Shown here: piece by piece, positions 1 through 64,000 of the stretch
Position numbering within the stretch: the stretch's first letter is position 1
Layout: each line of letters begins with the position of its first letter
Assembly (NCBI GenBank): GCA_022710975.1
Contig: JAKLGA010000009.1
Span: forward strand, 245,547-309,546
Origin: Myxococcota bacterium
Lineage (GTDB): Bacteria; Myxococcota; B64-G9
Length of the DNA stretch: 64,000 nucleotides
Direction: 5' to 3'
Made by a program: the position numbers and the translations under genes
The notes under the pieces: model-generated
What the model was told of the DNA's origin: nothing
The model's input: only the letters and a program-made list of their open reading frames with translations
Database searches by the model: none

Positions 1-1234
1 CCCGGTGGTGGGCGCGGTCGTAGATCACCCCGGCGATCAGGAACAGCGCCGGGCTGATGATACCGTGGTTCCACATCTGCAGCACCGCGCCGTCGATGCC
101 GGCCTCGGTGAAGGCCGCCATGCCCAGCAGCACGAAGCCCATGTGGCTGACGGAGGAGTAGGCGATCAGCTTCTTGAGATCCTTCTGCGCCATGCACACG
201 AAGGCCGCGTACACGATGTTGATGGTGCCGAAGATGGCCATGCCCCACTGGGCCCAGACGGTCGCCTCGGGCAGGATGGCGAAGTTCAGGCGCAGGATGC
301 CGTAGGCGCCCATCTTCAGCAGGATGCCCGCCAGGATGACCGAGATGGGGGTGGGCGCCTCCACGTGCGCGTCCGGCAGCCAGGTGTGGAAGGGGAACAT
401 GGGGATCTTGATGGCGAAGGCGATGAACAGCCCCACCCAGACGACCTTGGGGAAGGCCATGCCCAGCAGGTTGCCCACGCTGCCGAAGTCGTTCTCGGTG
501 GCCAGCTTGATGAGGTTGAAGGTGTGGTTGGCCGGGGAGCCGTCGACCAGCGTGGTCGGATTGGAGGCGAAGTACAGCGCCAGCATCCCCAGCAGCATCA
601 GCACCGAGCCGGCCAGGGTGTAGAGGAAGAACTTGATGGCGGCGTACTCCTTGCGCGGGCCGCCCCAGATGCCGATCAGGAAGTACATGGGCAGCAGCAT
701 CAGCTCCCAGAACACGTAGAACAGGAAGAAGTCGAGGGCGCAGAACACCCCGAACATGGCGGTCTCCAGCAGCATCAGCAGCGCCATGTAGCCCGGCACC
801 GAGCGCCGGGAGAAGTGCTGGCCGTTCTTCGCCCCGGGGACCGGGCTCGCATGGCCCGCGTCGTCCCTGGGGATGCCCCAGGGCAGCGAGGCCAGCACGG
901 CGATGAAGGAGACGAGCGCGGTCAGCATGACCATGGTGATCGACAGGCCGTCGATCCCCATGAAGTACTCGATGTTGAAGGCCTGGATCCACACCGCGTG
1001 GTGGACGAACTGCAGCCCGGAGGCCCGGGAGTCGAAGCCCAGCCACACCACGGCGGTCAGCCCCAGGGAGGCCGCCGAGCCGAGCAGCGCCAGCGCGCGG
1101 CTGGCCTGGTCGAGCACGGCCTGCGGCAGCCGGGTCAGCGGCCGGGTGAGCAGCAGCAGGCCGATGCCGCCCATGGCCAGCAGCGGCGCGAAGGTGATCC
1201 ACGAGAGCAGGCTCGAATTGCTTAGGGTTGGCAT
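1..1234 (-). CDS. nuoM: NADH-quinone oxidoreductase subunit M (partial; 3' end runs off the window)
   Basis: Minus-strand translation from ATG at 1234 gives MPTLSNSSLLSWITF...LIAYSSVSHMGFVLLG, typical of NuoM. Immediately downstream of nuoL. Absent from the ORF track because there is no stop inside the window. Confidence 0.8.
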   Translation of the reverse strand, partial: MPTLSNSSLLSWITFAPLLAMGGIGLLLLTRPLTRLPQAVLDQASRALALLGSAASLGLTAVVWLGFDSRASGLQFVHHAVWIQAFNIEYFMGIDGLSITMVMLTALVSFIAVLASLPWGIPRDDAGHASPVPGAKNGQHFSRRSVPGYMALLMLLETAMFGVFCALDFFLFYVFWELMLLPMYFLIGIWGGPRKEYAAIKFFLYTLAGSVLMLLGMLALYFASNPTTLVDGSPANHTFNLIKLATENDFGSVGNLLGMAFPKVVWVGLFIAFAIKIPMFPFHTWLPDAHVEAPTPISVILAGILLKMGAYGILRLNFAILPEATVWAQWGMAIFGTINIVYAAFVCMAQKDLKKLIAYSSVSHMGFVLLGMAAFTEAGIDGAVLQMWNHGIISPALFLIAGVIYDRAHHR

Positions 1235-1259
1235 CGTGTCGCGTACCCCGTGCGTGGCC

Positions 1260-3401
<2,142 letters not shown>

Positions 3402-3406
3402 GCGCG

Positions 3407-3718
3407 TCAGCCCTTCAGGGTGTCCAGGTGATCCACGTCCGCCTCGCGGGTGCGGCGGTGGATGGCCAGCACCAGCGCCAGCACCACGGCCGCCTCGGCC
3501 GCGGCCAGCACGATCAGGAACAGGGCGAAGAGCTGGCCGTCGAGCGTGCCCGAGCCGTAGCGCGAGAAGGCCACCAGGTTGAGCCCGGCCGCGTTCAGCA
3601 TCAGCTCGATGCCGACCAGCACCGCGATGGCGCTGCGGCGCACCAGCGCGCAGGCGAGCCCCGCGGCGAACAGCAGCGCCGCCACCACCAGGAAGTGCGG
3701 CAGGCCGACCTGGATCAT
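3407..3718 (-). CDS. nuoK: NADH-quinone oxidoreductase subunit K
   Basis: 103-aa membrane protein in three helices (LVGIELMLNAAGLNLVAF). Conserved position between nuoJ and nuoL. Confidence 0.9.
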   Translation of the reverse strand: MIQVGLPHFLVVAALLFAAGLACALVRRSAIAVLVGIELMLNAAGLNLVAFSRYGSGTLDGQLFALFLIVLAAAEAAVVLALVLAIHRRTREADVDHLDTLKG

Positions 3719-4263
3719 CGCCCGCCCTCCTCGCGCCTGGCGATCACCACCGCGCCGATCACCACGGCCAGCAGCACCAGCCCCAGGAGCTCGAAGGGCA
3801 GCAATCCCCTGGTGAGCAGGATGCGGCCCAGCTCGACGGTGGTGGGCGCGTAGGGCAGGGGCGCCTCGGCGGGGGCCCAGGGCGCCAGCAGCGCGAGCGC
3901 CACCAGCATCACCGCCGCCCCCGCGCCCAGCAGCAGCCCGAGGGCCGTGGACGGCAAGCCCGGGTAGCGGTTGGAGCGGGAGGCCACCTCGATGCGGCTG
4001 GTCAGCATGACCGCGAACAGCATCAGCACCAGGATGCCGCCCACGTAAACCAGCAGCTGCACCACCGCCACGAAGTCCGCGGCCAGGCAGGCGTACAGGC
4101 CGGCCACGCCCAGGAAGGTGCCCAGCAGCGAGAACACCGACCGCACGATGTTGCGCGAGAGCGCCGCGTACAGGCCGCAGCCCACGCTGAGGGCGGCCAG
4201 GCCGTAGAAGGCGAGATCCGCGAGCGACCAGGCGCGCTCCACCAGGCCCGGATCAGCCGGCAT
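3715..4263 (-). CDS. nuoJ: NADH-quinone oxidoreductase subunit J
   Basis: Internal Met of the 3715..4431 ORF (MPADPGLVERAWSLADLAFYGLAAL...) gives a ~182-aa NuoJ-like membrane protein. The upstream 56 codons are Arg/Pro-rich and overlap nuoI. Confidence 0.75.
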   Translation of the reverse strand: MPADPGLVERAWSLADLAFYGLAALSVGCGLYAALSRNIVRSVFSLLGTFLGVAGLYACLAADFVAVVQLLVYVGGILVLMLFAVMLTSRIEVASRSNRYPGLPSTALGLLLGAGAAVMLVALALLAPWAPAEAPLPYAPTTVELGRILLTRGLLPFELLGLVLLAVVIGAVVIARREEGGR

Positions 4264-4819
4264 GCTCGCCTCCCTCTGGCCGGGCGGGCGGCCGCGGCCG
4301 GTCCCAGGGCCCGGGCATGCGGGCGCGCAGGATGGAGCCCAGCGGCTTGGGCGCGGGCGGCGGCTCCTGCTTGGCCTTGGCCGGCTGCCGCGGCGCGTCC
4401 ACGAAGGGCACCACCAGGGCGCGCACGTCACCGGTGCCGCCCTCGAACTCGTGGCTGTGGCGGATGGCGCCGGTGGGGCAGGCCTCAGTGCACAGCCCGC
4501 AGAACATGCACTTGCCCAGATCGATGTCGAAGCGCTGGATCAGCCGGCCGCGCTCGGCGTGCTTGACCACCTCGAGCGCGATGCAGTCGATGGGGCAGGC
4601 CCGGTCGCAGGCGGCGCAGCCGGTGCACAGATCGAGATCGACCTCCAGCATGCCGCGGCTGCGCTCGGGCAGCAGCTCGATCACCGGCACCCGCATCCGG
4701 TCGGGGTACTGCAGGGTCACGGGCGCGCGCAGCAGGTAGGAGAAGGTCACCGCCAGGCCGTCGCCCACGCTCAGCACGGTCCGGCCGATGGCGCGGAGGT
4801 AGCTCGCCAGCGCGCCCAT
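4253..4819 (-). CDS. nuoI: NADH-quinone oxidoreductase subunit I (2x[4Fe-4S] ferredoxin-type)
   Basis: C-terminal 188 aa of the 4253..6079 ORF: MGALASYLRAIGRTV...CTGCAACDRACP...CMFCGLCTEACP. Two CxxCxxCxxxCP motifs. Its ATG overlaps the nuoH stop (ATGA). Confidence 0.85.
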   Translation of the reverse strand: MGALASYLRAIGRTVLSVGDGLAVTFSYLLRAPVTLQYPDRMRVPVIELLPERSRGMLEVDLDLCTGCAACDRACPIDCIALEVVKHAERGRLIQRFDIDLGKCMFCGLCTEACPTGAIRHSHEFEGGTGDVRALVVPFVDAPRQPAKAKQEPPPAPKPLGSILRARMPGPWDRPRPPARPEGGEHAG

Positions 4820-6111
4820 CAGCGCTCCTCCTGGCCGCGGGCGGCCTTGCGGAAGGCGCCGTAGCGCCGCGTCTGCCAGGCCGGATCGAACGCGCCGCGC
4901 GCCCCGCGCTGCAGCACGTCCAGGCTCACGCGGTCGCCCGCCCGCCGGATGTGGTGGGCCACGCGCCAGGCGAACAGCGCCCCACCGAGCGCGCCCAGCC
5001 CGGTCGTCCCCAGCCGCAGGCCGAGGTCGAGGGCCGAGCCGGGGACCACCGCCAGCAGCAGCAGGCTGGTGCCCAGCAGGCAGGCGAAGGCCAGCGGGAT
5101 CAGGTAGCGGTAGCACAGCCCCATGAGCTGATCGACCCGCAGCCTGGGCAGCGTCCAGCGCAGCCAGACCACCACGAACACCAGCGCCCAGGCCTTGGCG
5201 AAGAAGATCGCGAAGCCCAGCAGCTGCAGCCACACGGAGCCGGCCTGCTCGGCGGGGCTCACCCCCGGCACCTGCCAGCCGCCCAGGAACAGGCTGGTGG
5301 CGATGGCGGACAGCAGGTAGATGTTGGCGAACTCGCCCAGGAAGAAGCCGCCGAAGCGGATGCCCGAGTACTCGGTGTTGTACCCGGCCACCAGCTCGCT
5401 CTCCGCCTCGGGCAGGTCGAAGGGCGTGCGGTTGCCCTCGGCCACCGCGGCGGTGAAGTACAGGAAGAAGGCCACCAGGCAGAAGGGATCGCGGAAGACG
5501 AACCAGTTCCAGGGCGCCCCGCCCTGGGCGCGCACGATGTCCTGCATGGACAGGCTGCCCGCGCCCAGGACCACCACCAGCACCGCCAGGCCGGCCGGCA
5601 GCTCGTAGGACACGATCTGGGCCGCCGAGCGGACGCCGCCCAGCAGGCTCCACTTGTTGTTGGAGGCCCAGCCGGCCATCAGCACGCCCACCACCACCAG
5701 CGAGGTGATGGCCAGCAGGAACAGGATGCCCACGTTCAGATCGGCGGCGATCAGCAGCTGGCCGAAGGGCACGCTGACGAAGGCGGTGAACACCCCCAGC
5801 ATGCAGGCGTAGGGCGCCAGGCGGAACATGGGTCCATCGGCCTGGGCCGGGATCACGTCCTCCTTGAGGATCATCTTGGCGCCGTCGGCCAGCCACTGCA
5901 GGAAGCCGAAGGGGCCCACCCGGTTCGGGCCGACACGGCTCTGGGTGCGGCCGGCCACCCGCCGCTCGACCCAGGTGATGATCCCCGCGTAGGTCAGCGC
6001 CACCACGAACACCAGCGCGGCCACCAGCAGGATGGCCGCGGCGGCCAGCAGCTCCTGGCCCCAGGGGCCCAGGGACCAACGCGCGGAGAGGTGCTGGACG
6101 AGGCTCTCCAT
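4819..6111 (-). CDS. nuoH: NADH-quinone oxidoreductase subunit H (430 aa, C-terminally extended)
   Basis: NuoH/ND1 signature (GPNRVGPFGFLQ, YNTEYSGIRFGGFFLGEF). Roughly 90-aa C-terminal extension. Confidence 0.9.
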   Translation of the reverse strand: MESLVQHLSARWSLGPWGQELLAAAAILLVAALVFVVALTYAGIITWVERRVAGRTQSRVGPNRVGPFGFLQWLADGAKMILKEDVIPAQADGPMFRLAPYACMLGVFTAFVSVPFGQLLIAADLNVGILFLLAITSLVVVGVLMAGWASNNKWSLLGGVRSAAQIVSYELPAGLAVLVVVLGAGSLSMQDIVRAQGGAPWNWFVFRDPFCLVAFFLYFTAAVAEGNRTPFDLPEAESELVAGYNTEYSGIRFGGFFLGEFANIYLLSAIATSLFLGGWQVPGVSPAEQAGSVWLQLLGFAIFFAKAWALVFVVVWLRWTLPRLRVDQLMGLCYRYLIPLAFACLLGTSLLLLAVVPGSALDLGLRLGTTGLGALGGALFAWRVAHHIRRAGDRVSLDVLQRGARGAFDPAWQTRRYGAFRKAARGQEER

Positions 6112-6115
6112 GGCC

Positions 6116-7246
6116 TCACCGATCCACTTCGGGCGCGATCGGGTCCAGGCTGGCGATCAGCGCCACCAGGTCCGCGATCATCAGCCCCCGGCTGAGGTGC
6201 TCGACGATGCTGAGCGCGGCGAACGAGCTCGAGCGCCACTTGGCCCGGCTGGGCTTGGGGCTGCCGTCGGACACCAGGTACAGCCCCAGCTCCCCGCGGG
6301 CGCCCTCCACGGGCTGGTACACCTCGCCCGCCGGCGGCTTGATGGAGCGGGGCACCTTGGCCAGGATGTCGCCCGCGGGCAGCCGCTCCAGCGCCTGCCG
6401 GAGCAGGCGCACGCTCTGGCGCATCTCGGCCACCCGCACCGTCCAGCGGTCGTAGCAGTCGCCCACCTGGCCCTGCTCCCCGCGGCCCACCGGCACCTCG
6501 AAGCTGAGCTCCGGGTAGACCGAGTAGGGCCGGTCACGCCGCAGGTCCCAGTCCACGCCGGAGGCCCGCAGGTTCGGGCCGACCAGGCCCCAGCCGACCG
6601 CGTCCGAGGCGCAGATGACCGCCACGCCCCCCAGCCTGCGCACCAGGATCTCGTTGCCGCCGACCAGCGAGTGCAGCTCGTCCAGGATCGGCTCCAGGTG
6701 ATCCAGGTAGGCGCGCACCTTGCCTTGCCAGCCCTCGTCCACGTCGTGGGCCACCCCGCCGATGCGCACGTAGTGGTAGGTCAGGCGGTTGCCGCACAGC
6801 GCCTCGAGCAGGTCGTTGATGGCCTCGCGCTCGCGCAGCAGGTAGACGAAGGGCGTGTAGGCGCCCACGTCCATGGCGATCGAGCCCAGGGCGATGCAGT
6901 GGTTGGCGATGCGGTTCAGCTCGCAGGCGATCACCCGCAGGTACTCGGCCCGGCGCGGCACCTGCAGGCCCAGCAGGCGCTCCACGGCCATCGACCACAC
7001 CTGGTTGCAGAACATCGACTCCAGGTAGTTGATGCGGTCGGTGAAGGGCACGTAGGCCGCGTAGGTGTGGGCCTCGGCCAGCTTCTCCAGGCCGCGGTGC
7101 AGGTAGCCCACCTCGGGCACCGCCCGGCGCATGATCTCGCCGTCGGTGTGCAGCACGAAGCGCAGCACCCCGTGGGTGGCCGGGTGGTGCGGCCCCATGT
7201 TGAGCACGAACTCCTCGCGCCCGACCTGCTGCAGCTCGGGGCTCAT
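6116..7246 (-). CDS. nuoD: NADH-quinone oxidoreductase subunit D (49 kDa)
   Basis: MGPHHPATHGVLR...RIGGV motifs of NuoD, 376 aa. Directly upstream of nuoH with no nuoE/F/G between them. Confidence 0.9.
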   Translation of the reverse strand: MSPELQQVGREEFVLNMGPHHPATHGVLRFVLHTDGEIMRRAVPEVGYLHRGLEKLAEAHTYAAYVPFTDRINYLESMFCNQVWSMAVERLLGLQVPRRAEYLRVIACELNRIANHCIALGSIAMDVGAYTPFVYLLREREAINDLLEALCGNRLTYHYVRIGGVAHDVDEGWQGKVRAYLDHLEPILDELHSLVGGNEILVRRLGGVAVICASDAVGWGLVGPNLRASGVDWDLRRDRPYSVYPELSFEVPVGRGEQGQVGDCYDRWTVRVAEMRQSVRLLRQALERLPAGDILAKVPRSIKPPAGEVYQPVEGARGELGLYLVSDGSPKPSRAKWRSSSFAALSIVEHLSRGLMIADLVALIASLDPIAPEVDR

Positions 7247-7866
7247 GCGCCGCCTCCGCCGTCAGGCTGGCCGCCGGCCGGATCCCGGCCCAGGCCGCGG
7301 GGGGCCAGGTAGGTCTGCTTGGCCAGCTCGCCGGCGGTCGCGCGCGCCTCGCGCCGGGTGGGGATGCCGCGGTACTCCGCCGGCTCCTGCCAGTCCTTGC
7401 GCAGCGGGTGGCCCGGCCAGTCCTCGGGCAGCAGCAGGCGCCGGAGATCCGGGTGGCCGCGCAGCCGCACGCCCAGCAGATCCCACAGCTCGCGCTCGTG
7501 CCAGTCGGCCGCGGGCCACACCTGCGCCACGCTGTCCAGCTCGGGCGCGGCCCGCTCGAGCGAGGTGCGCAGCACCAGCGCGCGCCGGTGGCGGTAGGAG
7601 AACAGGTGCGCCACCACGTCGATCCGCCCGGCCTCCGGGCGGTCCACGCCGGCCAGGCTGCGCAGGAAGTCGAAGCCGAGCTCGGGCAGGTCGCGGGCCG
7701 CGCGGCAGGCCTCGCGCCAGCGCGCCGCGGGCACCTCCAGCCAGGCGTCGCCCGCGGGCGCGGCGGCCCCCGCGGGATCGGGCGCGGCGCCGCCCACCGT
7801 GGGCGCCTCGCCCAGCGCGCCGGCCAGGGCCGCCTGGCAGGTGGCCAGCTCCTCGGCCGGGCTCAT
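7243..7866 (-). CDS. nuoC: NADH-quinone oxidoreductase subunit C (30 kDa)
   Basis: Internal Met ([14 protein letters not shown]...) of the 7243..8097 ORF. The NuoC-like core ([28 protein letters not shown]) is present. The upstream part of the ORF overlaps nuoB. Confidence 0.8.
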
Positions 7867-8420
7867 TCCTTGCACTCCTTGCCCGCGGGCCAGGGATCGG
7901 CCGGCAGGGGCAGCTCGCCGCGGATCTTCCGGAGGTAGGGCTCGCGCTCCACCTTCTGCTGGAGGAGCATCAGGCCCTCGAGCAGCGCCTCGGGCCGGGG
8001 CGGGCAGCCGGGGATGTACACGTCCACGGGCACGATGAGATCCCCGCCCTTGACCACGCTGTAGCTGCCCTGGAACAGGCCGCCGGTGTTGGCGCACGAG
8101 CCCATGGCGATCACGTAGCGAGGCTCGGCCATCTGCTCGTGCAGCCTGCGGATGCGGCTGGCCATGCGGTAGGTGATGGTGCCGGCCAGGATGAGCACGT
8201 CCGCCTGGCGCGGGGTGGGCCGGAACAGGAAGCCGAAGCGGTCGGCGTCCGCGCGCGGGCCGCCTGTCTGCATCAGCTCGATGGCGCAGCAGGCCGTGCC
8301 GAAGAGCAGGTACCAGAGGCTGTGCTTGCGCGCCAGGTTGAGCAGGCCGTCGAGCGGGCCCAGGGCGAAGCCGCCCTCCGGTCCGGCCTCGATGATCGGG
8401 CGGTCGCCGGCGGCGCTCAT
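7863..8420 (-). CDS. nuoB: NADH-quinone oxidoreductase subunit B (20 kDa, N2 cluster)
   Basis: Internal Met MSAAGDRP... then NuoB motifs: [23 protein letters not shown]. Confidence 0.9.
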
Positions 8421-8848
8421 GGCGCGGGGCTCCTCGGGCCCACCTCGACCTCGCGGCACTCCCCGGCGGTCAGCGCGCGCACCCAGGTGAGGTCGCCGCG
8501 CGCCCACACGTACACCAGCGCGACGAGCAGCACCGCCAGGAAGAGGAACATCTCGGTGAAGGCCAGCAGGCCGGCCCCGGCGGCCACCGCCTCGCGGAAC
8601 ACCACGGCTACCGGCACCACCAGCGCCACCTCCACGTCGAACACCACGAACACCAGGGCGATGACGTAAAAACGGTTGTTGAAGTTGAACCAGGCTGGCC
8701 CGACCGCCGGCTCGCCGCACTCGTAGGTGACCCGCTTGCTCGCCTCGGGCCGGTGGGGCCGGAGGAGCTTGCCCAGGAGCAGCAGGGCCAGCAGCGCGAC
8801 CCCGCTCACCACCAGGAAGCCGAGCACCATGCCGAGATCGAAGCCCAT
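8417..8848 (-). CDS. nuoA: NADH-quinone oxidoreductase subunit A
   Basis: Internal Met [14 protein letters not shown]... then YECGEP and [10 protein letters not shown], the NuoA/ND3 pattern. First gene of the operon. Confidence 0.8.
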
Positions 8849-8967
8849 GCGGCGCACTCTCCAGGGCGGATGCCCTCGGACGGCCCTAAGGAAATCCGCT
8901 GGATAGCCAGATGTCAAGCGTCCATTTTCCGGCGGCCGGACGGAGATCCCGTCGCCCGGACGGGCGG

Positions 8968-8998
8968 TTGACAGGGGCGCGGGCCAGGGTCTACAACC
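8968..8998 (+). promoter_or_regulatory. Possible sigma70-like promoter (TTGACA ... TACAAC) for the lipoprotein gene at 9042, in the divergent region shared with nuoA
   Basis: TTGACA at 8968 and TACAAC about 19 nt downstream. Spacing is longer than optimal. Visual call only. Confidence 0.2.
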
Positions 8999-9041
8999 AA
9001 CCGAGGCACCCCGGCCTTTCGCCAGGGGGCGAGGAGCGAGC

Positions 9042-9860
9042 ATGCGCGAGCGATCCCTCCCGGTCCTGGTCCTGGTCGGCGCCGCCTGCCTGGCCGGCTG
9101 CTACTACTCTCCCCAGACCCGCAGGCCCAAGGCCAACGCGTCCTACCTGGGTGAGGCCGAGGCCGAGGAGGTGATCCAGCGCCAGCTCGCGCCCCACGGG
9201 GTTAAGCTCGTCAGCAACATGAAGCTGCAGCGGGACAGCGTCGCGTTCGAGGCCGACGGCTACGACCGGGCCCTGCGGGTGGGCTACGAGTACCGTTCGC
9301 ACGAGGGCATGGACTTCGAGGGCGAGGAGGACTCCACCGCGGACGGGCTCAGCGACGCCGAGATCGAGGCCCTGGTCGCCCGCCAGGACACCTTCCGCGA
9401 GTTCTTCCTGATCGTGCCCGAGGGGCCGCAGGAGGCGGTCACGCAGGCGGTCGACGCCTTCGTCAAGGAGCTGTACGCCATGGAGGTCCTCAAGCAGGCC
9501 AAGAAGGAGACCAAGCAGGACAACCTCTTCCCCGACGATCAGAAGAAGAACAAGGAGTTGCTTCCCTGGGAGGCCACCGGAGATCTTAAGAAGAAGCGCG
9601 AGGAGATGGAGAAGCAGGAGAAGGACAGGGACGAGGACGCGCTCGCGCCGGACGATGACTCCTGGAAGGGCGAAGAGGACGAGGACAGCGACAAGAAGCT
9701 CGACACGGACACGAAGAAGAGCCCGGCCGCGGACGAGCCCCGCCCGGCGGCGAAGAAGAAAACGGCCGAGGAGAAGAAGAAGCCCGAGGAGAAGAAGAAG
9801 ACCCCGGGCGACGACAAGCCGGAGGACGTGTGGGCGGACGACGGAGACGAGGACTTCTGA
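9042..9860 (+). CDS. Lipoprotein with a Lys/Glu/Asp-rich low-complexity C-terminal tail
   Basis: Signal peptide with lipobox (LVGAACLAGC). The C-terminal 120 aa is KKEEKKKPEEKKK-type low complexity. Confidence 0.65.
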   Translation: MRERSLPVLVLVGAACLAGCYYSPQTRRPKANASYLGEAEAEEVIQRQLAPHGVKLVSNMKLQRDSVAFEADGYDRALRVGYEYRSHEGMDFEGEEDSTADGLSDAEIEALVARQDTFREFFLIVPEGPQEAVTQAVDAFVKELYAMEVLKQAKKETKQDNLFPDDQKKNKELLPWEATGDLKKKREEMEKQEKDRDEDALAPDDDSWKGEEDEDSDKKLDTDTKKSPAADEPRPAAKKKTAEEKKKPEEKKKTPGDDKPEDVWADDGDEDF

Positions 9861-9921
9861 CGGTGCGGGGCCGGGCTGCGAGAGGCGGGGACGGTGAGAT
9901 GGGCTGCGAGAGGATGGACGC

Positions 9922-11997
9922 ATGAAGGGTAGCTGTCCGGAGTGCAGCCGCACGTACGAGATCAGCGACGAGTTCCTGGCCATGGGCGGCAAGGCCAAGT
10001 GCCCGCACTGCATGCTCGACCTGGACTTCGCCCCGGCCGGGAGCGCGGAGCCGGCGGACGCCCAGCCGCGCTCCCGGCGCCACCCGAAGCGCGCCCCGAC
10101 GCGCATCGCCCCCGACCTGCGCCCGGCGGCTCCCGTGGCCGGTCCGGAAGAGGTGGACGCCTTCTGCGACGCCTGCGGCAAGCGCTTCAAGATCGACGCC
10201 GAGTACCTGCGCATGGGCGGCGCGGCGGCCTGCCCGCACTGCGCCCAAAGCCTACGGATCGATCCGGCCACGGACCCCCGCCAGCCAGCCTCGAAGGAAG
10301 ATGACCTGTCCACCGACCGGCACGACGACGAGCCGGGCCAGGAGCCCTACGGCCAGACGGGCGGGTTCGGGCTGGGCGATCTCGGCCTGGACGCGGAGGC
10401 GGGCGAGGCGCAGGACGGGGCCGCGCCCGTGTCGGTCGACGACACGCGCGAGCCCCACGAGGGGGAGCCCGCGCTGGAGACCGAGGACACCGCGCTGCCC
10501 ACCGAGGTGATGAACTCGCCCTTCGTGGCGGCCCGCGAGCTGGCCGAGCCCGCTCCGCGGGCGGAGCCCGAGCCGTCGGCCGAGCCCTCGTCGCCCGAGA
10601 TCTCGGACGGGGGCTTCGATCTCCCGCCCATGCAGGTGGCGCTCCAGGACCGCACCCTGGCCGACCAGACCGTGGCCGAGCACAGCCTGGACGAGATGTC
10701 CCAGGACCTCGGCGCGCTCGCCGACCCGGCGACCTCCGCGGCTGATCTGGAGCGGGCCGTGGAGGAGGGCGCGGGCTTCCAGGAGTCCCTCGACGGCCTG
10801 TCCACGTCCCTGGAGGGTGAGCTGACCGCGGCCGAGGGCGCCGAGGAGACCGAGGCGGGGGAGGAACCGGCCGCGGCAGGATCGGAGGAGGACGGGGGCG
10901 GAGGTGGGGACCAGCCCGGCGAGTCACCGGCCGAGGTGGCCGGGCCCGGCCCCGGGCAGGAGGCCGGCCAGGCCGAGGCGGGGCGGTCCGAGGCGCGCCA
11001 GCCCCTGGACCTCGACGCCGCCCCTGCCCGGGAGATCACCGGCGAGACCGTGGAGGTGGACAGCCTGGCCGCGCAGGCCGCCTCCGGGGACGACTCCGGG
11101 GTGTTCTCCGGGCTGGCCAGCAACGACGACTGGGCCGAGGCTGCCCAGCGCTGGGCCAGGAGCGGCTTCAAGGCCGAGGAGATGCCGGGCTTCATCAAGG
11201 GCTCTGGCGGCGCGACGATCCCCGACTCCTCCGCGGAGGCCTCCCCGCCGACAGTGGCGGTCCAGCCTCCCCGGGCGCAACCCAAGGACTCCCCGCCCAC
11301 CGTGGCCGCGGTGCCCCCGAGCGCAGGACCGACCCGCACGACGCCCCACGGGGCCGTCCTGGCCGAGGCGCGTCCGGACACGGTGGAGGTCTCGGACGCC
11401 GACATCCTGACGCTCTCGGAATCCGAGATCCAGGAGGTGCCGGAGGCGCCCCCGGTGGGCGGCTGGGCGGCGCGGGCGGCCGAGGAGATCCGGGCGCAGA
11501 AGCCGGCCGAGCAGCCCAGGGTCCCGAGCCGGCCCAGGCTGCAGGCGGCCTGGCTGGGCAAGCTGGCCAACCCGCCGGTGCTGGCCGCGGTGCTGGGCCT
11601 GGTGGTGCTGGCCGTGGTCACCTGCCTGTGGTTGTTCCTCGGACGGACCGAGGACGTGGGCTCCCGCGTGTTTCCGGCTGAGGGGCTGAAGAACCCGATC
11701 GTGCCGGCGGCGGACCCGTCCCCGTACCGCACCCGGGACGAGGCGCTCCGGCACTACGGGCTCGGCAACCGCCTGGCCTTCGCCGGGGACGCCGAGGGCG
11801 CCATCGCGGAGTACCAGGCCGCGCAGCGCATCGACCCGGGCTTCCCGCACCCCCACCGCGCGCTGGGCGCCATGTTCGCCGCGCTGGGCAAGACCGAGCT
11901 GGCCGTGCAGTCCTACGAGTCCTACCTGCGCCTGAGCCCCCGCGGCCCGGACGCCGAGCAGGTTCGCCAGATCGTCCAGAAGTCCAAGGGGCAGTGA
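9922..11997 (+). CDS. Double zinc-ribbon (MJ0042-like CPxC...CPHC) protein with long acidic disordered linker, one TM helix and a C-terminal TPR-like domain
   Basis: CPECSRTYEISDEFLAMGGKAKCPHC and CDACGKRFKIDAEYLRMGGAAACPHC. TM helix LAAVLGLVVLAVVTCLWLFLG. TPR-like end (AIAEYQAAQRIDPGF...LAVQSYESYLRLSP). Confidence 0.7.
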   Translation: MKGSCPECSRTYEISDEFLAMGGKAKCPHCMLDLDFAPAGSAEPADAQPRSRRHPKRAPTRIAPDLRPAAPVAGPEEVDAFCDACGKRFKIDAEYLRMGGAAACPHCAQSLRIDPATDPRQPASKEDDLSTDRHDDEPGQEPYGQTGGFGLGDLGLDAEAGEAQDGAAPVSVDDTREPHEGEPALETEDTALPTEVMNSPFVAARELAEPAPRAEPEPSAEPSSPEISDGGFDLPPMQVALQDRTLADQTVAEHSLDEMSQDLGALADPATSAADLERAVEEGAGFQESLDGLSTSLEGELTAAEGAEETEAGEEPAAAGSEEDGGGGGDQPGESPAEVAGPGPGQEAGQAEAGRSEARQPLDLDAAPAREITGETVEVDSLAAQAASGDDSGVFSGLASNDDWAEAAQRWARSGFKAEEMPGFIKGSGGATIPDSSAEASPPTVAVQPPRAQPKDSPPTVAAVPPSAGPTRTTPHGAVLAEARPDTVEVSDADILTLSESEIQEVPEAPPVGGWAARAAEEIRAQKPAEQPRVPSRPRLQAAWLGKLANPPVLAAVLGLVVLAVVTCLWLFLGRTEDVGSRVFPAEGLKNPIVPAADPSPYRTRDEALRHYGLGNRLAFAGDAEGAIAEYQAAQRIDPGFPHPHRALGAMFAALGKTELAVQSYESYLRLSPRGPDAEQVRQIVQKSKGQ

Positions 11998-12001
11998 GCG
12001 C

Positions 12002-12672
12002 TCAGGGCCTGGGTGCGAGCGCGAGCTCGATGGAGACCTCGGGCTGATCCGCCGGGACGGAGCGCGTGGCGGGCAGGTGGCGCTCGGCCTCGACGACCAG
12101 GTCGTAGGCGGCCGCGTCCAGCGGCAACCCCAGCTCGAGGAGGCCACCCGGGCCGGTCGCGTGGACCGCGCTCACGCCCTGCTGCTTCTCGCCGCGCACC
12201 CGTCGGGTGGTCACCAGGGCGTCGGCCAGCGGGGCGCCGGCCGCGTCGGTCACCCGCAGGCGGACGCGGGTGCGGGCCTCGAAGAACGCCACGGAGGCCC
12301 GCAGGCGTTCGCCGCGGCCCAGGCAGCGGAGCTGGTCGCCCTGCACCAGGCCGAAGCCTGGCAGGGCGCCGGTGGCGTGGTAGCGGCCCGGCGGGACCTG
12401 GAACGCCGCCACGCCCGAGGCGTCGCTCCGCGCGCTCAGGCGCCGGAGGGGAAACCCGTCGCCCAGCAGCTCGATCTCGGCCTGCGGCAGCGGCACGCCC
12501 GTGCGGTTGACCGCCACCTGCACGCTGCACGGCTGGCCGCGCTCCGGCGCGGCCTGGACGGGCGCGGCGGCTGGCGGGTCGGTCGGCGTGTCGCGGCACT
12601 GGCACAGCAGCAGCAGGCAGCCAGCGGCCGCCAGGGGTGCGGCCAGGCGGAGGGTGCGTGGGCTCACGGCCG
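12002..12672 (-). CDS. Lipoprotein with a carboxypeptidase-regulatory-like beta-sandwich domain (GTG start)
   Basis: Lower part of the 12002..15124 ORF. GTG start at about 12672 gives VSPRTLRLAAPLAAAGCLLLLCQC (lipobox), then RSDASGVAAFQVPPGRYH. Protein-like composition. Overlaps the protease stop. Confidence 0.5.
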
Positions 12673-15144
12673 CGGTACCTGCCTGGACCGCGACCTGGGC
12701 CTGAGCGCCAGGGCCAGGCCCGCCAGGCCTGCCAGCCCGGCCGGGGCGCCCGCGCCGCCGCAGCCGCAGCCGGCCCCGCCGGGGGAGGCGACCTCGAAGG
12801 CGTCCTCGGCCACGCTGGTGAGCAGCGCGTGGTGGCTGGCGATGGCATCGCGGGGGCCGAGCTCGGCCGTGGGCGAGACGGCCAGGCCGGTGAGCCGGAC
12901 CAGGCCGGCGTCCACCACCTCGAGCGACTGGAACGCGACATCCGGGCCCAGATCGAGCTGCATGCCCGGAGCGAAGTCCTGGCCGTGCACCTCGACCAGC
13001 TCCAGCACGTCTCCGGGCGCGGCCGAGGACGGCTCGAGCGAGGTCACCCGCGGGGCCAGGAAGCCGGCGCTGACGAACAGGGCGTAGCCCTGCGCGTCCG
13101 AGCCCGGGTCGCCGTTGCCAGGCACTGACCGCGCGCGGACCCGCACCTGGTAGGCGCCGGCGTCCGGCTGGGCCAGGAAGACGCACTCCACGTTGTTGCG
13201 CTGATCGGTGTCGCCGCGCCAGTCGGGCATGGAGAAGCCGGCCTCGTCGAACTCCTGGTTGCCCAGGAAGTGCTCGCCGTTCGGCGCGACGAGCTCCAGG
13301 TCCAGATCGTTGACCAGCGCGGGCAGCGCGCCGGCGGCCGCGGGCGGATCGCTCCACGCCAGGGTCAGCTTGAGCGGCTGGTCGCTCGCCGCCAGCGGCA
13401 GCTCCCAGGTGCGCTCGTCGCCCGTGCCGAGCGCCGCGCCGCCCTCGGGGAAGGGCGCCGGGCTGGCCGTGAGCATGGGGTTCTGCGGGGCCGGGTTGGG
13501 CACGTCGGTCAGCACCAGGCCGATCCGGGTGTCGCCCTGGAAGGTGAGCGCGTTGTCCAGGTGCACGCGCCCCCAGCCCTGGGCCACGCTGGGCGGCTGG
13601 GTGAGCGGGCTGTCGTCGCCCATGCCGCGGATGGCGCCGGTCAGCGGCTTGGCCCCGTTGATGAGCACCGCCTTCAGCAGCGCGTTGGTGGGGTTGAAGC
13701 CGGCCTGCGGGTCGGGCACGCCGGTGCGCCAGTAGCCCTCGACGAAGTACTGCCGGGCGAGCAGGGCCGCGCCCACCGCGATGGGAGAGGAGAAGGAGGT
13801 GCCGAAGGTGCCCCAGCCCGAGTCCACGTCGCAGTTGCCGTCCTGGTTGTTGCTGGCCCGCTTGGGGTTGCCGTACACGTCGCAGCAGCCCAGGTCCACC
13901 GCCGCGTCCTCGTCCGAGCTGGCCGAGAACACCATGCCCGGCGCGACCAGATCGGGTTTCAGCCGGTTGTCGCCGGTGGGGCCCTGGCTGGAGAAGACCA
14001 GCAGATCCTCCTGCAGGCGGAAGATCGAGCCGTAGATGTCGAGCTCCACCGGCCCCGAGCCGCCCAGCACCAGGCTGTTCTTGGCGGTGGAGCCGGTGCC
14101 GCCCAGGGAGCGCTGCACCGGGTTGCCCTGGTCGTCGCTGCCCGCGTTGCCCGCGGCGAAGACCACCAGCAGGTCGTTCAGCTCCCAGGCGGCCCGGTCG
14201 ATCGAGGCGGAGTCCGCGTCGTAGCCGATCGAGATCACCGAGCTGCCGTAGGAGTTGTTGTGCACCCGCGCGCCGGTCTGGTAGGCCTGCTTGAACAGGT
14301 CGTACATGGACACGCCCATGAGCCCCCGCAGGCTGCCGTCGTGGGCGCCGATGTCCTGGAACACGATGCGCGCGCCGGGCGCCATGCCGTCCTGGGCGTC
14401 GTGCCCGGCCGCGGTCGGGGTGGCCAGGTTCATGTAGTTGTCCCCGGCCACGTTGCCGGTCGTGTGGGTGCCGTGGAAGCCGCCGGCCGCGTCGTCGTAG
14501 GCCTCGGCCGAGCCGATCAGGTAGTAGGCCAGCACCTTGTTGCCGAGCGCTGGCTCGCTCGCCAGCGGCGGCTGGGGGAAGATGGCGGAGGTGGTGACGG
14601 CGCCCGGCTCGCCCGACAGGCGGAACTGGCAGGCGTCCGCGTCCAGGCCGCTGTCGGCCACCCCGGCCACCTGGCCGGTGCCGGTCAGCCCGTGGCGCCA
14701 GATGCTGCGGCCGTTCACCTCCTCGTCGCCCGACTGGATCAGCCAGGAGGAGTTGTCGTTGAGGTACTGCATGGGCACGTAGCGCTCGATCCAGGCGAGG
14801 TCGGGGCGGGCGGCCAGCGACTCGAGCGCGGCCTGGACCTCGTCCTCGCCCACCCGCAGCCACACCCAGCCCCAGCCGGCCGCGTCGGTCCCCGCCGCCT
14901 GGAAGCCGCGCGGCGGCAGCAGGTGACGCACGGCCTGGAGCGCGGGCTCCGGGGCGGCCCCGGGGCGGGTGAGGGCGCGCAGGATGATCGGCCCGCCCGG
15001 GCGGGTCTGGCCCGAGAGGAGCGGCAGCAGCTCGGGCGCCAGGCGGGGCAGGCCGGGGCGGGCGGGCGCCGGATCCGCAGCCCGGGACGGGACGGCCACC
15101 AGGGCGGCCAGGGAGGCGAGACATCCGAGCAGCGCGACCCGCAT
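12664..15144 (-). CDS. Subtilisin-like serine protease (peptidase S8) with a MYXO-CTERM-like C-terminal sorting tail
   Basis: Signal peptide. Asp/His/Ser catalytic motifs (VADSGLD, HGTHTTG, GTSFSSP). C-terminus GCGCGGAG...GLAGLAGLALALRPRSRSR. Confidence 0.85.
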   Translation of the reverse strand: MRVALLGCLASLAALVAVPSRAADPAPARPGLPRLAPELLPLLSGQTRPGGPIILRALTRPGAAPEPALQAVRHLLPPRGFQAAGTDAAGWGWVWLRVGEDEVQAALESLAARPDLAWIERYVPMQYLNDNSSWLIQSGDEEVNGRSIWRHGLTGTGQVAGVADSGLDADACQFRLSGEPGAVTTSAIFPQPPLASEPALGNKVLAYYLIGSAEAYDDAAGGFHGTHTTGNVAGDNYMNLATPTAAGHDAQDGMAPGARIVFQDIGAHDGSLRGLMGVSMYDLFKQAYQTGARVHNNSYGSSVISIGYDADSASIDRAAWELNDLLVVFAAGNAGSDDQGNPVQRSLGGTGSTAKNSLVLGGSGPVELDIYGSIFRLQEDLLVFSSQGPTGDNRLKPDLVAPGMVFSASSDEDAAVDLGCCDVYGNPKRASNNQDGNCDVDSGWGTFGTSFSSPIAVGAALLARQYFVEGYWRTGVPDPQAGFNPTNALLKAVLINGAKPLTGAIRGMGDDSPLTQPPSVAQGWGRVHLDNALTFQGDTRIGLVLTDVPNPAPQNPMLTASPAPFPEGGAALGTGDERTWELPLAASDQPLKLTLAWSDPPAAAGALPALVNDLDLELVAPNGEHFLGNQEFDEAGFSMPDWRGDTDQRNNVECVFLAQPDAGAYQVRVRARSVPGNGDPGSDAQGYALFVSAGFLAPRVTSLEPSSAAPGDVLELVEVHGQDFAPGMQLDLGPDVAFQSLEVVDAGLVRLTGLAVSPTAELGPRDAIASHHALLTSVAEDAFEVASPGGAGCGCGGAGAPAGLAGLAGLALALRPRSRSRQVPRP

Positions 15145-15223
15145 GGGACCTCCTGGGTAGGGAGCGCTTCGAGCCTACGGAATCCCCGGGCGGGGCACAA
15201 GGGCCTGGGAGGCCGGGGCAGGG

Positions 15224-15694
15224 TCAGAGGGTGCTGGAGACCGAGATGCGGGGGAAGGAGCTGGCCAGGCACACGTCCATCACGTCGATCAGATCCTGGT
15301 AGGCGACGCTGTCCTCGCTCATGACCACGATGTCGCTCTTGTCCGGGTAAAGGCCGTGGAGCTCGTGGAGCTTGCGCCCCAGGGCCGCCGTGTCGTAGCG
15401 ATCGTCCCGTTTCAGGATGTCCGCCAGCGGCTGGCCGTTGCCGGTCACCAGGTAGCTCTGCGGGGTGATGGCCACGACCAAGCTCGGGGAGAGCGGATCC
15501 TCGCGGGCCACGTCCGGGCTCGGGCCCTGGCCGGCCTGCGCCACCGAGATCTTCCCGATCTGGATCCACACCGCCGCCATGAGCAGGAAGCAGATCAGGC
15601 AGGTGAGCAGATCGATGAACGGGACCAGGTTCAGCTCGACGTTGAGCGGCTTCTTGCCGTGGCCGCGGCCGCCCGGTGCGCTGACGCTCGCCAT
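15224..15694 (-). CDS. exbD: ExbD/TolR-family biopolymer transport protein (solo)
   Basis: Internal Met MASVSAPGGRGHGKKPLNVELNLVPFIDLLTCLICFLLM... matches the ExbD/TolR topology and motif. No ExbB/TolQ gene on either side. Confidence 0.75.
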   Translation of the reverse strand: MASVSAPGGRGHGKKPLNVELNLVPFIDLLTCLICFLLMAAVWIQIGKISVAQAGQGPSPDVAREDPLSPSLVVAITPQSYLVTGNGQPLADILKRDDRYDTAALGRKLHELHGLYPDKSDIVVMSEDSVAYQDLIDVMDVCLASSFPRISVSSTL

Positions 15695-15843
15695 GTCCAC
15701 CTCCCTGGGGTTCGGGACCTTGCCGTTCGAGGTGCCTGGAGGAAAAAGGTTCCCATGATTTCGCCGAACTTGACCTGGGCGGGGGGACGGGGTAGCAAGC
15801 CGACCAGGGTACGGATCCACGGGTTCGCCGGATCGGAGGAGCC

Positions 15844-16896
15844 ATGCGCATCGCCATCCTGGGGCTGCCCACCTCGGGCAAGTCGACCGTGTTCCGGTCG
15901 CTCACCAACCAGCCCGGCGCCTCCGCCGAGGAAGCGGTGGCCTCGGTCAAGGTCCCGGACGAGCGCATCGACAAGCTGTCCGCGCTCTACAAGCCGCGCA
16001 AGACCATCTACGCCAGCGTGGAGTTCCTCGACCTCGGCGCCGCGGCCGGCATGCGCAAGGAGTCCTCCGAGCTCGGCCAGCGCTTCCTGAACGCCGTGCG
16101 CCCGGCCGCCGCGCTGCTGCACGTGCTGGACGGGTTCTCGGTGCCCGAGGCCGCGGCCGAGGCGGCCGCCGAGGCCGTGCAGGTGATCGACACGGAGCTG
16201 GGGCTGGCGGATCTGGCCCAGGTCGAGAAGCGCCTGGAGCGCCTGCGCAAGGAGGGACTCAAGGCCGTCCCGGCCAAGCAGGAGGCCGAGCTGCTGGAGC
16301 GGGTCAGGGCGGTGCTGGCCGAGGGCCGACCGTTGCGCAGCGAGCCCGAGCTGGCGCGCACCGAGGCGCTGCGCTCCTTCGCCTTCCTGTCGGCGAAACC
16401 CATGCTGACGGTGCTCAACACCGCCGAGGGCTCGGGCGAGGCGCTGCTCCAGGCCCTGCCCGCGGCGGTGCGCGCGGCCCGCCAGGGGGTGAACGGCGCG
16501 CTGCTGGGCATGGCCGGCCAGCTCGAGTCCGAGATCGCCGCCCTGCCGCCCGAGGACGCGCGCGCCTTCCTGGCGGACTACGGCATCGCAGCCCCGGCCC
16601 GGGAGCGCGTGCTGCGCGCGGGCTACGAGCTGCTCGGGCTGCAGAGCTTCTTCACCGTGGGCGAGGACGAGGTGCGCGCCTGGACGCTCAGGAAGGGCGG
16701 GGTGGCGGTCGAGGCCGCGGCCGAGATCCACTCCGACCTCGCCAGGGGCTTCATCAAGGCCGAGGTGGTGCCCTGGAACACGGTGCTGGAGCACCAGGGC
16801 TTCGAGGAGGCGCGCAAGGCCGGCAAGCTCCGGCTCGAGGGCAAGGAGTACCCGGTCAAGGACGGCGACGTGATCTCCATCAAGTTCAACGTCTGA
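15844..16896 (+). CDS. ychF: YchF/Ola1-like P-loop GTPase with C-terminal TGS domain
   Basis: G1 motif GLPTSGKST. C-terminal EYPVKDGDVISIKFNV (TGS-like). Confidence 0.7.
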   Translation: MRIAILGLPTSGKSTVFRSLTNQPGASAEEAVASVKVPDERIDKLSALYKPRKTIYASVEFLDLGAAAGMRKESSELGQRFLNAVRPAAALLHVLDGFSVPEAAAEAAAEAVQVIDTELGLADLAQVEKRLERLRKEGLKAVPAKQEAELLERVRAVLAEGRPLRSEPELARTEALRSFAFLSAKPMLTVLNTAEGSGEALLQALPAAVRAARQGVNGALLGMAGQLESEIAALPPEDARAFLADYGIAAPARERVLRAGYELLGLQSFFTVGEDEVRAWTLRKGGVAVEAAAEIHSDLARGFIKAEVVPWNTVLEHQGFEEARKAGKLRLEGKEYPVKDGDVISIKFNV

Positions 16897-16936
16897 CCTT
16901 GACCCCCCGAGACCCGCGGCGCTAGCATGCGGGCCG

Positions 16937-17731
16937 ATGCCTGACGCCCTGACGCCCAGACCCTTCATCGATCCGCACGTGCACGCCGACAGCCGTTCGT
17001 GCGAGGACTTCGAGCGCCTGGCGGCCGCGGGCTGCGCCGGCCTGGTGCTGGTGGCCGGCCCGGGGGCGGGCTACCGCAGCCCCGACTCCGTCCTCGATCA
17101 CTTCCGCCGCCTGGACACGCTGGACCGCGGGCGGGTCGAGCGGGCCGGCCTGCGGGCTTGGGTGGCCCTCGGGCCGCACCCGGCCGGGCTGCCCGAGCGC
17201 GATCTGGACGGCCTGCTCGCGGACCTGGCGGAGGCGCTGCGCGCCTGCCACGCCGACGCGGTGGGCGAGGTGGGCCTGTCGCGGGGCAGCCCGGAGGAGG
17301 AGCGGGCGCTCGCCCGCGCCTTCGAGGTGGCCGGCGAGCTCGGGCTGCCGTGCGTGGTGCACACCGCGGTTCAGGACAAGCGCCGCTCCCTGGAGCGCAT
17401 CCTGGCGCTGCTCGAGCGCGCGCCGCTCGAGCCCGGGCGGGTGCTGCTCGATCACCTGGACGCCAGCTGCCTGCCGCTCGCGTTCGGCTCGGGCTGCTGG
17501 CTCGGGCTGAGCGTGCACCCGGCCAAGCTCTCGCCGGCCGAGGCCGCGGCGCTGGTCGTCCAGCACGGCCCCCGGCGCTTCGTGCTCGACTCGGATCTCG
17601 GGGCCCAGCCCTCCAACCTGTTCGCCCTCCCGGCCGCCATGGCCGCGCTCGAGGAGGCCGGCGCGGACGACGCGACCATCCGGGCGGTGGTGCACGACCA
17701 CGCCTTGAGCTTCCTGGGCGGGACGCCGTGA
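16937..17731 (+). CDS. TatD-family metal-dependent hydrolase
   Basis: IDPHVHAD N-terminal metal-binding motif. Length and His/Asp pattern consistent with TatD. Confidence 0.75.
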   Translation: MPDALTPRPFIDPHVHADSRSCEDFERLAAAGCAGLVLVAGPGAGYRSPDSVLDHFRRLDTLDRGRVERAGLRAWVALGPHPAGLPERDLDGLLADLAEALRACHADAVGEVGLSRGSPEEERALARAFEVAGELGLPCVVHTAVQDKRRSLERILALLERAPLEPGRVLLDHLDASCLPLAFGSGCWLGLSVHPAKLSPAEAAALVVQHGPRRFVLDSDLGAQPSNLFALPAAMAALEEAGADDATIRAVVHDHALSFLGGTP

Positions 17732-19911
17732 GGGACACCGACGAGCGCGCGTTGGCCGAGCGCCTGTGCCAGGCGCTGGCCGACGGAGACCGGCCCGGCG
17801 GGCTGGCCCTGGCGCGTCTGCTGGAGGCGCTCCACCTGCCGCCGCACGCCCGACGCGGGGTGACGCGCCTGCTGCGCGGGCTGGTCGGGGAGGGGCGGGT
17901 CGTGGCCGAGGGCCGCGGCCGCTACCGGCTCGCTCGCGCGCGGGCCGAGGTGACGGGCCGGCTTGCGGCGGGCAGCCGCGGCTGGAGCACGATCGAGGCC
18001 GAGACGGACGGGCGCTCGCTCGCGCGCGTGCCTGCCGAGGCGCGCGGGGGCGCGGTGCCGGGCGATCGGGTGCGGGCCGTGCTCGAGGCGGGCTCCCGGG
18101 AGCTGCCCACGGCCCGGGTCGAGGAGATCCTGGAGCGCGGCGGCCGCCCCATCCTGGGCACCTTCTGGCGCCAGGGCCGGGCGGCCTTCGTGCTGCCGGG
18201 CGACGACGAGCTGTGCCCGCCCGTGCGCCTGGCGGCGCTGCCGGCCGGCGCCGCCGCGCCGGCCGACGGCGACCTGGTGGCGGTGAGCCTCGACGATCCG
18301 CGGCCGCTCGCCAAGCCCCACGGCCGGCTGGTCGAGGTGCTGGGCCGGCCCGGCACGCTCACGGCCGAGCTCGGCCGCTTGCACCTGGAGCACGGGCTCG
18401 AGCGCGGGTTCTCCGCGGAGGTGCTGGCCGAGCTGGAGTCGGCGCCGGCCGAGCCCGCGGACGAGGGCAGGGCGGACTGCCGCGCCCAGCCGCTGGTGAC
18501 CATCGACCCCGACACGGCCAAGGACTTCGACGACGCGGTCTGGGTCGAGCGGCAGGGGCGCGGGCATCGCCTGTGGGTGGCCATCGCGGACGTGGCCGCC
18601 TTCGTGCCTCCGGGCTCGGCCGTGGACGTGGAGGCCCTGCGCCGGGGTTGCAGCGTGTACCTGCCCGGCACGGTCTTCCCCATGCTGCCGTCGGCGCTGT
18701 CGGAGCGCCTGTGTAGCCTGGCCCCGGGCGAGACCCGCGCGGCCATGCTGCTCGAGCTGGATCTGGACGAGGCCGGGCGGGTGCAGGCAGCGCGCGCGCG
18801 CCGCGCCCGCATCCGCTCCCGCGCTCGCCTGACCTACGGCCAGGTGCAGGCGGCACTCGACGGCGCGGCTGGCGCTGGCCCGGCCGAGGCGCTCGGCCCG
18901 GAGCTGGAGGTGATGGCGGAGTGCGCCGGGCGCCTGCTCGGGCGCATGGATGCGCGGGGCGCCCTCGACTTCGACCTGCCCGAGTCCGAGGTCCTGCTCG
19001 GCCCGGACGGGCGGCCGCGGGAGGTGCGTCCGGCCCGGCGGCTGTTCGCCCACCGGCTGATCGAGGCGTTCATGGTGGCGGCCAACGAGGCCGTGGCCGT
19101 GGGCCTGCGCGGGCTCGGCGCACCGCTGGTCTACCGCACCCACCTGCCGCCGGACGCGGACAGGCTGGCCCAGTTCACCGAGCTGGCCGAGACCCTGGGC
19201 GCGCCGGCGCGTTTCGGCGAGAAGCCGACCGCGCTCGCGCTCTCGCGCTACCTGGCCGCGCTGCACGGCCGGCCCGGGGCCGAGGTGCTCGAGCACCACC
19301 TGCTGCGCAGCCTGATGCAGGCCCGCTACGGCACGGAGTGCGAGGGCCACTTCGGGCTGGCCAGCGAGTGCTACCTGCACTTCACCTCCCCCATCCGGCG
19401 CTACCCGGACCTGTGCGTGCACCGGCAGCTCGGCGGGCTGCTCGAGCGCGCCGGTCCCGAGGGCCTGGAGCTGCCGCTGCGCGGCCAGGCCGCGGCTGGC
19501 GCCCCTGGGCGGCGAGGGAGCTTCCCGGTCAGCGCGGAGGAGGCGGCCCGCGTGGCCGCGCAGAGCTCCCGGGCCGAGCGGCGGGCAGTGCTGGCCGAGC
19601 GCGAGGCGACCAACCTGTACCACGCCGCCTTCCTCGAGCCGCGCGTGGGCGAGGTGATGGAGGGGGTGGTCGCCTACCCCGCGGAGTTCGGCGCCTTCGT
19701 GCGCCTCCTGCCCAGCGGCATCGAGGGCCTGGTGCACATCGCGCGCATGGACGACGACTACTACGAACACGACCCGGAGCGTCTGCGCCTGCGCGGCCGG
19801 CGCACGGGCCGGGTGATCAAGGTGGGCCAGGCCGTGCGGGTGCGGGTGGAGTCCGTGTCGCTCGCCCGCCGGCAGGTGGAGCTCACCTTCGTCCCGGAGG
19901 CGCGCCCATGA
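17728..19911 (+). CDS. rnr: Ribonuclease R / RNase II-family 3'-5' exoribonuclease with C-terminal S1 domain (GTG start overlapping the TatD stop)
   Basis: RNB-domain motifs (TIDPDTAKDFDDAVWV, HFGLASECYLHFTSPIRRYPDL). C-terminal S1 (GEVMEGVVAYPAEFGAFVRL). Confidence 0.85.
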   Translation: MRDTDERALAERLCQALADGDRPGGLALARLLEALHLPPHARRGVTRLLRGLVGEGRVVAEGRGRYRLARARAEVTGRLAAGSRGWSTIEAETDGRSLARVPAEARGGAVPGDRVRAVLEAGSRELPTARVEEILERGGRPILGTFWRQGRAAFVLPGDDELCPPVRLAALPAGAAAPADGDLVAVSLDDPRPLAKPHGRLVEVLGRPGTLTAELGRLHLEHGLERGFSAEVLAELESAPAEPADEGRADCRAQPLVTIDPDTAKDFDDAVWVERQGRGHRLWVAIADVAAFVPPGSAVDVEALRRGCSVYLPGTVFPMLPSALSERLCSLAPGETRAAMLLELDLDEAGRVQAARARRARIRSRARLTYGQVQAALDGAAGAGPAEALGPELEVMAECAGRLLGRMDARGALDFDLPESEVLLGPDGRPREVRPARRLFAHRLIEAFMVAANEAVAVGLRGLGAPLVYRTHLPPDADRLAQFTELAETLGAPARFGEKPTALALSRYLAALHGRPGAEVLEHHLLRSLMQARYGTECEGHFGLASECYLHFTSPIRRYPDLCVHRQLGGLLERAGPEGLELPLRGQAAAGAPGRRGSFPVSAEEAARVAAQSSRAERRAVLAEREATNLYHAAFLEPRVGEVMEGVVAYPAEFGAFVRLLPSGIEGLVHIARMDDDYYEHDPERLRLRGRRTGRVIKVGQAVRVRVESVSLARRQVELTFVPEARP

Positions 19912-20981
19912 GCGACGAGATCCGCATCATGCTCGAGGCCCAGGAGCACCAGAGCCTGCACCCGCGCGCGGCCTTCTCCGATCAGAGCCGGGGTCGCGCA
20001 CGGCCCGAGCCACACTGCCCGGTGCGGCCGGCCTTCCAGCACGATCGCGACCGCATCCTGCACTCCAAGCCCTTCCGGCGCCTGCTGCACAAGACCCAGG
20101 TGTTCCTCTCGCCGCAGGGGGACCACTACCGCACCCGCATGACCCACACCCTCGAGGTGGCCCAGATCGCCCGCACCCTGGCGCGGGCGCTCAGGCTGAA
20201 CGAGCAGCTCACCGAGGCCATCGCGCTCGGCCACGATCTCGGCCACACCCCGTTCGGGCACGCCGGCGAGGCGGTGCTGGACGAGCTCCTGCCGGGCGGG
20301 TTCAGGCACGTGCAGCAATCGGTGCGGGTGGTGGAGCTCTTGGCCCGGGACGGGCGCGGGCTCAACCTGACCCGCGAGGTGGTCGACGGCATCGGCAAGC
20401 ACTCCAAGGGCCGCGGCTCGATCCTGGCCGGAGCCGGGGACGAGCTGCCCATGACCCTGGAGGGCCAGCTGGTGAGGCTGGCCGACATCGTGGCCTACGT
20501 GAACCACGACCTCGACGACGCCCTGCGGTCCGGGGTGCTGCGGCTGGAGGACATCCCGCCCGACCTCCTGTCGACGCTGGGCGGGTCCCACTCCGAGCGC
20601 ATCAGCCGGGCGGTGATGGACGTCCTGGGCCACACCCGCCTCGATCAGGGCGGACCCATCCGGCTGTCCGCGGAGATCGAGCAGGCCCTGGCGCGCATGC
20701 GGGAGGTGCTGTACGAGCGGGTGTACGACAACCCGCTGGTGCACGAGGAGTTCCTGAAGTGCCGCAAGGTGCTCAGCGACCTCATGCACTCGTTCCTGGA
20801 GGCGCCCGAGAGCTTCGCCAGGCTCACCGGCCAGCGCCTGCCGGAGGACGCCCTCGAGCGCCGCCGGGCCGTGGGCGACTTCCTGGCCGGGATGACCGAC
20901 CGCTACGCGCTGCGCCTGTTCGAGGCACTGTTCGTGCCGCGGCCCTGGCCGCTGTCGGTGCGCCTGGACGAGACGCGCTGA
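19908..20981 (+). CDS. dgt: dGTPase-like HD-domain phosphohydrolase
   Basis: HD motif region HTLEVAQIARTLA...GHDLGHTPFGH. ATG overlaps the rnr stop (ATGA). Confidence 0.8.
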   Translation: MSDEIRIMLEAQEHQSLHPRAAFSDQSRGRARPEPHCPVRPAFQHDRDRILHSKPFRRLLHKTQVFLSPQGDHYRTRMTHTLEVAQIARTLARALRLNEQLTEAIALGHDLGHTPFGHAGEAVLDELLPGGFRHVQQSVRVVELLARDGRGLNLTREVVDGIGKHSKGRGSILAGAGDELPMTLEGQLVRLADIVAYVNHDLDDALRSGVLRLEDIPPDLLSTLGGSHSERISRAVMDVLGHTRLDQGGPIRLSAEIEQALARMREVLYERVYDNPLVHEEFLKCRKVLSDLMHSFLEAPESFARLTGQRLPEDALERRRAVGDFLAGMTDRYALRLFEALFVPRPWPLSVRLDETR

Positions 20982-20982
20982 G

Positions 20983-22260
20983 TCAGTAGACGCAGTTCGG
21001 CGGGGTGGCGGGCTCGGCGGCCCCGTTGGTGACCGCGCTGAGGTGACCGGCGCTGTCCCCGCTGGCGCAGAAGTAGTTCCCGCGGATGTCGCCCTCGTTG
21101 CCGCCGCAGGCGCTGATCCAGCACCGCTTGCCCCCCAGGGTGTCGCCGCAGTCCCCGCTGTCGCAGTCGCGGTCGCTGCCGCAGCCGCTGGCGCAGTCGA
21201 TGCCCCAGTCGTCGTCCGAGCTCCAGGCGCCCATGTCGTGCGGGTCGTTCGCGTCCCAGGCGCGGAAACAGCGCGGCTCGCCGCCGTCGTAGTAGCGCGC
21301 GTTGCGGGCCTTGCACTGGTCCTCGGCGCTCGCCGCCGGCAGGCAGGTGGCGTTCTCGGCGCGCGAGCAGCAGTAGGAGGCGCAGTCGAAGTTGTAGAGG
21401 CAGGCCTGACCGTCCTGGAAGTGCAGGCCGCAGGCGCCGTCCTGGCAGCCGAACACCGCGCCGCAGGCGTGCTCCCGCAGCACGGTCGGATCGAGCTGGC
21501 AGGTGCCGCCGGGCTCGCACTTGCCGTCCCAGGGGCAGTTGACCAGCAGGGTCGGGGAGTCCGCGGCGCAGCGCCGCTCCGGCAGCATGCCGTCCTGATC
21601 GGCCAGGGCGCAGTACAGGTCGCGGCCGACGGCGCCGGCGATCACCCAGCTGTAGGTGATCGGCTGCTGGAACCCCGCGGCCAGGCAGAGGTAGACCGTA
21701 CCGTTGCAGTCCCTGCGCTGGCAGGCGTGCGCGAAGTCGCACGGTCCCAGGCAGCAGAAGCCGTCGGCGCCCAGGTTCTGGCAGGTCTCGCCCGCGCCGT
21801 TGTCGCAGGGCAGGCAGGCCCAGCCGCAGTGGGTCGAGTCCTCGCAGGGCTTGCACTGGTCAGTGGCCTCGTCGCAGTACTGGCTGGGCAGGCAGCCGTC
21901 GGGGCAGGGCGCCCCGTCGGCGCCGTCGGGCTGCTCGTCGGCGCCGTCGGGCTGCTCGTCCGTGCCGTCGGGCTCCTCGTCAGCGCCGTCGGGCTGCTCG
22001 TCGGCGCCGTCGGGCTGCTCGTCCACGCCGTCCGGGCCCGCGTCCCCGTCGTCGGCCGCGTCGGCGTCGGTGCCGTCCGGGCCGCCGTCCGGAGGGGTCT
22101 CGTGTACGCATACGCCGCCGTTGCACACGTGACCCGAGGGGCACCCGCCGCCCGCCGCACAGCTCGTGCCCTCGTAGCTCGGGTGGTACACGCAGCCCGC
22201 CAAGGCCACGGCCAGGCCGGCGACCAGCAACCAGAGCGCGTTGATGCTTCGGTTCCTCAT
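20983..22260 (-). CDS. Cysteine-rich secreted lipoprotein with a 6x DEQPDGA tandem acidic repeat
   Basis: Internal Met MRNRSINALWLLVAGLAVALAGC (lipobox). About 50 Cys. DNA shows 21-bp tandem units at 21915-22045. Confidence 0.7.
   Translation of the reverse strand: MRNRSINALWLLVAGLAVALAGCVYHPSYEGTSCAAGGGCPSGHVCNGGVCVHETPPDGGPDGTDADAADDGDAGPDGVDEQPDGADEQPDGADEEPDGTDEQPDGADEQPDGADGAPCPDGCLPSQYCDEATDQCKPCEDSTHCGWACLPCDNGAGETCQNLGADGFCCLGPCDFAHACQRRDCNGTVYLCLAAGFQQPITYSWVIAGAVGRDLYCALADQDGMLPERRCAADSPTLLVNCPWDGKCEPGGTCQLDPTVLREHACGAVFGCQDGACGLHFQDGQACLYNFDCASYCCSRAENATCLPAASAEDQCKARNARYYDGGEPRCFRAWDANDPHDMGAWSSDDDWGIDCASGCGSDRDCDSGDCGDTLGGKRCWISACGGNEGDIRGNYFCASGDSAGHLSAVTNGAAEPATPPNCVY
21915..22045. 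repeat. 21-bp tandem repeat (about 6 copies, gccgtcgggctgctcgtcggc-like) inside the Cys-rich lipoprotein CDS
   Basis: Read directly in the sequence. Encodes PDGADEQ repeats on the minus strand. Confidence 0.8.
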
Positions 22261-22280
22261 CCTACCTCGCCCCTCGCCAC

Positions 22281-23336
22281 TCAGAATCGGATCGCCGCCC
22301 CTCCGGGCGCGGCCTCCACCACCGGCGCGTCGTCGGCCCCGGGCTCGAGGATGAACAGGACGACCGCAGTGATCGCCGCGGCGCCCGCCACGCCGAACAG
22401 GATGTTGGCCGCCAGCGCCTGGTCGCGGCCGGAGCTGTCGGTGGAGGGATCCCACTGCTGCTCGACCGAGTCCTGCGCGTCCATGGAGGCCAGCCCGAGC
22501 CCCAGGCCGGCCCCGCCGGCCGCCAGGCCGATCCCCAGGCTGATCACCGAGCCGAGGTGGCGGCTGAAGAAGCCGGGCCGCTCGGGCGCCCCGGCCTGCA
22601 CCTCGGCGCCTGGCGCGGCGCCCTCGAGCCGCTCGACCTTGACGTTCCCGCCGTCCGCGATCCCGGGCCCGGGTCCCGGCTCGCGCGCGGGCTCGACGGC
22701 GGGCGCGGGCTCGGCCTTGGGGCCGGGCCGGGTCGGCGCGACCGGCTCGGGCCGGGTGGCCAGCCTGGGCGCGGGCGCGGCGCCCTCCTCGGCGATGGGC
22801 ACCGGCTCGACGTCCCCGTCGAACGTGGCCGCCACCCCGCTGGTCAGGCCGCCCATGAGCAGCTCCGAGACGCTGCCCTCGACCACCGAGTTGAGCTTGG
22901 CCGGGGGCTTGCGCTTGAGATCGATGGACTTCAGCACCAGGCGGTACCCGCTGGCGGTGCGCTGCAGCTCGGCGCCGATCATGCGGTCGGCCTTGAGCAG
23001 CCTGCCGATGGCCAGCAGGCAGGCGTCGCCGCCGTCGCAGCGATCGAGCTCGGGCTGGCCGGCCTCCTTGAGCTCGGTCTTGACCCGCGCGCGCGGGACC
23101 AGGCGGAAGTCGCGGCGCTTGTCGAAGTCCTTGAGCACCTGGGTCTCGACCGCGCGGGCGTCCTCGGCCTTGATGCCCGGACCGGCCGCGAACCAGACCA
23201 CCAGGCGGGGCGCCTTCTCGTCCACCAGCGGGACCACGCCGAAGTCGTCCAGGCCCGGGGCCTCCTGGGCGAGCCCGGTCCCCGCGGCCGCCAGGCAGGC
23301 CAGGCACAGGCTGGCCAGGATTCGCGCGCGCATCAC
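22281..23336 (-). CDS. Secreted/membrane-anchored hypothetical protein (signal peptide, Pro/Ala-rich linker, C-terminal TM)
   Basis: MMRARILASLCLACLAAAGTGLAQ signal. C-terminal hydrophobic helix. Abuts the Cys-rich lipoprotein gene. Confidence 0.6.
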   Translation of the reverse strand: MMRARILASLCLACLAAAGTGLAQEAPGLDDFGVVPLVDEKAPRLVVWFAAGPGIKAEDARAVETQVLKDFDKRRDFRLVPRARVKTELKEAGQPELDRCDGGDACLLAIGRLLKADRMIGAELQRTASGYRLVLKSIDLKRKPPAKLNSVVEGSVSELLMGGLTSGVAATFDGDVEPVPIAEEGAAPAPRLATRPEPVAPTRPGPKAEPAPAVEPAREPGPGPGIADGGNVKVERLEGAAPGAEVQAGAPERPGFFSRHLGSVISLGIGLAAGGAGLGLGLASMDAQDSVEQQWDPSTDSSGRDQALAANILFGVAGAAAITAVVLFILEPGADDAPVVEAAPGGAAIRF

Positions 23337-23447
23337 GGCATCCTCCCGTCCGGCCAGGCTGGATCGCTTGAAGGGACTGCGGGTTGCGCTGGCTGGACCA
23401 GAGGCAGTCTAGCACTCGGGATCGGGGGCATCAAGTGGGGGCGGACG

Positions 23448-23482
23448 CATGGGTCCACCCCTACGGGAACCCGGGCGCCCCC
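23448..23482. repeat. GC-rich stem-loop repeat, copy 1 (GGGGGCGGAC-GCATGG-GTCCACCCC + TACGGGAACC)
   Basis: Inverted repeat read in the sequence. Near-identical copy at 24831. Confidence 0.7.
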
Positions 23483-24046
23483 CCATCCCAGCCTCCACGA
23501 AGTAGCCCCCGCCCTGGGGGGTCCCCCACCGCGCTGCGCGCGTGGGGGAAGGGGTCGCGGCCGGCCGCGGCAGGGCCGCGGGCGGGCCGCGGGCCGCGGG
23601 CTGAGCCCGCGGCCACGATGCCCAGCTGGCGCTGGACTGCTGCGCGGCCCCCTTCGGGGACCGCTTCGCTGCCTCCGGCAAGCCCCCCTTCGGGGGGCTG
23701 GGTTGCCCGCGGATAGGTGCCAGTCGGCTGCATCAGGGGGGGATCGCCCTCCTGCCCTTCACCCCTCGTTGAAATGTCCTGGGCGATCCACACACGGCGG
23801 ATCAGCCAACGCCAGGCGGGCGGTGGGCGACTTCAGCGCGACCAGCTCCGGACCGGGTCGGCTTGCACCTGTGACCCGGCTCGCGGTACAGTCGCCACCA
23901 CCTCGGGCAAGGTGCGGGGGATCGAGGTGCTGGCGTACGAACCCGGCGATCGCACCCAGGCAGCGATCACCTTGAAGATCAGCGAGTAGGCGGACGGTCG
24001 ATCCGTCCGAACGATCCGAACCGTTCGACAAGGGGAGGGAAAGAGA

Positions 24047-24316
24047 ATGAAGACGGCGATCTTCGGTGTCATCATGCTGGTGCTCGGCGGTGTGGCCTAC
24101 CTGTTCCGGGTCGAGTTCGTCAGCCTGGGCATGAGCTCCAGGGAGAGCAACTTCGCGGGCATGGCCATCATGGCCGACGGGGACTACCGGCTGGCCTACG
24201 ACATCCTGACCTACGCCGGCATCGGGGTCGCGGCCCTCGGGCTGATCCTGCTGGTCGTCGGCATCCTCAAGCTCCTCAAGGCCAGAGCACCCGCTCCGCC
24301 CGCGGCGGCAGCCTGA
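24047..24316 (+). CDS. Small two-helix membrane protein (89 aa)
   Basis: Strong SD (GGGGAGGGAAAGAGAATG). Two hydrophobic helices. Sits alone in a repeat-rich non-coding pocket. Confidence 0.65.
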   Translation: MKTAIFGVIMLVLGGVAYLFRVEFVSLGMSSRESNFAGMAIMADGDYRLAYDILTYAGIGVAALGLILLVVGILKLLKARAPAPPAAAA

Positions 24317-24580
24317 CTCTCGCGGGCGCCAGGATCGACTCCACCCGCGCCACGCTTCCTGCCAAAGCCCCCACGCTTCCTGCCGCCCGCTAGGCGGATC
24401 CTCACGGGCGGTCTAACCTCCGCCACGGTTGCGCTGCGTATCCTCACAGGCGTGCCGCACATGCCCACGGGCGGAACAAGCTTCCATCCAGGAGGAACAC
24501 GTCTCTTCGAGGAAGAGGAAGGGAAGATGGACGGTCGGGGCTGGGTCCTCCCACCCGCGCGCGAGCTCGCTGGACAGGCG

Positions 24581-24766
24581 CCAGAAGTCGTCGGCTGGGC
24601 GCCACACATCGCTGCACGCACCCCAGAAGTCGCTGGCTGGGCGCCACACATCGCTGCACGCACCCCAGAGGTCGCCGGCTGGACGCCAGACATCGTTGCA
24701 CGCGCCCCAGAGGTCGTCGGCTGGACTCCAGACATCGCCGCACGCACGCCAGAAGTCGTGGGGACC
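24581..24766. repeat. 42-bp tandem direct repeat, about 4.4 copies (ccagaagtcgtcggctgggcgccacacatcgctgcacgcacc)
   Basis: Four full units with 3-6 substitutions each, then a partial fifth. No spacers, so not CRISPR. Coding status unresolved (14-aa PEVVGWAPHIAART repeats in one frame). Confidence 0.8.
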
Positions 24767-24784
24767 CAGGGCCGATTCTCTGTA

Positions 24785-24808
24785 GGGGCAGACCCACGTG
24801 TCTGCCCC
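24785..24808. repeat. GC-rich stem-loop repeat, copy 2 (GGGGCAGAC-CCACGT-GTCTGCCCC)
   Basis: Same stem architecture as the 23448 and 24831 copies. Confidence 0.6.
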
Positions 24809-24830
24809 AGACCTTGGTCGTCCGTGGTTC

Positions 24831-24863
24831 GGGGCGGACGCATGGGTCCGCCCCTACGGGACC
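24831..24863. repeat. GC-rich stem-loop repeat, copy 3 (GGGGCGGAC-GCATGG-GTCCGCCCC + TACGGGACC)
   Basis: Perfect 9-bp stem with the same loop and 3' tail as copy 1. Confidence 0.75.
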
Positions 24864-24890
24864 AGCGGTCCACAGCCGGGCCGCCGGCGG

Positions 24891-26300
24891 CTACTCCCTG
24901 GACTTGGGCATGGAGCCGGTGCGGGACGAGTAGACCGAGGCGCGGGCCGAGGCCAGGGTCTGGCCGGCCTGGCGGGCGAACAGGATGAGCATCTCGAACT
25001 CGCGCTCGGTGATGGTGCCGAGCTTCTCCGAGCGGTCGATGCCCAGCACCCCCAGCACCTTGTCGCGGTAGGTCATGGGCGCCAGCGCGAAGGGGTTCAG
25101 GCCGATCTTCTTGGCCAGCTCGCGGTTGATGCCCTCGAAGCTCAGCGGGTCGGTCACGTTGAAGGCCTGGTCGTCCAGGGCGCAGCGCGCGGTCAGGCCC
25201 TCCTCCCTGCGCAGCGGGATGTTCACCCGCATGGGCGTTCGCGCGCTCTCCGGGACCCGGCTGTGGTAGGCCACCCGCCGCAGCTTGAGCTCGCCGCCCT
25301 CGGCCACGTACATCAGGGCCCGGTCCAGCTCGAGGCCGGTGACCAGCACCTCGCAGATGCGGTCGACCACCTCCTCCAGGTTGCGGTGGTGCTGGAGCAC
25401 CTCGCTGACCTGGTAGAGCATGCGGAACAGGCCGGCCTGGCGCTCGAGCAGCAGGTTCGACTCCCGGAGCTGGCGGGCCTTCTTGTGCACCTGCCGGATC
25501 AGGAAGCCCGAGGCGCTGGCCACCGCGGCGAAGGCGAAGAAGTTCACCAGCATCATGAGGATGATGTAGCTGCCGCGGTGGGCGAAGTTGTCGAGCGCCA
25601 CGAAGTAGGACACGTGGGGCAGGACGCCGGTGACCACCAGCACCGCGATGGCCGAGTAGACGACGCCGGCCAGCGCCGCCATGGTCATGCCGGCCGCCGG
25701 CCCCACCAGGATGCTGCCGCCGATGATGGGCAGGAAGTACAGGAAGGAGAACGGGCTGGTCACGCCGCCGGTGCGCCACACGTAGGCGGAGAACACCAGC
25801 ACGTCGAGCGCGAGCTGGAGCCAGATGAACTTGCGCAGGTCCCAGCGCTGCCTGCGCAGCTCGAGGAAGTACAGGCCGTTGAGCAGGATGGAGATGACCG
25901 CCACCAGGCCGGTGGACAGCAGCGTCTCGCGCGACAGCGGGCTCGAGCCCCGGGTGATGCCCTGCCAGTTGGTCAGGAACATCAGCACGAACACCGACGG
26001 GTTGACCACGAAACGGACGCGGATGATCCAGGCGATCTTCTTGCGCATCTCCTCGCGCGTGTCGCTGAGATCGAAGTCGATCTCCAGCATCTTCTTGGGG
26101 AGCGCCATGGCCATGTCGCGGGTGCCGGCCAGCAGCACCTCGGTCACCGATTGGCCGCGCGGGCCCTCCGCGCTCGGGGGCGGCGGGGCGTAGCCCGGCG
26201 CGGGGGCGTCCGCCGTGGGGGGCGGGGCGTCCTGCGCGGGCGCTGGCGGGCTGGCGTCCACCGGGGGCGCCGGGCGCTCGGGCTGGGCTTCGTCGGACAT
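24891..26300 (-). CDS. Multi-pass membrane protein with C-terminal GAF-like sensor domain and Pro-rich N-terminus
   Basis: Six or more hydrophobic helices, then LEEVVDRICEVLVTGLELDRALMYVAEGGELKL... (GAF-like). Confidence 0.65.
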   Translation of the reverse strand: MSDEAQPERPAPPVDASPPAPAQDAPPPTADAPAPGYAPPPPSAEGPRGQSVTEVLLAGTRDMAMALPKKMLEIDFDLSDTREEMRKKIAWIIRVRFVVNPSVFVLMFLTNWQGITRGSSPLSRETLLSTGLVAVISILLNGLYFLELRRQRWDLRKFIWLQLALDVLVFSAYVWRTGGVTSPFSFLYFLPIIGGSILVGPAAGMTMAALAGVVYSAIAVLVVTGVLPHVSYFVALDNFAHRGSYIILMMLVNFFAFAAVASASGFLIRQVHKKARQLRESNLLLERQAGLFRMLYQVSEVLQHHRNLEEVVDRICEVLVTGLELDRALMYVAEGGELKLRRVAYHSRVPESARTPMRVNIPLRREEGLTARCALDDQAFNVTDPLSFEGINRELAKKIGLNPFALAPMTYRDKVLGVLGIDRSEKLGTITEREFEMLILFARQAGQTLASARASVYSSRTGSMPKSRE

Positions 26301-26391
26301 GGCTGGAAGGGTAGCCAGCCCTTCCCGGCCCTGTCAATCGCGCCCGGAAAAACCTGTCCTCCGGGGCCCGGGCTGGCGTACTGGTGAGAGG

Positions 26392-27021
26392 ATGGGCAGC
26401 GAAGCCCGTATGCGCACCGAGCTGGCGGTCGAACGCGAGGTGCTGGCGCGGTTCCGGAGCGGCGAGGGCCAGGCCTTCACGGAGGTCATGCGGGCCTACG
26501 CCGGGCTGGTGCGCGCCGTGTCCCGCGGGTTCTTCCGCGACGCCTTCCGCCAGGAGGAGGCCATGCAGGAGATCTGGCTGCTGGCCTACCACCAGCGGGA
26601 GCGCCTGGATCCGGAGCGGCTGGACGAGTTCGAGGGCTGGCTGCGGGTGCTGGCGCGCCGCCGGTGCATCGATCTGCTGCGCCGGGAGCGCCGCATCCAG
26701 GCGCGTGAGACCAGCCAGGACCCCGGGCAGCTCGGCGAGCGGGCCGCGGTCCCGGCCGAGCAGCCGGGCCAGCTCGAGCTCGCGGAGGTGCAGGCCGCTC
26801 TGCAGGAGTTCCAGGCCCGCCTGCGCCCGGCCTGGCGGGCGTTCTTCGAGCTGTGCTTCATCCAGGGCAAGGACTGCGCGGAGGCCGCGCGCCAGCTCGC
26901 CCTGGGCCGCATCCGCTGCAAGTACATGAAGCGGGTCCTGGCCGCCAGGGCGCGCCGCAGCCCGCGGCTCCGCCGGGTCCTGGGGCTGGACGTCGGCGCG
27001 GGAGGGGCTCCCCATGTGTAG
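26392..27021 (+). CDS. ECF-type RNA polymerase sigma factor (sigma-70 family, group 4)
   Basis: Internal Met MGSEARM. Regions 2 and 4 recognizable (EVMRAYAGLVRAV, LAYHQRERLDPE, CKYMKRVLAARARRS). Confidence 0.8.
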   Translation: MGSEARMRTELAVEREVLARFRSGEGQAFTEVMRAYAGLVRAVSRGFFRDAFRQEEAMQEIWLLAYHQRERLDPERLDEFEGWLRVLARRRCIDLLRRERRIQARETSQDPGQLGERAAVPAEQPGQLELAEVQAALQEFQARLRPAWRAFFELCFIQGKDCAEAARQLALGRIRCKYMKRVLAARARRSPRLRRVLGLDVGAGGAPHV

Positions 27022-27889
27022 CCGGGCCGAGATCGATCGCTACCTGCTGGACGGACTTCCCCCCGGGCGGGAGGGCCGCCTGCGCGCCCACCTGGGAGTC
27101 TGCGAGCGCTGCCGCGGTCAGTACGATGAGCTGGTGCGATTGCTGCGCGGCCTGCAGGGCGCGCCCCAGGGCCCGACGGCCGAGGAGCAGGCGCGCCTGG
27201 AGCGGCTGGTGCTCGGCCGGGCGGGGCTGGGCGCTCAGCCCGCATCGGCCGGGCGTGGCTCGTGGCGCGACGGCCTGGTGTGGGCCTCGGGGCTGCGCCT
27301 GGCGGGCCTGGCCGCGGCGGGCCTGGTGCTGGTGCTGGCCCTGGTGTGGTGGCTCGCCCCGGCCGGGCCGCCCGAGCTCGAGGTGGGCGCACCCGGGCAG
27401 TCCCTCGAGGGGACCCGCGAGCTGCACCTCGCCCGCGGTGGCCTGCTGAAGCTCCTGCCGGGCACCCGCGCGCGCCTGATCGACGAGGAGCGCCTCGAGC
27501 TCGAGCAGGGCGTGGTCTGGTGCCAGGTCGACCCCGGGCGGGGCGGCTTCTCGGTGCGCACCCCCCTGGCCGAGGTGCGGGTGGTCGGGACCTCCTTCGT
27601 GGTCGAGGAGCGCGCCGGGCGGTCCACCGAGGTCCGGGTGTTCGAGGGGCAGGTCGAGCTGTCCGCCCGGCTGGCCGGAGGCAGCGTGCGGCTCCGGGCC
27701 GGAGAGCGCTCCGCGGTCCTGCCCGGCCGGACGCCGCCGGAGGTCCGACCCTTCGATCCCCGCGCGGAGCCGATCGACTGGGAGCGGCTGCAGCGCCGGG
27801 GCGAGCAGGCGCTGGAGCGCGCGGGACGCGAGGCCGACAAGACGTTCCACCGCGTGGAGAGAGAGCTCCGCGATCGCCTGCCCCGTTGA
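27014..27889 (+). CDS. Anti-sigma factor: zinc-finger HxxxCxxC N-terminus, one TM helix, FecR-like periplasmic domain
   Basis: AHLGVCERC motif. TM helix. FecR-like (VVGTSFVVEERAGRSTEVRVFEGQVEL). ATG overlaps the sigma factor stop. Confidence 0.75.
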   Translation: MCSRAEIDRYLLDGLPPGREGRLRAHLGVCERCRGQYDELVRLLRGLQGAPQGPTAEEQARLERLVLGRAGLGAQPASAGRGSWRDGLVWASGLRLAGLAAAGLVLVLALVWWLAPAGPPELEVGAPGQSLEGTRELHLARGGLLKLLPGTRARLIDEERLELEQGVVWCQVDPGRGGFSVRTPLAEVRVVGTSFVVEERAGRSTEVRVFEGQVELSARLAGGSVRLRAGERSAVLPGRTPPEVRPFDPRAEPIDWERLQRRGEQALERAGREADKTFHRVERELRDRLPR

Positions 27890-27949
27890 CACCCCGACGA
27901 GATACTCCTAGGATCGCGCAACGATTCCCAGCCAGGGAGCAACGACGCG

Positions 27950-29524
<1,575 letters not shown>

Positions 29525-29549
29525 GCCCCGGGCCCCGAGGTGAAGCGCG

Positions 29550-30098
29550 ATGAGCGAAGCCCCCATCGACCCGGCCCTGGCCGCGGAGGTCGAGATCCTG
29601 GCCCTGCAGCTCGAGGGCCTGTCGTACTACCAGGTGCTCCAGGTGGACCCGCGCGCCAGCGCCGGCCAGGTGCGCTCCGCCTACCACCAGCTCTCGCGGC
29701 AGTACCACCCGGATCGCTACTTCCACCTGCCCGAGTGCTCCTTCAAGGCCCACATCTACAGGATCTCCAAGCGCATCACCGAGGCCTACGTGGTGCTGCG
29801 CGAGCCGGGCAGCCGCGCCCAGTACGACCAGCAGCTGGCCGCGTCGAAGGGCGCCAAGCTGCGCTACACCGAGGAGTCGGCCAAGGCCCAGAAGAAGGCC
29901 AAGGAAGAGGTCACCGGCAAGACCGAGAAGGGCCGCAAGAGCTTCCAGCAGGGGCAGGCCGAGGTGAAGAAGGGCAACTTCCCCGCCGCGGAGCGCGCCT
30001 TCAAGATGGCGCTGGTCTTCGAGCCGGACAACGAGCTGTTCAAGAAGGCCCTGGCGGACGCCCAGAGCAAGATCAAGGTGGACTACACCGTCAAGTAG
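29550..30098 (+). CDS. J-domain co-chaperone (HPD motif) with Lys-rich C-terminal region
   Basis: YYQVLQVDPRASAGQVRSAYHQLSRQYHPDRY. 25 bp downstream of the Hsp70 gene. Confidence 0.8.
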   Translation: MSEAPIDPALAAEVEILALQLEGLSYYQVLQVDPRASAGQVRSAYHQLSRQYHPDRYFHLPECSFKAHIYRISKRITEAYVVLREPGSRAQYDQQLAASKGAKLRYTEESAKAQKKAKEEVTGKTEKGRKSFQQGQAEVKKGNFPAAERAFKMALVFEPDNELFKKALADAQSKIKVDYTVK

Positions 30099-30117
30099 CC
30101 CGCCGCGCCCGCCGGAG

Positions 30118-32010
30118 GTGCCCATGCCGGAGCTCCTGCAGTACGCCCTGGTCGTGGACGCGGCGGACGGATCCCACGAGCTGCGCGAGCTGCCCTTCCC
30201 CCAGGTGATCGGGCCGGTCGACTTCGGCTGGGCCATGGCGCGCGAAGGCGACTACGTGTGCATCGGCGCCGGCGTGCTGGCCGGCAGCATCATCCCGGGC
30301 TCGAACCGGCTCGTGTTCACCGGACAGTCGCCTGCCTGGGGCGGCTTCTACGTCTCGACCATGGGCGGGGCGGCGCTGCTGTGGGACGGCACGGGGCTGT
30401 CCTTCCTGGCCATCGGCGGGCGCGCCGCGCGGCCCAGCGCGCTGGTGCTGCGCGGCGTGGAGGGCGAGTTCCCCAGGGTCACCCTGGTGCCCGTGGATCT
30501 CGAGGCGATCTGGGCCGACCCGCGCGGGCCCGGGGGGTTCTACGCCCTGCAGCAGCACGTGTTCGAGCAGCTGTGGGAGGCCGAGGGCACGCCGCGGGTG
30601 CTGGCCGTGGGTCCGGCCGCGCTGCACACCGCCAGCGGCGCGATCGGCTCGTCCAAGACGCGCCAGGGCGCGCTCACCCCGGTCGACTGCTGGGCCGGCC
30701 GCGGCGGGCTGGGCTCGCGCCTGCTGCAGCGCCACAACATCTGCGCGCTGGTGTACGGGGGCGACTTCGAGGACCAGGATCTGGTCGACCGGGCCGAGGC
30801 CAACGGGTACTTCCAGAAGCGCTTCTCCAAGGAGATGAAGCTGGTCGACCTCGAGGCCACCACGAAGTACCGCTACGACCCCAAGTTCCACTCCGGCGGG
30901 ACCTTCGGGGTGAACTACTCCAGGCTGGCCGACCTCATGCTGTCCTTCAACTACCGTTCGGTGGGCTGGCCGAGGGCCGAGCGCCAGGCGCTCTGGGAGC
31001 GGCTGGTCCGCGATCACTACCTCGCGCAGTTCAACGCCGAGACCATCGAGGGCAAGCAGCAGTCCCAGTGCGGCGAGCCCTGCCCGGCGGTGTGCAAGAA
31101 GCTCAAGGACGAGTTCAAGAAGGACTACGAGCCCTACCAGGTGCTCGGCCCGCTGGCGGGGGTGTTCGACCAGCGCGTGGCCGAGGCGCTCAACCACCGG
31201 GCGGACGCCCTCGGCTTCGACGGCATCCAGATCGGCGGCCAGGTGGCCTGGGTGCTCGAGTGCCTGCACGAGGGCCTGGTGAGCGCCGCGGAGCTCGGGC
31301 TGCCCGGGGACGTCCCGCCCCGGCCGGTGTTCGAGCCCCGGGGCTTCGACCCGGTGGCGCACTCCGAGCACAACGGACGGCTGGCGCTGGCCGTGCTCGA
31401 GCTGTGCGCCCGGCCCGGTCACCTGCTCGCGCGCGGCATGCGCGCCGCGGCCCGGGCCCTCGGGCCGGCCGCCCGGGACCGGGCCGTGTACCTGGCCAAC
31501 GGGCCCGAGGGCTGGATGGTGCCCAACCAGTACTGGACGCCCGGCATGTTCGGCCCCCAGTGGCTGATGGGGCGCTACTACACGGACTACGGTTATGAGT
31601 TCCGCCCGCCCGAGGAGCTCGGGCGGCAGTCGGCCGAGCGCATGCTGGTCGAGCTCGGCACGGACAACGCAGGCGTGTGTCGTTTCCACCGCGGCTGGAG
31701 CGAGAAGCTCTGGCCCGACATCGTCCAGGGCCACCTGCAGGTCGAGGTGGACTACCCCGGCCACCACGCCCGGCTCGCCAGGCAGCTCCACCGTCAGGGC
31801 CAGCCGGTGGCCTGGGAGAGCGCGCGCATCGCCGAGCTCATCCACGCGTACCTGGTGAACCTCCGCGAGGATGCGCCCGGGGACGCCCGGCTGGGCGAGT
31901 GGCTCGGCCGTTTCGAGGCCGATCGGGCCGCGGCCGCGCGGGCCTTCTGGGAGGGCATGCGCGCCGGGATCGAGGCCCGCCTGGGGGAGATCGCCGATGA
32001 CGCCCCTTGA
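30118..32010 (+). CDS. Aldehyde:ferredoxin oxidoreductase (AOR)-like protein, divergent
   Basis: N-terminal region resembles the AOR N-domain (LVFTGQSPAWGGFYVSTMGGAALLWDGTGLSFLAIGG). GRGGLG motif and a Cys cluster (CGEPCPAVC). Assignment is tentative. Confidence 0.45.
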   Translation: MPMPELLQYALVVDAADGSHELRELPFPQVIGPVDFGWAMAREGDYVCIGAGVLAGSIIPGSNRLVFTGQSPAWGGFYVSTMGGAALLWDGTGLSFLAIGGRAARPSALVLRGVEGEFPRVTLVPVDLEAIWADPRGPGGFYALQQHVFEQLWEAEGTPRVLAVGPAALHTASGAIGSSKTRQGALTPVDCWAGRGGLGSRLLQRHNICALVYGGDFEDQDLVDRAEANGYFQKRFSKEMKLVDLEATTKYRYDPKFHSGGTFGVNYSRLADLMLSFNYRSVGWPRAERQALWERLVRDHYLAQFNAETIEGKQQSQCGEPCPAVCKKLKDEFKKDYEPYQVLGPLAGVFDQRVAEALNHRADALGFDGIQIGGQVAWVLECLHEGLVSAAELGLPGDVPPRPVFEPRGFDPVAHSEHNGRLALAVLELCARPGHLLARGMRAAARALGPAARDRAVYLANGPEGWMVPNQYWTPGMFGPQWLMGRYYTDYGYEFRPPEELGRQSAERMLVELGTDNAGVCRFHRGWSEKLWPDIVQGHLQVEVDYPGHHARLARQLHRQGQPVAWESARIAELIHAYLVNLREDAPGDARLGEWLGRFEADRAAAARAFWEGMRAGIEARLGEIADDAP

Positions 32011-32758
32011 CCTGATCGTCACGGGCGTGGTGCTGCTGTTCGGCCTGCTCGGGTTCCTGTCCGGGTTCTGGATGCAGATCATGCGCCTGGCGGTCATGCT
32101 GGGCGCCTACCTCCTGGCCCCGGTGATCGGCCAGCCGCTCGGCCTCCCGCTGGCCAGGGCGCTCGGCATCCCGCCCCTGGTGGGGCTCGCGGCCGCCTCC
32201 TTCCTGGCCTTCATCGGGCTCTACCTGGTGCTCGGCACCGTGGGCTGGGCCATCCTGCGCCGGCGCCGCAAGGCCAAGGACGAGGCCTCGGCCAAGCGCC
32301 GCCAGCGCTGGGACGGCCTGGCCGGGGCCGGCCTCGGCCTGCTCAAGGCGGGCTTGCTGTGCTACCTGATCCTGTGCGGCCTGGTGCTGGTGGAGGGGCC
32401 GCTGCGGGACGCGCTGCGCGGCTCGGAGCTGGGCTACGAGCGCTCCGTGGCCGTGGCCTTCGCGCGCCAGCACAACCTCCTGTCCAGCCTCCACCTGCCG
32501 GTGGTCGGGGATCTCGCCGCCCTGTCGCGGCTGAGCCACGACCCGACCTTCAGGGAGAAGGTGGCCAAGGATCCCAAGGTCCAGCGGCTGCTCCAGCACC
32601 CCAAGCTGCAGGGCCTGCTGGGGGACGAGGCCGTCCTGCGCGCCTCCGAGGGAGGCGATCCGGCCGCGCTGCTCGGCAACCCGCGCGTCAACCAGGCCTT
32701 CCAGGATCCCGAGATCCAGAAGCTCCTGTCCGAGATCGACCTCAGCCAGATCGAGTGA
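31997..32758 (+). CDS. CvpA-family membrane protein
   Basis: MTPLDLIVTGVVLLFGLLGFLSGFWMQI... Four hydrophobic helices, CvpA-like. Confidence 0.65.
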   Translation: MTPLDLIVTGVVLLFGLLGFLSGFWMQIMRLAVMLGAYLLAPVIGQPLGLPLARALGIPPLVGLAAASFLAFIGLYLVLGTVGWAILRRRRKAKDEASAKRRQRWDGLAGAGLGLLKAGLLCYLILCGLVLVEGPLRDALRGSELGYERSVAVAFARQHNLLSSLHLPVVGDLAALSRLSHDPTFREKVAKDPKVQRLLQHPKLQGLLGDEAVLRASEGGDPAALLGNPRVNQAFQDPEIQKLLSEIDLSQIE

Positions 32759-32872
32759 GATGGTCCGCGTTCCGCCTCGGCTGAAATCTTCCTTGAGGTG
32801 GGCCTCTGTTTGAGGTAGCGTGCGGCGAGTTTGTCCTGGACAGGCGCCGATGAGACACGTAAGAGCACCCTC

Positions 32873-33640
32873 ATGAAGATCCTGGTCATCGACGACAGCG
32901 TGCTGGCCCTCGAGTTCGCCAAGATGACGCTCGAGTCGATGGGCTACGAGGTCGAGACCAACCCCACCCCCTTCGGCACCCAGAGCATCATCCAGACCCG
33001 GAAGCCCGACGTGGTGCTGATGGACGTGGACATGCCCGCCCTGAAGGGCGACGCCCTGTGCGCGCTCATCAAGAAGAACCCGCGCATGGCGGGCACGCGC
33101 GTCGTGCTCTACTCCTCCATCGAGCCCGTCGAGCTGGCCCGGCTGGCCAAGGAGTGCGGAGCCGACGGCTTCATCCACAAGACCGGCGATCCGGCCGTGC
33201 TGCGCGACAGGCTCGAGCGGCTGCTGGGCACGCAGCCCAGGAGCGAGGACGGCGCGCCGCGCCAGGTGCGCATCAGCCTGGTGGACGACAGCCCCATCAC
33301 CCTCATGTGGGTGCAGCGCGTGCTGGCGGCCGAGAACTACCAGGTCGAGACCTGCCAGGACGCCGAGCTGGCCGAGCAGTTCGTGGAGCGCTCCCGGCCG
33401 GACGCCATCCTGCTGGACGTGAACATGCCCTTCAAGAGCGGGGACGCGATCTGCCGCGCGCTGAAGGCCGACCCGCAGACCCGCGGCATCCCGGTCATCC
33501 TGTACTCGGTGCTGCCGGCCCAGGAGCTCGAGCGGCTGGTCCAGGACAGCGGGGCCGACGGCTACATCGTCAAGAACGACGACCCGAACCACCTGGTGCG
33601 CCAGCTGCGCGCGCTGCTGGACACGCTCCAGGCCCGCTGA
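32873..33640 (+). CDS. Tandem double-receiver (REC-REC) response regulator without output domain
   Basis: Two receiver modules, each with the phospho-acceptor Asp context (VVLMDVDMP and AILLDVNMP) and KILVIDD / ISLVDDS N-terminal acidic pockets. Confidence 0.8.
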   Translation: MKILVIDDSVLALEFAKMTLESMGYEVETNPTPFGTQSIIQTRKPDVVLMDVDMPALKGDALCALIKKNPRMAGTRVVLYSSIEPVELARLAKECGADGFIHKTGDPAVLRDRLERLLGTQPRSEDGAPRQVRISLVDDSPITLMWVQRVLAAENYQVETCQDAELAEQFVERSRPDAILLDVNMPFKSGDAICRALKADPQTRGIPVILYSVLPAQELERLVQDSGADGYIVKNDDPNHLVRQLRALLDTLQAR

Positions 33641-33645
33641 GGACG

Positions 33646-34179
33646 ATGGGCCGCGCGCGCAACCAGGCGCCCCGGCCGGCGCTGCCGCTGCACCCGGCCT
33701 GGTGGGCGCCGCTGGCCGCGGCCCTGGTCGCCCTCGACGTCCTGGTCCTGGGCCTGCCGGTGCCGGGCCTGCTGGCGAGCGTGGCGCTGTGCGTGGTCCA
33801 CGGCGCGCGCCTGGTGCTGGCCATGCTGCGCCGCCAGCGCCGGCGCCTGCTCCGGCTGGCGCTCAGCATGGCGACCTTCACCCTGGCGGTGGCCGCGTGC
33901 CTGGTGCTCACCGGCCTGGACCGGCAGCTCGGCGCCGAGCGCGCGGGCGAGCTGGCGCGGGCGCTGGAGCGCCACCGGGCCGAGCAGGGCGCCTGGCCCG
34001 AGCGGCTCGAGCAGCTCGTGCCGCGCTACCTGCCCGCCGTGCCCCGGGCGGGCTTCCGCCTGTGCTTCGCCGAGTTCGAGTACCAGCCCGACCCTCCCGA
34101 GCTGTCCTGGACGGTCTGGCCGCCCAGCGGCCGCCGCGTCCTCGAGCTCGACGACGGGCAGGCGCGGGCGCTGCGCTGA
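33646..34179 (+). CDS. Hypothetical membrane protein (3 TM)
   Basis: Hydrophobic N-terminal two-thirds. No recognizable domain. Confidence 0.45.
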   Translation: MGRARNQAPRPALPLHPAWWAPLAAALVALDVLVLGLPVPGLLASVALCVVHGARLVLAMLRRQRRRLLRLALSMATFTLAVAACLVLTGLDRQLGAERAGELARALERHRAEQGAWPERLEQLVPRYLPAVPRAGFRLCFAEFEYQPDPPELSWTVWPPSGRRVLELDDGQARALR

Positions 34180-34215
34180 GCGCGGCCGAGCGCGGCCGAG
34201 CGTGGGAGGAGAGCG

Positions 34216-34728
34216 GTGCCCTCGCAGAACACCAAGGCGTTCCTGCCCGCGAGGCGGAGGCCGACCTGGCCCTTCTGGCTGGGTTGCCTGGCGCTGGCCG
34301 GTCTGGGTCTGGCGCTCGTGCTCTGGCTGCGGCCGCCGGCCTTCAACGCGCGGACCTTCCTGCGGGTGGCGGAGGTGTTCGAGCGAGAGACCGCGGGGTT
34401 CTCGCAGGCCCGGGAGGACTACCCGCTCCAGCCCGGGCCCGAGGCCTGGCGGGAGCTCGCGTACCTGGAGGGGCTGCCCGCGGCCCTGGACCCCCGGGCC
34501 AGGGGTTGCGCTCCCACGGCCAGGGCGCTCGAGGAGCGCCTGCGCGCCTTCCGGGCGGAGGCCCGCGCGCCGTCGCTGTTCCAGCCCGCGGCCCGGGTGG
34601 TCCGGTCCCAGGAGGGGCAGGACTTCGTCCACGGGCTGTCCGGGCAGATCCCGGACTCGGCCCTCCGCCTGGCCCCGGCCCGGCGCGAGGTGCCCGAGGA
34701 GGCCGACGCGCGCATGCGGCTCCTCTAG
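34216..34728 (+). CDS. Hypothetical membrane-anchored protein (GTG start). The frame stays open after an in-frame TAG.
   Basis: One N-terminal TM helix. After TAG (34726-34728) the same frame continues for 47 codons of helix-like sequence to TGA at 34870. Confidence 0.4.
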   Translation: MPSQNTKAFLPARRRPTWPFWLGCLALAGLGLALVLWLRPPAFNARTFLRVAEVFERETAGFSQAREDYPLQPGPEAWRELAYLEGLPAALDPRARGCAPTARALEERLRAFRAEARAPSLFQPAARVVRSQEGQDFVHGLSGQIPDSALRLAPARREVPEEADARMRLL

Positions 34729-34999
34729 GAGCGGACCGACCGCCTGGCCATCGCCACCCGCGCCCTGGCCGCCCTCCGGAGCTCGCTCGAGGCGGCCGAG
34801 CGCTTCAGCGAGGACTGCGGGGCCGAGCGCGACGCGGCCCGGCAGGCGCTCGCGTACCTGCTCGAGCCCTGACGCAGGAGACCGGAATCGTGAGGCTATC
34901 CAGCCGAGGCGGAAGACTTCGAACATCGGCGGGGGCCGCGGCGTCCAAGGACTCGAGCGGGAAGAGGGGGCCAGACCGCCAACCACGAGGAGGCACGTG

Positions 35000-35380
35000 A
35001 TGCGCTCGATGATCTGGACCGTGATGTTCCTGGGGCTGGCCCTGCTCCTGGGCGGCTGCATCGGCAACACCAGCGGCACCTGTAGGGCCGGCCACACCTG
35101 CGAATGCACCGGCATCGGCATCTGCGACCGAGACTGCCCGGACGGCGACTGCAACCTGGTGTGCGAGGGGCTGGGCAACTGCAACTTCAGCTGTGACGGC
35201 GGCGGCTGCCAGTTCCTTTGCAACGGCACCGGCAACTGCATCACCGACTGCACCGGCGGCGGCTGCACCCTGAACTGCGCCGTGACCGGCAACTGCGTGC
35301 TCGACCTCTGCCCCTCCGGCTGCAGCATGGTCTGCGGCGGCGTCAACAACTGCATCTGCTCCGAAGGCTGCACGCCCTGA
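35000..35380 (+). CDS. Small cysteine-rich repeat lipoprotein (126 aa, 4 x ~20-aa GGGC...C.G.GNC...C repeats)
   Basis: SD GAGGAGG. Lipobox LLLGGC. About 28 Cys in regular spacing. Confidence 0.6.
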   Translation: MRSMIWTVMFLGLALLLGGCIGNTSGTCRAGHTCECTGIGICDRDCPDGDCNLVCEGLGNCNFSCDGGGCQFLCNGTGNCITDCTGGGCTLNCAVTGNCVLDLCPSGCSMVCGGVNNCICSEGCTP

Positions 35381-35529
35381 GGCTCCTCCCTGCGTGGATT
35401 CCTCGGGAGACTCCCCCTGCGCGCGGCCTGGGGGCCGCATGGCTACAGCGCGACTGAAATCGGGCCCCGTTTCCTGGAACAGCGAAGTTTCCACTGGCCA
35501 AACCCCGCGCGCGCGGTATTCATGAGCCC

Positions 35530-37710
35530 ATGATGGCCAGAGATCGGGTGGTCGATGGGTGGTTGCTCGTCGGGGTCCTGGGCTGGCTCGCGGCCGCGGG
35601 AGGGGCGCGCGCCGCGGAGGAAGAGGCTCCGCCCGCGGAGGCGGGCCGGGCAGCGGACGAGGAACAACCCGAGCTCGACGGGCTGCTCCAGGGTGTGCAG
35701 GACTACTCCCAGCTCGATCTCGGCCAGCTCCTGGGCCTGCCCGTGGTCGAGTCGGCCTCGCTCCGGCGCCAGTCCATCCTGGACTCGCCGGTCTCGATCT
35801 CGGTCCTGACCCGCGAGGAGATCGAGTCGAGCGGGGCGACGAACGTGGCCCAGCTCCTGCGGCGCCTGCCCGGGGTGCTGGTGCTGCAGGAGTCCGCCAA
35901 CGCCTACCTGGTCGGGGTGCGGGGGCTCAGCGCGCTCGGCAACAACCGCACCCTGCTGCTGGTCGACGGCAGCCCGGCCATGGACCGCATGACCGGGCTC
36001 CAGCTCTGGCCGGCGCTGGCGGTGCTGCCCGGCGATCTCGAGCGCATCGAGGTGATCCGCGGGCCGGGCGCGACGCTGTACGGCAGCGACGCCCTGAGCG
36101 GGGTGATCAACCTGGTGACCAAGCGGCCGGTCGATCACCCCGGGTTCGAGGCCACGGCCTGGGGTCTGCTCGATCTGATGGCGGACAGGCCCGACGGCAG
36201 CGCGGACGACGTCTGGATGGCCAACGGCGGCGGCGCGCACCTGGCCTACGCCTGGGCGGACGAGGGCCGCACGCTCGGGGTGCGCCTGGCCGGCGGGCTG
36301 GCCCTGGACCCGGAGTGGAGCCCCACGATCGCGACCCAGGAGAACGGTCCCCTGGCCTACGATCTGCGGGCCACCTTCGAGTACCGGCCCGACAAGAACC
36401 TGGAAGTCCTGGCCAGCTTCAGCCACGCCGCGGCGGAGACCAACCGGGTGCAGAACTGGATCCCGGTGCGCAACCCCATGCAGGTGCAGACCCTCAGCCT
36501 GCACCTGGAGAAGCGCGAGCTGGGGGTGGACTGGCTCACGCTCAGGCTGGACGTGGACGGGCACCGCCAGGCCATCGAGTACATCGCGCTGCCGCACCCG
36601 GAGGACTCGCTGTTCCAGCTGCTGCCGCTCGACATGTTCCGCATGCCGTGCGTCACCTGGGACGCGCACGTCCGGGCCCAGCTCGATCTGACCTTCTGGG
36701 ACCGGCGCGAGGTGCTGTCGGTGGGCGGGGAGGTGACCTACTTCGGGGTCGAGGAGTTCTACACCCAGCCGTGGATGGTGTTCGGCGGGGTGCTGGTGAA
36801 CAACGATCTCACCCTGCTGGACGACCGCTCGCTGATCCTGAGTCTGGGCGGCCGCTACGAGGCGGTGACCTCGCGCGAGGCGGACTTCGGCGAGATCCTC
36901 TACCAGCACCTCAGCCCCAAGGCGGCGCTCATCTGGAAACCCACCAGCGAGCACAGCCTGCGCCTGGCGGGCGGCTCGTCCTACCGCACCCCCCAGCCCA
37001 TGGAGACCTTCATCGACTGGTCGGTGCACGCCACCGACCCGAACGATCCGCCCTCCCACGTGCTGATCGGCAACCCGCGCCTGCTGCCCGAGCGGCTGTA
37101 CGGCGGCGAGCTCGGCTACCAGGGGCTGCTCTACGAGGGCCTGCGCCTGGACGCGGTGCTGTTCGGCCAGGCGGTGCAGGATCTGGTCGGCATGGTGCGC
37201 GAGACGCGCGTGCCGCTGTTCATGGAGAACGTCCAGGACCTCTACCAGGTCGGGCTGGAGCTGGCGCTGAGCTACAGCCTGGCGCAGGTCCTGCGCGCCT
37301 ACCTGAACTACACCTTCGTCTACAGCCTGGACGCCGAGAGCCTGGACGCGGTCAAGGACTGGCCCACGCACCTGTGGTCGTTCGGCCTGGAGGCCGCGCT
37401 GCCCGCGGAGGTGCGGCTCGGGCTGGACGTGGGCCTGGTGTTCGACTACCGGCCCCTGGTGGCCTCGGCCTCCTCGCCGACGACGGGCGTGGGCAGGCTC
37501 GACTGGAGCGCCCGGCAGGCCGCCGACGCGGCCCACATCGACCTGCGCCTGAGCAAGCGGCTGTTCGACGACCACGTGGAGGTATTCCTCATGGTGCGCA
37601 ACCTGGTGGGCTTCTTCCGCGAGCCGGCCGGGCTCAAGAGCATCCCGGAGGACTACGCCCTGCCCATCGGCGGCACCGTCCTGGCCGGCCTGCGCCTGGG
37701 CGGCTGGTGA
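35530..37710 (+). CDS. TonB-dependent outer-membrane receptor (copy 1)
   Basis: Plug-domain motifs (DSPVSISVLTREEIE, IEVIRGPGATLYGSDALSGVINLVTK). Beta-barrel-length C-terminus ending in an aromatic residue (…LRLGGW). Confidence 0.85.
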   Translation: MMARDRVVDGWLLVGVLGWLAAAGGARAAEEEAPPAEAGRAADEEQPELDGLLQGVQDYSQLDLGQLLGLPVVESASLRRQSILDSPVSISVLTREEIESSGATNVAQLLRRLPGVLVLQESANAYLVGVRGLSALGNNRTLLLVDGSPAMDRMTGLQLWPALAVLPGDLERIEVIRGPGATLYGSDALSGVINLVTKRPVDHPGFEATAWGLLDLMADRPDGSADDVWMANGGGAHLAYAWADEGRTLGVRLAGGLALDPEWSPTIATQENGPLAYDLRATFEYRPDKNLEVLASFSHAAAETNRVQNWIPVRNPMQVQTLSLHLEKRELGVDWLTLRLDVDGHRQAIEYIALPHPEDSLFQLLPLDMFRMPCVTWDAHVRAQLDLTFWDRREVLSVGGEVTYFGVEEFYTQPWMVFGGVLVNNDLTLLDDRSLILSLGGRYEAVTSREADFGEILYQHLSPKAALIWKPTSEHSLRLAGGSSYRTPQPMETFIDWSVHATDPNDPPSHVLIGNPRLLPERLYGGELGYQGLLYEGLRLDAVLFGQAVQDLVGMVRETRVPLFMENVQDLYQVGLELALSYSLAQVLRAYLNYTFVYSLDAESLDAVKDWPTHLWSFGLEAALPAEVRLGLDVGLVFDYRPLVASASSPTTGVGRLDWSARQAADAAHIDLRLSKRLFDDHVEVFLMVRNLVGFFREPAGLKSIPEDYALPIGGTVLAGLRLGGW

Positions 37711-37727
37711 ACGTGGAGGGACGAGAC

Positions 37728-38195
37728 ATGCGCGACTGCCTGGTGCGCCTTTCTGGTGTGGTGCTGGCGGGCGTCCTGGCCTGCGGCGCGGTGGCCTGCG
37801 GCGCGGACCTGCCCCCGGAGCGGCTGCTGGGGGTGGTGCAGGGCAACATCGTCTACCGCGGCCAGGGGCTGGAGGGGCAGACGGAGCCGCGGCTCTCCAT
37901 CGTCGTGCTGCTCGAGCCCTGGTCTCTCGACGACTGGGAGTCCTGGACCTTCCCCAACGCCTTCCGCATCTACGAGGCTGCCCCGCTCGCGCCCGATGGC
38001 CTGGACTTCGAGCTGACCCACCTGGAGCCCGGCCACTACGAGGTGCTGGCCTTCCTGGGCGTCGAGGGCCGTCCCAGCACCGAGCCGGTGGCCGTGGGCG
38101 CCTACCCGAACCTGCTCCAGATGGGCGATCGCCCGGTGGAGGTGCTCGAGGCTCAGGTCACCGAGGGCATCGACTTCGAGCTGTACGACTTCTAG
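37728..38195 (+). CDS. Companion lipoprotein of the TonB-dependent receptor (copy 1), carboxypeptidase-regulatory-like fold suspected
   Basis: Lipobox VLACGAVACG. Paralog of the 40631 ORF (shared YPNLLQMGDRPVEV...GIDFEL). Confidence 0.65.
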   Translation: MRDCLVRLSGVVLAGVLACGAVACGADLPPERLLGVVQGNIVYRGQGLEGQTEPRLSIVVLLEPWSLDDWESWTFPNAFRIYEAAPLAPDGLDFELTHLEPGHYEVLAFLGVEGRPSTEPVAVGAYPNLLQMGDRPVEVLEAQVTEGIDFELYDF

Positions 38196-38409
38196 CCCGC
38201 CGGGGTGGGCCCGTCCGGGATCGCACTGGCACCCCTGGACGGGCATGGCCCTCGAGAGCACACCCCGAGTTTCATGCCCCAAATGGGGAATTGATCCTCC
38301 CGATCCGCACAGGGTACTTTCGCCTGGTCACCCGGAAAGATGGGGTTCCGGCGTTGGCCCGGCCGCGGAGCCCGCGAGGCCCCGGACCGTGGCAAATGCG
38401 AGGGCGGGC

Positions 38410-40614
38410 ATGCGGTCGCACGCTTTCCGTGGGTGTGTGTGGTCGACAGGGCTGAAGTCATGTGCATTCCTCGCGTTCCTCCTGACAGGGCCACTTGCCG
38501 CTGCCAGGGAGGGCGAGCCAGGCGAGGATGGCGAGGTAGACGAAGAGCAGGGCGAGTCGGACGGCCAGGCCGGGGTCCTCGACGGCCTGCTCCAGGGCGT
38601 CAGCGACTACTCCGAGCTGGATCTCGGCCAGCTCCTCGAGCTCCCGCTGGTCGAGTCGGCGTCCCTGCGGCGGCAGTCCATCCTCGACTCACCGGTGACC
38701 GTGTCCGTGCTGACCCGGGATGAGATCGAGTCGAGCGGCGCGGTCAACGTGGCCCAGCTCCTGGCCCGGCTCCCGGGCGCGCTCGTGCTCCAGGAGGGCG
38801 CGAACACCTACTGGGTGGGGCTGCGCGGCCTGTCGGCCCTGGGCACGAACCGCACCATGCTGCACGTCGACGGCAGCCCGTTCCACGACCGCCTGACCGG
38901 GTTGCAGCTGTGGCCCATCCTGCCCCTGCTGCCCGCGGATCTGGAGCGCATCGAGGTCATCCGCGGCCCGGGCTCGATGCTCTACGGCAGCGACGCGCTG
39001 AGCGGGGTGATCAACCTGGTCAGCCGGCGGCCGCTCGATCACGCCGGGTTCGAGGCCTCGGGCTGGGGCCTGTTCAACCTGCTCGGCAGCCAGCCAGACG
39101 GGTCCTCCCCGCGCGTCTGGATGGAGAACGGGGGCGGGGCGAGCCTGGCCTACGGCTGGGTGGATCCCTCGGGGCAGCTGGGCCTGCGCGTCTCGGGAGG
39201 CTTCAACCACGAGCCGGAGTGGTCCAACCAGGCCGGTGACTTCGCCAACGGGCCGTTCGCCTACCAGGTCCGGGCCAGCCTCCAGCTCCTGCCCGATCCG
39301 TACTCGGAGCTGCGCCTGAACTTCGCCCACGCGGCGGCGGAGACGATGCGGGTGTTCGTGTTCTTCCCGGTGCGCAACCCCGTGTCCGCGCAGAGCCTGG
39401 ATCTGCACTACAGCCGCAGGCACCTGGGCGCCGACTGGCTCGGGCTGCGGCTGGACGCCGACGCGCACCGCATGACGGTCGAGTTCGTGTCGCTGCCGCA
39501 GGAGGATGATTCGCTGTTCGTGCTCATGCCCTTCGACCTGTTCAGCATCCCCAGCGAGAGCTACGACGCCCACCTCAGGCTCCAGCTCGACGCCAGCCTC
39601 TGGGAGGACCGTGAGCTCCTCAGCCTGGCCGGGGAGGTGACCTACTTCGGCGTGGCCGACTACACCTCCCGGCCCTGGATGCTGTTCGGCGGGGTGCTGC
39701 TGAACAACGACCTCGTCCTGCTGGACGATCGCTCGTTGATCATCAGCCTCGGCGGCCGCTTCGACTACGTGCGCTCCCACGAGGGATCCTTCGGCGACAT
39801 ACGCTACCGCCACCTGAGCCCCAAGGCGGCGCTCATCTGGAAGCCGGCGCCGGATCACAGCCTGCGCCTGTCGGGCGGCTCGGCCTTCCGCACCCCGCAG
39901 CCGGCCGAGACCTCGATCGACTTCCAGGTGCGGCCGGGCGGCCCGGACGGGCCGGCAGCCCACGTGCTGGTCGGCAACCCCCGTTTGCAGCCCGAGCGGC
40001 TGTACGGGCTGGAGCTCGGCTACCAGGGCAAGCTGTGGCAGGGGCTGCGTCTGGAGGCGGTGGTGTTCGGGCAGCGCGTCGACGATCTGGTCGGGCTGAC
40101 CCGGGAGACGCGCGCGCCGATCTTCAAGGAGAACGTGCAGAGCGTGCACCAGGCTGGGCTGGAGCTGTCGCTGCGCTACCTGGACCCGGACCGGGTGCGC
40201 GCCTCCCTGAGCTACACCTTCATCTACAGCCTGGACGCGGACACGGGCGCGGTGGTCAAGGACTGGCCCATGCACCTCTGGTCCCTGGGTGCGGACGTCG
40301 AGCTCGGCCTGGGCTTCAGCCTGGGCGTGCAGGCCGGCCTGCAGTTCGACTACCGCCCGCTGGTGGCCGTGCCCATCACCCCGGATCTCGGCACCATGCG
40401 CATCGAGTGGCAGCCCCGCCAGGCCGCGGATCAGGCCCGCGTGGACCTGCGGCTCGGCAAGCGGCTCTTCGACGGCACGGTGGAGATCTTCCTGATGGCC
40501 CGCAACCTGGCCGGCTTCTTCCGCGAAGCCCAGGGGCTGCAGGGCATCCCCATGGATTACGCACAGCCGATCGGCGGCAGCCTGCTCCTGGGCGTGCGCG
40601 CCGGCGGATTCTAG
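38410..40614 (+). CDS. TonB-dependent outer-membrane receptor (copy 2, paralog)
   Basis: Internal Met MRSHAFRG... Collinear with copy 1 through plug and barrel (roughly 50% identity by eye). Confidence 0.85.
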   Translation: MRSHAFRGCVWSTGLKSCAFLAFLLTGPLAAAREGEPGEDGEVDEEQGESDGQAGVLDGLLQGVSDYSELDLGQLLELPLVESASLRRQSILDSPVTVSVLTRDEIESSGAVNVAQLLARLPGALVLQEGANTYWVGLRGLSALGTNRTMLHVDGSPFHDRLTGLQLWPILPLLPADLERIEVIRGPGSMLYGSDALSGVINLVSRRPLDHAGFEASGWGLFNLLGSQPDGSSPRVWMENGGGASLAYGWVDPSGQLGLRVSGGFNHEPEWSNQAGDFANGPFAYQVRASLQLLPDPYSELRLNFAHAAAETMRVFVFFPVRNPVSAQSLDLHYSRRHLGADWLGLRLDADAHRMTVEFVSLPQEDDSLFVLMPFDLFSIPSESYDAHLRLQLDASLWEDRELLSLAGEVTYFGVADYTSRPWMLFGGVLLNNDLVLLDDRSLIISLGGRFDYVRSHEGSFGDIRYRHLSPKAALIWKPAPDHSLRLSGGSAFRTPQPAETSIDFQVRPGGPDGPAAHVLVGNPRLQPERLYGLELGYQGKLWQGLRLEAVVFGQRVDDLVGLTRETRAPIFKENVQSVHQAGLELSLRYLDPDRVRASLSYTFIYSLDADTGAVVKDWPMHLWSLGADVELGLGFSLGVQAGLQFDYRPLVAVPITPDLGTMRIEWQPRQAADQARVDLRLGKRLFDGTVEIFLMARNLAGFFREAQGLQGIPMDYAQPIGGSLLLGVRAGGF

Positions 40615-40630
40615 GCGGGGAGGGAGCGAC

Positions 40631-41098
40631 ATGCGGCGACACCTGCTGACCTCGATGGCGCTGGCGGCGAGCCTGGTGGCGGGCTGCGGGGTGGATCTGC
40701 CGGACGGGGGCTTCGGGCAGAGCGTGCGGGGCGAGCTGACCTACCGCGGGCGAGGGCTCGAGGGGCTGTCGCGGCCCACGCTCGGCGTCCTGGTGGTGGT
40801 CGAGCCCTGGGCGTCCACGGATTGGTCCACCTGGACCTGGCCCAACGCGTTCCGCATCTACGATCCTGTCGCCTTCGAAGTGCAGCGCTTCGAGTACGAG
40901 GTGACGGGCCTCGAGCCGGGCAGCTACGAGGTCATGGCCGTGCTGGGCGAGGCCGACCGGCCTGCCACCGACCCGATCGCCATGGGCGCCTACCCCAACC
41001 TGCTCCAGATGGGCGATCGCCCGGTCGAGGTGCCCGAGGTCGGGGCCGCGGAGGGGATCGACTTCGAGCTGTTCGAGGTCGAGCTGGGCGGGATCTGA
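40631..41098 (+). CDS. Companion lipoprotein of the TonB-dependent receptor (copy 2)
   Basis: Lipobox LVAGCG. Paralog of the 37728 ORF. Confidence 0.65.
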   Translation: MRRHLLTSMALAASLVAGCGVDLPDGGFGQSVRGELTYRGRGLEGLSRPTLGVLVVVEPWASTDWSTWTWPNAFRIYDPVAFEVQRFEYEVTGLEPGSYEVMAVLGEADRPATDPIAMGAYPNLLQMGDRPVEVPEVGAAEGIDFELFEVELGGI

Positions 41099-41176
41099 GC
41101 GGATCTGAGCGCCGCCCAGTTCGCCCTTGATCCCCGCTCCGGGCTGTGGTCCCCTCTGGCCCGAGGAGGACTACCG

Positions 41177-41671
41177 ATGGCCCGCAAGAGCGAGAACGTG
41201 ATCCGCTTCGACTTCCCCCCCGAGCGCCTGATGCAGGTCCTGCTCGATCCCGGCTTCCAGGTGGCCCGCGACAAGGCCAACGGCTCCCTGGAGTCGCGCG
41301 TGGAGGAGAAGAGCCGCACCGCCGAGCGCTTCGTCTACTCGATGCACACCAAGGACTACGCGCGCGGGATGACCGGCATCGACAAGTCCAAGATCGAGGA
41401 CAACCGCGCGGACTACGAGTGGGACCTGAAGGCCCGCAAGGCCACCTGGACCTACCACCCCTCGGCCCAGCTCGGGCCGGTCAAGGTGTGGGGCACCATC
41501 AAGGTCGAGGCCGACGGCGCCGGCTGCCGGCTCACCAACACCTTCGAGGTCGAGGTGAAGATCCCGCTCATCGGCGGGCAGGCCGAGAAGATGGTGCTCA
41601 AGGAGGTCGACAAGTCCTGGCCGGGCTTCGAGCGCACCATCCGCGAGCACCACGCCAAGCTGCCGAAGTGA
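41177..41671 (+). CDS. SRPBCC (START/Bet v1-like) fold hypothetical protein
   Basis: 164 aa with alternating beta/helix pattern. Weak resemblance to DUF2505/SRPBCC. SD-like GAGGAGGA upstream. Confidence 0.45.
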   Translation: MARKSENVIRFDFPPERLMQVLLDPGFQVARDKANGSLESRVEEKSRTAERFVYSMHTKDYARGMTGIDKSKIEDNRADYEWDLKARKATWTYHPSAQLGPVKVWGTIKVEADGAGCRLTNTFEVEVKIPLIGGQAEKMVLKEVDKSWPGFERTIREHHAKLPK

Positions 41672-41674
41672 CCG

Positions 41675-43756
41675 TCACATCCTGGACGCCACCGCCGCGA
41701 CGATGCCGCCCGCCACCAGCAGCAGCGCCCACACGATCTTGGCGTGCATGGCGTAGCAGCCGCGCGTCCTGCCGCCGCCCACGATGCTGCGCAGCTCGAT
41801 GAAGGGCACCGGCGCCCGGCGGTACCAGCCCTTGGCCACCACCTCCTGGCCGTCCAGCGAGCCCCGGCGCATGAGGCCGAACAGCAGCTCGATGAAGTGC
41901 AGCGGCTGGCGGTAGTCCAGGAAGATGATGCCCGTGTCGTCGCGGATGACGAAGTCCTCGCTCAGGATGAGGCCCGGCACCCCGCGGCCGATCACCGTGC
42001 CGCGGATGGTGCAGGGCACCCCGCGCACCCCCGAGACCTTCACGTTCTTCAGCAGCCCCGCGATGCTCATCTCCGGGAACTCGCCGCCGCGGTAGCTGAA
42101 GAGCGTGCGCAGGAGCAGCCCGGCGCCGTAGCCCGAGATGGCCAGGAACATAATGCGCTCGTCGTTCTGCAGGCCGCCGTACACGAGCAGCGCGATGGGC
42201 AGCAGGTAGGGCAGGAACAGCACGAACAGATCCACCAGGAACTCGTCCCAGTAGGACTCGGGCTTCCTGTCGTCGAACATCACGTAGGGCGCCTGGCCCT
42301 TGGTGGCCGCCTGCCGGCTCAGGTGGTCCAGGCGCGAGGCGATCAGCGGGTGGGTCGAGCCCAGCTCGTAGAACCTGGCCCAGGGGTTCCAGCGGTCCCA
42401 GCGCATGGCGCCCTTGAGGTTGTCCGTGTCCACCGTGCTGCCGCCGGCGCCCACGCGCGCGGAGGCGATGGCCAGCGAGCGGCCCGAGCCGGCCGAGAAG
42501 ATGCCCATGGCGCCCATGGCCTCCAGGCCGGTGGCGCGGGCCGGGGCGGCCTCGGCCTGCCCGCGGGCCTGGGCCTTCTCGCGCTCCTTGGCGTTGGTGG
42601 GCCGGCCGGCCAGGCCGTAGCCGATCTTGACCAGCGCGCTGGACAGCGCGTTGGGCTCGCCGGTGGCCTCGCCCGCGAAGCGATCGGCCCCGTACTCGCG
42701 GGTGCGGGACAGCCACAGCACGATGTACTCGGAGATGATGTAGACGATGAAGGCGCCGATGGCGATGGCCAGGCGGGCGGCCGCGGTCTTGTCCTTGCCG
42801 CGCACCCGGATGCGGATGACCACGCGGTAGACGTAATAGGCGATCAGCGGCACCAGGTAGGCCATGGTCATGATGAGCGTGTCCCAGCGCAGCGCGTGAC
42901 CGAGCTCGTGGGCGGTGACCGCCTCGAGCTCCTTCTCGTCGAGGATCTCCATGAGCCCGCGGGTGAGCACCACGCGCGCGTTGTTGGGGTGGTGGCCGTA
43001 GGTGAAGGCGTTCGGCGCCCCGTCCTGGATGATGCCCATGCGCGGGAACTTCTTGCCGTGCTTGTCGACCACCTTCTGCACGAACTCGCGCAGGTGGGCC
43101 GGCAGCTCGTCGGGCGTCACCCAGCGGCACTGGAACAGGCCGCGGAGCGACCAGTCCATGATGATCGGGCCCAGGCCGAACTGCAGGGCCGCGATGATGA
43201 CCCCGATCATCACCGCACCGCCCGGCGGCAGCCCGGCCACCTCGACCAGCAAGATGAGCAGCGCCGCCAGCAGGCCGTACAGGAAGGTGAGCACGCCCAC
43301 CGAGCGCAGCGTCAGGTTGGGCAAGCCCTTGCCCGCCGCCGCGTAGGCCTTGAGGGAGGCGGGCAGCATGGCCGCGGCCGGCACCGCGTTGACCGCGGCA
43401 ACCCGGGCGTCCATCTCCAGGGCCAGCTTGGCGTCCGAGCGGGCCAGGATCTGGCGCATCTCGCCCCGGTCGAGCCACAGCCCCTTGGTGCCCGGGCACT
43501 GGTCGATCTCCACCTCGTCGAACAGCGTCAGCCGGTCCATGAGCGCGCCCGTCTTGGGGCTCTTGAGGTCGCCGGGCTTCGCCAGGGCGCGGGCCTTGTT
43601 GATCTCCGCGGTCAGCACCTTGGGCTTGGCGGCGAAGTAGTAGATCTCGCCCTTGTCCAGCCACACCCCGCCGCAGGCCGGGCAGGTGTCCACCTCCACG
43701 CCGGGCTTGGTGAGCCCGGGTTGGAGCTGGGAGCCGGCGCAGCGTGGGCAGTCCAT
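41675..43756 (-). CDS. M48-family zinc metalloprotease (HtpX/Ste24-like) with N-terminal zf-TFIIB-type zinc ribbon and C-terminal extension
   Basis: MDCPRCAGS...CPACGGVWLDKGE (zinc ribbon). TM helices. HELGHAL (HExxH) plus downstream EYGADRFA. SD AGGAGG upstream of ATG at 43756. Confidence 0.8.
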   Translation of the reverse strand: MDCPRCAGSQLQPGLTKPGVEVDTCPACGGVWLDKGEIYYFAAKPKVLTAEINKARALAKPGDLKSPKTGALMDRLTLFDEVEIDQCPGTKGLWLDRGEMRQILARSDAKLALEMDARVAAVNAVPAAAMLPASLKAYAAAGKGLPNLTLRSVGVLTFLYGLLAALLILLVEVAGLPPGGAVMIGVIIAALQFGLGPIIMDWSLRGLFQCRWVTPDELPAHLREFVQKVVDKHGKKFPRMGIIQDGAPNAFTYGHHPNNARVVLTRGLMEILDEKELEAVTAHELGHALRWDTLIMTMAYLVPLIAYYVYRVVIRIRVRGKDKTAAARLAIAIGAFIVYIISEYIVLWLSRTREYGADRFAGEATGEPNALSSALVKIGYGLAGRPTNAKEREKAQARGQAEAAPARATGLEAMGAMGIFSAGSGRSLAIASARVGAGGSTVDTDNLKGAMRWDRWNPWARFYELGSTHPLIASRLDHLSRQAATKGQAPYVMFDDRKPESYWDEFLVDLFVLFLPYLLPIALLVYGGLQNDERIMFLAISGYGAGLLLRTLFSYRGGEFPEMSIAGLLKNVKVSGVRGVPCTIRGTVIGRGVPGLILSEDFVIRDDTGIIFLDYRQPLHFIELLFGLMRRGSLDGQEVVAKGWYRRAPVPFIELRSIVGGGRTRGCYAMHAKIVWALLLVAGGIVAAVASRM

Positions 43757-43863
43757 GCGGGTCCAGGTCGCGCTCAAGGGGAACCTCCTGGTTCGTTGCC
43801 TGCTGGGCGGCGATTGTACCAAAGAGGGGCGGGGAGCGGGAGGCGAAAGAGCGCCGCCGCGCC

Positions 43864-44460
43864 TCAGGCGCTGGGCGGGGTGGACAGGGGCGGCACGGTC
43901 ACGGGCGGCTGGGGCGGGCGGGCCGCGAAGGCCGCCAGCAGGCTGCGGCAGACCTGGTCCTCGATCTGGGCGGCGTTCTCCGCGGTGAGGTCGTGCACCT
44001 CGATGCCCGGCATGTACTTGACCTCGCGCACGAAGCCGCGGCCCTGCTTGGCGGCGCTGGCCAGCACCGCCACCTCGTCCTTCTTCATCAGCATCTTGGC
44101 CATGACCGAGAAGGTGCGCGAGATGGTCTCCATCGGCCCGATCTCGTCGATCACGTACAGGTCGATGCCCATGCGGAAGGAGATGGCCTCGAGGGTCACG
44201 GCCTCGATGGCCTGCTCGTCCACGTAGAAGTTGTCGACCCGGGTGCCGCGGCCCTTGCCAGAGGTGGCGATGGGGACCTCCTGGCCGTCCATGGTGCGGA
44301 TGACCCGGATGGGCTTGCCCTTCTCGTTCTCGGCGTTCAGGTTGAGGAAACCGGCGGCGTGGATGTTGGCGGCCTTCACGGCCAGCAGCTTCTCGACGAT
44401 GTTCTTGATGAGCGTGGTCTTGCCGACGCCCGGTGCCCCGGTTATCAAGATCTTCGGCAT
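43864..44460 (-). CDS. THEP1-like (NTPase_1 family) P-loop nucleoside triphosphatase
   Basis: MPKILITGAPGVGKTTL Walker A. Length of about 198 aa and DEIGPME Walker B fit the THEP1 family. Confidence 0.65.
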   Translation of the reverse strand: MPKILITGAPGVGKTTLIKNIVEKLLAVKAANIHAAGFLNLNAENEKGKPIRVIRTMDGQEVPIATSGKGRGTRVDNFYVDEQAIEAVTLEAISFRMGIDLYVIDEIGPMETISRTFSVMAKMLMKKDEVAVLASAAKQGRGFVREVKYMPGIEVHDLTAENAAQIEDQVCRSLLAAFAARPPQPPVTVPPLSTPPSA

Positions 44461-44645
44461 GGCTTTCACGGCGGGGCTCCTCTCCGGTACCAACGACCAC
44501 GCCGGCCTGGCCGGCGTCGGGCGCCACCTTAGCCTTCCAGCCGGGCCGCGTCAAGGGTGGACCGCGCGCCGCGCCCGCCGGTTGACAGGCCGCGCCCGGG
44601 TCTGGGATAGGTGGAGCGGACCACCAAACCCAAGGAGGGTGTCGC

Positions 44646-45896
44646 ATGAGCCGCTTCGCGCTGCCGCTTCTCTTCGCCCTGTCCCTGTCCGCCTGCAACA
44701 AGACCGAGACACCGCAACCGGCGGCCCCGGCCGAGCCCGCGGCCGCGGCACCGGCCGCCCCCGCGGCTCCGGCCGCGCCCGCGGCCGGCCAGGCGCTGCC
44801 CGTGCCCGACGAGCTCGCCAGGAAGGCCCAGGACGTGGCCGACAAGGCCACCGCGCTCACCGACACCGAGGCCCCGGCCCTGACCCCCGCGCAGTACGAG
44901 CAGCTCCTGCTCGGGCTGGCGAGCTGCAAGGTGACGGACACCGGCCACATCGACGGCGCCTGCCCGGCCCTCAAGGAGTTCGACCAGGCCCGCAGGGCGA
45001 AGACCGCCCTCAAGGATCTGGCCGGGATGATGGGCCCGCTGGGCAAGAAGCACATCGGCCACGAGAGCGCGGCCGTGCGCGTCAAGGCGGCCCAGCTCAT
45101 GGGCTCGATGTTCGGCGCGGACGCCGGCACGCAGCAGGTCATCCTGGAGGCCATCGCCAAGGAGGCCGAGCCGGCGGTGCTGCGCGCGATGATCGAGGTG
45201 GTCGGCTCCAAGGGCAAGTCGAACCCCGAGGTGGGCAAGATGCTGCTGGCCCAGGCCGATCACCCGAGCCCGGTGGTGCGCAAGGCGGCGCTGAACTGGC
45301 TGACCACGAGCTTCAACCAGGGGCTGCCGGGCGGGGTGGAGAAGCTGATCGCCAAGATCGAGGGCGATCCGGATCCCGACGTCAAGCGCTTCGCCTGCGA
45401 GTACGCCGGCAAGCTGGCCGACGACAAGCTGCTCAAGGTCTATGACAAGCTCACCGCGAACGCCAAGGACGCCAAGCTCTACTCGGCCTGCATGCAGGGC
45501 CTGGCGCAGATGTGGGTCTCCTTCCCGTTCTTCGAGAACGCCAACCAGAAGGCCTACGAGCTGACGCTGAAGCGGCTGGCCGCGAAGCCGCGCTCCCAGG
45601 ACCTGCCGCCGTGGATCCTGATGGACAACTTCAAGCACCTCGGCCAGGACAGCGACAAGGTCAAGGCCTGGAAGGCGAAGGCGACCTGGTACAAGCAGGA
45701 GAAGCTCCTGGCCGTCCTCCAGCAGGTGATCGAGGACCCGCAGGCCAACTGGATGGCCAGGAACGGCGGCATCGAGTCCCTGCTCGGCCTGGGCGCGCCC
45801 AAGGCCACCTTCGAGGCCATGCTCACGAAGTGCGGCGACAAGTGCGACACCAACATCAAGCGCAAGTTGACCGAGGCGGTCGCCAAGGCCAAGTAG
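44646..45896 (+). CDS. Lipoprotein with HEAT/PBS-lyase-like alpha-solenoid repeats
   Basis: Lipobox LSLSAC. Pro/Ala linker. Repeated helical pairs (AAVRVKAAQLMGS, PVVRKAALNWL). Confidence 0.6.
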   Translation: MSRFALPLLFALSLSACNKTETPQPAAPAEPAAAAPAAPAAPAAPAAGQALPVPDELARKAQDVADKATALTDTEAPALTPAQYEQLLLGLASCKVTDTGHIDGACPALKEFDQARRAKTALKDLAGMMGPLGKKHIGHESAAVRVKAAQLMGSMFGADAGTQQVILEAIAKEAEPAVLRAMIEVVGSKGKSNPEVGKMLLAQADHPSPVVRKAALNWLTTSFNQGLPGGVEKLIAKIEGDPDPDVKRFACEYAGKLADDKLLKVYDKLTANAKDAKLYSACMQGLAQMWVSFPFFENANQKAYELTLKRLAAKPRSQDLPPWILMDNFKHLGQDSDKVKAWKAKATWYKQEKLLAVLQQVIEDPQANWMARNGGIESLLGLGAPKATFEAMLTKCGDKCDTNIKRKLTEAVAKAK

Positions 45897-45931
45897 GGGC
45901 GTTGATCCGCAGCTCCCGCCCGGGTTAGTTT

Positions 45932-46537
45932 GTGGCCGTGCTCACCCTGGCTGCACCCTGCGCGCTCGAGGTGGAGATCAAGAAGAGCCGCTTCATCGCG
46001 CGGGCGGCGCGGGCCGGGACGCGCGAGGAGGCCATGGCCTTCATCGCCCAGGCCGGTGAGCCCAAGGCCAACCACAACTGCTGGGCCTACCGGATCGGCC
46101 CGGACTACCGCTTCAGCGACGACGGCGAGCCCGGCGGCACGGCCGGGCAGCCCATCCTGCGCGCCATCGAGGGCCAGGGGCTCGACTGCGTCGCGGTGGT
46201 GGTGACCCGCTGGTTCGGCGGCATCAAGCTGGGCGCCGGCGGGCTCGCCCGCGCCTACGGCGGGACCGCGGCCGAGTGCCTGCGCACCGCGCAGCGGCTC
46301 GAGGTGCGCCCGAGGGTCGAGCTCCGGGTGACCGCGCCCTTCGCGCTGACCGGGGCGGTCTACCCTGTGCTCGAGGCCTGCGGCGCCCAGAAGCTCGCGG
46401 AGAGCTACTCGGAGGCCGGCCTGGTGCTGCGGATCTCGCTCGAGGCCGGGGCGCTCGAGGCGTTCCGGGCGGCCCTGGCCGACGCCACCCGGGGCAAGGC
46501 CACGCTCGAGCCCTACGATCTTTCTACAAACGCTTGA
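45932..46537 (+). CDS. yigZ: YigZ/IMPACT-family protein (GTG start)
   Basis: KKSRFIARAA...ANHNCWAYRIG...SDDGEPGGTAG, a UPF0029/IMPACT N-domain signature. Confidence 0.75.
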   Translation: MAVLTLAAPCALEVEIKKSRFIARAARAGTREEAMAFIAQAGEPKANHNCWAYRIGPDYRFSDDGEPGGTAGQPILRAIEGQGLDCVAVVVTRWFGGIKLGAGGLARAYGGTAAECLRTAQRLEVRPRVELRVTAPFALTGAVYPVLEACGAQKLAESYSEAGLVLRISLEAGALEAFRAALADATRGKATLEPYDLSTNA

Positions 46538-46618
46538 CCCGCCGCTGAGACCTGCAGGCCGATTCCGCGGGATGATCCGTCCATTGCAGGCAGGTCAACC
46601 CAGGAAAGGTGGAACGCC

Positions 46619-48571
46619 ATGCTCCAGACGCGCCTCGCCCCCGTCGGCTCCTCGCTGCTCGCCCTGGTCCTGCTCGCCACGGCCGGCTGCGCCCACGCAC
46701 AGGCCGCGGCCGGCCCGGAGCGCGTGGCCGCGGCGCCAGAGCCCACGGCCGCGCCCGCCGTCCAGGCCCAGGACGTGCCCGACGCCGAGAGCGACGCGCG
46801 CGAGCTCCAGTCGAAGGTGACCCGGGTGACCGTCTACTCCGACCGCGCCCGGGTGACCCGCCAGGCCCGGGCGGAGGTCCCGGCCGCGCCCGCGGTGTTC
46901 GCCTTCCGCGGGCTGCCGGGCTGGGTGGACGACGGCTCGGTGCAGGTCTCGGCCAGCGCCGGCCGCATCGTGGACGTGCGCGTGGATCGCCGCTTCCTGT
47001 CCCGGGCGAGCGACGCGGGCTGGCAGAAGCTCGAGGCCGAGCACCGCAAGCTGGCCGGGCGGCAGGCCGTGCTGCGGGACGAGCTCGGGGTGCTCGAGGC
47101 CCAGCGGCAGCAGATCGAGGCCCTCAAGGCCTTCTCCACGGCCAAGATCAACCAGGACACCCTGCTCGGCACCATCCAGGTGTCGAGCTACGGCGAGCTG
47201 CTGCGCTTCATCGGCGACTCGCTGCGCGGGACGGCCGAGGCCCGGCGCGCGGTCCAGCAGCAGCTCGACGACCTCGCCCCCGAGCTCCAGGCGAGCCAGC
47301 GCCGGCTCGAGGACGCCAAGGCGATGATGCAGCTCGAGGAGACGGTGGTGCTGGTCAGCCTGCAGGCTCCGGCCCCCGCGGACTGCACCCTGGAGCTCAC
47401 CTACATGCTGCCGGGCGCGACCTGGGAGCCCCTGCACGAGCTGCGGGCGAGCACCGCGGACGCGGGCAGCGTCGAGGTCACCTCCTTCGCCGCCATCTCC
47501 CAGACCAGCGGCGAGGACTGGGGCGGGGCGGAGCTGGTGTTCTCCACCCAGTCCACCACCAAGTCGGTGCGCATCCCGGAGCTCGAGGCGCTGGTCCTCG
47601 GCGAGACCACCACCGCGACGCGGGTGCTCACCAGCCAGGTGTCCTCCTTCACCCGGGCCGAGGAGGCCTTCAAGGGGCAGAGCGGGCTGTGGAACAAGGT
47701 CCACGGGGACAAGAGCGCGGAGCGCGCCCGCGAGAGCTTCGAGTCCGTGTTCCAGAGCAACCTGCAGTACCTGCAGGTGGTCCAGGGCCGGACCGTCAAG
47801 CTGTTCGAGAGCCTGGAGCGGCGCGGGACCACGGCGCACTTCCGGGCGGAGCCCGCCGCCAGCGTGCGCGGCGACGGCCACCCGGTGCGGCTGCTCATCG
47901 GCCGGCAGGTGCTCGCCTCGCGGCAGCGGCTGGTGGCCGCGCCCGAGCAGAGCCTGAACGCCGCGCGCACCCTGGTGATGACCAACTCGACCGGCCGGCC
48001 CCTGCTGCCCGGCCGGGTGGCGCTGTACCAGGACGGCGCCTTCCTGGGCATGACCGACATCGAGTTCATCGCCAAGGCCGAGGAGTTCGCGCTCTTCCTG
48101 AGCGTGGCCGACCAGCTCAAGCTGTCGCGCGAGCTCGATCGCAAGCAGAGCCGGCTGGTGCGCAAGACCCGCAGCCAGATGCAGGTCGCCTTCGTGGTCA
48201 CGGTGGAGAACCTGGGCGCCGAGGAGGCCACGCTCACCCTGGCCGACCGCGTCCCGGTGTCCGAGAACAAGGACATCCGGATCGACAAGGTGTCCCTGAG
48301 CCCGTCGGTGAAACCCGACTCGAAGGGGCTGGTCCACTGGGAGCTCACGCTGAAGCCCGGGGAGAAGAGGGAGCTCCGGCTCGGCTACCAGATCGAGTAC
48401 CCGGCCGAGCTGATGATCGAGACCAGCCGCCGGCGGGCGGCCAAGGCGGCCCAGCCCGCCCGGCCCGGGATGCGCGCGCCCGCGGCGGACCCGAACCGCT
48501 ACGACTTCGACGGGGAGAGCGTGTCCCCGGCCGTCGAGGAGCAGATCCTGGATCTCGAGGAGCGGTTCTAG
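46619..48571 (+). CDS. DUF4139-type (mucoidy-inhibitor-like) lipoprotein
   Basis: Lipobox LLATAGC. Long coiled-coil middle. Beta-rich C-terminus resembling DUF4139. Confidence 0.55.
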   Translation: MLQTRLAPVGSSLLALVLLATAGCAHAQAAAGPERVAAAPEPTAAPAVQAQDVPDAESDARELQSKVTRVTVYSDRARVTRQARAEVPAAPAVFAFRGLPGWVDDGSVQVSASAGRIVDVRVDRRFLSRASDAGWQKLEAEHRKLAGRQAVLRDELGVLEAQRQQIEALKAFSTAKINQDTLLGTIQVSSYGELLRFIGDSLRGTAEARRAVQQQLDDLAPELQASQRRLEDAKAMMQLEETVVLVSLQAPAPADCTLELTYMLPGATWEPLHELRASTADAGSVEVTSFAAISQTSGEDWGGAELVFSTQSTTKSVRIPELEALVLGETTTATRVLTSQVSSFTRAEEAFKGQSGLWNKVHGDKSAERARESFESVFQSNLQYLQVVQGRTVKLFESLERRGTTAHFRAEPAASVRGDGHPVRLLIGRQVLASRQRLVAAPEQSLNAARTLVMTNSTGRPLLPGRVALYQDGAFLGMTDIEFIAKAEEFALFLSVADQLKLSRELDRKQSRLVRKTRSQMQVAFVVTVENLGAEEATLTLADRVPVSENKDIRIDKVSLSPSVKPDSKGLVHWELTLKPGEKRELRLGYQIEYPAELMIETSRRRAAKAAQPARPGMRAPAADPNRYDFDGESVSPAVEEQILDLEERF

Positions 48572-48583
48572 GAGGAGGGGAGG

Positions 48584-48600
48584 GCGGGGGCTGGATTTGA
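48584..48600. repeat. 17-bp exact direct repeat of the tRNA-like 3' end (gcgggggctggatttga; second copy at 48739-48755)
   Basis: Exact match read in the sequence. Resembles att-site duplication at a tRNA 3' end. Confidence 0.7.
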
Positions 48601-48696
48601 CCCGTGGCCCACCTTGGTGGGCCACGGACCATCGCACCCGCTGCGCGGGTGCTCAGGCCAGCACGCGAAAACTCGAACTCCAACCCCTTAGCAAAC

Positions 48697-48731
48697 AAAA
48701 GGCCCCGGTAGGAACCGGGGCCTTTTGCTTT
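48697..48731. terminator. Bidirectional rho-independent terminator (GGCCCCGG-tagga-ACCGGGGCC flanked by A-run and T-run)
   Basis: Perfect 8-bp GC stem with AAAA upstream and TTTTGCTTTG downstream. Read in the sequence. Confidence 0.65.
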
Positions 48732-48736
48732 GCTAT

Positions 48737-48780
48737 AGCGGGGGCTGGATTTGAACCAGCGACCTTCGGGTTATGAGGTC
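48737..48780 (-). ncRNA. tRNA/tmRNA-like 3' element: helix + T-arm (GCTGG-TTCAAAT-CCAGC) + 7-nt acceptor 3' strand (CCCCGCT) + A, with no CCA encoded and no 5' partner found
   Basis: Minus-strand read ...GACCTCATAACCCGAAGGTC GCTGGTTCAAATCCAGC CCCCGCT A. Canonical T-loop. Followed immediately by the terminator. A 17-bp piece is duplicated at 48584-48600. Confidence 0.3.
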
Positions 48781-49013
48781 GCGTAAAGCACTTCGGCAAG
48801 CGGGCGTCTTTGTTCGAATTTTCAGGCAGTCCGGGTACCTGACCTTAGGGTCGAGTCCACGGGAGTCCACGCCAGAGCCCCTGAATGCACGCGGGTTCCG
48901 TCAAAGTTCCGTCCACGTTTTCGGCGTCGTCGTAGGGTTTTCAACCCGAAGGTCGGATGGTAGGCCCACCAGTCCCTGGGTCCCAGCCGTTGGTCCTGGT
49001 TTTTTAGGGGGTC

Positions 49014-49550
49014 TCACAGCAGGGAATACGGGTCGGGGCCGAGGTGGCGGTCGTTGAAGTCGGAGACGATCTTCGCCGCCTCCTCCAGCACCCGCGCGTG
49101 CTCCGGGGGGCACAGGACGCCCGGCAGCATGGTGACCGCGGCGAAGCCCCTGAGCAGCCCCGGGTGGTGGCAGGCCACATGCTCGACCTGCCTGACCAGC
49201 ACCCGGCCCGTGTAGCAGGGCGTGCTGCGCTGCATCGCCCCGCGGCGCTTCAACGGCAGGACGAGCGGGGTCTCCGGGGGCGGCTGCGCCAGCGCGCGCA
49301 GCTCGAACTCGAGCCAGGCCAGGTGGGCGCCGGTGTCCAGCCCCTCGAAGTCCCGCACGAAGGCCAGGGGGAAGGGCCGGCCGCCCTCGCCGAGGAAGGC
49401 CTGGCAGAGGGTCCGGAGGCCGGCCTCGAACTGGACCGGCACCACCTCACCGTCCACGGTCCGGCAGCGCAGGCACGCGAGCCGGGGTACCACGCGTCGC
49501 CGGGGCTTGTTCACCATCTCCTTCAACCACTCGAGGTTGGCTCGTTCCAC
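49014..49550 (-). CDS. Hypothetical protein (178 aa)
   Basis: Protein-like composition with no recognizable motif. First gene read after the non-coding stretch. Confidence 0.5.
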   Translation of the reverse strand: MERANLEWLKEMVNKPRRRVVPRLACLRCRTVDGEVVPVQFEAGLRTLCQAFLGEGGRPFPLAFVRDFEGLDTGAHLAWLEFELRALAQPPPETPLVLPLKRRGAMQRSTPCYTGRVLVRQVEHVACHHPGLLRGFAAVTMLPGVLCPPEHARVLEEAAKIVSDFNDRHLGPDPYSLL

Positions 49551-49563
49551 GGCGCGCCTCCGT

Positions 49564-49827
49564 TCACTTCCTGTAGTGCTTCATCAGCAGGTCCTGGGCC
49601 TCGGTGAGGAGCTCCTCCAGTCTGGAGGTGATCTGCCCGAGGGCAGTCGCCAGCTCGTCGGCCTCCTGGTCGTCGAGCGCCTGCAGTCGTCGGATCGCGC
49701 TGGTGGCGACGCACAGCTGCTCCTGCAGCTCGAAGAGCGCCTGGGCCCGCTCGAGCAGGCGCCGGTCTCCTCTCTTGAGAGGGGGCTGTCTGATCAGGAC
49801 CACGTTGTCCTTCTTGTCTTCCGCCAT
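49564..49827 (-). CDS. Small coiled-coil hypothetical protein (~87 aa)
   Basis: Internal Met MAEDKKDNVVLIRQPP..., then heptad-like LQEQLCVATSAIRRLQAL. Confidence 0.45.
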   Translation of the reverse strand: MAEDKKDNVVLIRQPPLKRGDRRLLERAQALFELQEQLCVATSAIRRLQALDDQEADELATALGQITSRLEELLTEAQDLLMKHYRK

Positions 49828-49991
49828 CTCCCACCTCCACCAACCTCGACGCACCTGCGCGTACCTTTCTGACCCGGCCCAGGCCTGTTTCTGCCCCCTC
49901 GCGGATTTCTCGTCCGGGCATGTCAGAGCGCTCCAGTCCAGGGCGTCAGTCCTCCTGGTGGGCCGAGAAGGCGGGCTTTCAGGAGGAGATC

Positions 49992-51941
49992 ATGGGCAGG
50001 CCGTTCCGCATGCAGAGGTTCCCAGCCGCGCCGGCCAGGACGCCCGTGGCCGCACCGGCCGAGGTCACGCGCTTCGCCACCCACGACGACCTGCTCGAAG
50101 GCGCGCTGGGCATGCTCGAGGCCCGCGCCCACGCCCGCCGCCAGGCCGAGCAGCAGGAGCGCAGCCCGGAGCGCGACCCGGCTCAGGTGGCCGCGGCCTG
50201 GGAGCTGTCCGAGTCCTGGGCGGCCTGGTTCCACGCCAGCTTCGAGCGCAGCAAGGACCGGCTCGTGCTCTGCCGCCGCGTGCTGGAGGCCGGCCTCCTG
50301 CCGCTCGAACGTGAGCTGCTCCTGGCCCTGCTGCTCTCCCAGCTCGGCGCCACCCGCGCCCGCATCAACAACATCGGCGACCTGGTGGACGAGGTGCGCA
50401 CCCCGGGCATGCGCGCCCTGGAGGCGCTGCGCGCCCTCGGCGAGGACAGCCGGCTGGTCCGCTCTGGGCTGGTGTGCTTCGAGGACCCGGACGAGGAGCC
50501 CTCCGAGCGCACCCCGCTCCCGGCGCCCGAGCTGCTGGCCCGCCTGCTCGGCCCGGACGCGACCGCGGGCGAGGAGCCGCGCGGGCTCGAGGTGGACAGC
50601 CAGGAGGCGCTGTTCGGGGCCCTGACCGGCTTCACCCGGGCCGCCCAGGCCAAGGCCGAGGCGCTGTCCGACCGCGCCCGGGCCATGATGATGCGCCGCT
50701 CCCCGGGCCTGCTGCCGCGCCGCATCTACCGGCTCGAGTGCCTGTTCCAGGCCGTCCAGGCCACGCTCGGCGCGCACCCAGACTGGCCGCTCGCCACCCT
50801 GTTCGCCCAGCCCGGCCTCGGGAACGGGGAACGCATGGCGCTCCTCGTGCTCCTCGGCCGCGACGGCGGCCATTTGCCGGCCGATCACCCGCTGTACCTG
50901 GGGCTCGGCCTGGCGCGGGTGCTGGCCCCGTCCGAGGCCCGGGTGGCCGACTGCCTGGGGGCCCTGTCCCCGCGGGGGACCCTGCTCGGGACCGGGCTGG
51001 TGCAGGCCTGCGACGGGCCGGCCGAGCTGCTGTCCGACCACCCGTCCGCGCTGGCCGAAGTCGCCTTCGAGCTGGGCGACCGGGCGCGCGAGCTGCTGGG
51101 GCTGGACGAGGCGCGCAAGGCCCGCGCCGGGGCGGAAGGGGTGCGCGAGGCCCGCGTGCGACTGTCCCAGCTCGTGCTCCCGCCCGCTGTGCGGCTCGCG
51201 CTGCGCATGGCGCTCGCCCAGGCCCGCCACGGCCGGGTGATGCTCGGGGACTGGGGGCTGGGCAAGAGCATCGCCTACGGCCGGGGGGTGACCCTGCTGT
51301 TCTCCGGCCCACCCGGTGTGGGCAAGACCGCCGCGGCCGAGGGGCTGGCCCGCGAGCTCGGGCTGCCCATCCTGGTGGCCGACTACGCCCAGATCCAGAA
51401 CATGTTCGTGGGCGGGACCGAGAAGAACATCGCAGCCACCTTCCGGCGCGCCCGACGGGCCCACGCGCTGCTCTTCTGGGACGAGGCCGACGCCATGTTC
51501 TACGGCCGCGACCAGGGCCAGCGCCCCTGGGAGGTGCGCGACGTGAACGTGCTGCTGACCGAGCTCGAGCGCTTCGAGGGGGTGTGCGTGCTGGCCACCA
51601 ACCGGCCTGGCAGCCTGGACGCGGCCCTGGAGCGGCGGGTGACCCTGAAGGTCGAGTTCAGCGCGCCGGACCGCGTGGCCCGGGAGAAGATCTGGCGGAA
51701 GCTCCTGCCGAGGAAGCTGCCGCTGGCTGAGGACGTGGACCTGGCGCGCCTCGCGGAGGCGGCCTTGAGCGGCGGGGAGATCAAGAACGCCGTGCTGAAC
51801 GCGGCCCGGCTGGCCATCCTGCGTGGGCCGAGGGCGCGGGTGCGCATGGCGGATCTAGAGAAGGCCGTGGCGCTCGAGCTCGGCGGCAGGCTGCAGAAGA
51901 CGAACGTGCATGCCCTGGGATTCCAGGCAGGAGGTGCGTGA
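49992..51941 (+). CDS. AAA+ ATPase with ~400-aa N-terminal domain of unknown function
   Basis: SD AGGAGG before the Met at 49992. C-terminal Walker A (LLFSGPPGVGKTAAAEGLA), Walker B (LLFWDEADAMF), sensor and arginine-finger region. Confidence 0.8.
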   Translation: MGRPFRMQRFPAAPARTPVAAPAEVTRFATHDDLLEGALGMLEARAHARRQAEQQERSPERDPAQVAAAWELSESWAAWFHASFERSKDRLVLCRRVLEAGLLPLERELLLALLLSQLGATRARINNIGDLVDEVRTPGMRALEALRALGEDSRLVRSGLVCFEDPDEEPSERTPLPAPELLARLLGPDATAGEEPRGLEVDSQEALFGALTGFTRAAQAKAEALSDRARAMMMRRSPGLLPRRIYRLECLFQAVQATLGAHPDWPLATLFAQPGLGNGERMALLVLLGRDGGHLPADHPLYLGLGLARVLAPSEARVADCLGALSPRGTLLGTGLVQACDGPAELLSDHPSALAEVAFELGDRARELLGLDEARKARAGAEGVREARVRLSQLVLPPAVRLALRMALAQARHGRVMLGDWGLGKSIAYGRGVTLLFSGPPGVGKTAAAEGLARELGLPILVADYAQIQNMFVGGTEKNIAATFRRARRAHALLFWDEADAMFYGRDQGQRPWEVRDVNVLLTELERFEGVCVLATNRPGSLDAALERRVTLKVEFSAPDRVAREKIWRKLLPRKLPLAEDVDLARLAEAALSGGEIKNAVLNAARLAILRGPRARVRMADLEKAVALELGGRLQKTNVHALGFQAGGA

Positions 51942-52363
51942 TGTCCATCGCCTACGTGACCTGTCCCGACTGGCAGTACATCGAGCTCGCGGGCGAGCAC
52001 CCGGTGATCTCCGGCTGCCGCCGCATCGACGTGCAGCCGGACGACCCGCTGCTCGACTGGAAGAACATCGTGGTCTATCTGGAGTTCCACAGGCCGGATC
52101 GGAAGAACCCGGACGACACCCGCCCCAAGGGGTACACGGGCCGGTTCCTGATCCGGAAGATCGCCCAGTGCATGCGCGGCTACCCGGGCATCCTGCCCAA
52201 CGCGGTCATGCTGCTGCTGGACGAGTACGAGCCGAACGACGTCGAGACGCTGATGATCAAGGAGCAGGTGACCGATCTGCTGGTGCGCGCCGAGCGGGTG
52301 GGCGGGACCCTGAAGGCCCGCAGCATGCTCGAGATCGCCGAGACCACGGCCCCGCCGGCGTGA
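51941..52363 (+). CDS. Hypothetical 140-aa protein translationally coupled to the AAA+ ATPase
   Basis: SD AGGAGGTG 6 nt upstream. ATG overlaps the ATPase stop (TGATG). Confidence 0.55.
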   Translation: MSIAYVTCPDWQYIELAGEHPVISGCRRIDVQPDDPLLDWKNIVVYLEFHRPDRKNPDDTRPKGYTGRFLIRKIAQCMRGYPGILPNAVMLLLDEYEPNDVETLMIKEQVTDLLVRAERVGGTLKARSMLEIAETTAPPA

Positions 52364-52365
52364 GC

Positions 52366-52788
52366 TCACCCCTCCATCTTCGTCACCTTCACCCCGACCT
52401 CGCGCAGCACCCACGCGCCCGTCCGCAGCATGCGCCGCAGCAGGCCGAGGCGGGCGTTCAGGAACCGCTCCAGGCTGAGCCCGACCAGCTGGGTGAATAG
52501 GGTGTAGGCCCCCTTCGAGCTGGAGGGCGGCTGGTAGGTGGGGATCTCCAGGTACTCGGCCGGCGGCTCCCAGATGGCCTCCCAGGTGACCGGGACCAGG
52601 TAGCAGGCCTCGGGGTGGAGGGCGAGCAGGTGCTCCCGGTCGGCCAGCAGCTGGTCCCAGCTCCTGGGGTCATACAGCTCGGACAGGAAGCGCGGCGGCG
52701 GCTGGCCGGGCCAGGCCGGGCCCTCCACCAGGTGGCTGGGCGCGAGGCTCTCCTCCGGGACGACCGCCACGATCAGTGCGTTGCCCAT
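52366..52788 (-). CDS. Hypothetical protein (140 aa)
   Basis: Last gene of the minus-strand XRE-lipoprotein operon. No motif recognized. Confidence 0.45.
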   Translation of the reverse strand: MGNALIVAVVPEESLAPSHLVEGPAWPGQPPPRFLSELYDPRSWDQLLADREHLLALHPEACYLVPVTWEAIWEPPAEYLEIPTYQPPSSSKGAYTLFTQLVGLSLERFLNARLGLLRRMLRTGAWVLREVGVKVTKMEG

Positions 52789-52801
52789 CAGGGGCCTCCG
52801 C

Positions 52802-53868
52802 TCACGGCACGGGGACGATTCTGACCTCGAGCCGGGTGAGGTAGGCGCCCTGGGTCCAGGTGAAGCCGCCAGCCTTCAGGGAGCTCAAGCTCAGCGGGTC
52901 GGCCTGCACCCCCCCGATGAACTCGTAGTCGGTCACGTCGCTGTCGTAGGCCATGAACATCCAGCTATCCGTGGCGTAGATGTCCTCCTGGAAGGACTCG
53001 TTCCACACGGGGTTGTAGTTGTCCGACTTCTCCGTGGTGCTGAAGATTGGCTGCCCGGTGTCCGGGTCCGAGTTGCGGTAGACGCGGACGATCGGATCGG
53101 GCATGCCGCCCGGGAAGTCCCACGCGTCGCCGGACTGGTCGTAGTCGGAGACCGTGGCCGAGACGATGGTGAAGGTGTACCGCCGACCGTAGGCCGGCAC
53201 GCAGTCCCCGCCGATGCACAGCGAGCTCGAGTCGCACACAGCGTGGCTCGCGCAGGTGCAGCGCCCCGTGGCGTCGCAGCCCTGGCCCGTGGGGCAGGTG
53301 CCGCACGACTGCCCGCAGGTGGGATCCGGGCCGCACTCCCGGCCGGTGCAGGTCGGGGTGCAGCCGCCCACGCACAGGCCGTTCCCGTCGCAGGTCTCCC
53401 CGGTCGGGCAGCTGCCGCACGCGGCCTGGCCGCCGCACCCGTCGTCCCAGGAGCCGCACTCGTGGCCGAGCTGGGGGCAGGTGGCGGGCGTGCACGAGCC
53501 GCACCAGCCGTCGTTGTCGAGCACGTCGACGATGTTGTTCCCGCAGGCGGAGCTCTCGATGCACCCGGACAGGATGTTCTCGGGGATGACATAGTCGATG
53601 AGGTCCAGGGTGCAGCTTCCGTCCTCGAAGGTGTGGTCATCCCCGTACGTGAGGCAGGTGCAGTCGCCGTCGTAGACCAAGGGGTACTTGCCCTGGGTCA
53701 CACAGTCGCACTGACAGCAGTCGCGGCCGAGGCAGTAGGTGCCTACTGCCTGGTACACCTGCATCGCCACCCTGGTGCAGTCGTCCTCCGCGTTGCCTCC
53801 CTCGCCGCCGCAGCCGGCGAGCAGGGCAACGAGCATCAGCGCAATCGTCCACTTGCCTTTCCTCATGG
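52802..53868 (-). CDS. Cysteine-rich lipoprotein with CGxCPTGxxCDxxGxC repeats and a C-terminal C2-like (Ca2+/lipid-binding) beta-sandwich
   Basis: SD AGGAGG. Lipobox LLAGCG. CGSCPTGETCDGNGLC / CGTCPTGQGCDATGRC repeats. C-terminal ...RVYRNSDPDTGQPIFSTTEKSDNYNPVWNESF resembles a C2 domain. Confidence 0.65.
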
Positions 53869-54138
53869 TTCTCCTCCTTGGCCGACCGCGACCGCGCTCT
53901 CCGGTCCCAGGCACTGGAGCAGCTCGGCTGGCTGGACCCCGAGCGCGCGGGCCAGGCGGATGATGTTGAGCACGCTCAGGTTCCGCTCACCGCGCTCCAC
54001 GCTGCCCACGTAGGTGCGGTGGAGGCCCGAGCGGAAGGCCAGCTCCTCCTGGGTCAGCCCCTGCTGCTGGCGCTGGTCCCGGATCCATCTCCCCAGGGTC
54101 ACGAGGTCGGGGTCCATGCGCACCTCACGGTAGGCCAC
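53863..54138 (-). CDS. XRE-family helix-turn-helix transcriptional regulator
   Basis: LTQEELAFRSGLHRTYVGSVERGERNLSVLNIIRLARAL (Cro/C1-type HTH). Confidence 0.75.
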   Translation of the reverse strand: MAYREVRMDPDLVTLGRWIRDQRQQQGLTQEELAFRSGLHRTYVGSVERGERNLSVLNIIRLARALGVQPAELLQCLGPESAVAVGQGGEP

Positions 54139-54383
54139 ACCTTGGCGATCGGTCTACAGACTCCGAGTAGCAATGCGGCCTCCAGCGCGGGTTCTCGCAT
54201 CCGCGCGCCACTGCGAGGGTGCATGAGCAAGGCCGGTGCCAGCGGGCTCCCACGCGCGGAACGCCCCGGCGCAAAGGGGATCCGGGCTGGACCCGGGCTG
54301 AAAGGCCGTTCAGCGGGGGATGAGACTCCGGGTCATCAGATTCTGAGCACCCTCCCTTGGAAATGGAAAAGGTCGGAGGATCC

Positions 54384-55109
54384 ATGTCCGATCCGCTCCG
54401 CCTCGGTCGTCAGTCTTCCTGGGGAGAGAGGGCAGGGCACTTGAAGGTGATTGTCCCAGCGCAGGGCGGTCCTGGTGCGAGGATCGAGGACGGGCGGGTG
54501 CGGGTCTGCCTGCACCTGCACACCCGGCCCCGCTCCTCGGACGCCTCCCTGGATCCAGTCGACGCGCTGTGCATGGCCGCCGCGGCCGGGGCGGACTTCC
54601 TGGTGCTGACCGAGCACGACGCATCCTGGACCCCTGCGGCCCTGGCCGAGCTCCGCGCGGCCGCCGGGCCCGAGGCCGCCAGGACCGTCCCCCTGGGCGG
54701 CCGGGAGCTGTGCCTGCCCGACGCCCACCTGCTGGTGGTGGGCGCCTTGCCACCGCTTGCGCCGGAGCTGATGGGACCAGGCCAGACCCGGGCCCTGGTC
54801 GAGGCGCTGCACCGGGCTGGCTGCGCGGTGGTGCTGGCACATCCCTGGGACGTTCGCTGGCAGATCCCGCCCCGGATGGCAAAGGAGTGGGGCGTGGATG
54901 CGGTGGAGGTCGTGGGCGCCCGGCACCGCGAGCCTGGCGATGCCGGGCTGGCCGCCATGCGGGCCGCGGGCCTCCCGGGCGTGGCCGGCGTGGACGCCCA
55001 CCACCCGGAGCACCTCGGCCTGATCCCGGCCTGCCTGACCCTGGTGCCTGGCTGGGTGAGGGACGAAGCAGGCTTGATCCGGGCCATCCGGAGGGGAGAG
55101 GTGGCCTGA
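54384..55109 (+). CDS. PHP-domain metal-dependent phosphoesterase
   Basis: SD GGAGG before the Met at 54384. CLHLHT...SSDAS N-terminal His motif, later HPWDV / VDAHHP. Confidence 0.65.
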   Translation: MSDPLRLGRQSSWGERAGHLKVIVPAQGGPGARIEDGRVRVCLHLHTRPRSSDASLDPVDALCMAAAAGADFLVLTEHDASWTPAALAELRAAAGPEAARTVPLGGRELCLPDAHLLVVGALPPLAPELMGPGQTRALVEALHRAGCAVVLAHPWDVRWQIPPRMAKEWGVDAVEVVGARHREPGDAGLAAMRAAGLPGVAGVDAHHPEHLGLIPACLTLVPGWVRDEAGLIRAIRRGEVA

Positions 55110-55146
55110 ACCTGTCGACGCCTGCGGGATGTGGGATCTGACTGAA

Positions 55147-55204
55147 CACCGTGTCTGGTGGCAGGTGTCTGGTTTGAACCAGCCACCAGACTCCAGACAC
55201 GGTG
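55147..55204. repeat. 58-bp imperfect palindrome centred on CTGGTTTGAACCAG. Outer arms CACCGTGTCTGG / CCAGACACGGTG perfect.
   Basis: Read in the sequence. The core is related to the tRNA-like motif at 48744-48763. Confidence 0.7.
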
Positions 55205-55281
55205 CCTCGACCATCGCACCGTTTGTCAGATCCCCGCCCACCCCGGCGTCGGTATTCTCAGAAGCAAGGAAAGGAGCCCCC

Positions 55282-55488
55282 ATGTACGCGAAAGCCAGGC
55301 AGGGTGAGCTGACCGACCTGTCGTCGCAACAGGTGTCGCTGGTGAAGTGCGCGAGCGAGTTCAACTACCGGGTGCTGATGAGCAAGAAGGACCCGTGGGT
55401 CGAGCCGGACCCGCGGACCTTCCCGAAGCTCGACCAGCTGGCGCAGATCCTGTTGACCGCGCCGGCCCCGCTGCTGCCCGACTGCTAG
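55282..55488 (+). CDS. Small hypothetical protein (68 aa)
   Basis: SD AAGGAAAGGAG. Moderate-complexity sequence. Confidence 0.4.
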   Translation: MYAKARQGELTDLSSQQVSLVKCASEFNYRVLMSKKDPWVEPDPRTFPKLDQLAQILLTAPAPLLPDC

Positions 55489-55561
55489 GGGCACCCGGGG
55501 AGAGTCAGATCCCTGGCGTACAGATCGTCTGTTCCCGTAGGGACAAAGGAGGTCCCGGACC

Positions 55562-56896
55562 ATGGAGACGATCGCGAGCGCGGCGGTGGCGTTCCTGGTG
55601 GGTGGCGTGCTGGCCTTCCTGGTGACCGCGCTCCTCATGCGCCGGGCCGCCAGCGCCGAGCTCGCCCGGCTGGCCGGGTTGCTGTCCGTCGAGCGCGAGG
55701 GGCGCATCCGGGTGGAGAGCCAAGCCCAGGAGACCGGGCGGCGGCTCGAGGAGGAGAAGGCGCTCCTCTCCGAGGCCCAGACCCGGCTCACCGACGCCTT
55801 CAAGGCGCTGGCCGGCGACGCGCTCAGCGCGAACCAGGCCGCCTTCCTGCAGCTCGCCCAGGAGCGCCTCGCCAAGCTGGTCGGCCAGGCCCAGGGTGAC
55901 CTCGGCCAGATGGCGGTGCAGACCCGGGGCGACCTGGGCAAGCACCAGGAGGCGCTCACCGGGCTGCTCGCCCCGATCGCCGAGAAGCTCAAGGCCTTCG
56001 ACGACCACCTCCACGTCCTGGAGAAGCTCCGGCTCGAGTCCGCCACCCGGCTGGAGGGCCAGATCAGCGGCCTTACCGGCTGCCAGGAGAAGCTGCAGAA
56101 GGAGACCAAGAACCTGGCGAACGCGCTCCAGCACCCCCAGGTGCGCGGCCGCTGGGGCGAGGTGACGCTGCGGCGGGTGGTGGAGCTCGCCGGCATGAGC
56201 GCGCATTGCGACTTCGACGAGCAGGTCACGGTCCAGGACGCCGAGGGCGCCAGGCAGCGGCCCGATCTGGTGGTGCGCCTGCCGGGCGGGCAGAACCTGG
56301 TGGTGGACTCCAAGGTGGCGCTCGAGGCCTACCTGCGCGCCGTCGAGTCCCCGGACGAGGCCACGCGCCAGGCCTGCCTGGCGGACCACGCCCGCCAGAC
56401 CCGGAAGCACATGGACGCCCTGGCCTCGAAGAGCTACTGGAGCAAGTTCGAGCCCACCCCGGAGTTCGTGGTGATGTTCATTCCAGGGGAGTCCTTCTTC
56501 GCCGCGGCTGTGGATCAGGACCCCACCCTCATCGAGGACGGCATGGCGAGCAGAGTCGTGCTGGCCACCCCGACCACGCTCATCGCGTTGCTGCTCTCCG
56601 TGGCCTACGGCTGGCGCCAGGAGCAGCTCGCGGAGAACGCCCAGCGCATCAGCGAGGCGGGCCGGCAGGTGCACGAGCGCCTGGCCAAGCTGGTCGGCTT
56701 CCTGGCGAAGTTCGGTGGGCAGATCCACAGCCTGACCGCGTGCTACAACGAGGCGGTCGGCTCGCTCGAGTCGCGGCTCCTCCCGGCCGCCCGCAGGCTG
56801 GAGGAGCTGGGCGCAGGCAGCGAGAAGGCGATCCCGGTCCTCGAGCCGGTGGACCTGGTGCCCAGGGCGCTGGAGGCGGGGAAGGAGGGGGAGTGA
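55562..56896 (+). CDS. rmuC: DNA recombination protein RmuC
   Basis: N-terminal TM and coiled coil. RmuC core (GRWGEVTLRRVVELAGM, FVVMFIPGESFF). Confidence 0.85.
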   Translation: METIASAAVAFLVGGVLAFLVTALLMRRAASAELARLAGLLSVEREGRIRVESQAQETGRRLEEEKALLSEAQTRLTDAFKALAGDALSANQAAFLQLAQERLAKLVGQAQGDLGQMAVQTRGDLGKHQEALTGLLAPIAEKLKAFDDHLHVLEKLRLESATRLEGQISGLTGCQEKLQKETKNLANALQHPQVRGRWGEVTLRRVVELAGMSAHCDFDEQVTVQDAEGARQRPDLVVRLPGGQNLVVDSKVALEAYLRAVESPDEATRQACLADHARQTRKHMDALASKSYWSKFEPTPEFVVMFIPGESFFAAAVDQDPTLIEDGMASRVVLATPTTLIALLLSVAYGWRQEQLAENAQRISEAGRQVHERLAKLVGFLAKFGGQIHSLTACYNEAVGSLESRLLPAARRLEELGAGSEKAIPVLEPVDLVPRALEAGKEGE

Positions 56897-57025
56897 AGGT
56901 CAGCACCGTACCCGGCGAGGTGCCGCCAGGTCTTGCCTCCCATTTGACCTCTGTCAGTCGCTTGCTGCTCAGGCTGCGGGAGGTGGGGTCGCGATCGGAC
57001 GATTCGGAAGAGGGCGGCGTGAGAG

Positions 57026-59326
57026 CTATTCGATGGCGATGATGTACACCGCCCCAGAGTTGGTTCCAAGAGTATCCTGCGTGTAGTCCCCAACGATTGC
57101 AGTGCTCCCGCTGAGCGAAACTGAGTTTCCAAAGGAGTCGATCCCTTCGGTCACAGGTGAATCTACACGCAGGAGCAGGCTCCAGGTTGCGTCTGGATTG
57201 CGGCGGAAGAAGTGAACGTCGTTTTCGGTATGGCTACTTCCGACAGCTAGAGTGTCATTGAACAGGCTTACAGATAGGCCAAAACCATTCTGGGCTGGTG
57301 AGCTTGGTAATACCTTAGCCTCGTGCTCCCATGTGTTTGACCCCGTTCTCCTGAAGATGTAAACAGCTCCGGAACCGGTCGTTATGCCGTCCTTTCCTTG
57401 CGCTCCCATGGCGATCCAGTCGCCATAGATACTTGCCGCAAAGCCGAAATTGTCGTCGGCTGCAGCGTCGTAAGCCACGATCTCAGTGGCGTTACCCCAC
57501 GAATTTACGTCGGTACGTTGAAACACAAATGCCGTTCCAGCCCCTCCACTAGCGCCGACGACTGCGTAGTCTCCATCGACTGCAACTGAGGATCCAAAGC
57601 CTTGCCCGCCCGGCGCGGCGATGACCGTGCCAGCATCCCAAGTGTTTTCTCCAGTGCGATGATATATGTACGCTGTGTTGGCGTTCCGGGCTCCAACGAT
57701 GGCATAGTCACCACTGAGGCAGACAGCGGCTCCGAAGAAGGCGCCTCCCTGGAACCTTACTCCAGCATCCCAGGAATTGATGTCTGTTCTGTGAAAAATA
57801 TACGCTGAATTTTTCCGGTGTTCACCGACAATTGCATAGTCACCACTGATCGAGACGAACATGCCGAAATTCGAATTCACTTCAGGATTGTGGGAGTACA
57901 CCCTTGTCCCAGTGTCCCACATGTTCGGCCCAGTCCTGTGGATGATGTGCGCTGAGCCAGCATTCGAGTCCACACCATAGGAACCGATTATCGCATAGTC
58001 CCCATCAATTGCTACCCCCGTCCCAAAGTATCCATACTCTGAGGGCTCAGGTGAATAGAGCTCGGATATGTCAACACAGATGCTCTGATTGATGCACGAC
58101 TCTCCTTCACGGCAGCATGTTCCGTTGCAGACCACCCAGCCGCAGTTGCAGCTTCCACTGGCATCGCAGAGTTCGCCAGCCTCACATGTTCCGCAATCGA
58201 ACCCACCGCGCGGCGAAGGACCGCACAGCCTCCCGACGCAATCATCGAAGCATTGGCCATCAGCATCACACCATTCAGTTGCACCCGGACAAGTACCACA
58301 ACTGTATCCTGCGTTGGGAGATGGCCCACAGCTTCGACCGATGCAGTCATCCTCACATTGGCCAGCAGCAGTGCAGTATTCTGTCGCCCCGCCACATGTT
58401 CCACAGTTATGTCCATCGTTGGGCGACGGTCCACAAGTTCGGCCCAGGCAGTCGTCAACGCATTGACCAGCGCTTGTGCAATAATCCGTCACTCCTTGGC
58501 AACTCCCGCAATCAAGGCTCAAGTGAGGCGAAGGACCGCAGACTCTTCCAAGGCAATCGTCACCGCACTGGCCGCCATCGGAGCAATAGTCGTCTGCCAC
58601 TGAACATACCCCGCATGAAAGGCCAAGTGTAGGCGACAGCCCACAAATTCGCCCAACGCAGTCGTCAATGCAATGGCCCTCTGGATCGCAGTACTCTGTC
58701 TGGAGAGCACAGGAACCGCAGAAGAAGCCCGGACGGTTTGGGGATGCACCGCAGACCCTGCCAGCGCAGTCGTCCAGGCACTGCCCCGCGGCCGTGCAGT
58801 AGTCGTTCTCTCCGCTGCAGGTCCCGCAGGTGTGGCCGAGCGTCGGGGAGAGGCCGCACTCCAGGCCCGCGCAGTCATCCACGCAGGCCCCCTCCTCCGA
58901 GCAGTACTCATCCTCTCCCTCGCATCCGCCGCAGTCGAACCCCGCCACGGGCGAGGTCCCGCACCGGCCCAGACAGTCGTCGATGCACTGGTTTCCGGCA
59001 GGGACACAGTACTGGGTCGGGCCTGAACAGCTGCCGCAGAGCTTTCCGATGTTCGGCGACTGACCGCAGAACCGTCCAGCGCAGTCGTCGATGCATACCT
59101 TGGCTGGCGTGCAGTACAGGTCCCCATCACAGGTGCCATCGGAGTAGCAGGGCTCGCCGAGGTTTCCAGCCGCGAAGCATCGGTAGTCGACGCAGGCCAG
59201 GCCGCTGTTGCAGGTACCGTTGTCCCTGCACGGTTCGCCGGAGTGGCCGACCCCGTGGAGGCCGATGTCGCAGCCTGCGGCACCGGCCAGCAGCGAAGCC
59301 AGGATGACGAGCGTGGAGTTGCGCAT
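57026..59326 (-). CDS. Lipoprotein with ~9 tandem Cys-rich repeats (DDCxGRxCGxSPxxGxxCGxCxGxxxYCxxxGxC) and C-terminal FG-GAP-type beta-propeller repeats. Reduced GC.
   Basis: SD GGAGGTG before the Met at 59326. Lipobox LLAGAAGC. Repeated GDYAIVG...FG.SV...GDYA blades. Confidence 0.7.
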   Translation of the reverse strand: MRNSTLVILASLLAGAAGCDIGLHGVGHSGEPCRDNGTCNSGLACVDYRCFAAGNLGEPCYSDGTCDGDLYCTPAKVCIDDCAGRFCGQSPNIGKLCGSCSGPTQYCVPAGNQCIDDCLGRCGTSPVAGFDCGGCEGEDEYCSEEGACVDDCAGLECGLSPTLGHTCGTCSGENDYCTAAGQCLDDCAGRVCGASPNRPGFFCGSCALQTEYCDPEGHCIDDCVGRICGLSPTLGLSCGVCSVADDYCSDGGQCGDDCLGRVCGPSPHLSLDCGSCQGVTDYCTSAGQCVDDCLGRTCGPSPNDGHNCGTCGGATEYCTAAGQCEDDCIGRSCGPSPNAGYSCGTCPGATEWCDADGQCFDDCVGRLCGPSPRGGFDCGTCEAGELCDASGSCNCGWVVCNGTCCREGESCINQSICVDISELYSPEPSEYGYFGTGVAIDGDYAIIGSYGVDSNAGSAHIIHRTGPNMWDTGTRVYSHNPEVNSNFGMFVSISGDYAIVGEHRKNSAYIFHRTDINSWDAGVRFQGGAFFGAAVCLSGDYAIVGARNANTAYIYHRTGENTWDAGTVIAAPGGQGFGSSVAVDGDYAVVGASGGAGTAFVFQRTDVNSWGNATEIVAYDAAADDNFGFAASIYGDWIAMGAQGKDGITTGSGAVYIFRRTGSNTWEHEAKVLPSSPAQNGFGLSVSLFNDTLAVGSSHTENDVHFFRRNPDATWSLLLRVDSPVTEGIDSFGNSVSLSGSTAIVGDYTQDTLGTNSGAVYIIAIE

Positions 59327-59327
59327 C

Positions 59328-61016
59328 TTACCACCTCCCCCCAAAGGAGAAGGTCGCTCCACCGTCGGTGGGGACGATGGAGAGCGCTTCCGGGTGGTCC
59401 TTGAACCACTCCCTGTCCTCTGGCGCCATGAACCACAGGACGGCGCCGGCCACGAGCAGGGCGAAGCCGGTGCCGAAGCTCGCGTACATGACGCCCGCCC
59501 AGGTCCGGCTCTTCCCGGCGGCGTCCGGGTCTCCTGCCTTGTCGTCATCCCCGTACGTGTAGGTGAGGCCGGTCGCGGCCGCTCCGAGCACCGACAACCC
59601 CACGCCCGACCAGAAGAGCCCGTGAGCCCACCTGGCCATCGGGTTCATGGGGTAGATCCGGGCCAGGGACAGGGCGACCACGGCTTCTTGCCCCGCCTGG
59701 AGATCGACCTCCTGGACCACTCCCACGTGGCCCTCCAGCGTGGCCTCGATCCGGTACTTCCCCGCAGGGAGATCCCTCCTCAGGGGGGCGGAGGCGCCCG
59801 GCTCCTGGCCGATGGCGACGAGCGCACCGGGCGGATCCGTCTCGACGACGAGGCTCGCCGGCGGAATCGTCCGCAAGGCCACCTTCAATTCGGTTCGCAT
59901 CCCGTTGGCGATCACGAACTCCCGCCTCTCGGGCAGGTACCCCTCCATCTCGATGACCGCGAAGTACGAACCAGCCTCCAGGTTGTTGGCCGCAAAGGGG
60001 GCCTCAGCCTCGGCCAGGGTCTGCCCTTCCGAGTTCTCCAGCGACACATTGGCCCCCCTGGGCTCCGAGGTGACCCACAAGACACCGGGCTGGGTGTTCC
60101 TCAGGGTGATCTTCAGGGTGGTGTCCTTGTTGGATTCCACGGTCACCTGGTACTGGTTGGCGGCGAAGCCCTCGAGCTCCGCGGTCACCTTGTAGGTGCC
60201 CTCGCGCAGCGCGACCAGGATGGGCGAAGGCCCCAGCTTGTTGTAGCCGCTGATCAGCACAGAGGCGCCAGCCGGCTCCGTCGTGACCGTGAGCCGTCCC
60301 GGAACGATCTCCCGCAGCAGCCTCTGCCCCTCTGCCTCGTAGGGATTGTCGCCGGCGTACGCGGAGAGGAAATGATGGAGCAAGCGCACTCTCGTTTCCA
60401 GCTGGACGGACTCATCCTTCGCCAGAGAGTAGAGGTACGACCAGTTGCTCCTTATCTCTTCCTGCAGCTCCTTGGCATTCCTGGTGTCCTTGAGTAGCTC
60501 CTCGAACTCGAGCACCGCCTGTGTGGAGCCCGCTTCCCTGGCTTTCGCGGGCTGGCAGAGCTTCGCGGCGATCGTCCTGATGGCCGCCAGCAGTGATTCC
60601 TCCTTGCAGGTGGAATCACCCGTCGCGGCGCCCTCCGTGGCGGCTTTCTTCAGATCATAGAGTGTCGCGGTCACCTGGCAGGTGTTGCCGATCTTCAGGA
60701 TCTGGGAGGAGAGGGTCTTCTGCGCGGCCAGCTCCCCGCCGAGCTCGATCTGGCAGCTCGCGTCGTAGCAGGCCTTGTAGCTGTCCTTCTTCTGCTGGAC
60801 CAGCCTCTCCTTGATCTGTTCGCGGGGAACCAGGCCGAATCCGCACTCGGCCAGGCTGGCCGAGAGAAACTCCGTCAGGTTCTGCCGGGTCTTCGGGTCG
60901 AGCCCCGAGCCGCGGTCCTCCATGTCGAACACGGCCACGAGGGGCAGGTTCTGCCCCTGGGCCACGCTGGGCCATACGGGAAGGCCAATGACCGCCAGCA
61001 AGACTAGCCGCCTCAT
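59328..61016 (-). CDS. Secreted protein with three PEGA domains and a C-terminal TM segment
   Basis: Internal Met MRRLVLLAVIGLPVWPSVAQG. PEGA-like TTEPAGASVLISG...YKVTAELEGF (x3). Confidence 0.65.
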   Translation of the reverse strand: MRRLVLLAVIGLPVWPSVAQGQNLPLVAVFDMEDRGSGLDPKTRQNLTEFLSASLAECGFGLVPREQIKERLVQQKKDSYKACYDASCQIELGGELAAQKTLSSQILKIGNTCQVTATLYDLKKAATEGAATGDSTCKEESLLAAIRTIAAKLCQPAKAREAGSTQAVLEFEELLKDTRNAKELQEEIRSNWSYLYSLAKDESVQLETRVRLLHHFLSAYAGDNPYEAEGQRLLREIVPGRLTVTTEPAGASVLISGYNKLGPSPILVALREGTYKVTAELEGFAANQYQVTVESNKDTTLKITLRNTQPGVLWVTSEPRGANVSLENSEGQTLAEAEAPFAANNLEAGSYFAVIEMEGYLPERREFVIANGMRTELKVALRTIPPASLVVETDPPGALVAIGQEPGASAPLRRDLPAGKYRIEATLEGHVGVVQEVDLQAGQEAVVALSLARIYPMNPMARWAHGLFWSGVGLSVLGAAATGLTYTYGDDDKAGDPDAAGKSRTWAGVMYASFGTGFALLVAGAVLWFMAPEDREWFKDHPEALSIVPTDGGATFSFGGRW

Positions 61017-61084
61017 GCCCGACCCTCCGAGATGTTCTCGCCGTGGGAAGTGTACCACGGCGGACAGGTAGCGTGAGCGGCAGG

Positions 61085-62752
61085 TCACTCGCTGGGCCAG
61101 CCGTTGAGGCCCTTCATGGCCTCGAACTCCGACGGGTCGGGGTAGCGAGAGCACTCCTGGACGGCCATGCCGGTTTTTACGTGGTACATGGATGGCTTCT
61201 TCCGGTCCAGCCTCAGGGCCACGCAGAAGCTGTCCCGGATCATCTGGCCGAAGGCGTTCGGCGCGTCCACCACGACGTGCACGATGTACAGGTCACCGCG
61301 GTTGGCGACCACGTTGACCACCTGGAACACCGCCTCCATCGGCGAGCGCAGGTTCTCCAGGATCTCGCTCCGGGCGGCCAGCTTGGCCTCCCGGTGGTGG
61401 GCCTTGCCCCATGCGAGCAGCGTCCGCTCGGCCTGCTTCTCGGCGCGCTCGGCCGCGGCCTCGCGCCTGGCCTCGACAGCGTCCGCCTGGTCCAGGACCG
61501 CCTGGCAGCTCTTCGTGTGGCGCTCCGAGTCCATCCCCAGGCACTCGTTGGCCGCCTCCCGGGCCGCCTCCAGATCGCCTCGCGCCAGGACGGTCCTCGC
61601 CTTCGCGAGCTGCGCGTCCGCGCGGCGCAGGTCCACCTTCGCCGTCAGCGCTGCCAGGGCCAGCGCCCCGGGGTCGTCCTTGGGCAGCAGCCCGGCCGGT
61701 GCGGCCGCCTCGTCGGTGGTCTCCGCGGCCGCGTCGAGATCGCCCTTGGCCAGGGCCTTCTCGATCTGCTTCACGGCCGCGGCCACCAGGCGCTGGCGCT
61801 CGGCGCGATCGATCTCGTCCTGCTTCTGGCGTTCCGAGGCGCGGGCCTGCTGGAGCCTGACCCGCAGCTCGGCCAGGCCGGCCGTGTCCTTGTCGAAGGT
61901 GTCGGCGCTCCGGAGGGCGGCCTCCGCCTTGTCCAGCCCGCCCGCCTCCATGGCTACCCTGGCCTGGGCGGTGAAGGCCACGGCCTTGAGCTTGTGCAGC
62001 GGGAGGGTGGCCAGCCTGTTGCCTTCCGAGTGGATCACCGCGTCTTCCCACGCCGACGGCTCTTCCCAGACCCTGCGCAGGCGTTCCTTCAGCCCGATGC
62101 GCAGCTCGCCGCGGGCGTCGGTCCTGCCCAGCGGCAGCGGCCTCTCCAGGCTCCTGTGCACCAGGGAGAGCTCCACGTCCGCTGCCGGCGTCTCGCGGCA
62201 CCAGCGCAGGTCCCGGCCCTTCTCGACGGTGACCTCGGGGATCTCCTCCTCGTAGTCCGCGTTCCGCGCGGCCTCGGCGGTGAACCAGATCAGCACGGGC
62301 ACCGACGCGCCCACCCCGCCCACGCCGCCCCACTTCAGGACCTCGAGCGTCGTCTCGGACGGGCCGTCGACCGGATCGGGCTCGGCCGCGGCGCCCACGA
62401 TGGCCAGGATGGAGCCGCCGATCAGCAGGAAGCCCCCGAGCACCGCCGGGAACCAGGGGCCGAAGCCGCCGGCCTGCTCCCGGACCACGAAGTGGGTGCC
62501 GGCCTTCTTCACGAAGTGGGGCAGGGCGCACTCCTCGCGGCGCGTGAGCCTGCAGACGGCCTGCATGCCTGGCTCCTCCTGGCATTGCCCGAGGAGCTCG
62601 GTCTTGCCCGTGGGCGTCTCGGCGCCGTCGAAACGGCCGATCTCGCGCCACTCGTCCCGCGTGGTGACGTTCTGCGCCATGCAGCCCGGCAGCTGCGCGG
62701 TGAGCAGCGCGGGGAGCAGCATGGCCAGGATGGGTCGCAGGAACGCCCTCAT
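61085..62752 (-). CDS. Hypothetical lipoprotein with central coiled-coil/Ala-rich region
   Basis: Lipobox LTAQLPGC. An internal TM-like segment (FPAVLGGFLLIGGSILAIVGAAA) precedes the long AEAALR/DLEAAREA-type helical region. Confidence 0.55.
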   Translation of the reverse strand: MRAFLRPILAMLLPALLTAQLPGCMAQNVTTRDEWREIGRFDGAETPTGKTELLGQCQEEPGMQAVCRLTRREECALPHFVKKAGTHFVVREQAGGFGPWFPAVLGGFLLIGGSILAIVGAAAEPDPVDGPSETTLEVLKWGGVGGVGASVPVLIWFTAEAARNADYEEEIPEVTVEKGRDLRWCRETPAADVELSLVHRSLERPLPLGRTDARGELRIGLKERLRRVWEEPSAWEDAVIHSEGNRLATLPLHKLKAVAFTAQARVAMEAGGLDKAEAALRSADTFDKDTAGLAELRVRLQQARASERQKQDEIDRAERQRLVAAAVKQIEKALAKGDLDAAAETTDEAAAPAGLLPKDDPGALALAALTAKVDLRRADAQLAKARTVLARGDLEAAREAANECLGMDSERHTKSCQAVLDQADAVEARREAAAERAEKQAERTLLAWGKAHHREAKLAARSEILENLRSPMEAVFQVVNVVANRGDLYIVHVVVDAPNAFGQMIRDSFCVALRLDRKKPSMYHVKTGMAVQECSRYPDPSEFEAMKGLNGWPSE

Positions 62753-63005
62753 GTCACCTCCTCGTGGATCGTCGCGGAAGGGTCTCCTCCGAGCGTAGTG
62801 CCCGACCCGCCTCGGCTTCTACAGCCGATAGTCATCATGGGCGGGACCAGACTTCTGCCCGACTGGAAGGGAGGACGACCATGGGCGTGGGAATCTGACC
62901 GGTTGGGCAGAGAAAACGGCGTGCGAGTGTGCTAGAATTCCACTTCGTTGGTGCTCTGGCGAGGAACCGACGCTGAAGCCGTGGCGCAAGAGGGAGGTGG
63001 ATTCC

Positions 63006-64000
63006 ATGGGTCTCGAGGAAGAACTCGAGCGAAATCAAGCTGCACTGGAGGAGATTATTGAGATCACTTGTGAGAGACCCGATTCGATCATCCTGTTCCT
63101 ACCTGTAGATTCTGGTGAACGGTTGGCTGAAGCAGAAAAGGCGAGGCTTGCTTTCCCAAAGCTGTTCGGACTTGAGCCGAAGTTATGTTCCGCTGAAAAC
63201 GCTTTGTTGTCTGCTAGCACGAGGGATGCGAAATCTGAAGCGAACCCTCTGCGACATTGTGTATTCGGTATAAAGCGGATGTCTATCGGAAGCCTCACCC
63301 AACAGATCGATCGGCTGCCGAGGTCACTATCCATCTATTGCGATGCAAATTGGTTGTCGGGGTCGATGGCTTTTAGGGCATTCCTGTTGAAACACTACTA
63401 CATTCGATGGTTGGTTTGGATTGATAACGAGAGAGTGACTTGCTCTATTCCTGCCGTGATTTCTAGATTAGTTCTTATTCGCGCCATTGCGAAGGGTAGT
63501 TCGACTCCGCCATTGCTTCGGGTGGCTTCGATTATGGGTAACGATCTTACAGCCTCAGTTGATAGGATTAGAGAGTGCCGAAGGATGAAATCAGTCGGTG
63601 ACTATGGACGGACGATTATCATAGCATCTAGTGAATCGCTACTTCCGGGTATGCCTTGGTTCTTTGGCAGCTTTCAAAAAGACCACTTTGAAAATCTCGG
63701 GGCCTTTAGCGAGCTGATCAAGATTGGAGAGGCGGTGCACCTTCGTGATGTAGCTGCCCTTCTCCGCCCAATCGCAAAGGGTGCTTTCGGAAAAGATGAT
63801 ATTGATGAAGACGAGTCGACACCTGGGGATAAAGGTGTCCCATGCTACTGTGGCTCTGATGTTTGCGCGGACGGAACGCTAAGGAATCCTAGCCGCTATG
63901 TTCCTAGGGATTCTGTTGACAAGGACAACCTTCTTCTTGAAGGAGATATTCTGGTTCCTTCGGTTTACTCGGGAACACTGCTGCCAACCGCAAGGATCAG
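63006..64000 (+). CDS. Partial ORF of unknown function in a low-GC segment (>331 codons, no stop before window end)
   Basis: SD GGAGGTG before ATG at 63006. Open frame to 64000. Visual GC about 47% vs about 70% elsewhere. Not in the ORF track because it has no stop. Confidence 0.5.
   Translation, partial: MGLEEELERNQAALEEIIEITCERPDSIILFLPVDSGERLAEAEKARLAFPKLFGLEPKLCSAENALLSASTRDAKSEANPLRHCVFGIKRMSIGSLTQQIDRLPRSLSIYCDANWLSGSMAFRAFLLKHYYIRWLVWIDNERVTCSIPAVISRLVLIRAIAKGSSTPPLLRVASIMGNDLTASVDRIRECRRMKSVGDYGRTIIIASSESLLPGMPWFFGSFQKDHFENLGAFSELIKIGEAVHLRDVAALLRPIAKGAFGKDDIDEDESTPGDKGVPCYCGSDVCADGTLRNPSRYVPRDSVDKDNLLLEGDILVPSVYSGTLLPTARI

Follow-up and report, generated by a model that had tools for sequence, protein, structure and literature searches.

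Probable GTAG-tagged REP hairpins in a gene-poor, lineage-specific insertion of a Myxococcota bacterium

Genes and features of the locus

The window, the whole 64,000-nt stretch of DNA that was analysed, comes from a metagenome-assembled genome of a Myxococcota bacterium and has a GC content of 71%. A gene-poor pocket lies in it between two genes of the minus strand, one encoding a 6TM-PilS/GAF-domain protein (hereafter the GAF gene) and the other a 351-aa protein. The pocket holds three GC-rich hairpins, a small gene and several repeat modules. The features are given below by their positions in the window.

22281–23336, minus strand: flanking gene for the 351-aa protein, which directly follows the GAF gene in relatives
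23406–23434, minus strand: promoter-like TTGATG-17 nt-TAGACT of the downstream 351-aa gene, read from the sequence, beginning 3 nt after REP copy 1
23416–24874, no strand: lineage-specific insertion of ~1441 nt, with ends placed to +/-18 nt (23416–24856 and 23434–24874 fit equally)
23438–23464, minus strand: REP copy 1, a singleton, GTAGGGGTGGACCCATGCGTCCGCCCC, with a 9-bp stem containing one G.T wobble and a 6-nt loop
23592–23816, plus strand: composite non-coding repeat module, colinear with positions 2138–2319 of contig L132
24047–24316, plus strand: orphan gene encoding a protein of 89 aa that has two hydrophobic segments, third-position GC ~1.0, GGAGG ribosome-binding site 9 nt upstream
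24581–24759, no strand: 42-bp tandem array of 4.3 copies with 89% matches, without coding-frame signal in third-position GC
24782–24857, no strand: REPIN, a head-to-head dimer of REP copies 2 and 3 with the GTAG termini outside and a 22-nt spacer
24782–24808, plus strand: REP copy 2, the left arm of the doublet, GTAGGGGCAGACCCACGTGTCTGCCCC
24831–24857, minus strand: REP copy 3, the right arm of the doublet, GTAGGGGCGGACCCATGCGTCCGCCCC
24891–26300, minus strand: flanking GAF gene, the synteny anchor

Both flanking genes, like the 89-aa ORF, have a third-position GC (GC3) of 0.95–1.0. No GC3 frame signal is found in 23340–24046 or 24317–24890, so the pocket is non-coding apart from this small gene. 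Gene callers applied to full-length contigs of the same organism revealed nothing else convincing in the pocket. A sequence-only reading made earlier had described a lone small membrane-protein gene with no other long ORF, and the GC3 signal, which within the pocket is present in 24047–24316 alone, agrees with this description. On the basis of its GC3 and its GGAGG site, the 89-aa gene looks real. Its product matches no Pfam family above the cut-off and has one other homologue cluster, a distant one, among 5.8 billion.

Other candidate features were rejected. For the 42-bp array, an ORF of 14-aa repeats starting at 24527 shows neither a GC3 signal nor a Pfam family, and the same is true of its alternative frame. 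The 71-aa ORF that is called in some contigs (23774–23989) overlaps a ~70-nt repeat, motif A, whose copies in L132 stop at the third codon. By inspection, the pocket does not resemble an integron attC cassette, with no integrase nearby and ends of GTAG/CTAC rather than the GTTRRRY core. A scan for tRNA and tmRNA found nothing real.

The composite module at 23592–23816 is built, in this order, of a GGCCGCGGGC-tga-GCCCGCGGCC hairpin, CCACGATGCCC, GCAAGCCCCCCTTCGGGGGG and motif A. The further short hairpins proposed in the sequence-only reading are present: two CCCCTTCGGGG hairpins, CCCC(C)TTCGGGG, lie at about 23649 and 23684, and CGGACGG-tcgat-CCGTCCG lies at about 23992. The 42-bp array, also proposed there, was recovered as a tandem repeat at the position and copy number listed above.

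Three hairpins of one design

We searched the window with the hairpin pattern GTAGGGGCRGAC-N6-GTCYGCCCC, allowing up to 3 mismatches. Six strand-matches were obtained, corresponding to three hairpins, all at the pocket and none elsewhere in the 64-kb window. The expected number is 0.03, and six matches were reached in 0 of 100 dinucleotide-preserving shuffles. The earlier claim of three hairpins sharing one stem design is therefore confirmed. All three copies were located, with a correction to the first, which had been placed at 23448–23482, about 10 nt too far to the right of its true position (23438–23464).

On the correct strand, each copy consists of GTAG and GGGGYRGAC-N6-GTCYGCCCC, which is a canonical GTAG-tagged REP. 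The GTAG directly abuts the stem in 3/3 copies, as the unpaired 5' GT[AG]G of such REPs does. A 9-bp stem with a 6-nt loop is likewise found in 3/3 copies, in keeping with a short palindrome of 20–40 bp. All three copies are extragenic, lying in DNA without a GC3 frame signal and uncalled by the gene callers.

Copies 1 and 3 have 31 nt in common at 97% identity, or 33 of 34 nt when a 1-nt indel is allowed, which bears out the loop and tail that they had been said to share. The shared 5' flank or tail is GGTTCCC in copy 1, reaching 23471, and GGTCCC in copy 3, reaching 24863. The single stem change of copy 1 appears as a C.A mismatch on the plus strand and as a G.T wobble on the GTAG (minus) strand. 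Copies 1 and 3 (REP1 and REP3) are both on the minus strand and thus in direct orientation, forming a 33-nt direct repeat of a REP plus its flank.

Copies 2 and 3, on the other hand, face each other. The arms of this doublet are 32 nt long and 81% complementary, with a 12-nt gap between them, equivalent to the 22-nt spacer between the REPs. As DNA, the 91-nt doublet region is predicted to fold into one long hairpin on either strand (z -4.7 and -5.0), and copy 2 by itself has a DNA fold of -10.6 kcal/mol (z -3.8). The minus strand of the doublet also gives a stable fold as RNA (z -4.8). Two inverted REPs, separated by a short spacer and folding into one long hairpin, constitute a REPIN. On the minus strand, the stop codon of the GAF gene precedes the doublet by 34 nt. 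Within the doublet, at 24824–24831, three short-read contigs break off, which hints at a repeat or at hairpin-induced breaks and carries no evidence on copy number.

A generic scan for GTAG-headed hairpins revealed no further copy of this REP design in the 64-kb window. Meanwhile, a search with up to 4 mismatches gave no more copies in the window, in ~9 kb beyond it or in 36 kb of relatives. Within the ~73 kb of host DNA read, the REP motif is thus confined to this one locus, with 3 copies inside 1.4 kb. Three copies at one locus in ~73 kb do not show a dispersed REP family in this host.

We also looked for RNA features. A terminator scan of 23200–25000 found 0 terminator-like sites, and no T/U tract, as an intrinsic terminator would have, follows the hairpins. 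A search of the whole window at Rfam gathering scores gave zero matches. An E-value search of the pocket against Rfam gave only sub-threshold, microRNA-shaped matches on the doublet, which arise because the doublet forms a long hairpin.

An insertion specific to the lineage

Contigs from many metagenomes of the anaerobic-digester type, for example JGI 3300009838, encode the 89-aa protein and the GAF protein without any change of sequence. NCBI labels both proteins Myxococcota bacterium, and the identical small protein there has the locus tag PK668_18620, on a 319-kb contig. The pocket is 99.8–100% identical across the metagenome contigs. Three relatives (L137, L139 and L141) carry orthologues of the GAF protein that are 87%, 76% and 64% identical, in fully syntenic neighbourhoods. 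The gap between the GAF gene and the 351-aa gene is 115, 79 and 42 nt in these relatives, versus 1554 nt here. A conserved gene covering the region in relatives would have spoken against the sequence-only reading; their 42–115 nt spacers hold no gene. No REP of this design is found in the 36 kb of the three relatives, including the orthologous spacer. As the spacer is short in all three, the pocket is an insertion of ~1441 nt (~1.44 kb) specific to the lineage of the window.

The insertion separates the GAF stop codon from the -35 box of the following gene. A promoter-like TTGNNN-17-TAGACT is kept beside the 351-aa gene in L137 and L139, with the form TTGAAG-17-TAGACT in L137. The TTGATG-17-TAGACT site of the window was not detected by a scan with a strict promoter consensus.

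Split alignment places the ends of the insertion anywhere from 24857/23415 to 24875/23434 with nearly equal score. This 18-nt ambiguity arises because ~18 nt on each side resemble a single ancestral segment, and consequently no cleavage site can be assigned. In every junction placement, a REP lies within about 0–22 nt of each end: REP3 is within ~17 nt and REP1 ~3–22 nt from the inferred ends, on the same strand. In one of the allowed junctions, the target reads ...GGCT/TGATG (the slash marks the junction) and the element ends in ...CCCCCACT, which puts a CT at both cleavage positions. Such a CT/CT junction fits the known cleavage specificity, yet it is not significant given the 18-nt ambiguity.

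Distribution of the motif and its linkage to RayT genes

In a scan with one genome per species, the REP motif was found in at least 120 genome stretches from many phyla, including Acidobacteriota, Chloroflexota, Planctomycetota, Cyanobacteria, Firmicutes, Bacteroidota, Deinococcota, Verrucomicrobiota, Gammaproteobacteria and others. Uniqueness of the motif to this locus would have spoken against a repeat family. The motif is single-locus within ~73 kb of the host, but it recurs widely in other genomes. Among the matches listed, the exact ones (n=158) prefer the loop CYNYGT, and many have a CTAC at the far side ("double foot"); such GTAG...CTAC variants account for 16 of the 203 units among the matches listed. 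The dimers among the matches listed comprise 34 with GTAG outside, versus 6 with GTAG inside and 6 in tandem, and their spacers have a mode of 20–25 nt, as in the window.

Among the matches listed, which are a random draw, 12 of 120 have a Y1 transposase ORF (HuH and Y motifs) with a REP inside it or flanking it at no more than ~210 nt, and at four loci the Y1 gene is flanked by REPs within ~210 nt. The Y1 ORFs score above the Pfam Y1_Tnp gathering cut-off. Their best NCBIfam model is REP_Tyr_transpos (REP-associated tyrosine transposase), at 59–78 bits, which is below its 80-bit equivalog cut-off. A profile built from six of the Y1 proteins matched more than 8000 clusters, many of them named 'REP element-mobilizing transposase RayT' by JGI; none of these matches could be assigned to the host. 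At the level of the family, the REP design is thus associated with RayT genes.

A REP within or beside a Y1/RayT gene is the published hallmark of TnpA-REP subclass 2.4. [quoted passage not shown] The type-A proteins found here match the description of subclass 2.4 given by Quentin et al. 2018. The closest counterparts of the REPs in the window are the 'long canonical' REPs of subclass 2.4 (RAYT group 4). Together, the GTAG foot, the inverted doublet, the spread of the motif across phyla and its linkage to RayT/Y1 genes uphold the REP-like interpretation offered by the sequence-only reading.

We notice that the RayT genes in three loci (L067, L081 and L119) are flanked by REPs of the same orientation. 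REPs in the same orientation also bracket ordinary genes, for example one in L052 that looks SodA-like and one in L111 that looks pilin-like, as judged by eye from their translations. Bracketing alone is therefore weak evidence for a mobile unit or a cargo transposon.

A contig that shares the modules of the pocket

A metagenome scan for the exact variant of copy 3 returned 5 stretches; the collection is without the host's own contig, which makes it uninformative on the copy number in the host. Contig L132 (Ga0209507_1000295; 67% GC) has a version of the 79-nt doublet that is 97.5% identical, agrees at 20 of the 22 spacer positions and lies between unrelated flanks. The presence of the doublet at this non-orthologous site, and its absence from the spacer of L137, L139 and L141, indicate that the REPIN is mobile.

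The 13.4-kb stretch of L132, a contig of 60 kb in full, also contains at least 6 copies of the ~70-nt motif A, which is single-copy in the window. A GGCCGCGG hairpin followed by CCACGATGCCC is found in L132 as well, together with GCAAGCCCCCCTTCGGGGG, in the same order as at 23592–23816 of the window. No other copy of the non-coding modules of the pocket was found in the window, in ~9 kb beyond it or in the 36 kb of relatives, and comparison of the pocket with plasmid and phage collections gave zero matches.

All the non-coding modules (the REPIN, the REP with its flank, the GC hairpins and motif A) recur in L132, and none has a further copy in the ~73 kb read from the host or the 36 kb read from relatives. 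Among the loci compared, L132 alone shares the modules other than the REPs. For this reason, we infer that the pocket is imported DNA in the Myxococcota lineage, most likely delivered in a single block by a genome rich in repeats and similar to that of L132. On the sequences compared, the simplest reading would be that such a genome supplied the block, and not that several repeat families were active in the host.

Comparison with known systems

GTAG-tagged REPs have been defined as a class, in which head-to-head dimers with GTAG outside are predominant (Di Nocera 2013, PMC3733652). Their dimer spacers are mostly 20–100 bp and are conserved in the GTAG-outside dimers, and the elements favour sites downstream of genes and are associated with RayT genes (PMC3733652). 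REP clusters are also described in which singletons and dimers repeat together with pieces of flanking DNA (PMC3733652). The hairpins of the window share with GTAG-tagged REPs (Nunvar 2010, PMC2817692; PMC3733652) the 27-nt unit, in which GTAG directly adjoins a GC-rich stem of 9 bp with a short loop, the tolerance of a G.T wobble on the GTAG strand, and an extragenic position just downstream of a gene. The head-to-head dimer with a conserved spacer of 20–25 nt is also alike, and it matches the dimer types of the scanned loci. They differ in that the stem GGGGCRGAC is not assigned here to a named family from GTAG-1 to GTAG-24, and in the number of copies, 3 in ~73 kb here versus <20 to thousands in published families.

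The inverted REP doublet with its long hairpin also resembles the REPIN-RAYT system (Bertels & Rainey 2011, PMC3116915; PMC6006769), and double-foot variants of this kind occur in the scanned loci. In contrast to that system, the host shows no RayT gene in the 64-kb window plus ~9 kb. Remnants of RayT were sought by regular expressions and by phmmer with three RayT queries, and none was found in the pocket, elsewhere in the window or in the ~9 kb beyond it (L143/L144). A Myxococcota host would be another scattered case of subclass 2.4.

Transposase-less derivatives of IS200/IS605 exist as PATEs or MITE-like derivatives. The pocket resembles IS200/IS605 elements and these derivatives in having same-strand, sub-terminal hairpins near both ends, an intergenic insertion, and a tetranucleotide 5' of each hairpin at the position of the guide sequence. 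It differs from them in lacking a transposase, a second copy and a defined target or cleavage site. Moreover, the left-end hairpin here sits in an inverted doublet, whereas the ends of IS200/IS605 do not. When acting on single-stranded REPs, the characterised TnpA-REP proteins cleave at a CT (or CA) dinucleotide to each side of the hairpin (Corneloup 2021, PMC8266576), and GTAG acts like the guide sequence of IS200/IS605 (PMC8266576).

Like E. coli BIMEs, the locus has clustered REPs that alternate in orientation where a transcription unit ends (3'), and these might stabilise the mRNA. Unlike them, it has another sequence, and the cluster spans 1.4 kb, enclosing a gene and unrelated repeat modules.

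Proposed origin and alternative explanations

We consider it probable that the three hairpins are GTAG-tagged REPs of the type used as single-stranded DNA substrates by RayT (TnpA-REP) enzymes of the Y1/HUH kind, that copies 2 and 3 form a REPIN, and that the pocket is an imported insertion. The element class is known already, and this is a new host instance of it. It is usually as a REPIN, with two inverted REPs folded into one long hairpin, that such elements move. A Y1 enzyme of the RayT type would recognise GTAG and the hairpin on single-stranded DNA and mobilise the doublet. The pocket would have landed downstream of the GAF stop codon and ahead of the -35 box in the promoter of the next gene, carrying one expressed-looking orphan small gene. 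The REP-containing 33-nt direct repeats at both ends suggest that the junctions were made by single-strand cleavage and joining of the RayT type at the REPs, or by REP-REP recombination. The GAF transcript would now contain the doublet in its 3' untranslated region, where it may have been co-opted secondarily as a stable hairpin at the 3' end, a role known for REPs elsewhere.

Two other histories would also involve mobile REPs. The pocket might have been assembled step by step, in the manner of BIMEs, with the spacer after the GAF gene as a landing pad on which the REPIN, the REP singleton, the GC hairpins, motif A, the array and the gene were gathered independently. REP clusters in which singletons and dimers are reiterated with flanking DNA are described (PMC3733652), REPs favour positions just downstream of genes, and the modules are separate repeat families in L132. 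However, repeated hits on one spacer would be surprising when neither ~73 kb of the host genome nor 36 kb from relatives holds another copy of the module families, and no intermediate states are seen, though the nearest relative has already diverged by 13% in the GAF protein. We regard this accretion as possible but doubtful. The whole 1.44-kb pocket could instead be a non-autonomous, REP-bounded transposon of the IS200/IS605 kind, with REP3 as its left end and REP1 as its right end. RayT supplied in trans would cut at the flanking CTs, and a single-stranded circle would move with the small gene and the other repeat modules as cargo. The direct orientation of REP1 and REP3, with 33 nt in common including the 5' flank, the lack of the pocket in relatives and the RayT genes that have same-orientation REPs on both sides are consistent with such a unit, as is the equally good junction with CT at both cleavage positions, which agrees with the CT specificity (PMC8266576). 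On the other hand, no second copy of the whole unit is found in the loci or in the plasmid and phage collections, only one homologue of the cargo gene was found and it is distant, the placement of the junction varies by 18 nt, CT dinucleotides are common, and REP-flanked single genes also arise through independent intergenic insertions. A cargo transposon is therefore unlikely in our assessment.

Outside mobile DNA altogether, the hairpins might be regulatory elements of the host, such as terminators or attenuators, or they might mark the structured RNA locus that the sequence-only reading had named beside the repeat family. The doublet follows the stop codon by 34 nt and has a very stable RNA fold, and copy 1 lies just upstream of the promoter-like site. 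Yet there is neither a T/U tract nor a terminator-like site, and the structured-RNA proposal found no Rfam family beyond the sub-threshold, microRNA-shaped matches. The identical 27-mer design occurs in unrelated phyla and inside RayT genes, and the relatives run the same two genes without any hairpins. We judge a purely regulatory or RNA origin highly improbable and keep to GTAG-tagged REPs within an imported insertion.

Implications

The hairpins belong to a repeat class already described and are ordinary for it; what is gained is mainly an explanation for a gene-poor pocket that looked odd. At the level of the family, one 27-nt REP design recurs with hardly any change in phyla far removed from one another and is linked to RayT of subclass 2.4, which indicates how far this system has spread. 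For the organism, the locus provides a dated before-and-after pair: an empty site in three relatives and a REP-ended 1.44-kb insertion with an orphan gene. Together with the full genome of the host and its RayT, this pair could be used to test whether REP/RayT systems ever move cargo besides themselves. If the cargo reading were true, REP/RAYT biology would extend from REPINs of ~80 nt to gene capture on the kilobase scale.

A conserved non-coding motif in the pocket

We identify a conserved non-coding stretch of approximately 70 nt with the core AATGYCCTGRGCGATYCACRCACG...GCCAACGCC, referred to as motif A. A single copy is present in the window, while the unrelated metagenome contig L132 carries at least six within 13.4 kb, including the one case of an inverted pair.

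Copies of motif A
Window 23741-23816
L132 2070-2131, plus strand
L132 2249-2319, plus strand
L132 7509-7584, plus strand
L132 3782-3828, minus strand
L132 7447-7497, minus strand
L132 9515-9545

Motif A has no match in Rfam, and its consensus fold is weak. In two cases, a gene starts approximately 190-230 nt downstream. Motif A could represent a MITE-like repeat, or else serve as a regulatory module.

Direct repeats and assembly breaks

Between the 89-aa small gene and the 42-bp tandem array, we notice more short direct repeats (24350-24474). Here CCACGCTTCCTGCC occurs twice, 21 nt apart, and there are three (G)ATCCTCACGGGCGG-like units, spaced by 42 and 21 nt, which suggests decayed copies of the array upstream of it.

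In three independent short-read assemblies of one and the same organism (L125, L126 and L130), the contig ends fall at window positions 24824-24831, inside the spacer of the REP doublet. For two further contigs, L127 and L128, the break points are 24622, within the 42-bp array, and 23527 and 23588, within the GC-rich hairpin region. Assembly failure caused by repeats or hairpins could account for all these breaks in the pocket.

Coding repeats and the right end of the window

The 425-aa gene that follows the flanking 351-aa gene downstream in the operon contains a protein-coding tandem repeat, about eight copies of the heptapeptide PDGADEQ (approximately 21700-22130). Further stretches of note lie in other loci, and the one in L107 shows a long, in-frame tandem expansion.

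Stretches in other loci
L017 261-830
L034 3646-4266
L046 2092-2736
L077 102-788
L085 288-1037
L045 1212-1970
L107 2589-3293 (tandem expansion)

At the right end, the GC content is 0.49-0.60 in window 57000-61000 and 63000-64000 and in positions 1-8400 of L144, the host sequence beyond the window, versus 0.71. After these segments come genes whose products have nSTAND/ATPase_2, HATPase_c_3 and DEAD/Helicase_C domains. Together with the adjoining genes, the low-GC segments look like a horizontally acquired defence-type island.

Follow-up and report, generated by a model that had tools for sequence, protein, structure and literature searches.

A lid-less Hsp70, a J-protein and a CvpA-family membrane protein: sequence comparison points to a conserved gene trio in Myxococcota with lineage-specific neighbours

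The locus under study lies in a 64,000-nucleotide stretch of Myxococcota DNA (contig JAKLGA010000009.1, positions 245,547 to 309,546; the whole stretch is hereafter termed the window), and it was analysed by assigning domains with Pfam and NCBIfam profiles and by comparison with about 170 related loci. The six co-directional plus-strand genes, the gaps of 60 bp or less and the two overlaps reported in the initial annotation were all confirmed, and the genes display coding-type GC3 values of 0.91-0.98. The first gene (26392-27021) encodes an ECF-type sigma-70 family factor of 209 aa (Sigma70_r2, 50.9 bits; TIGR02937 (ECF), 52.3 bits against a cut-off of 42.9) and overlaps by 8 bp (ATGTGTAG) the second gene (27014-27889), whose product is a ZAS-FecR anti-sigma factor with an HxxxCxxC motif (AHLGVCERC, read by inspection of the sequence), one TM helix and a FecR domain (38.2 bits) that is expected to be periplasmic; its zf-HC2 score of 20.9 bits falls slightly below the cut-off for that profile. 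A 60-bp gap separates the anti-sigma gene from that of a DnaK-derived Hsp70 (27950-29524), which is followed after 25 bp by the gene of a dedicated J-protein (29550-30098; 182 aa). The next gene (30124-32010) specifies an aldehyde:ferredoxin oxidoreductase and begins either 19 bp after the J gene, at GTG 30118 (630 aa), or 25 bp after it, at ATG 30124 (628 aa), the latter start being better supported by a ribosome binding site (GGAGGTG) and by public gene calls of 628 aa. It overlaps by 14 bp the gene of a CvpA-family inner-membrane protein of 253 aa (31997-32758). Upstream, a divergent minus-strand gene (24891-26300) encodes a membrane sensor-like protein with a 6TM PilS-like domain and a GAF domain (Pfam 6TM_PilS and GAF), in which no kinase domain was found by Pfam; this gene is likewise located upstream in L001, L089, L090, L091 and L096. 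Downstream, 114 bp after cvpA, starts a plus-strand gene for a response regulator with two receiver domains (32873-33640; Response_reg matched twice), which is probably a separate unit from cvpA; L001, L089 and L170/171 carry this gene downstream as well, whereas L003 and L088 do not. The arrangement is kept in related genomes, though not as a single six-gene block.

The Hsp70 (524 aa; HSP70 profile positions 1-509 of 599) aligns to residues 4-515 of Escherichia coli DnaK and stops some 10 residues beyond this match, within lid helix A, so that it comprises the nucleotide-binding domain, the linker, SBD-beta and the first part of helix A. The earlier reading of this protein as lacking its alpha-helical lid was thus borne out, and of 32 complete orthologues, 29 likewise have the short C-terminus, at lengths of 524-562 aa. 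Its score against the DnaK model PRK00290 is 642, the cut-off being 648. Engineered lid deletions of DnaK lead to fast client binding and release, and by this analogy the lid-less Hsp70 should bind and release its clients quickly. The J-protein consists of a J domain with the HPD motif (DnaJ, 53.7 bits), a charged linker and a three-helix TPR-like C-terminal domain, for which the TPR_1 match in Pfam is weak. In the family alignment (A2) the HPD motif is invariant and a second motif, AER.FKMAL.YEP.NELFK, is conserved, while the AF2 model of the protein (pLDDT 86) matched J-domain structures in Foldseek. The J gene lies directly downstream of an Hsp70 gene in 54 of 68 assessable J loci, in agreement with the suggestion that the two encode a dedicated, specialised chaperone pair, in which the J-protein would recruit and activate the lid-less Hsp70.

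The CvpA-family protein matches Colicin_V (48.8 bits) and, in its C-terminal part, STI1-HOP_DP (PF17830; 32.5 bits), the latter being a repeat-type match whose individual stretches each fall short of significance but which recurs in 31 of 43 family members. Its AF2 model (pLDDT 86) displays four long helices and a bundle of short helices, and structure searches returned nothing significant. Since lysine and arginine residues cluster in the loop that joins helix 3 to helix 4, and since the TM domain is weakly homologous to that of MarP, the C-terminus is predicted to be extracytoplasmic (periplasmic). A tail so placed could not constitute the contact for a cytoplasmic Hsp70, and the basic cytoplasmic loop is the one surface that can be proposed for an association of the Hsp70/J pair with CvpA.

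Of the 70 loci that could be assessed, 63 have a CvpA-family open reading frame after the J gene (55 of these being strong matches), at J-protein identities as low as 37%. Clustering of the J-proteins at 90% and 70% identity places these loci in 46 and 21 clusters, respectively, and at either threshold six clusters include a locus without CvpA. All three genes are present in an Archangium sp. MAG, and the J and CvpA genes are adjacent in the cultured Pyxidicoccus sp. 3LG, where the contig ends upstream before any Hsp70 gene is reached. Judged from these gene neighbourhoods, Hsp70, J-protein and CvpA constitute a Myxococcota-wide conserved three-gene module, which appears to be undescribed so far. 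It may be argued that the adjacency is inherited synteny, with the chaperone pair serving soluble clients and CvpA being unrelated to it, as the STI1-like tail is predicted to lie across the membrane from the chaperones and seven of the 70 assessable J loci possess other genes after J instead of CvpA (in L087, one for a redoxin/AhpC/cytochrome protein). However, the adjacency persists down to 37% (J) and about 27% (CvpA) identity despite flanking genes that vary between lineages, the observed gaps between J and cvpA stay short, at about 4-90 bp, and a J gene was located upstream in all four contexts examined for STI1-tailed CvpA proteins; synteny without functional coupling is therefore considered unlikely. 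The most likely function of the trio, by inference only, is a task at the inner membrane that a specialised Hsp70/J pair would carry out together with CvpA: the pair would act at the cytoplasmic face of that membrane on or with CvpA, as its client or partner, while the CvpA tail would face the periplasm. The trio offers a testable lead on CvpA.

The stretch as a whole is best read, with a probability of roughly 0.6, as a composite of three layers (the core trio, the oxidoreductase and the sigma pair) and not as one ECF-controlled unit. A sigma70-type promoter, TTGACA-17-TAGGAT (27886-27914, plus strand), is located in the region of the 60-bp gap before hsp70, with the TGA stop codon of the anti-sigma gene falling within its -35 hexamer; it is the sole match of this type in positions 26000-35600 (9.6 kb), where 0.1 would be expected. 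All 10 relatives compared carry an unchanged -35 element, GTTGACA, seven of these relatives having no sigma pair, and in nine of the 10 a TAnnnT-like -10 element follows (TAAAAA in L098). The more distant L122 and L155 carry a similar element (TTGACAC-N17-TAGAGT/TAGACT), while none was seen in Myxococcaceae-type loci. Because the -35 element is conserved irrespective of the sigma pair, the ECF factor is probably not the main regulator of the chaperone genes, and the core trio would be read from its own promoter. The pair itself was identified only in the closest relatives (the window, L089, L001 and L170/171), being absent from L003, L088, L090, L091, L093, L096, L098 and all more distant trio loci, and looks like a later, lineage-specific insertion, which in these relatives lies between the divergent GAF-sensor gene and the chaperone promoter.

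These observations do not favour the earlier proposal that the chaperone pair is placed under an envelope-stress sigma/anti-sigma module, in which an autoregulated six-gene operon would respond to a FecR-sensed envelope signal by switching on the chaperones, the oxidoreductase and CvpA together. The co-directional, tightly packed and twice overlapping genes are consistent with that proposal, as is the identical six-gene order in L001, L089 and L170/171. Additionally, a block conserved in the window, L001 and L089, TGTCC-N17-GCGTA (26355-26380, plus strand), represents a weakly called candidate ECF-type promoter upstream of the sigma gene, although its one occurrence in the window, compared to 1.8 expected in shuffled sequences, is not significant alone, and it was not found before hsp70. 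No terminator-like site separates the anti-sigma gene from hsp70, so that transcripts initiated at the sigma promoter may run on into the chaperone genes, which leaves room for some modulation of the operon by the ECF factor. Nevertheless, most relatives that keep the other genes are devoid of the sigma pair, and the sigma70-type promoter is conserved before hsp70 whether or not the pair lies upstream, which makes autoregulation of a six-gene operon distinctly unlikely; under the composite reading, the ECF pair would add read-through transcription at most.

With regard to the oxidoreductase, profile searches identified AFOR_N and AFOR_C, upholding the hesitant AOR-like call for the 630-aa protein, and GAPOR_Arch over its full length (E=1e-97, 328 bits; equivalog cut-off 1300), so that it is more precisely described as GAPOR-like, i.e. 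a putative single-subunit W/Mo-pterin [4Fe-4S] enzyme. The unusual Cx3Cx3C spacing is real: in a 14-sequence family alignment it is invariant together with a fourth cysteine (C318, C322, C326 and C521), and the alignment also contains the pterin motifs D363xxGxD and D516xxGxC. Given the four invariant cysteines and both DxxGx(D/C) motifs, the enzyme is likely to be functional. Conversely, its inclusion in one functional unit with the chaperones was not sustained, since it is CvpA that is conserved as a partner beside the Hsp70/J pair. An oxidoreductase gene comes next after J in seven of 80 metagenome J loci, and its position between J and cvpA is confined to one sub-clade. The enzyme has 2788 homologues, and 75 of 80 genome loci of its family have no Hsp70, J or CvpA gene within the tblastn search range, L005 (72% identity) and L007 (70%) included. 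Furthermore, L093 and L094 are syntenic at about 86% DNA identity, yet the oxidoreductase gene is missing in L093, where its first 23 codons are fused to the cvpA start and the trio is kept. The gene therefore looks like a later, lineage-specific insertion in the trio which at least one relative (L093) has lost again.

These distributions also bear on the idea that the Hsp70/J pair is dedicated to maturation of the AOR enzyme (Fe-S or W/Mo-pterin insertion), as HscA/HscB is to IscU. The J-protein is HscB-like in size, the oxidoreductase is translationally coupled within the cassette (starting 19-25 bp beyond the J gene and sharing an overlap with cvpA), and in L088/L097 another AOR-family gene, unrelated to this one, closely precedes the trio. 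Against this stand the occurrence of the trio without any AOR gene in most lineages, the mostly solitary oxidoreductase loci and the clean deletion in L093; moreover, HscA/HscB models score far under their cut-offs and superposition of HscB structures gave 13-15 A rmsd, rendering dedicated maturation very improbable. Within the composite reading, the oxidoreductase would be a co-translated metabolic passenger that converts aldehyde to acid with reduction of ferredoxin.

The trio was further compared to known systems. HscA/HscB is similarly a dedicated Hsp70/J pair with a small J-protein (about 170-180 aa) bearing a helical C-terminal domain, and the pair in the window likewise adjoins an Fe-S enzyme gene; in contrast, HscA possesses a lid, an IscU/IscS context is missing here, and the module can do without the Fe-S enzyme next to it. 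MarP (Rv3671c) of Mycobacterium tuberculosis, which has a role in stress resistance, resembles the CvpA protein in its N-terminal Colicin_V-type TM domain (the two TM domains being weakly homologous) followed by an extracytoplasmic C-terminal domain, which is a serine protease in MarP and an STI1/HOP-DP-like helical repeat here. The likeness of this repeat to the DP domains of eukaryotic STI1/HOP, namely DP/NP-rich helical motif repeats encoded next to an Hsp70 gene, is one of Pfam motifs, fold similarity being unsupported by the structure searches; unlike its eukaryotic counterparts, the tail forms part of a bacterial membrane protein, has a predicted periplasmic location and is not accompanied by a TPR-EEVD system. 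E. coli HscC is a specialised Hsp70 with private membrane-anchored J-proteins, DjlB and DjlC, and an inner-membrane role has been proposed for it (Mayer 2021, PMC8215388). Both systems share a non-housekeeping Hsp70 beside its own J gene, a locus without a nucleotide-exchange factor and a proposed inner-membrane role on membrane proteins; however, the Hsp70 described here is DnaK-like and misses the whole lid, whereas HscC has only a shortened helix B, and the J-protein has a TPR-like tail in place of a hydrophobic anchor, so that the membrane link would be provided by the separate CvpA gene.

Myxococcus xanthus possesses the non-canonical Hsp70s MXAN_2747 (its SBD-alpha described as 'much shorter'), MXAN_3016 and StkA, and DnaK paralogues of this organism are non-essential and not heat-induced, while their deletion lowers sporulation and H2O2 resistance (Pan et al. 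2021, PMC8265645; Moak et al. 2015, PMC4319316). These three are, like the protein described here, myxobacterial DnaK paralogues with a reduced C-terminus, and one of them is probably its orthologue; the J-protein/CvpA neighbourhood is not described in either paper. The stk locus was considered as the same module and rejected, as its neighbours differ (SCP2-like StkB and PhaE-like StkC). Finally, the GAPOR of Pyrococcus furiosus is a class I single-subunit tungsten oxidoreductase of WOR clade 23 (PMC13328260), with which the present enzyme shares full-length model similarity, a single large subunit without an adjacent small-subunit gene, the four cysteines and the two pterin motifs. It differs in scoring far below the equivalog level, in belonging to a large and mostly uncultured bacterial/archaeal family of about 625 aa and in being embedded in a chaperone cassette, its substrate and metal assignment being putative. 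The AOR gene upstream of the trio in L088/L097 is of the canonical CxxCxxxC type; an AOR-family gene occurs beside the trio in two forms, GAPOR-like inside and canonical upstream, which may reflect a real functional link with this enzyme family.

Gene calling by third-position GC picked out six plus-strand genes at the positions given in the initial annotation, encoding an ECF sigma factor (26392–27021), a ZAS-FecR anti-sigma factor (27014–27889), an Hsp70 (27950–29524), a J-protein (29550–30098), an AFOR-type oxidoreductase (from 30118 or 30124 to 32010) and a CvpA protein (31997–32758). The two overlaps (ATGTGTAG and ATGACGCCCCTTGA) and the gap of 25 bp between the Hsp70 and J genes are likewise present as claimed. 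The ATG at 30124 is the more likely start of the oxidoreductase gene, as it is preceded by GGAGGTG and agrees with public gene calls of 628 aa, while the long antisense open reading frames in this region are GC artefacts. The window consists of chromosomal DNA with approximately 72% G+C, and genes for complex I subunits, YchF, TatD and RmuC are found among its surroundings. The run of plus-strand genes continues past cvpA with a response regulator that starts 114 bp further on (32873–33640), which carries two receiver domains, lacks an output domain and gives a weak PADLOC match to SduA/DUF4263 at residues 132–192 (E=7e-9). A role in anti-phage defence was considered for the cassette itself and rejected, since none of its six proteins matched any PADLOC defence-system model.

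The initial annotation had regarded all six genes as one functional unit. The synteny check reduces this unit to a conserved trio (Hsp70, J-protein and CvpA), with the oxidoreductase appearing facultative and the sigma/anti-sigma pair restricted in distribution. The J-protein family is small (53 database hits) and the J-protein thus represents a specific marker for the module. When it was used as a probe, an Hsp70 gene was found to precede the J gene directly in 54 of the 68 metagenome loci that could be assessed, which upholds the earlier proposal of a dedicated chaperone pair, and profile HMMs identified a CvpA-family open reading frame after the J gene in 63 of 70 assessable loci (the J-proteins in this count falling into 46 groups when clustered at 90% identity and into 21 at 70%). 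The arrangement Hsp70-J-CvpA without an intervening oxidoreductase was observed in an Archangium sp. MAG, in another Myxococcota MAG and in a JGI soil contig, and J and CvpA are adjacent in the cultured Pyxidicoccus sp. 3LG, whose contig ends upstream of this pair. The genes flanking the trio vary between lineages. This pattern identifies the trio as the conserved unit, maintained across the Myxococcota, and the association is robust. A search for CvpA, Hsp70 and DnaJ together returned no paper in the searchable literature, so that the combination appears to be new, even though each of the gene families is already known.

The absence of an alpha-helical lid from the Hsp70, as claimed earlier, was confirmed. 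The protein aligns to residues 4–515 of E. coli DnaK, with the nucleotide-binding domain, the SBD-beta and the LLDVTPL linker all present, and ends approximately 10 residues past the last aligned DnaK residue, within lid helix A; it consequently lacks lid helices B–E and the C-terminal tail of canonical DnaK, and its match to the Pfam profile reaches only position 509 of 599. Scores against the canonical DnaK models fall below both cut-offs (PRK00290, 642.3 against 648; TIGR02350, 623.3 against 822.6). The short C-terminus is retained in 29 of 32 complete orthologues, at 524–562 aa. Bacterial Hsp70s are usually described as comprising three types, DnaK, HscA and HscC (PMC8215388); the Hsp70 of the window represents a fourth recurring form, a paralogue of DnaK from which the lid has been lost. 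This form is consistently paired with a small J-protein of its own, and a CvpA protein with an STI1-like tail comes next in nearly every case. Additionally, the extreme C-termini (29470–29524 and the corresponding regions of orthologues) end alike as (E/D)L(V/A)-COOH within the oxidoreductase-containing sub-clade (AELV, AELA, LDLV and LELA), and are unrelated in lineages outside it; this tail is possibly a motif for docking with the TPR-like C-terminal region of the J-protein. A variant pair was also noted at a related locus (L087:5937–10646), where a longer Hsp70 (681 aa, with an acidic low-complexity tail) and a J-protein are followed by a 672-aa redoxin/AhpC-TSA/multihaem-cytochrome protein in place of CvpA.

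The J-protein carries a J domain (PF00226, 53.7 bits) whose HPD motif (H53-P54-D55) is invariant in the family (23 sequences), and Foldseek matched it to J-domain structures with a probability of 1.0. Its AF2 model (pLDDT 86) combines the J domain with a confident three-helix, TPR-like C-terminal domain at residues 126–174, equivalent to approximately 1.5 TPR repeats; a single TPR_1 match was obtained at 19.6 bits, under the cut-off of 27.8. The possibility that the pair constitutes an HscA/HscB-type system was also assessed. The Hsp70 does score against the HscA model (516.6) and the J-protein against HscB (TIGR00714, 21.7); these values lie under the respective cut-offs of 708.6 and 46.75, and HscB structures superimpose poorly on the J-protein (12.6–14.7 Å rmsd), and this assignment was therefore rejected.

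The third member of the trio is assigned to CvpA by its Colicin_V domain (PF02674, 48.8 bits), a domain recognised in all 43 members of the family, and its AF2 model comprises four long helices; the whole model had no significant structural match in the PDB. At its C-terminus an STI1/HOP-DP-like region was detected as a whole-protein score (PF17830, 32.5 against 29.1) with no single stretch passing, and the match recurs (E ≤0.01) in 31 of the 43 family members, this tail being conserved among loci bearing the trio. Basic residues cluster in the loop that joins helices 3 and 4, which contains 10 K/R residues in the window protein (family mean 5.4), and the transmembrane domain shares homology with that of MarP, the C-terminal domain of which is periplasmic. 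These two features together predict a periplasmic location for the STI1-like tail, in which case only the basic 3–4 loop would be left to cytoplasmic partners. CvpA is widespread and we know of no function assigned to it; its fixed partnership with an Hsp70/J pair thus provides a concrete hypothesis regarding its role, which is testable in cultured myxobacteria.

The tentative assignment of the oxidoreductase to the AOR/WOR family of tungsten or molybdenum pterin aldehyde:ferredoxin oxidoreductases was substantiated by a profile-HMM search, in which AFOR_N (PF02730, 56.4 bits against a cut-off of 29.8) and AFOR_C domains 2 and 3 (PF01314, 49.8 bits against 27) were both recognised. Furthermore, the archaeal GAPOR model matched over the full length (residues 47–611 on profile positions 54–637 of 654) at 327.8 bits (E=1.2e-97), a score far under the equivalog cut-off of 1300. 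The Cx3Cx3C spacing that had cast doubt on the assignment is real, and alignment with canonical AOR identifies it as a one-residue insertion relative to CxxCxxxC. The candidate [4Fe-4S] ligands C318, C322 and C326, together with the distal C521, are invariant in an alignment of 14 sequences sharing 47–80% identity with the window protein, and the altered spacing is not a defect. Pterin-binding motifs of the DxxGx(C/D) type, as defined from P. furiosus AOR, are predicted at D363-A-L-G-F-D368 and D516-N-A-G-V-C521; D363, G366, D368, G519 and C521 are invariant and D516 is at least 90% conserved. The family is large (2788 hits, approximately 569 genome loci), with hosts among the Bacteroidales, Planctomycetota, Desulfobacterota, Zixibacteria, Methanosarcinales and others, and a mostly uncultured bacterial family is hereby placed beside archaeal GAPOR. 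An Rfam search of 24000–36000 detected no riboswitch or leader RNA (e.g. Moco/Wco).

The relationship of this gene to the trio was assessed from both sides. With the oxidoreductase as probe, Hsp70 and J genes were found upstream in only five of 80 genome loci (two of which, L003 and L008, lie on the same contig); four of these five also have CvpA downstream, while the contig of the fifth is truncated. The gene stands alone in two relatives at 70–72% identity and in all of those at or below 51%. Conversely, among 80 J loci the oxidoreductase separates J from cvpA in only seven, which belong to a sub-clade with J identity of at least 54%. Two syntenic loci with approximately 86% identical DNA, L093 and L094, differ in that the oxidoreductase is present in L094 and missing in L093, where the first 23 codons of its gene are fused to the start of cvpA (L093:10534–10605 against L094:4723–6595; MLKTLLQRALLIRVDDGTRELRT* versus MPKALLTRALLVHADDGAPELRT). 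This remnant is the scar of a clean and datable deletion of approximately 1.8 kb, after which the trio has persisted without the enzyme, and the oxidoreductase is best regarded as a facultative insert in the cassette. A canonical AOR-family gene and an 82-aa open reading frame lie immediately upstream of the trio at another locus (L088:4130–6004), and the same AOR neighbour, identical, occurs at L097:3687–5558; it has CxxCxxxC spacing and is 25% identical to the window enzyme, and the trio at these loci is without the GAPOR-like gene. It represents a second, independent AOR-family neighbour, which keeps alive, at low probability, a functional link between this enzyme family and the trio.

The sigma factor matches the ECF profile (TIGR02937, 52.3 bits against 42.9, residues 28–171) and Sigma70_r2 (50.9 bits), in keeping with the architecture of ECF factors, which comprise sigma-70 regions 2 and 4 only; the anti-sigma factor has an HxxxCxxC motif, one transmembrane helix and a FecR domain (38.2 bits). 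The initial proposal that this pair controls the chaperone genes did not hold, since the pair is confined to the nearest relatives (the window, L089, L001 and L170/171) and a conserved sigma70-type promoter precedes hsp70. This predicted promoter (TTGACA-17-TAGGAT, 27886–27914) is the sole such match in 26000–35600 (0.1 expected) and lies in the gap before hsp70, with the anti-sigma stop codon inside its -35 hexamer. All ten relatives compared carry an unchanged GTTGACA before hsp70, although seven of them are without the sigma pair, and a TAnnnT-like -10 element follows it in nine (TAAAAA in the tenth, L098). Elements resembling this promoter were also seen in L122 and L155, which are more distant, and none was found in Myxococcaceae-type loci. 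A TGTCC-N17-GCGTA block is conserved upstream of the sigma gene, although it is not significant by itself, and the only copy of the ECF-type motif in the window is located there. Read-through is possible, as no terminator-like site separates the sigma/anti-sigma unit from the hsp70 unit. The comparison suggests that the pair was inserted recently at a predicted promoter already in place; a search for repeats or mobile-element ends at the flanks of the inserted genes yielded chance-level GC-rich matches only. The cassette thereby illustrates a layered build-up of apparent 'operons', in which an oxidoreductase gene was gained and later lost, and a sigma pair was placed precisely where a promoter already lay.

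In the window a divergent gene (24891–26300, minus strand) encodes a six-transmembrane PilS-like domain and a GAF domain, and neither a kinase nor an output domain was recognised in its product. The gene keeps this divergent position beside the cassette in L001, L089, L090, L091 and L096, and faces hsp70 directly in L090, L091 and L096. Cell-surface signalling of the FecI/FecR/TonB type was also considered, as two TonB-dependent receptors are encoded 2.8–5.5 kb downstream; these possess Plug and barrel domains only, with no STN hit, and are absent from the relative L001, and this type of signalling was rejected.

With regard to function, the J-protein would be expected to recruit and stimulate the lid-less Hsp70. 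Engineered lid deletions of DnaK bind and release substrate faster, and by extension the Hsp70 of the window is probably a fast-cycling binder. Among described systems, HscC and its partners DjlB/DjlC provide the closest analogue, HscC being a specialised Hsp70 that works at the membrane (PMC8215388). The oxidoreductase, where present, would be co-translated and use an aldehyde to generate reduced ferredoxin, with glyceraldehyde-3-phosphate as the obvious, though unproven, candidate substrate. We assign a probability of roughly 15% to the reading that the lid-less Hsp70, the J-protein and CvpA-STI1 constitute a previously undescribed membrane-spanning chaperone device. In such a device the Hsp70/J pair would act in the cytoplasm as a fast-cycling motor linked to a membrane protein of four helices, the STI1-type domain of which would handle clients at the periplasmic face that are unfolded or hydrophobic, a logic comparable to that of Hsp70/J machines working with small four-helix translocase subunits. 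If true, this would represent the first mechanistic role for CvpA.

Mutants of M. xanthus deleted for non-canonical Hsp70s show reduced sporulation and H2O2 resistance (PMC8265645), and these proteins include MXAN_2747 (WP_011552814.1), reported to have a much shorter SBD-alpha (Pan et al., PMC8265645). One of these Hsp70s is probably the orthologue of the window protein. A preprint lists 'MXAN_2747' and MXAN_3015 as J-domain proteins that bind MxDnaK1 (bioRxiv 10.1101/2023.06.19.545549); as MXAN_2747 is named as an Hsp70 elsewhere, this listing may be a locus-tag slip. The locus number of MXAN_3015 adjoins that of the Hsp70 MXAN_3016 (WP_011553072.1). Both points are relevant to the choice of the orthologous locus in M. 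xanthus. The stk locus of M. xanthus was rejected as a counterpart: StkA is an Hsp70 of approximately 540 aa, but its neighbours differ (SCP2-like StkB and PhaE-like StkC).

Several further features of the window were recorded. The TonB-dependent receptors belong to a two-gene unit that is duplicated in tandem (35530–41098, plus strand), in which each receptor precedes a protein of 155 aa. Identity between the copies is 62% for the receptors and 52% for the small proteins, and the absence of the unit from L001, in which the oxidoreductase shares 80% identity with that of the window, indicates that it is lineage-specific. No open reading frame passed the GC3 filter in 17731–22281, where two frames (17766–18716, plus strand; 17922–18812, minus strand) have unusually GC-rich second codon positions (0.83–0.84), suggesting a low-complexity or atypical gene. 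Finally, a 394-aa open reading frame (52802–53986, minus strand) has a Pfam match to the C2 domain (E=6e-7), which is unusual for a bacterium.

Follow-up and report, generated by a model that had tools for sequence, protein, structure and literature searches.

A fragment of the initiator tRNA gene in an uncultured Myxococcota genome probably marks an attR-type junction of a tyrosine-integrase element

A lambda-type attP comprises a core that is flanked by arms carrying Int arm-type and Xis sites. In genomic islands bounded by tRNA genes, as defined by Islander (Hudson, Lau and Williams 2015, PMC4383910; Williams 2002 cited therein), tyrosine integrases cross over at one of three sublocations, namely the anticodon loop, the T loop or the T/acceptor junction, and the anticodon-centred 'A' crossover site forms the most common class. 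The Mesorhizobium loti symbiosis island, a large tRNA-integrated ICE of 611 kb (PMC4383910), illustrates the size that such elements can reach, and tRNA gene fragments that had been mis-annotated as tRNA genes are attR sites (PMC9897764). Integration scars in tRNA genes are common and of a well-known kind (PMC4383910, PMC9897764); what the present locus adds is a new lineage, tied to an integrase family that is specific for tRNA-fMet. We have analysed a 64-kb stretch of DNA, referred to here as the window, from an uncultured Myxococcota population that is represented in anaerobic-digester metagenomes, including samples 3300025706, 3300010429 and ERZ27257456. Our analysis suggests that a short intergenic region of the window is probably an attR-type junction (P-O-B') derived from a tyrosine-integrase element that recombined with the initiator tRNA-fMet gene.

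The first-pass annotation of this DNA had reported an exact 17-nt repeat at a spacing of 155. There are indeed precisely two exact copies of GCGGGGGCTGGATTTGA in the 64-kb window, at 48584-48600 and 48738-48754, so that the nearby recurrence stands and the figure becomes 154 nt when measured start-to-start. With one mismatch allowed the repeat is 20 nt long, the DNA between the two copies is not itself duplicated, and shuffled sequences yield 0.34 matches to GCGGGGGCTGGATTTGA even when three mismatches are permitted. We built a tRNA-fMet profile from 26 intact genes and searched the whole window using nhmmer, which places the three best matches within 400 bp of each other. The strongest match, fragment A, provides the core identity block (O) of the proposed junction and lies on the minus strand at 48731-48777, where tRNA-fMet nucleotides 32-73 (48736-48777) are followed by a 5-nt trailer, TAGCA. 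The minus strand at 48736-48777 reads CTCATAACCCGAAGGTCGCTGGTTCAAATCCAGCCCCCGCTA and matches tRNA-fMet at 42/42 positions (profile positions 33-74, E = 2e-13), and the second 17-nt copy (48738-48754) falls inside this match. All of the tRNA features recognised at first reading are present on this strand, namely a T arm (GCTGG-TTCAAAT-CCAGC), a 3' strand of the acceptor stem (CCCCGCT) and a discriminator A. In addition, the parts of CTCATAA-CCCGA-AGGTC correspond, in an initiator tRNA, to the anticodon loop, to the 3' half of the G:C-rich anticodon stem and to the variable region; as hallmarks of an initiator, fragment A has an anticodon loop with CAU and, of the GGG/CCC anticodon stem, the CCC side. 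The identity opens at precisely C32, where the anticodon loop starts, and continues past the discriminator to the end of TAGCA, making fragment A an end fragment that reaches the 3' end of the tRNA gene, discriminator included, together with 5 nt of trailer. Of the two possible sources named originally, a tRNA or a tmRNA gene, the former holds, in the specific form of initiator tRNA-fMet, and the latter does not, because neither ARAGORN nor Rfam detects a tmRNA.

Fragment A is not part of a functional tRNA gene. ARAGORN finds no tRNA and no tmRNA gene anywhere in the 64-kb window, and no Rfam family matches the window at gathering thresholds. Permissive Rfam searching returns a sub-threshold RF00005 match to the T arm (model positions 43-63) with a score of 14.7 bits against a gathering score of 29, and tmRNA is not matched even at E <= 10. 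A complete cloverleaf with a paired acceptor stem is absent from the region of fragment A, in agreement with the initial view that a complete tRNA cannot be built here. The fragment resembles the mis-annotated attR sites (PMC9897764) in being a partial, non-functional tRNA gene, made in those cases by the integration of a mobile element. Unlike those cases, however, it poses no annotation problem because neither ARAGORN nor Rfam calls it a tRNA.

A bidirectional intrinsic terminator at 48696-48727, with 14 pairs and T-runs on both strands, is confirmed by the terminator scan. On the minus strand, 8 nt separate it from the tRNA-derived block upstream, and it also terminates a plus-strand muiA-family gene. 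The second hairpin with a T-run that had been noted near 48984-49005 exists on the plus strand as an imperfect 4+2-pair stem followed by T6, placed 8 nt from the stop codon of a convergent gene encoding 178 amino acids. Nevertheless, it is not a strong terminator; the terminator scan makes no call at this position, and the T-run is itself base-paired in the MFE fold. Similarly, the lower GC content that had been remarked upon is real but modest, the value being 0.66 for 48001-49000 compared to approximately 0.72 for the window.

These terminator-like elements on both sides of an ORF-free stretch had led to the proposal that roughly 275 nt of this DNA encode a structured ncRNA. In its broader form, this explanation would have either the transcript of the 178-aa gene or an independent 275-nt RNA pass through 48731-49006, with the T-arm/acceptor mimic and the terminator acting to stabilise or process a functional ncRNA or tRNA-like 3' UTR. 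Read-through of the tRNA-like piece is plausible because the 178-aa gene, on the minus strand, has no terminator of its own before 48727. The intergenic region is also identical in the eight metagenome contigs that span it, a ninth ending inside fragment A, and this invariance would fit a functional RNA although all of the assemblies sample one population. On the other hand, Rfam gives no match at gathering thresholds and nothing above chance level below them, we find no promoter-like site, and folding of the stretch with the terminator excluded yields z-scores of -0.43 (plus strand) and -0.34 (minus strand). A longer minus-strand stretch that includes the terminator gives z = -3.47, but this signal disappears once the terminator is left out and can thus be attributed to it. 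Given that the RNA folds no better than shuffled sequences, folding lends no support to a structured ncRNA, and the sole detectable homologue of the stretch is an arm of another element (see below), in keeping with attP-arm anatomy. We therefore consider a functional RNA to be very improbable, and an annotation of the tRNA-like piece as tRNA, tmRNA or novel ncRNA would be wrong.

The full-length counterpart of fragment A is present in the same genome. A metagenome scan for the CCA-less form of tRNA-fMet (...GCTATAG) identified three contigs, from the same samples as the window, that carry one identical, intact 73-nt tRNA-fMet as called by ARAGORN. Positions 6988-7034 of this intact locus (L144) are identical to window positions 48731-48777 at 47/47 nucleotides, covering tRNA nucleotides 32-73 and TAGCA. 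The informative unit is this 47-nt identity block, shared with the intact tRNA-fMet locus, and not the 17-nt repeat; outside these 47 nt, the resemblance of trailer and terminator falls short of significance, with 26/300 shuffles reaching it. These matches also bear on the idea that the 17-nt repeat and the tRNA-like features are chance resemblances in a GC-rich genome. Two or more matches do appear in 5/100 shuffles when three mismatches are permitted, but the window has two exact copies 154 nt apart, the longer of which is 42/42 identical to tRNA-fMet (E = 2e-13), and the 47/47 identity to the organism's own gene already refutes this reading, which retains practically no probability.

A tyrosine integrase gene is found at the intact locus. 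The integrase, P0121 (361 aa; PF00589, E = 2e-19), is encoded convergently with the tRNA and its gene ends approximately 100 nt downstream of the intact tRNA-fMet. It is preceded by an HTH_17 (excisionase-like) gene, and an AbiEi-like gene and the gene for a 3315-aa FG-GAP protein lie beyond it on the integrase side. The P0121 integrase and the MuiA, 178-aa and HATPase proteins of the window contig have accessions within the same two NCBI MAG series (HOX45641-46037 and HRY96587-96666), and so the integrase and the window proteins belong to one binned genome. In sample ERZ795055, moreover, the two contigs that carry the fragment and the intact tRNA have similar coverage (4.3x and 3.8x, as read from the contig names). 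The suggestion that integrase-mediated recombination took place at a tRNA gene is supported by the 42/42 match of fragment A together with an intact tRNA-fMet and adjoining integrase gene in the same MAG. In common with the islands defined by Islander, the locus has a 3' tRNA fragment of the kind displaced by tyrosine-integrase recombination, an identity block that begins in the anticodon loop (site 'A'), an integrase directly downstream of what would be the regenerated tRNA, and extra shorter fragments as in tandem arrays. It differs from these islands in that the intact tRNA and integrase are on one contig and the fragment on another (the two contigs being Ga0209507_1000032 and _1000037), and in that there is no integrase on the fragment side within 25 kb.

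The DNA directly 5' of the tRNA fragment on the minus strand (48782-48930) is ORF-free and, judged from its sequence, looks like the 'P arm' of an attP. When compared to L057, an orphan tRNA-fMet fragment and its 5' flank from the Myxococcaceae MAG JTS-RE235, window positions 48738-48875 show 74.6% identity over 138 nt (E = 6e-19). Positions 48738-48777 of this alignment are the tRNA block itself, and the arm homology consequently covers 48778-48875. The P arm has no other detectable homologue. Two tandem repeats are present in it. The first, GAGTCCACG-g-GAGTCCACG, occupies 48853-48871 (copies at 48853-48861 and 48863-48871, a 10-nt spacing), reads as CGTGGACTC on the minus strand, occurs nowhere else in the window (0 such pairs expected by chance), and is conserved at the same position in L057 as CGTGGACTCgCGTGcACTC, giving the alignment pattern CGTGGACTC-n-CGTG(G/C)ACTC. 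We regard the GAGTCCACG/CGTGGACTC pair as candidate binding sites of the Xis or Int arm type. The second, GTTCCGTC-aaa-GTTCCGTC, lies at 48895-48913, also assigned to the minus strand, with an 11-nt spacing; the window has no other such pair (0.02 expected), the 8-mer occurring only three times in 64 kb, and at this position L057 has a tandem pair of a different repeated 9-mer. In addition, the 15-mer CGTCAAAGTTCCGTC is found again at positions 6903-6917 of the intact locus. This copy lies in the interval from the integrase stop codon to the intact tRNA, and its orientation with respect to the tRNA is that seen in the window. The GTTCCGTC pair may be considered a candidate pair of integrase arm-type sites.

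A core with direct repeats on either side, spaced by one turn, has the look of an attP with Int arm-type and Xis sites. By analogy with lambda attP, the present locus would have an arm of approximately 150 bp next to the core with two direct-repeat pairs at 10-11 bp spacing, and it shares with that system the occurrence of one motif on both arms and an excisionase-like HTH gene upstream of int. The motifs differ from those of lambda, to which they are unrelated in sequence, and the arms are here assigned by inference from two separate junctions. If this assignment is correct, the repeats would presumably be bound by Int or Xis. A hairpin beside the T arm, part of the original description, corresponds to the minus-strand inverted repeat GCGACC/GGTCGC at 48759-48782, which brackets the anticodon-loop junction and is a candidate pair of core-type half-sites; an analogous GACC...GGTC arrangement is seen in the orphan fragment L067. 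Searching viral contigs for an excised attP form, with a chimeric P-O-P' sequence and two P-arm motifs as queries, gave no matches.

The properties of the arm are important in evaluating whether fragment A is instead a decayed tRNA-fMet pseudogene, that is, a second copy of the gene that lost its 5' half by an unrelated deletion or insertion, the 17-nt copy then being a local duplication. Such an origin would be compatible with the lack of an integrase in or near the window, with the proper terminator that follows the fragment as it would a native gene, and with a TAGCA trailer that is the same as that of the organism's real gene. A decayed gene would not be expected, however, to break exactly at the first base of the anticodon loop, which is the classical crossover site. 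Nor would the DNA on the 5' side of the break be expected to show homology to the sequence beside an orphan fragment from an unrelated Myxococcota genome and to have a rare motif in common with the integrase-proximal arm at the intact gene. The absence of any duplication of the DNA between the 17-nt copies also argues against a local duplication. Taken together, these observations make a pseudogene of this type quite unlikely.

If the region is an attR-type junction, as we favor, made up of an arm from the element (P), the identity block (O) and a flank of chromosomal DNA (B'), the attP of the element would have included a copy of the tRNA gene's 3' part. Recombination in the anticodon loop would then have rebuilt an intact tRNA at the integrase end (attL), and the original 3' part would have been displaced and kept, with its own terminator, at the far end (attR), where it would now be seen as fragment A at 48731-48777. 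The ORF-free DNA 5' of fragment A (48782-48930) would represent the attP P arm with its binding-site-like tandem repeats, and the DNA to the right would be the element side. We infer both the direction and the order of these events, and the window junction and the remote attL would in this scheme derive from one event. The predicted attP junction is CGCGACC followed by the 47-nt core and GAACTGAAGGCCCC, and the predicted attB junction is GGTAGCTCGTCGGG followed by the core and AAGCAAAAGGCCCC.

The 17-nt repeat exists because a second, shorter tRNA piece, fragment B, sits 154 nt further downstream. Fragment B is an orphan tRNA-fMet copy, GGgTCAAATCCAGCCCCCGC, on the minus strand at 48584-48603, identified both by the exact 17-mer and by nhmmer (19/20, profile positions 53-72, E = 0.034 over the whole window). 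It contains the first copy of the 17-nt repeat, extends from the T loop to the acceptor 3' strand, and stops at nucleotide 71, 2 nt short of the discriminator. Both fragments begin at a recognised crossover sublocation, fragment A at C32 in the anticodon loop and fragment B in the T loop. Fragment B most likely records an older integration, by an element crossing over in the T-loop region, and would be what is left of a tandem array. This interpretation is weakened by the lack of U72 and A73 in fragment B, which is thus not an undamaged native 3' end. A perfect 12-bp palindromic hairpin, CCGTGGCCCACC-tt-GGTGGGCCACGG, abuts fragment B at 48602-48627, within the 132-bp segment between fragments B and A, and has no second copy in the window. 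This segment, comprising the 12-bp hairpin and the terminator, could be the stump of the older element, and its 132 bp hold no recognisable element content.

Fragment C (48930-48955, plus strand), TCGTaGGGtTttcAACCCGAAGGTCG, is a degenerate tRNA-fMet anticodon arm and variable region, situated in the P arm, with 21/26 identical positions. It is the second-best match to the tRNA-fMet profile in the window (nhmmer E = 0.029) and is inverted relative to fragment A, forming a 13-nt perfect inverted repeat with 48760-48772, and its orientation is ambiguous because the anticodon arm is palindromic. Neither fragment B, which ends at nucleotide 71, nor fragment C, which is internal, has the tRNA 3' end that characterises fragments in tDNA islands. 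The 10-mer GACCTTCGGG of fragment C also forms an extended inverted repeat at the junctions of several orphans of phage type (L016, L017 and L042), and fragment C has no conserved counterpart in the arm from the Myxococcaceae MAG (L057). It may be a further relic, such as an old core, or else a secondary site, and the 17-nt copy and fragment C are probably both older scars. A fourth T-arm-like match, at 55167-55187 (E = 0.3), is a palindromic hairpin between two genes that we treat as a chance occurrence.

Islander calls for a fragment that is downstream of the intact tRNA, co-oriented with it, on the same replicon and 2-200 kb away; here the distance would be at least ~190 kb if the contigs are collinear. 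On contig NODE_84, more than 166 kb lie on the integrase side of the intact tRNA, and the first 11 kb of these have no tRNA-fMet fragment. Because the junctions are also on different contigs, three scenarios can be envisaged for their separation. The interval between them may be at least ~190 kb, giving a very large element; a rearrangement may have parted the two ends; or the events may have been separate, in which case the window junction would be the remnant of a second tRNA-fMet locus from which the attL end has been deleted. The M. loti symbiosis island provides a precedent for a very large interval between attL and attR, and relatives of the P0121 integrase resemble it in belonging to elements with relaxase and TraG-type genes. 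It differs from the present case, however, in that conjugation genes are absent from the 25 kb next to fragment A and from the 10 kb next to the integrase. We think it unlikely that this attR and the remote attL are the live ends of one excisable unit, be it an ICE-like stretch of ~190 kb or more, or a defence island that has no integrase of its own and is excised and mobilised in trans by the remote one. Only if that were true, with the distant attL and this attR delimiting one live, very large or trans-mobilised element, would the locus be notable.

On the element side, the first gene (49014-49550, minus strand) encodes the 178-aa protein, which has no family match. Further genes on this side in the window encode an IetA-like AAA ATPase, a control-protein-type HTH protein with a 354-aa partner, RmuC, and FG-GAP and PEGA proteins of low GC content. 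Past the window are a low-GC ORF of 756 aa, a BrxHI/SngC-like helicase, a HATPase_c_3 protein and a STAND NTPase. In composition this gene set, rich in defence-type genes, resembles a defence island. The contig ends approximately 25 kb from fragment A in an IS-like repeat that interrupts a DUF1232 gene. As stated in the first-pass annotation, there is no integrase nearby, and the same is true of the 9.9 kb beyond the window, up to the contig end; a tblastn search with P0121 for integrase remnants is likewise negative for the window and for the 8.7 kb that adjoin it. No intact tRNA is found beyond the window up to the window-equivalent position of ~72.7 kb, and the last 0.7 kb of the contig contain no further tRNA-fMet fragment. 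A prophage origin of the right flank was considered and rejected, PHROGs returning only generic ATPase and HTH matches, and the window lacks homologues of any protein encoded on the viral contigs that bear this tRNA fragment. A genome-contig search using the MuiA-family protein, aimed at an empty-site comparison in relatives, returned no matches. There is no syntenic empty site in a close relative, the best relatives having protein identities of <=72% and mostly <=70%, and the two relatives' loci that we examined on long contigs, from Nannocystis sp. and Myxococcales MAGs, show no synteny with the window. The region is useful chiefly for annotation, in that it probably marks one edge of horizontally acquired DNA, rich in defence-type genes, in this uncultured Myxococcota genome from anaerobic digesters.

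The integrase family to which P0121 belongs targets, or prefers, tRNA-fMet. Three of the four relatives examined (P0149, P0146 and P0130, 59-60% identical to P0121) adjoin tRNA-Met(CAT) in the same way, with HTH_17 followed by int and then a convergent tRNA-Met(CAT). P0146 and P0162 occur in elements of the ICE/IME type, with MobA/TraG (relaxase) or TraG/primase/SSB genes, and in the examined elements of the family no far junction lies within 10 kb. The locus also documents a Myxococcota tyrosine-integrase family with a partner HTH_17 gene and an initiator tRNA target, for which candidate arm-site motifs are now supplied; such integrases and arm motifs could serve as tools for myxobacteria, if these are wanted.

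Orphan fragments of the same tRNA also occur elsewhere. Scanning viral contigs with a 38-nt core of the tRNA gave 11 matching contigs, two with an intact tRNA-Met(CAT) and nine with orphan 3' fragments. The same core matches at least 118 stretches from many phyla in GTDB species genomes; most of the matches listed are intact tRNA-Met(CAT) genes, and at least ~27 among them are orphan fragments. One Myxococcales MAG contig, JAAZNF010000045.1, has an intact gene and, in matching orientation, an orphan.

To the right of the proposed attR scar, the tRNA-fMet fragment at 48731-48777 on the minus strand, the contig carries genes of the kind that make up a defence island, both at 49920-56896 and past the window end in the first part of L010, a locus from the assemblies of the same contig (L010 1-6114, window-equivalent about 66.6-72.7 kb). 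The first of these intervals holds an IetA-like AAA ATPase (49920-51941), RmuC, and a control-protein-type HTH gene of 84 aa with its 354-aa partner; the second holds a BrxHI/SngC-like DEAD helicase, a HATPase_c_3 protein and an nSTAND6-type NTPase. Homologues of the HATPase protein with about 60% identity are carried by Vicinamibacterales and Planctomycetota, a distribution that suggests spread by horizontal transfer.

Two other genes are set in DNA of low GC. The gene for an 840-aa FG-GAP_2 repeat protein (57026-59548) has a markedly low GC of 0.54-0.60, and its length varies by assembly, with calls of 278-766 aa. GC is only about 49%, against 72% for the genome, around a 756-aa ORF that runs from window position 62997 to 64000 and on to about 65267 (L010 7486-9756, minus strand in that locus). 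Gene callers report this ORF in pieces, as products of 304-352 aa, and it is without family assignment. All examined assemblies of the contig stop at a common point (L158 14480-14622, window-equivalent about 73.8 kb), where a DUF1232 gene is interrupted by what looks like an array of IS terminal repeats (GTGACAAAGTAGACCGGGGACATAGGTGACACC). In L144, a locus on another contig of the same MAG, the intact tRNA-fMet is flanked on its chromosomal side by repeats of 250-350 bp that are about 87% identical (8086-8333 and 11286-11628), and several assemblies end at them.

A complete island at tRNA-fMet, the same target as that of the window's junction, is likely present in Myxococcales MAG AS27yjCOA_137, in which a single contig of 30.8 kb (GTDB JAAZNF010000045.1) bears both an orphan 3' fragment and an intact tRNA-fMet (L035 and L036), oriented alike. 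Both tRNA-fMet copies have the trailer TATAG, and their spacing would be 12-28 kb judging from the locus lengths. The intact gene is followed by a distant integrase with 29% identity to P0121, the tyrosine integrase adjoining the intact tRNA-fMet of L144. Orphan tRNA-fMet fragments are also found in the IMG/VR viral contigs L016-L025, where they start at nucleotides 22-27 and include CCA. In several of these contigs (L018, L019, L020 and L024) the element contains a ParB-like gene 1-2 kb from its edge, whereas in several others ATGCATCC repeats precede the core on the upstream side. In those checked (L016, L018, L020 and L024), the downstream side has a host gene that is conserved and encodes about 277 aa. 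The proteins of the viral contigs have no homologue in the window.

The textbook pair of initiator tRNA is C1-A72; that of this and related Myxococcota (L144 6993-7065, L036, L076 and others) has a U1-U72 mismatch, and its gene encodes no CCA, the trailer beginning with TAG. Among the matches listed, the 38-nt 3' segment of tRNA-fMet is identical in many phyla, with Eisenbacteria, Acidimicrobiia, Phycisphaerae and Chloroflexia among the groups represented. The fourth-best match to the tRNA-fMet profile (E = 0.3) is a palindromic hairpin at 55159-55196, between a PHP_C-like gene and a 68-aa gene, which includes the T-arm-like CTGGTTCAAACCAG; its likeness to tRNA-fMet is probably due to chance.

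Follow-up and report, generated by a model that had tools for sequence, protein, structure and literature searches.

A two-gene PEGA/lipoprotein cassette of a Myxococcota bacterium with a probably foreign distal part in the lipoprotein gene

Two genes were identified on the minus strand of the window, the 64,000-nt stretch of Myxococcota DNA that was analysed (Table 1). In the product of the upstream gene (the PEGA partner), a signal peptide and an N-domain are followed by a helical spacer and three PEGA beta-sandwiches; the protein ends in a helical membrane hairpin with the conserved tail ...FSFGGRW. An identical protein is present in NCBI as HOX45653.1 ("Myxococcota bacterium"), and the AF2 model had a mean pLDDT of 79. 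The three PEGA domains of the original prediction were recovered by Pfam (E 1e-32), and Foldseek matched this region to TIE, PitA and usher domains. The protein had been described as simply secreted; two C-terminal hydrophobic helices were found (aa 459-493 and 497-530 in the AF2 model), whose hydrophobic segments are kept among homologs of the tail type, i.e. PEGA partners with a C-terminal hairpin tail. It is predicted to be membrane-anchored through this hairpin.

The N-domain is the best-conserved region of the PEGA partner family, with many invariant residues (alignments A2 and A4). Based on Foldseek matches of the model to PelC, GNA1162, LpoB and TolB-N, with target-normalised TM-scores of 0.54-0.61 against PelC 5t11, GNA1162 4hrv and LpoB 4q6l/4q6z, its predicted fold is LpoB/PelC/TolB-N-like, and it superposes on folds of the group that includes CsgG. 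LpoB, PelC, CsgG, GNA1162 and TolB are periplasm-facing envelope proteins, several of which form rings or bridge membranes. No sequence-level family match to them was obtained with Pfam or NCBIfam, and the window protein differs from them in joining this fold to PEGA domains and a hairpin of alpha-helices.

The downstream gene encodes a lipoprotein with the signal MRNSTLVILASLLAGAAGC; the ortholog in L001, a related myxobacterium with the same gene pair, supports the chosen start. The cap carries the motif C-D-I-G-L-H-G-V-G-H-S-G-E-P-C-R-D-N-G-T-C-N-S-G-L-A-C..., after which comes another, similar Cys knot. The stalk (aa 80-395) was resolved into nine repeats of 34-36 aa with six Cys apiece (C-x4-CG-x9-CG-x-C-x6-C-x6-C), in agreement with the approximately nine proposed earlier. 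The repetition was also seen in the DNA, as eight copies at 105/108-nt spacing which are merely 60-73% identical and were not detected by Tandem Repeats Finder. No Pfam or NCBIfam model exists for the repeat; in the AF2 model R5-R9 form short beta-hairpin modules with a pLDDT of 87-94. A Cys-rich linker, similar to those in P0038 and L001, leads to the head, to which about eight FG-GAP-like blades had been ascribed. Pfam gives seven FG-GAP_2 stretches (E 1.5e-46), and the propeller carries seven G-D-Y-A-I-V-G-type motifs.

The two genes had been reported to overlap. In fact a single base lies between the PEGA stop and the lipoprotein start (TGG TAA G ATG), and the Shine-Dalgarno sequence for the lipoprotein gene sits inside the final codons of the PEGA gene (G-G-R-W). 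The layout ...GGGAG(G)...stop, 1-3 nt, ATG was found in 11 other cassettes (9 nt in L014) and persists even with differing tail residues, giving 12 cassettes with a conserved junction Shine-Dalgarno. These sequence features support a tightly coupled gene pair, and the two-gene unit of the original prediction was retained.

Table 1. Features of the PEGA/lipoprotein locus (positions in the window)
Feature	Position	Strand	Evidence
PEGA partner gene, 562 aa	59328..61016	-	ORF; Pfam PEGA x3; AF2 model
N-terminal alpha/beta domain, aa 24-136	60609..60947	-	Alignments and Foldseek
Three PEGA beta-sandwich domains, aa 240-450	59667..60299	-	Pfam PF08308, 3 stretches; AF2 all-beta
Predicted membrane hairpin, two long hydrophobic helices, aa 459-530	59427..59642	-	AF2; homologs
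Gene junction GGGGGGAGGTGG TAA G ATG	59324..59345	-	Sequence
Cap-stalk-head lipoprotein gene, 766 aa	57026..59326	-	ORF; lipobox LAGAAGC; Pfam FG-GAP_2 x7
Lipid-attachment Cys and conserved N-terminal cap, aa 19-79	59090..59272	-	Cap motif common to other loci
Cys repeats R1-R4, aa 80-220	58667..59089	-	One-to-one with L001 R1-R4
Recombination breakpoint inside repeat 4	58750..58775	-	Maximum chi-square
Low-GC tract, probably imported, ~1.74 kb	57026..58770	-	GC, GC3, pS/dN vs L001
Cys repeats R5-R9, aa 221-395	58142..58666	-	Repeat dissection; AF2
Cys-rich linker, aa 396-420, CNCGWVVCNGTCCREGESCINQSICV	58067..58141	-	Sequence
Seven-bladed FG-GAP_2 beta-propeller head, aa 421-766	57029..58066	-	Pfam PF14312, 7 stretches

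Low GC had been attributed to both genes. Against a window reference of 0.709 (sd 0.053 among 400-bp windows), GC was 0.45-0.60 in 100-bp windows over 57,001-58,700, with 0.67-0.73 on both sides; this stretch is 1.7 kb at the 3' end of the lipoprotein gene. The PEGA gene has a GC of 0.65 overall and about 0.62-0.70 along its length. Ordinary genes of the window have a GC3 of about 0.87-0.98 (genome about 0.94). The corresponding values were 0.883 for the PEGA gene, 0.76-0.88 for codons 1-200 of the lipoprotein gene (0.76-0.95 through codon 184) and 0.40-0.66 for its codons 201-766 (50-codon windows), with a minimum of 0.18-0.32 at repeats 7-8 (40-codon windows). The composition dip is real, lies far outside the background and is confined to 1.7 kb of one gene; the mismatch to the genome therefore concerns part of the lipoprotein gene, while the PEGA gene and the first ~190 lipoprotein codons, the 5' quarter, look near-native. 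Two paralogous cassettes, probably of the same genome as the window copy, have native GC3 (0.86-1.0), and the low composition is thus specific to the window copy. Since the low GC is not common to the two genes, nothing indicates that the operon as a unit is a recently acquired island; what stands of the proposed horizontal acquisition is a foreign-looking low-GC tract with a separate history.

L001 was the sole related lineage for comparison. Its PEGA gene is 84% identical (dS 0.30) and its lipoprotein 5' quarter about 85% identical (dS 0.47 for codons 20-195), whereas silent sites are saturated in codons 196-766 (pS 0.80), and dN is 0.29 in the 3' tract against 0.10-0.11 in adjacent DNA. R1-R4 correspond one-to-one to R1-R4 of L001 with 70-100% amino acid identity; R5-R9 have no positional orthologs there. 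Nucleotide identity is 0.8-0.95 up to codon 184 and, per 60 nt over codons 140-259, reads 55, 59, 49, 44, 33 and 30. Silent differences start abruptly at about codon 187, at a point where both sequences still show the residue signature of R4. Native-type DNA makes up R1-R3 and the first part of R4, and from about codon 187 R4 carries donor-type silent changes. Maximum chi-square placed the breakpoint at codon 191 (chi2 264, reached in 0/200 permutations). Based on the silent-site step and the breakpoint inside repeat 4, the lipoprotein gene is recombinant, and its two parts have different histories. The 3' tract, comprising the R4 end, R5-R9, the linker, the entire propeller and the stop codon, shares just 53-70% nucleotide identity with L001. 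The tract ends at the stop codon, and beyond it no homology that could serve a second crossover is evident. Because L001 is the only related lineage, the identity of the replaced lineage rests mainly on composition, and, given the somewhat depressed GC3 of L001's own 3' half (0.52-0.74 vs about 0.85), replacement may have occurred in both lineages. Conserved synteny in relatives, named earlier as an argument against acquisition, was found for the pair itself, which is kept in L001; the flanking genes differ and micro-synteny is limited to the pair.

The reading that we favor, with reasonable though not full confidence, is that of a conserved myxobacterial envelope cassette in which the lipoprotein gene is here recombinant and its distal part foreign. 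The signal, cap, repeats 1-4 and PEGA gene would have a recent ancestry in common with the sister lineage, while ~1.74 kb from repeat 4 to the stop, the outer two-thirds, would have been replaced by the matching part of a far more diverged copy of this gene, lower in GC, by crossing over within the conserved array of repeats. Best matches outside Myxococcota had been anticipated. Such matches were found beyond the named Myxococcota at 30-44% identity for the propeller, but its nearest relative is the myxobacterial L001 ortholog (about 57%), and for this reason the likely donor is a different carrier of this gene rather than an unrelated phylum. No donor sequence was found: apart from the L001 ortholog, matches in the protein database reached at most 44% identity, and metagenome, viral and plasmid scans were negative.

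It is possible, though we doubt it, that the entire operon was acquired horizontally from an L001-like lineage (GC about 62-65%), the low-GC 3' part being a second layer. Apart from the gene pair, the 64-kb window has nothing in common with the L001-type contig (flanks of 15-18 kb), but rearrangement is equally able to yield different flanks, and no mobility genes (no integrase), tRNA or flanking repeats were found at the locus. The GC3 of the PEGA gene and of the lipoprotein 5' part is below the 0.96-0.99 of the two paralogous partner genes, probably of the same genome, and near the L001-type norm of 0.80-0.92; the value of 0.883 is nevertheless within about 1.3 sd of the window genes. The window and L001 organisms co-occur in the same samples. 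As to the baseline divergence of the two organisms, a sigma-54 regulator pair on related contigs has a dS of 0.60, above the 0.30 of the cassette, but L094 does not share the composition of the window organism, and at a further pair of loci the nucleotide identity is 71-88%, a range that includes the cassette's 82%.

Fast evolution is frequent in exposed binding domains, the 3' part has the higher dN (0.29 vs 0.11) and the propeller of the L001 ortholog likewise has a somewhat lower GC3, which would suit an origin of the low GC3 and divergence in place, by relaxed codon selection, local mutation bias or rapid diversifying selection. We regard this as improbable: the step falls inside a repeat and not at a domain boundary, saturated silent sites adjoin DNA with dS 0.3-0.5, dN/dS stays far below 1, the paralogous heads of the same genome are compositionally native, and selection on the protein is unable to bring GC3 down to 0.18-0.6 where the genome stands at about 0.94. 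Hardly credible is an assembly chimera of two co-occurring strains joined in the repeat array; window-type and L001-type organisms are together in ERZ795054/55, the array is a plausible mis-join site and the PEGA gene of one strain has a short L001-type tract (possibly itself a bubble-resolution artefact), but the 3' part is not L001-type, repeats of 60-73% DNA identity are too diverged to mislead assemblers, and the sequence recurs base for base together with its junctions to the native flanks on either side (one of them RmuC). As at least five contigs from different samples carry it unchanged, with names (k141_, NODE_, JGI Ga) that suggest different assemblers, it is not an assembly artefact.

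The cassette was found again in metagenomes. Related partner genes were present at 72 loci; a cap-lipoprotein lies 1-3 nt past the stop of tail-type PEGA genes at 9/9 distinct loci, versus 1/44 for other C-terminus types (Fisher p 2e-9). The cap motif recurs in lipoproteins 3' of tail-type partners at no fewer than 10 distinct loci, and L020 and L014 are further examples of the cassette. The N-terminal cap is conserved while stalks and heads vary, the heads being of FGE-sulfatase, Lcl_C, FG-GAP/FG-GAP_3, BNR-like and FG-GAP_2 types. Fusion partners of the 35-aa stalk repeat are FGE-sulfatase (18/61), VWA (9), Lcl_C (4), FG-GAP_2 (3) and other domains. This conserved two-gene cassette is apparently previously undescribed. 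In P0152, PEGA and FGE-sulfatase occur within one chain, and in partner paralogs the N-domain fold is joined to an OMP-like barrel. Cap/stalk lipoproteins without a PEGA partner occur in P0013, P0032 and P0038 (in the last, the contig ends within the upstream gene); all three were counted against the cassette reading.

Several known systems resemble the pair in part. The gliding machinery of Myxococcus xanthus includes CglB and CglD, Cys-rich lipoproteins of the cell surface that resemble integrins, and CglD, which is surface-exposed and needs envelope partners, combines EGF-like repeats as a Cys-rich stalk with an integrin-type binding domain (PMC9946355; bioRxiv 10.1101/2023.10.19.562135). 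They are, like the window lipoprotein, myxobacterial lipoproteins with many stabilising disulfides. However, they have VWA domains, whereas the window lipoprotein has none and ends in an FG-GAP_2 propeller on a stalk of a distinct 35-aa six-Cys unit; its partner is a PEGA/hairpin protein instead of the GltA/B/H/K outer-membrane module, and no motility genes lie near the window cassette. TraA/TraB is a polymorphic cell-recognition receptor of myxobacteria, and TraA is called a polymorphic receptor for self-recognition in the titles of the papers (PMC3325183, PMC3820747, PMC6372800). The likeness lies in the two-gene operon, the variable recognition domain (the variable part of TraA alleles differs between strains), the Cys-rich tandem repeats and the membrane partner. 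In TraA the variable domain is N-terminal and PA14-like, and the anchor, of MYXO-CTERM type, is C-terminal; neither was matched in the window pair by Pfam or NCBIfam, and the window lipoprotein has its lipid anchor at the N-terminus and its head at the C-terminus. TraB is an OmpA-like protein, to which the PEGA partner is unrelated.

With integrin alpha the lipoprotein has in common a seven-bladed FG-GAP-type propeller at the end of an elongated membrane-anchored stalk. It matches the bacterial FG-GAP_2 (PF14312) alone and not the classical FG-GAP (PF01839), its stalk is of small Cys modules instead of thigh and calf domains, and it has a lipid anchor and no beta-subunit-like VWA partner. LDL-receptor class A and EGF-like arrays also set disulfide-rich modules of ~35-40 aa in an extended rod, and the best Foldseek matches of the stalk model were LRP2/megalin and VLDLR (E about 1e-5), with TM-scores of about 0.1, probabilities of 0.3-0.7 and identities of 13-18%. 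The Cys spacing differs and Pfam gave no EGF or LDLa match to the stalk; the likeness is one of design only.

Under the favored reading of a conserved cassette with a recombinant lipoprotein gene, the upstream protein would be a membrane-anchored scaffold, and the downstream gene would be translated by coupling via the Shine-Dalgarno in the scaffold's last codons. The lipoprotein would present a Cys-knot cap after the lipidated Cys, possibly bound by the scaffold, then nine disulfide-rich modules of 35 aa that form a rod, and the propeller, presumably the ligand-binding end. A putative envelope role of the gene pair, in adhesion or in recognition, is plausible, and the swap of the distal part may alter binding specificity.

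The locus under study consists of two minus-strand genes, coding for a lipoprotein and for its PEGA-domain partner, and their coordinates are collected together with their divergence from L001, a related locus with the same gene pair.

Coordinates of the two genes within the window, and silent and non-silent divergence from L001
Feature	Position	Strand	Basis	Product	Silent divergence	dN
Lipoprotein gene	57026-59326	-	ORF	766 aa
PEGA gene	59328-61016	-	ORF, codon alignment	562 aa	dS 0.30	0.10
Lipoprotein codons 20-195			codon alignment		dS 0.47	0.11
Lipoprotein codons 196-766			codon alignment		pS 0.80 (saturated)	0.29

The start of the lipoprotein was placed at MRNSTLVILASLLAGAAG-C because a lipobox occurs there and an ortholog is found in L001; an upstream start giving an 840-aa ORF was unsupported. 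The lipobox MRNSTLVILASLLAGAAG-C closes the predicted signal peptide, as in bacterial lipoproteins, and it is kept with its Cys in the L001 ortholog and in the cap-lipoproteins of the other cassettes. The lipid-attachment Cys is followed by two short Cys knots, nine repeats, a Cys-rich linker and seven blades, the last of which forms the C-terminus. The nine repeat units (R1-R9, aa 80-395) are 34-36 aa long, contain six Cys each and have the consensus DDCxGRxCGxSPxxGxxCGxCxGxxxYCxxxGQC. No family was matched by aa 80-395 in Pfam or NCBIfam at E<0.01, including the TIGR02232-type Myxococcus Cys repeat, EGF and LDLa. FG-GAP_2 (PF14312) was found in seven stretches (score 156.8 bits, Pfam gathering threshold 23, E 1.5e-46), and these, together with seven GDYAIVG-type motifs, suggest a seven-bladed propeller. 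The roughly nine Cys repeats of the original prediction were recovered by sequence dissection, and its estimate of about eight blades was reduced to seven. Its three PEGA domains were confirmed by three Pfam stretches in the partner (PF08308, score 112.3 bits, threshold 20.8, E 1e-32) and by three beta-sandwiches in the AF2 model. A search of NCBIfam with both proteins gave nothing specific.

In the DNA, the repeat appears as 8 copies with a spacing of 105/108 nt which are no more than 60-73% identical. Tandem Repeats Finder reported no array because the copies are too diverged, and the periodicity was visible only by seed-and-extend repeat finding. Neither an Rfam family nor a tRNA was found when the region was scanned, and the promoter/terminator scan was uninformative. 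Elsewhere in the window, the adjacent TonB-dependent receptor genes at 35458-37710 and 38017-40614 form a diverged tandem duplication, with segments 70-79% identical at an offset of 2,888-2,904 nt. Two arrays of 21-nt tandem repeats lie at 21886-22053 and 24558-24758, both with 6 in-array copies that are 60-92% identical; the repeats which they encode would presumably be of 7 aa. The product of a neighbouring C2-domain gene (52919-53515, minus strand) is weakly similar to lipoprotein aa 303-511 (27% over 218 aa, E 6e-8), and the similar segment may be another Cys-rich one.

The GC content of the window is 0.709. In 100-bp windows, values of 0.45-0.60 were obtained within 57,001-58,700 and of 0.67-0.73 on either side. 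Third-position GC (GC3) is ~0.87-0.98 in ordinary genes of the window; in the lipoprotein gene it is 0.76-0.88 over codons 1-200 and 0.40-0.66 over codons 201-766 (50-codon windows), with a minimum of 0.18-0.32 over repeats 7-8 (40-codon windows). The anomaly starts inside the repeat array, at no gene or domain boundary, and the PEGA gene, with a GC3 of 0.883, lies outside it. The drop in GC first assigned to both genes is therefore real within 57,001-58,700 and does not extend over the pair. Low GC3 is no property of the family, since two paralogous cassettes on a 429-kb contig have native values, their partner genes reaching 0.96-0.99 and their lipoprotein genes 0.72-1.0; judged by the same contig coverage, these probably belong to the same genome as the window.

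Two other patches of low GC were observed. One (GC 0.47-0.55, ~2.7 kb) lies between geneC, the gene at 61085-62752, and a DEAD-box helicase gene; it covers window positions 62800-64000 and continues to ~65,500 in L006 (L006:1501-4200). It carries a plus-strand ORF of 756 aa (start ~62,997, GC3 ~0.50) which runs past the window end and matches nothing in Pfam or PADLOC; gene callers shortened it to 304-355 aa. The other is a block of 0.46-0.56 GC on the L001 contig (L001:11200-15588, equal to L016:15448 onward), ~3 kb downstream of the cassette. Its ~930-980-aa protein has a weak thermolysin (Peptidase_M4_C) match, and it is unrelated to the low-GC patches of the window.

When genomes were scanned with the PEGA protein, one close relative came up, L001. 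Its PEGA gene is 84% identical and is followed without a gap by an 807-aa lipoprotein ortholog with ten repeats; the gene pair alone is common to the window and the L001 contig, every flanking gene being different. The maximum chi-square break in the alignment of the two lipoprotein genes was located at codon 191 (chi2 264, reached in 0/200 permutations), and identity per 60 nt over codons 140-259 ran 55, 59, 49, 44, 33 and 30. The onset of silent differences is abrupt and lies near codon 187 (window ~58,768), and the signature residues of repeat 4 (NRP...CGSCALQTEYCD) are still common to both past this point. Repeats R1-R4 are one-to-one orthologs between the window and L001; R5-R9 are without a positional counterpart in L001 and are equally similar to unrelated proteins. 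The nearest known propeller is that of the L001 ortholog (~57%), all others being at or below 44%. On the simplest reading, ~1.74 kb running from within repeat 4 through the stop codon gave way to the homologous stretch of a lower-GC and far more diverged copy of this gene, with the 5' crossover in the conserved repeat. GC3 is mildly depressed in the 3' half of the L001 gene as well, which may point to a replacement history of its own.

The original prediction of a horizontally acquired operon is thereby narrowed to the recombinant 3' two-thirds of one gene; acquisition of the operon as a unit was not supported. A transfer of the whole cassette between lineages is somewhat unlikely. The L001-type contig occurs in GCA_035913415.1 and in a TPA MAG and bears the label 'Fibrobacteria bacterium' in one of the two and 'Verrucomicrobiota bacterium' in the other. 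These labels were not taken as a sign of inter-phylum transfer: they conflict, and homologs of the neighbouring sigma-54 regulator of L001, at up to 70% identity, are all from Myxococcota. L001 was taken as a myxobacterium, and the conflicting labels probably stem from a mistake in binning or labelling of the public records.

For a donor of the low-GC tract, nothing nearer than L001 was found in a search of 5.8 billion proteins, a metagenome scan, viral contigs or plasmids (blastn). Next to the cassette lie RmuC and a lipoprotein gene of native GC, and nothing marks a genomic island or mobile element, such as an integrase, a transposase, a tRNA target or direct repeats on the flanks: the window contains no tRNA, and neither a flanking repeat nor a second copy was detected. 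DGR targets are known to include FGE-sulfatase and PEGA proteins. A DGR target, which would call for a reverse transcriptase and for a template repeat that is near-identical to a variable region apart from adenine-specific differences, was rejected here because the window has no further copy of any gene part and the PEGA gene shows no adenine-specific pattern among its strain differences. PADLOC gave no match for the lipoprotein, the PEGA protein, geneC or the neighbours, including the 756-aa low-GC gene.

The sequence itself appears reliable. The PEGA protein and RmuC are exact matches to HOX45653.1 and HOX45651.1 ('Myxococcota bacterium'), and contigs from at least five metagenome samples carry the locus without a single base difference. 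The names of these contigs are of styles that point to different assemblers, which makes an assembly chimera very unlikely. JGI calls of 278 and 298 aa (L004, L005, L008) were rejected as allelic variants, since the DNA is identical and the calls are a gene-caller artefact. Gene callers seem to be defeated by the atypical composition of the lipoprotein gene, and the exact 766-aa protein is missing from a collection of 15 billion proteins. Given such split or shortened calls, families like these lipoproteins are under-represented in databases.

A second strain of this organism (L006/L007, ERZ795054/55; HRY96599.1) showed 13 differences from the window in 10.7 kb, all of them L001-type and all within 182 bp (window 60686-60867, PEGA gene codons ~50-110). 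Every allele-distinguishing site is L001-type inside gene positions 150-331 and none is outside. The tract is flanked by identical stretches of 57-62 nt, and window-type and L001-type organisms co-occur in ERZ795054/55. Either the lineages recombined over this short stretch or the assembler produced a bubble artefact.

An N-domain of ~150 aa is strongly conserved among homologs of the PEGA protein, whose C-termini fall into two classes, a two-helix hairpin with a '...VFSLGGRW/F' tail (tail-type, as in the window) or an OMP-like barrel. Based on alignment and the AF2 model, the window partner fits the cassette, with N-domain, PEGA, helical hairpin and a ...G-G-R-W/F-type tail. A metagenome scan, run with the family alignment, supplied 72 loci. 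Downstream of tail-type genes, the cap (the Cys-knot segment after the lipidated Cys) has the consensus C-D-V-x-L-P...G-x-P-C...G-x-C-x-x-G-L-x-C; the window cap, C-DIGLHGVGHSGEPCRDNGTCNSGLAC, fits C-[D]-x...G-x-P-C-x...G-x-C-x-x-G-L-x-C, a motif common across loci. A cap-lipoprotein follows the tail-type gene in 8/9 cases by a fixed regular expression and in 9/9 by eye. After curation and de-duplication it was found at 9/9 distinct tail-type loci, compared with 1/44 among loci with another type of C-terminus (Fisher p 2e-9).

What stands between the cap and the C-terminus varies. Some lipoproteins lack a stalk; in others it is built of the 35-aa repeat of the window protein, of EGF-like units, of an 18-aa CxxC 'GNWD' repeat or of a MopE-type segment, or it is an acidic linker. 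The head is FGE-sulfatase, Lcl_C, FG-GAP/FG-GAP_3, BNR-like or FG-GAP_2. The 35-aa repeat is rare (132 cluster representatives among 1.84 billion) and was found fused to FGE-sulfatase (18/61), VWA (9), Lcl_C (4), FG-GAP_2 (3) and others. Lipoproteins with cap or stalk were also found without a PEGA neighbour. GeneC was rejected as a part of the cassette, being absent from all others. Loci L020 and L014 are further cassettes, found independently. At L014:3393-6302, one PEGA partner is followed by two tandem paralogous Cys-repeat + Lcl_C lipoproteins (498 and 433 aa), and TIR, SIR2 and DUF87 genes lie immediately downstream of this pair. The 429-kb contig ERZ795054 NODE_14 (L025, L027, L050, L063), with the coverage of the window-type contig, carries four more N-domain genes, two of them in complete cassettes whose heads are FG-GAP_3 and Lcl_C; given this coverage, the organism probably has at least three cassettes. 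In the literature searched on PEGA-domain proteins, nothing dealt with pairing with a cap-lipoprotein, and no Pfam, NCBIfam or PADLOC entry corresponds to the cassette, which appears to be undescribed.

The two window genes had been described as overlapping, and this was not borne out: their junction reads ...GGG GGG AGG TGG TAA G ATG. The layout GGGGGGAGGTGG TAA G ATG is matched in 11 other cassettes. In all 12 the partner ends in ...GGGAG(G)-TGG/TTC-stop, with the lipoprotein ATG 1-3 nt on; starts after tail-type genes, first called at -29 to +3 nt, came to lie 1-3 nt past the stop on re-reading of the junctions. The purine-rich hexamer is kept even where the tail residues are others (ASGSW, LQGGF, AGGKW), and in L014 a duplicated partner tail/Shine-Dalgarno junction stands in front of the second tandem lipoprotein gene. 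A Shine-Dalgarno sequence embedded in the codons of the partner tail implies that translation of the two genes would be coupled.

The model of the stalk is confident (pLDDT 87-94) and shows small beta-hairpin modules in a row; the first cap knot was modelled poorly. Foldseek returned weak, generic matches of the stalk to LDL-receptor-type module arrays (E ~1e-5, TM ~0.1). In the AF2 model of the PEGA partner (mean pLDDT 79), the N-domain is an alpha/beta fold which superposes on PelC, GNA1162, LpoB and the TolB N-domain (TM to target 0.54-0.61). It is followed by a 60-residue helix with a helical bundle, the three beta-sandwiches, two ~35-residue helices and a disordered tail, and the sandwiches resemble Ig-like and CarboxypepD_reg folds (Foldseek). 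A search of the PDB by sequence detected no solved relative of either protein.

The data establish the architecture, the gene coupling, the recurrence of the cassette with variable heads and the recombinant origin of the window copy. Building on these, the PEGA partner may be a membrane-anchored scaffold which grips the lipoprotein via the conserved cap. The disulfide-rich rod would project the propeller as a ligand-binding head, and a new distal stalk and head would alter binding specificity. Asp occupies position +2 after the lipid Cys in 9/14 family sequences; in E. coli, Asp at +2 retains lipoproteins in the inner membrane, a rule not established for myxobacteria.

Among characterised systems, the closest analogues are CglB and CglD, Cys-rich, integrin-like surface lipoproteins (PMC9946355; bioRxiv 10.1101/2023.10.19.562135), and the polymorphic receptor TraA/TraB (PMC3325183, PMC3820747, PMC6372800). 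The likeness is one of design (anchored receptor or lipoprotein, Cys-rich stalk, variable binding domain, membrane partner) and not of membership. CglB/CglD-type proteins have a VWA domain with a MIDAS motif, whereas the window proteins have no VWA match in Pfam. The PA14-like variable domain of the TraA type was likewise not found by Pfam in the window proteins, and the lipoprotein has no NCBIfam match at E<0.01 to the MYXO-CTERM sorting signal of that type. Integrin alpha combines PF01839, a thigh/calf stalk and a beta subunit; the lipoprotein contains neither PF01839 nor integrin stalk domains, and its neighbour is a PEGA protein.

A function in adhesion or recognition, as judged from sequence, is plausible. 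We propose, with considerable reserve and as a rather unlikely reading when taken in full, that these loci form an undescribed Myxococcota family in which a PEGA/LpoB-like scaffold is combined with a cap-stalk-head lipoprotein, the distal stalk and head being swapped between lineages by homologous recombination in the repeat array to give polymorphic adhesion or recognition specificities. If true, the window would be one such swap in progress, analogous in design to TraA kin recognition or Cgl adhesins and built of unrelated components. Mosaic surface-protein genes are a familiar bacterial route to altered binding or recognition, so the recombination event itself is unsurprising. What is new is a clean, datable recombinant whose crossover, in an uncultured myxobacterium, falls within a conserved stalk repeat, and a recurrent, translationally coupled cassette in which one common cap is combined with at least five different putative binding heads. 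In myxobacteria, cell-cell and cell-surface contact underlies motility, predation and multicellular development, and a modular family of disulfide-rich lipoproteins with a dedicated partner is therefore a testable candidate for new functions in adhesion or recognition.
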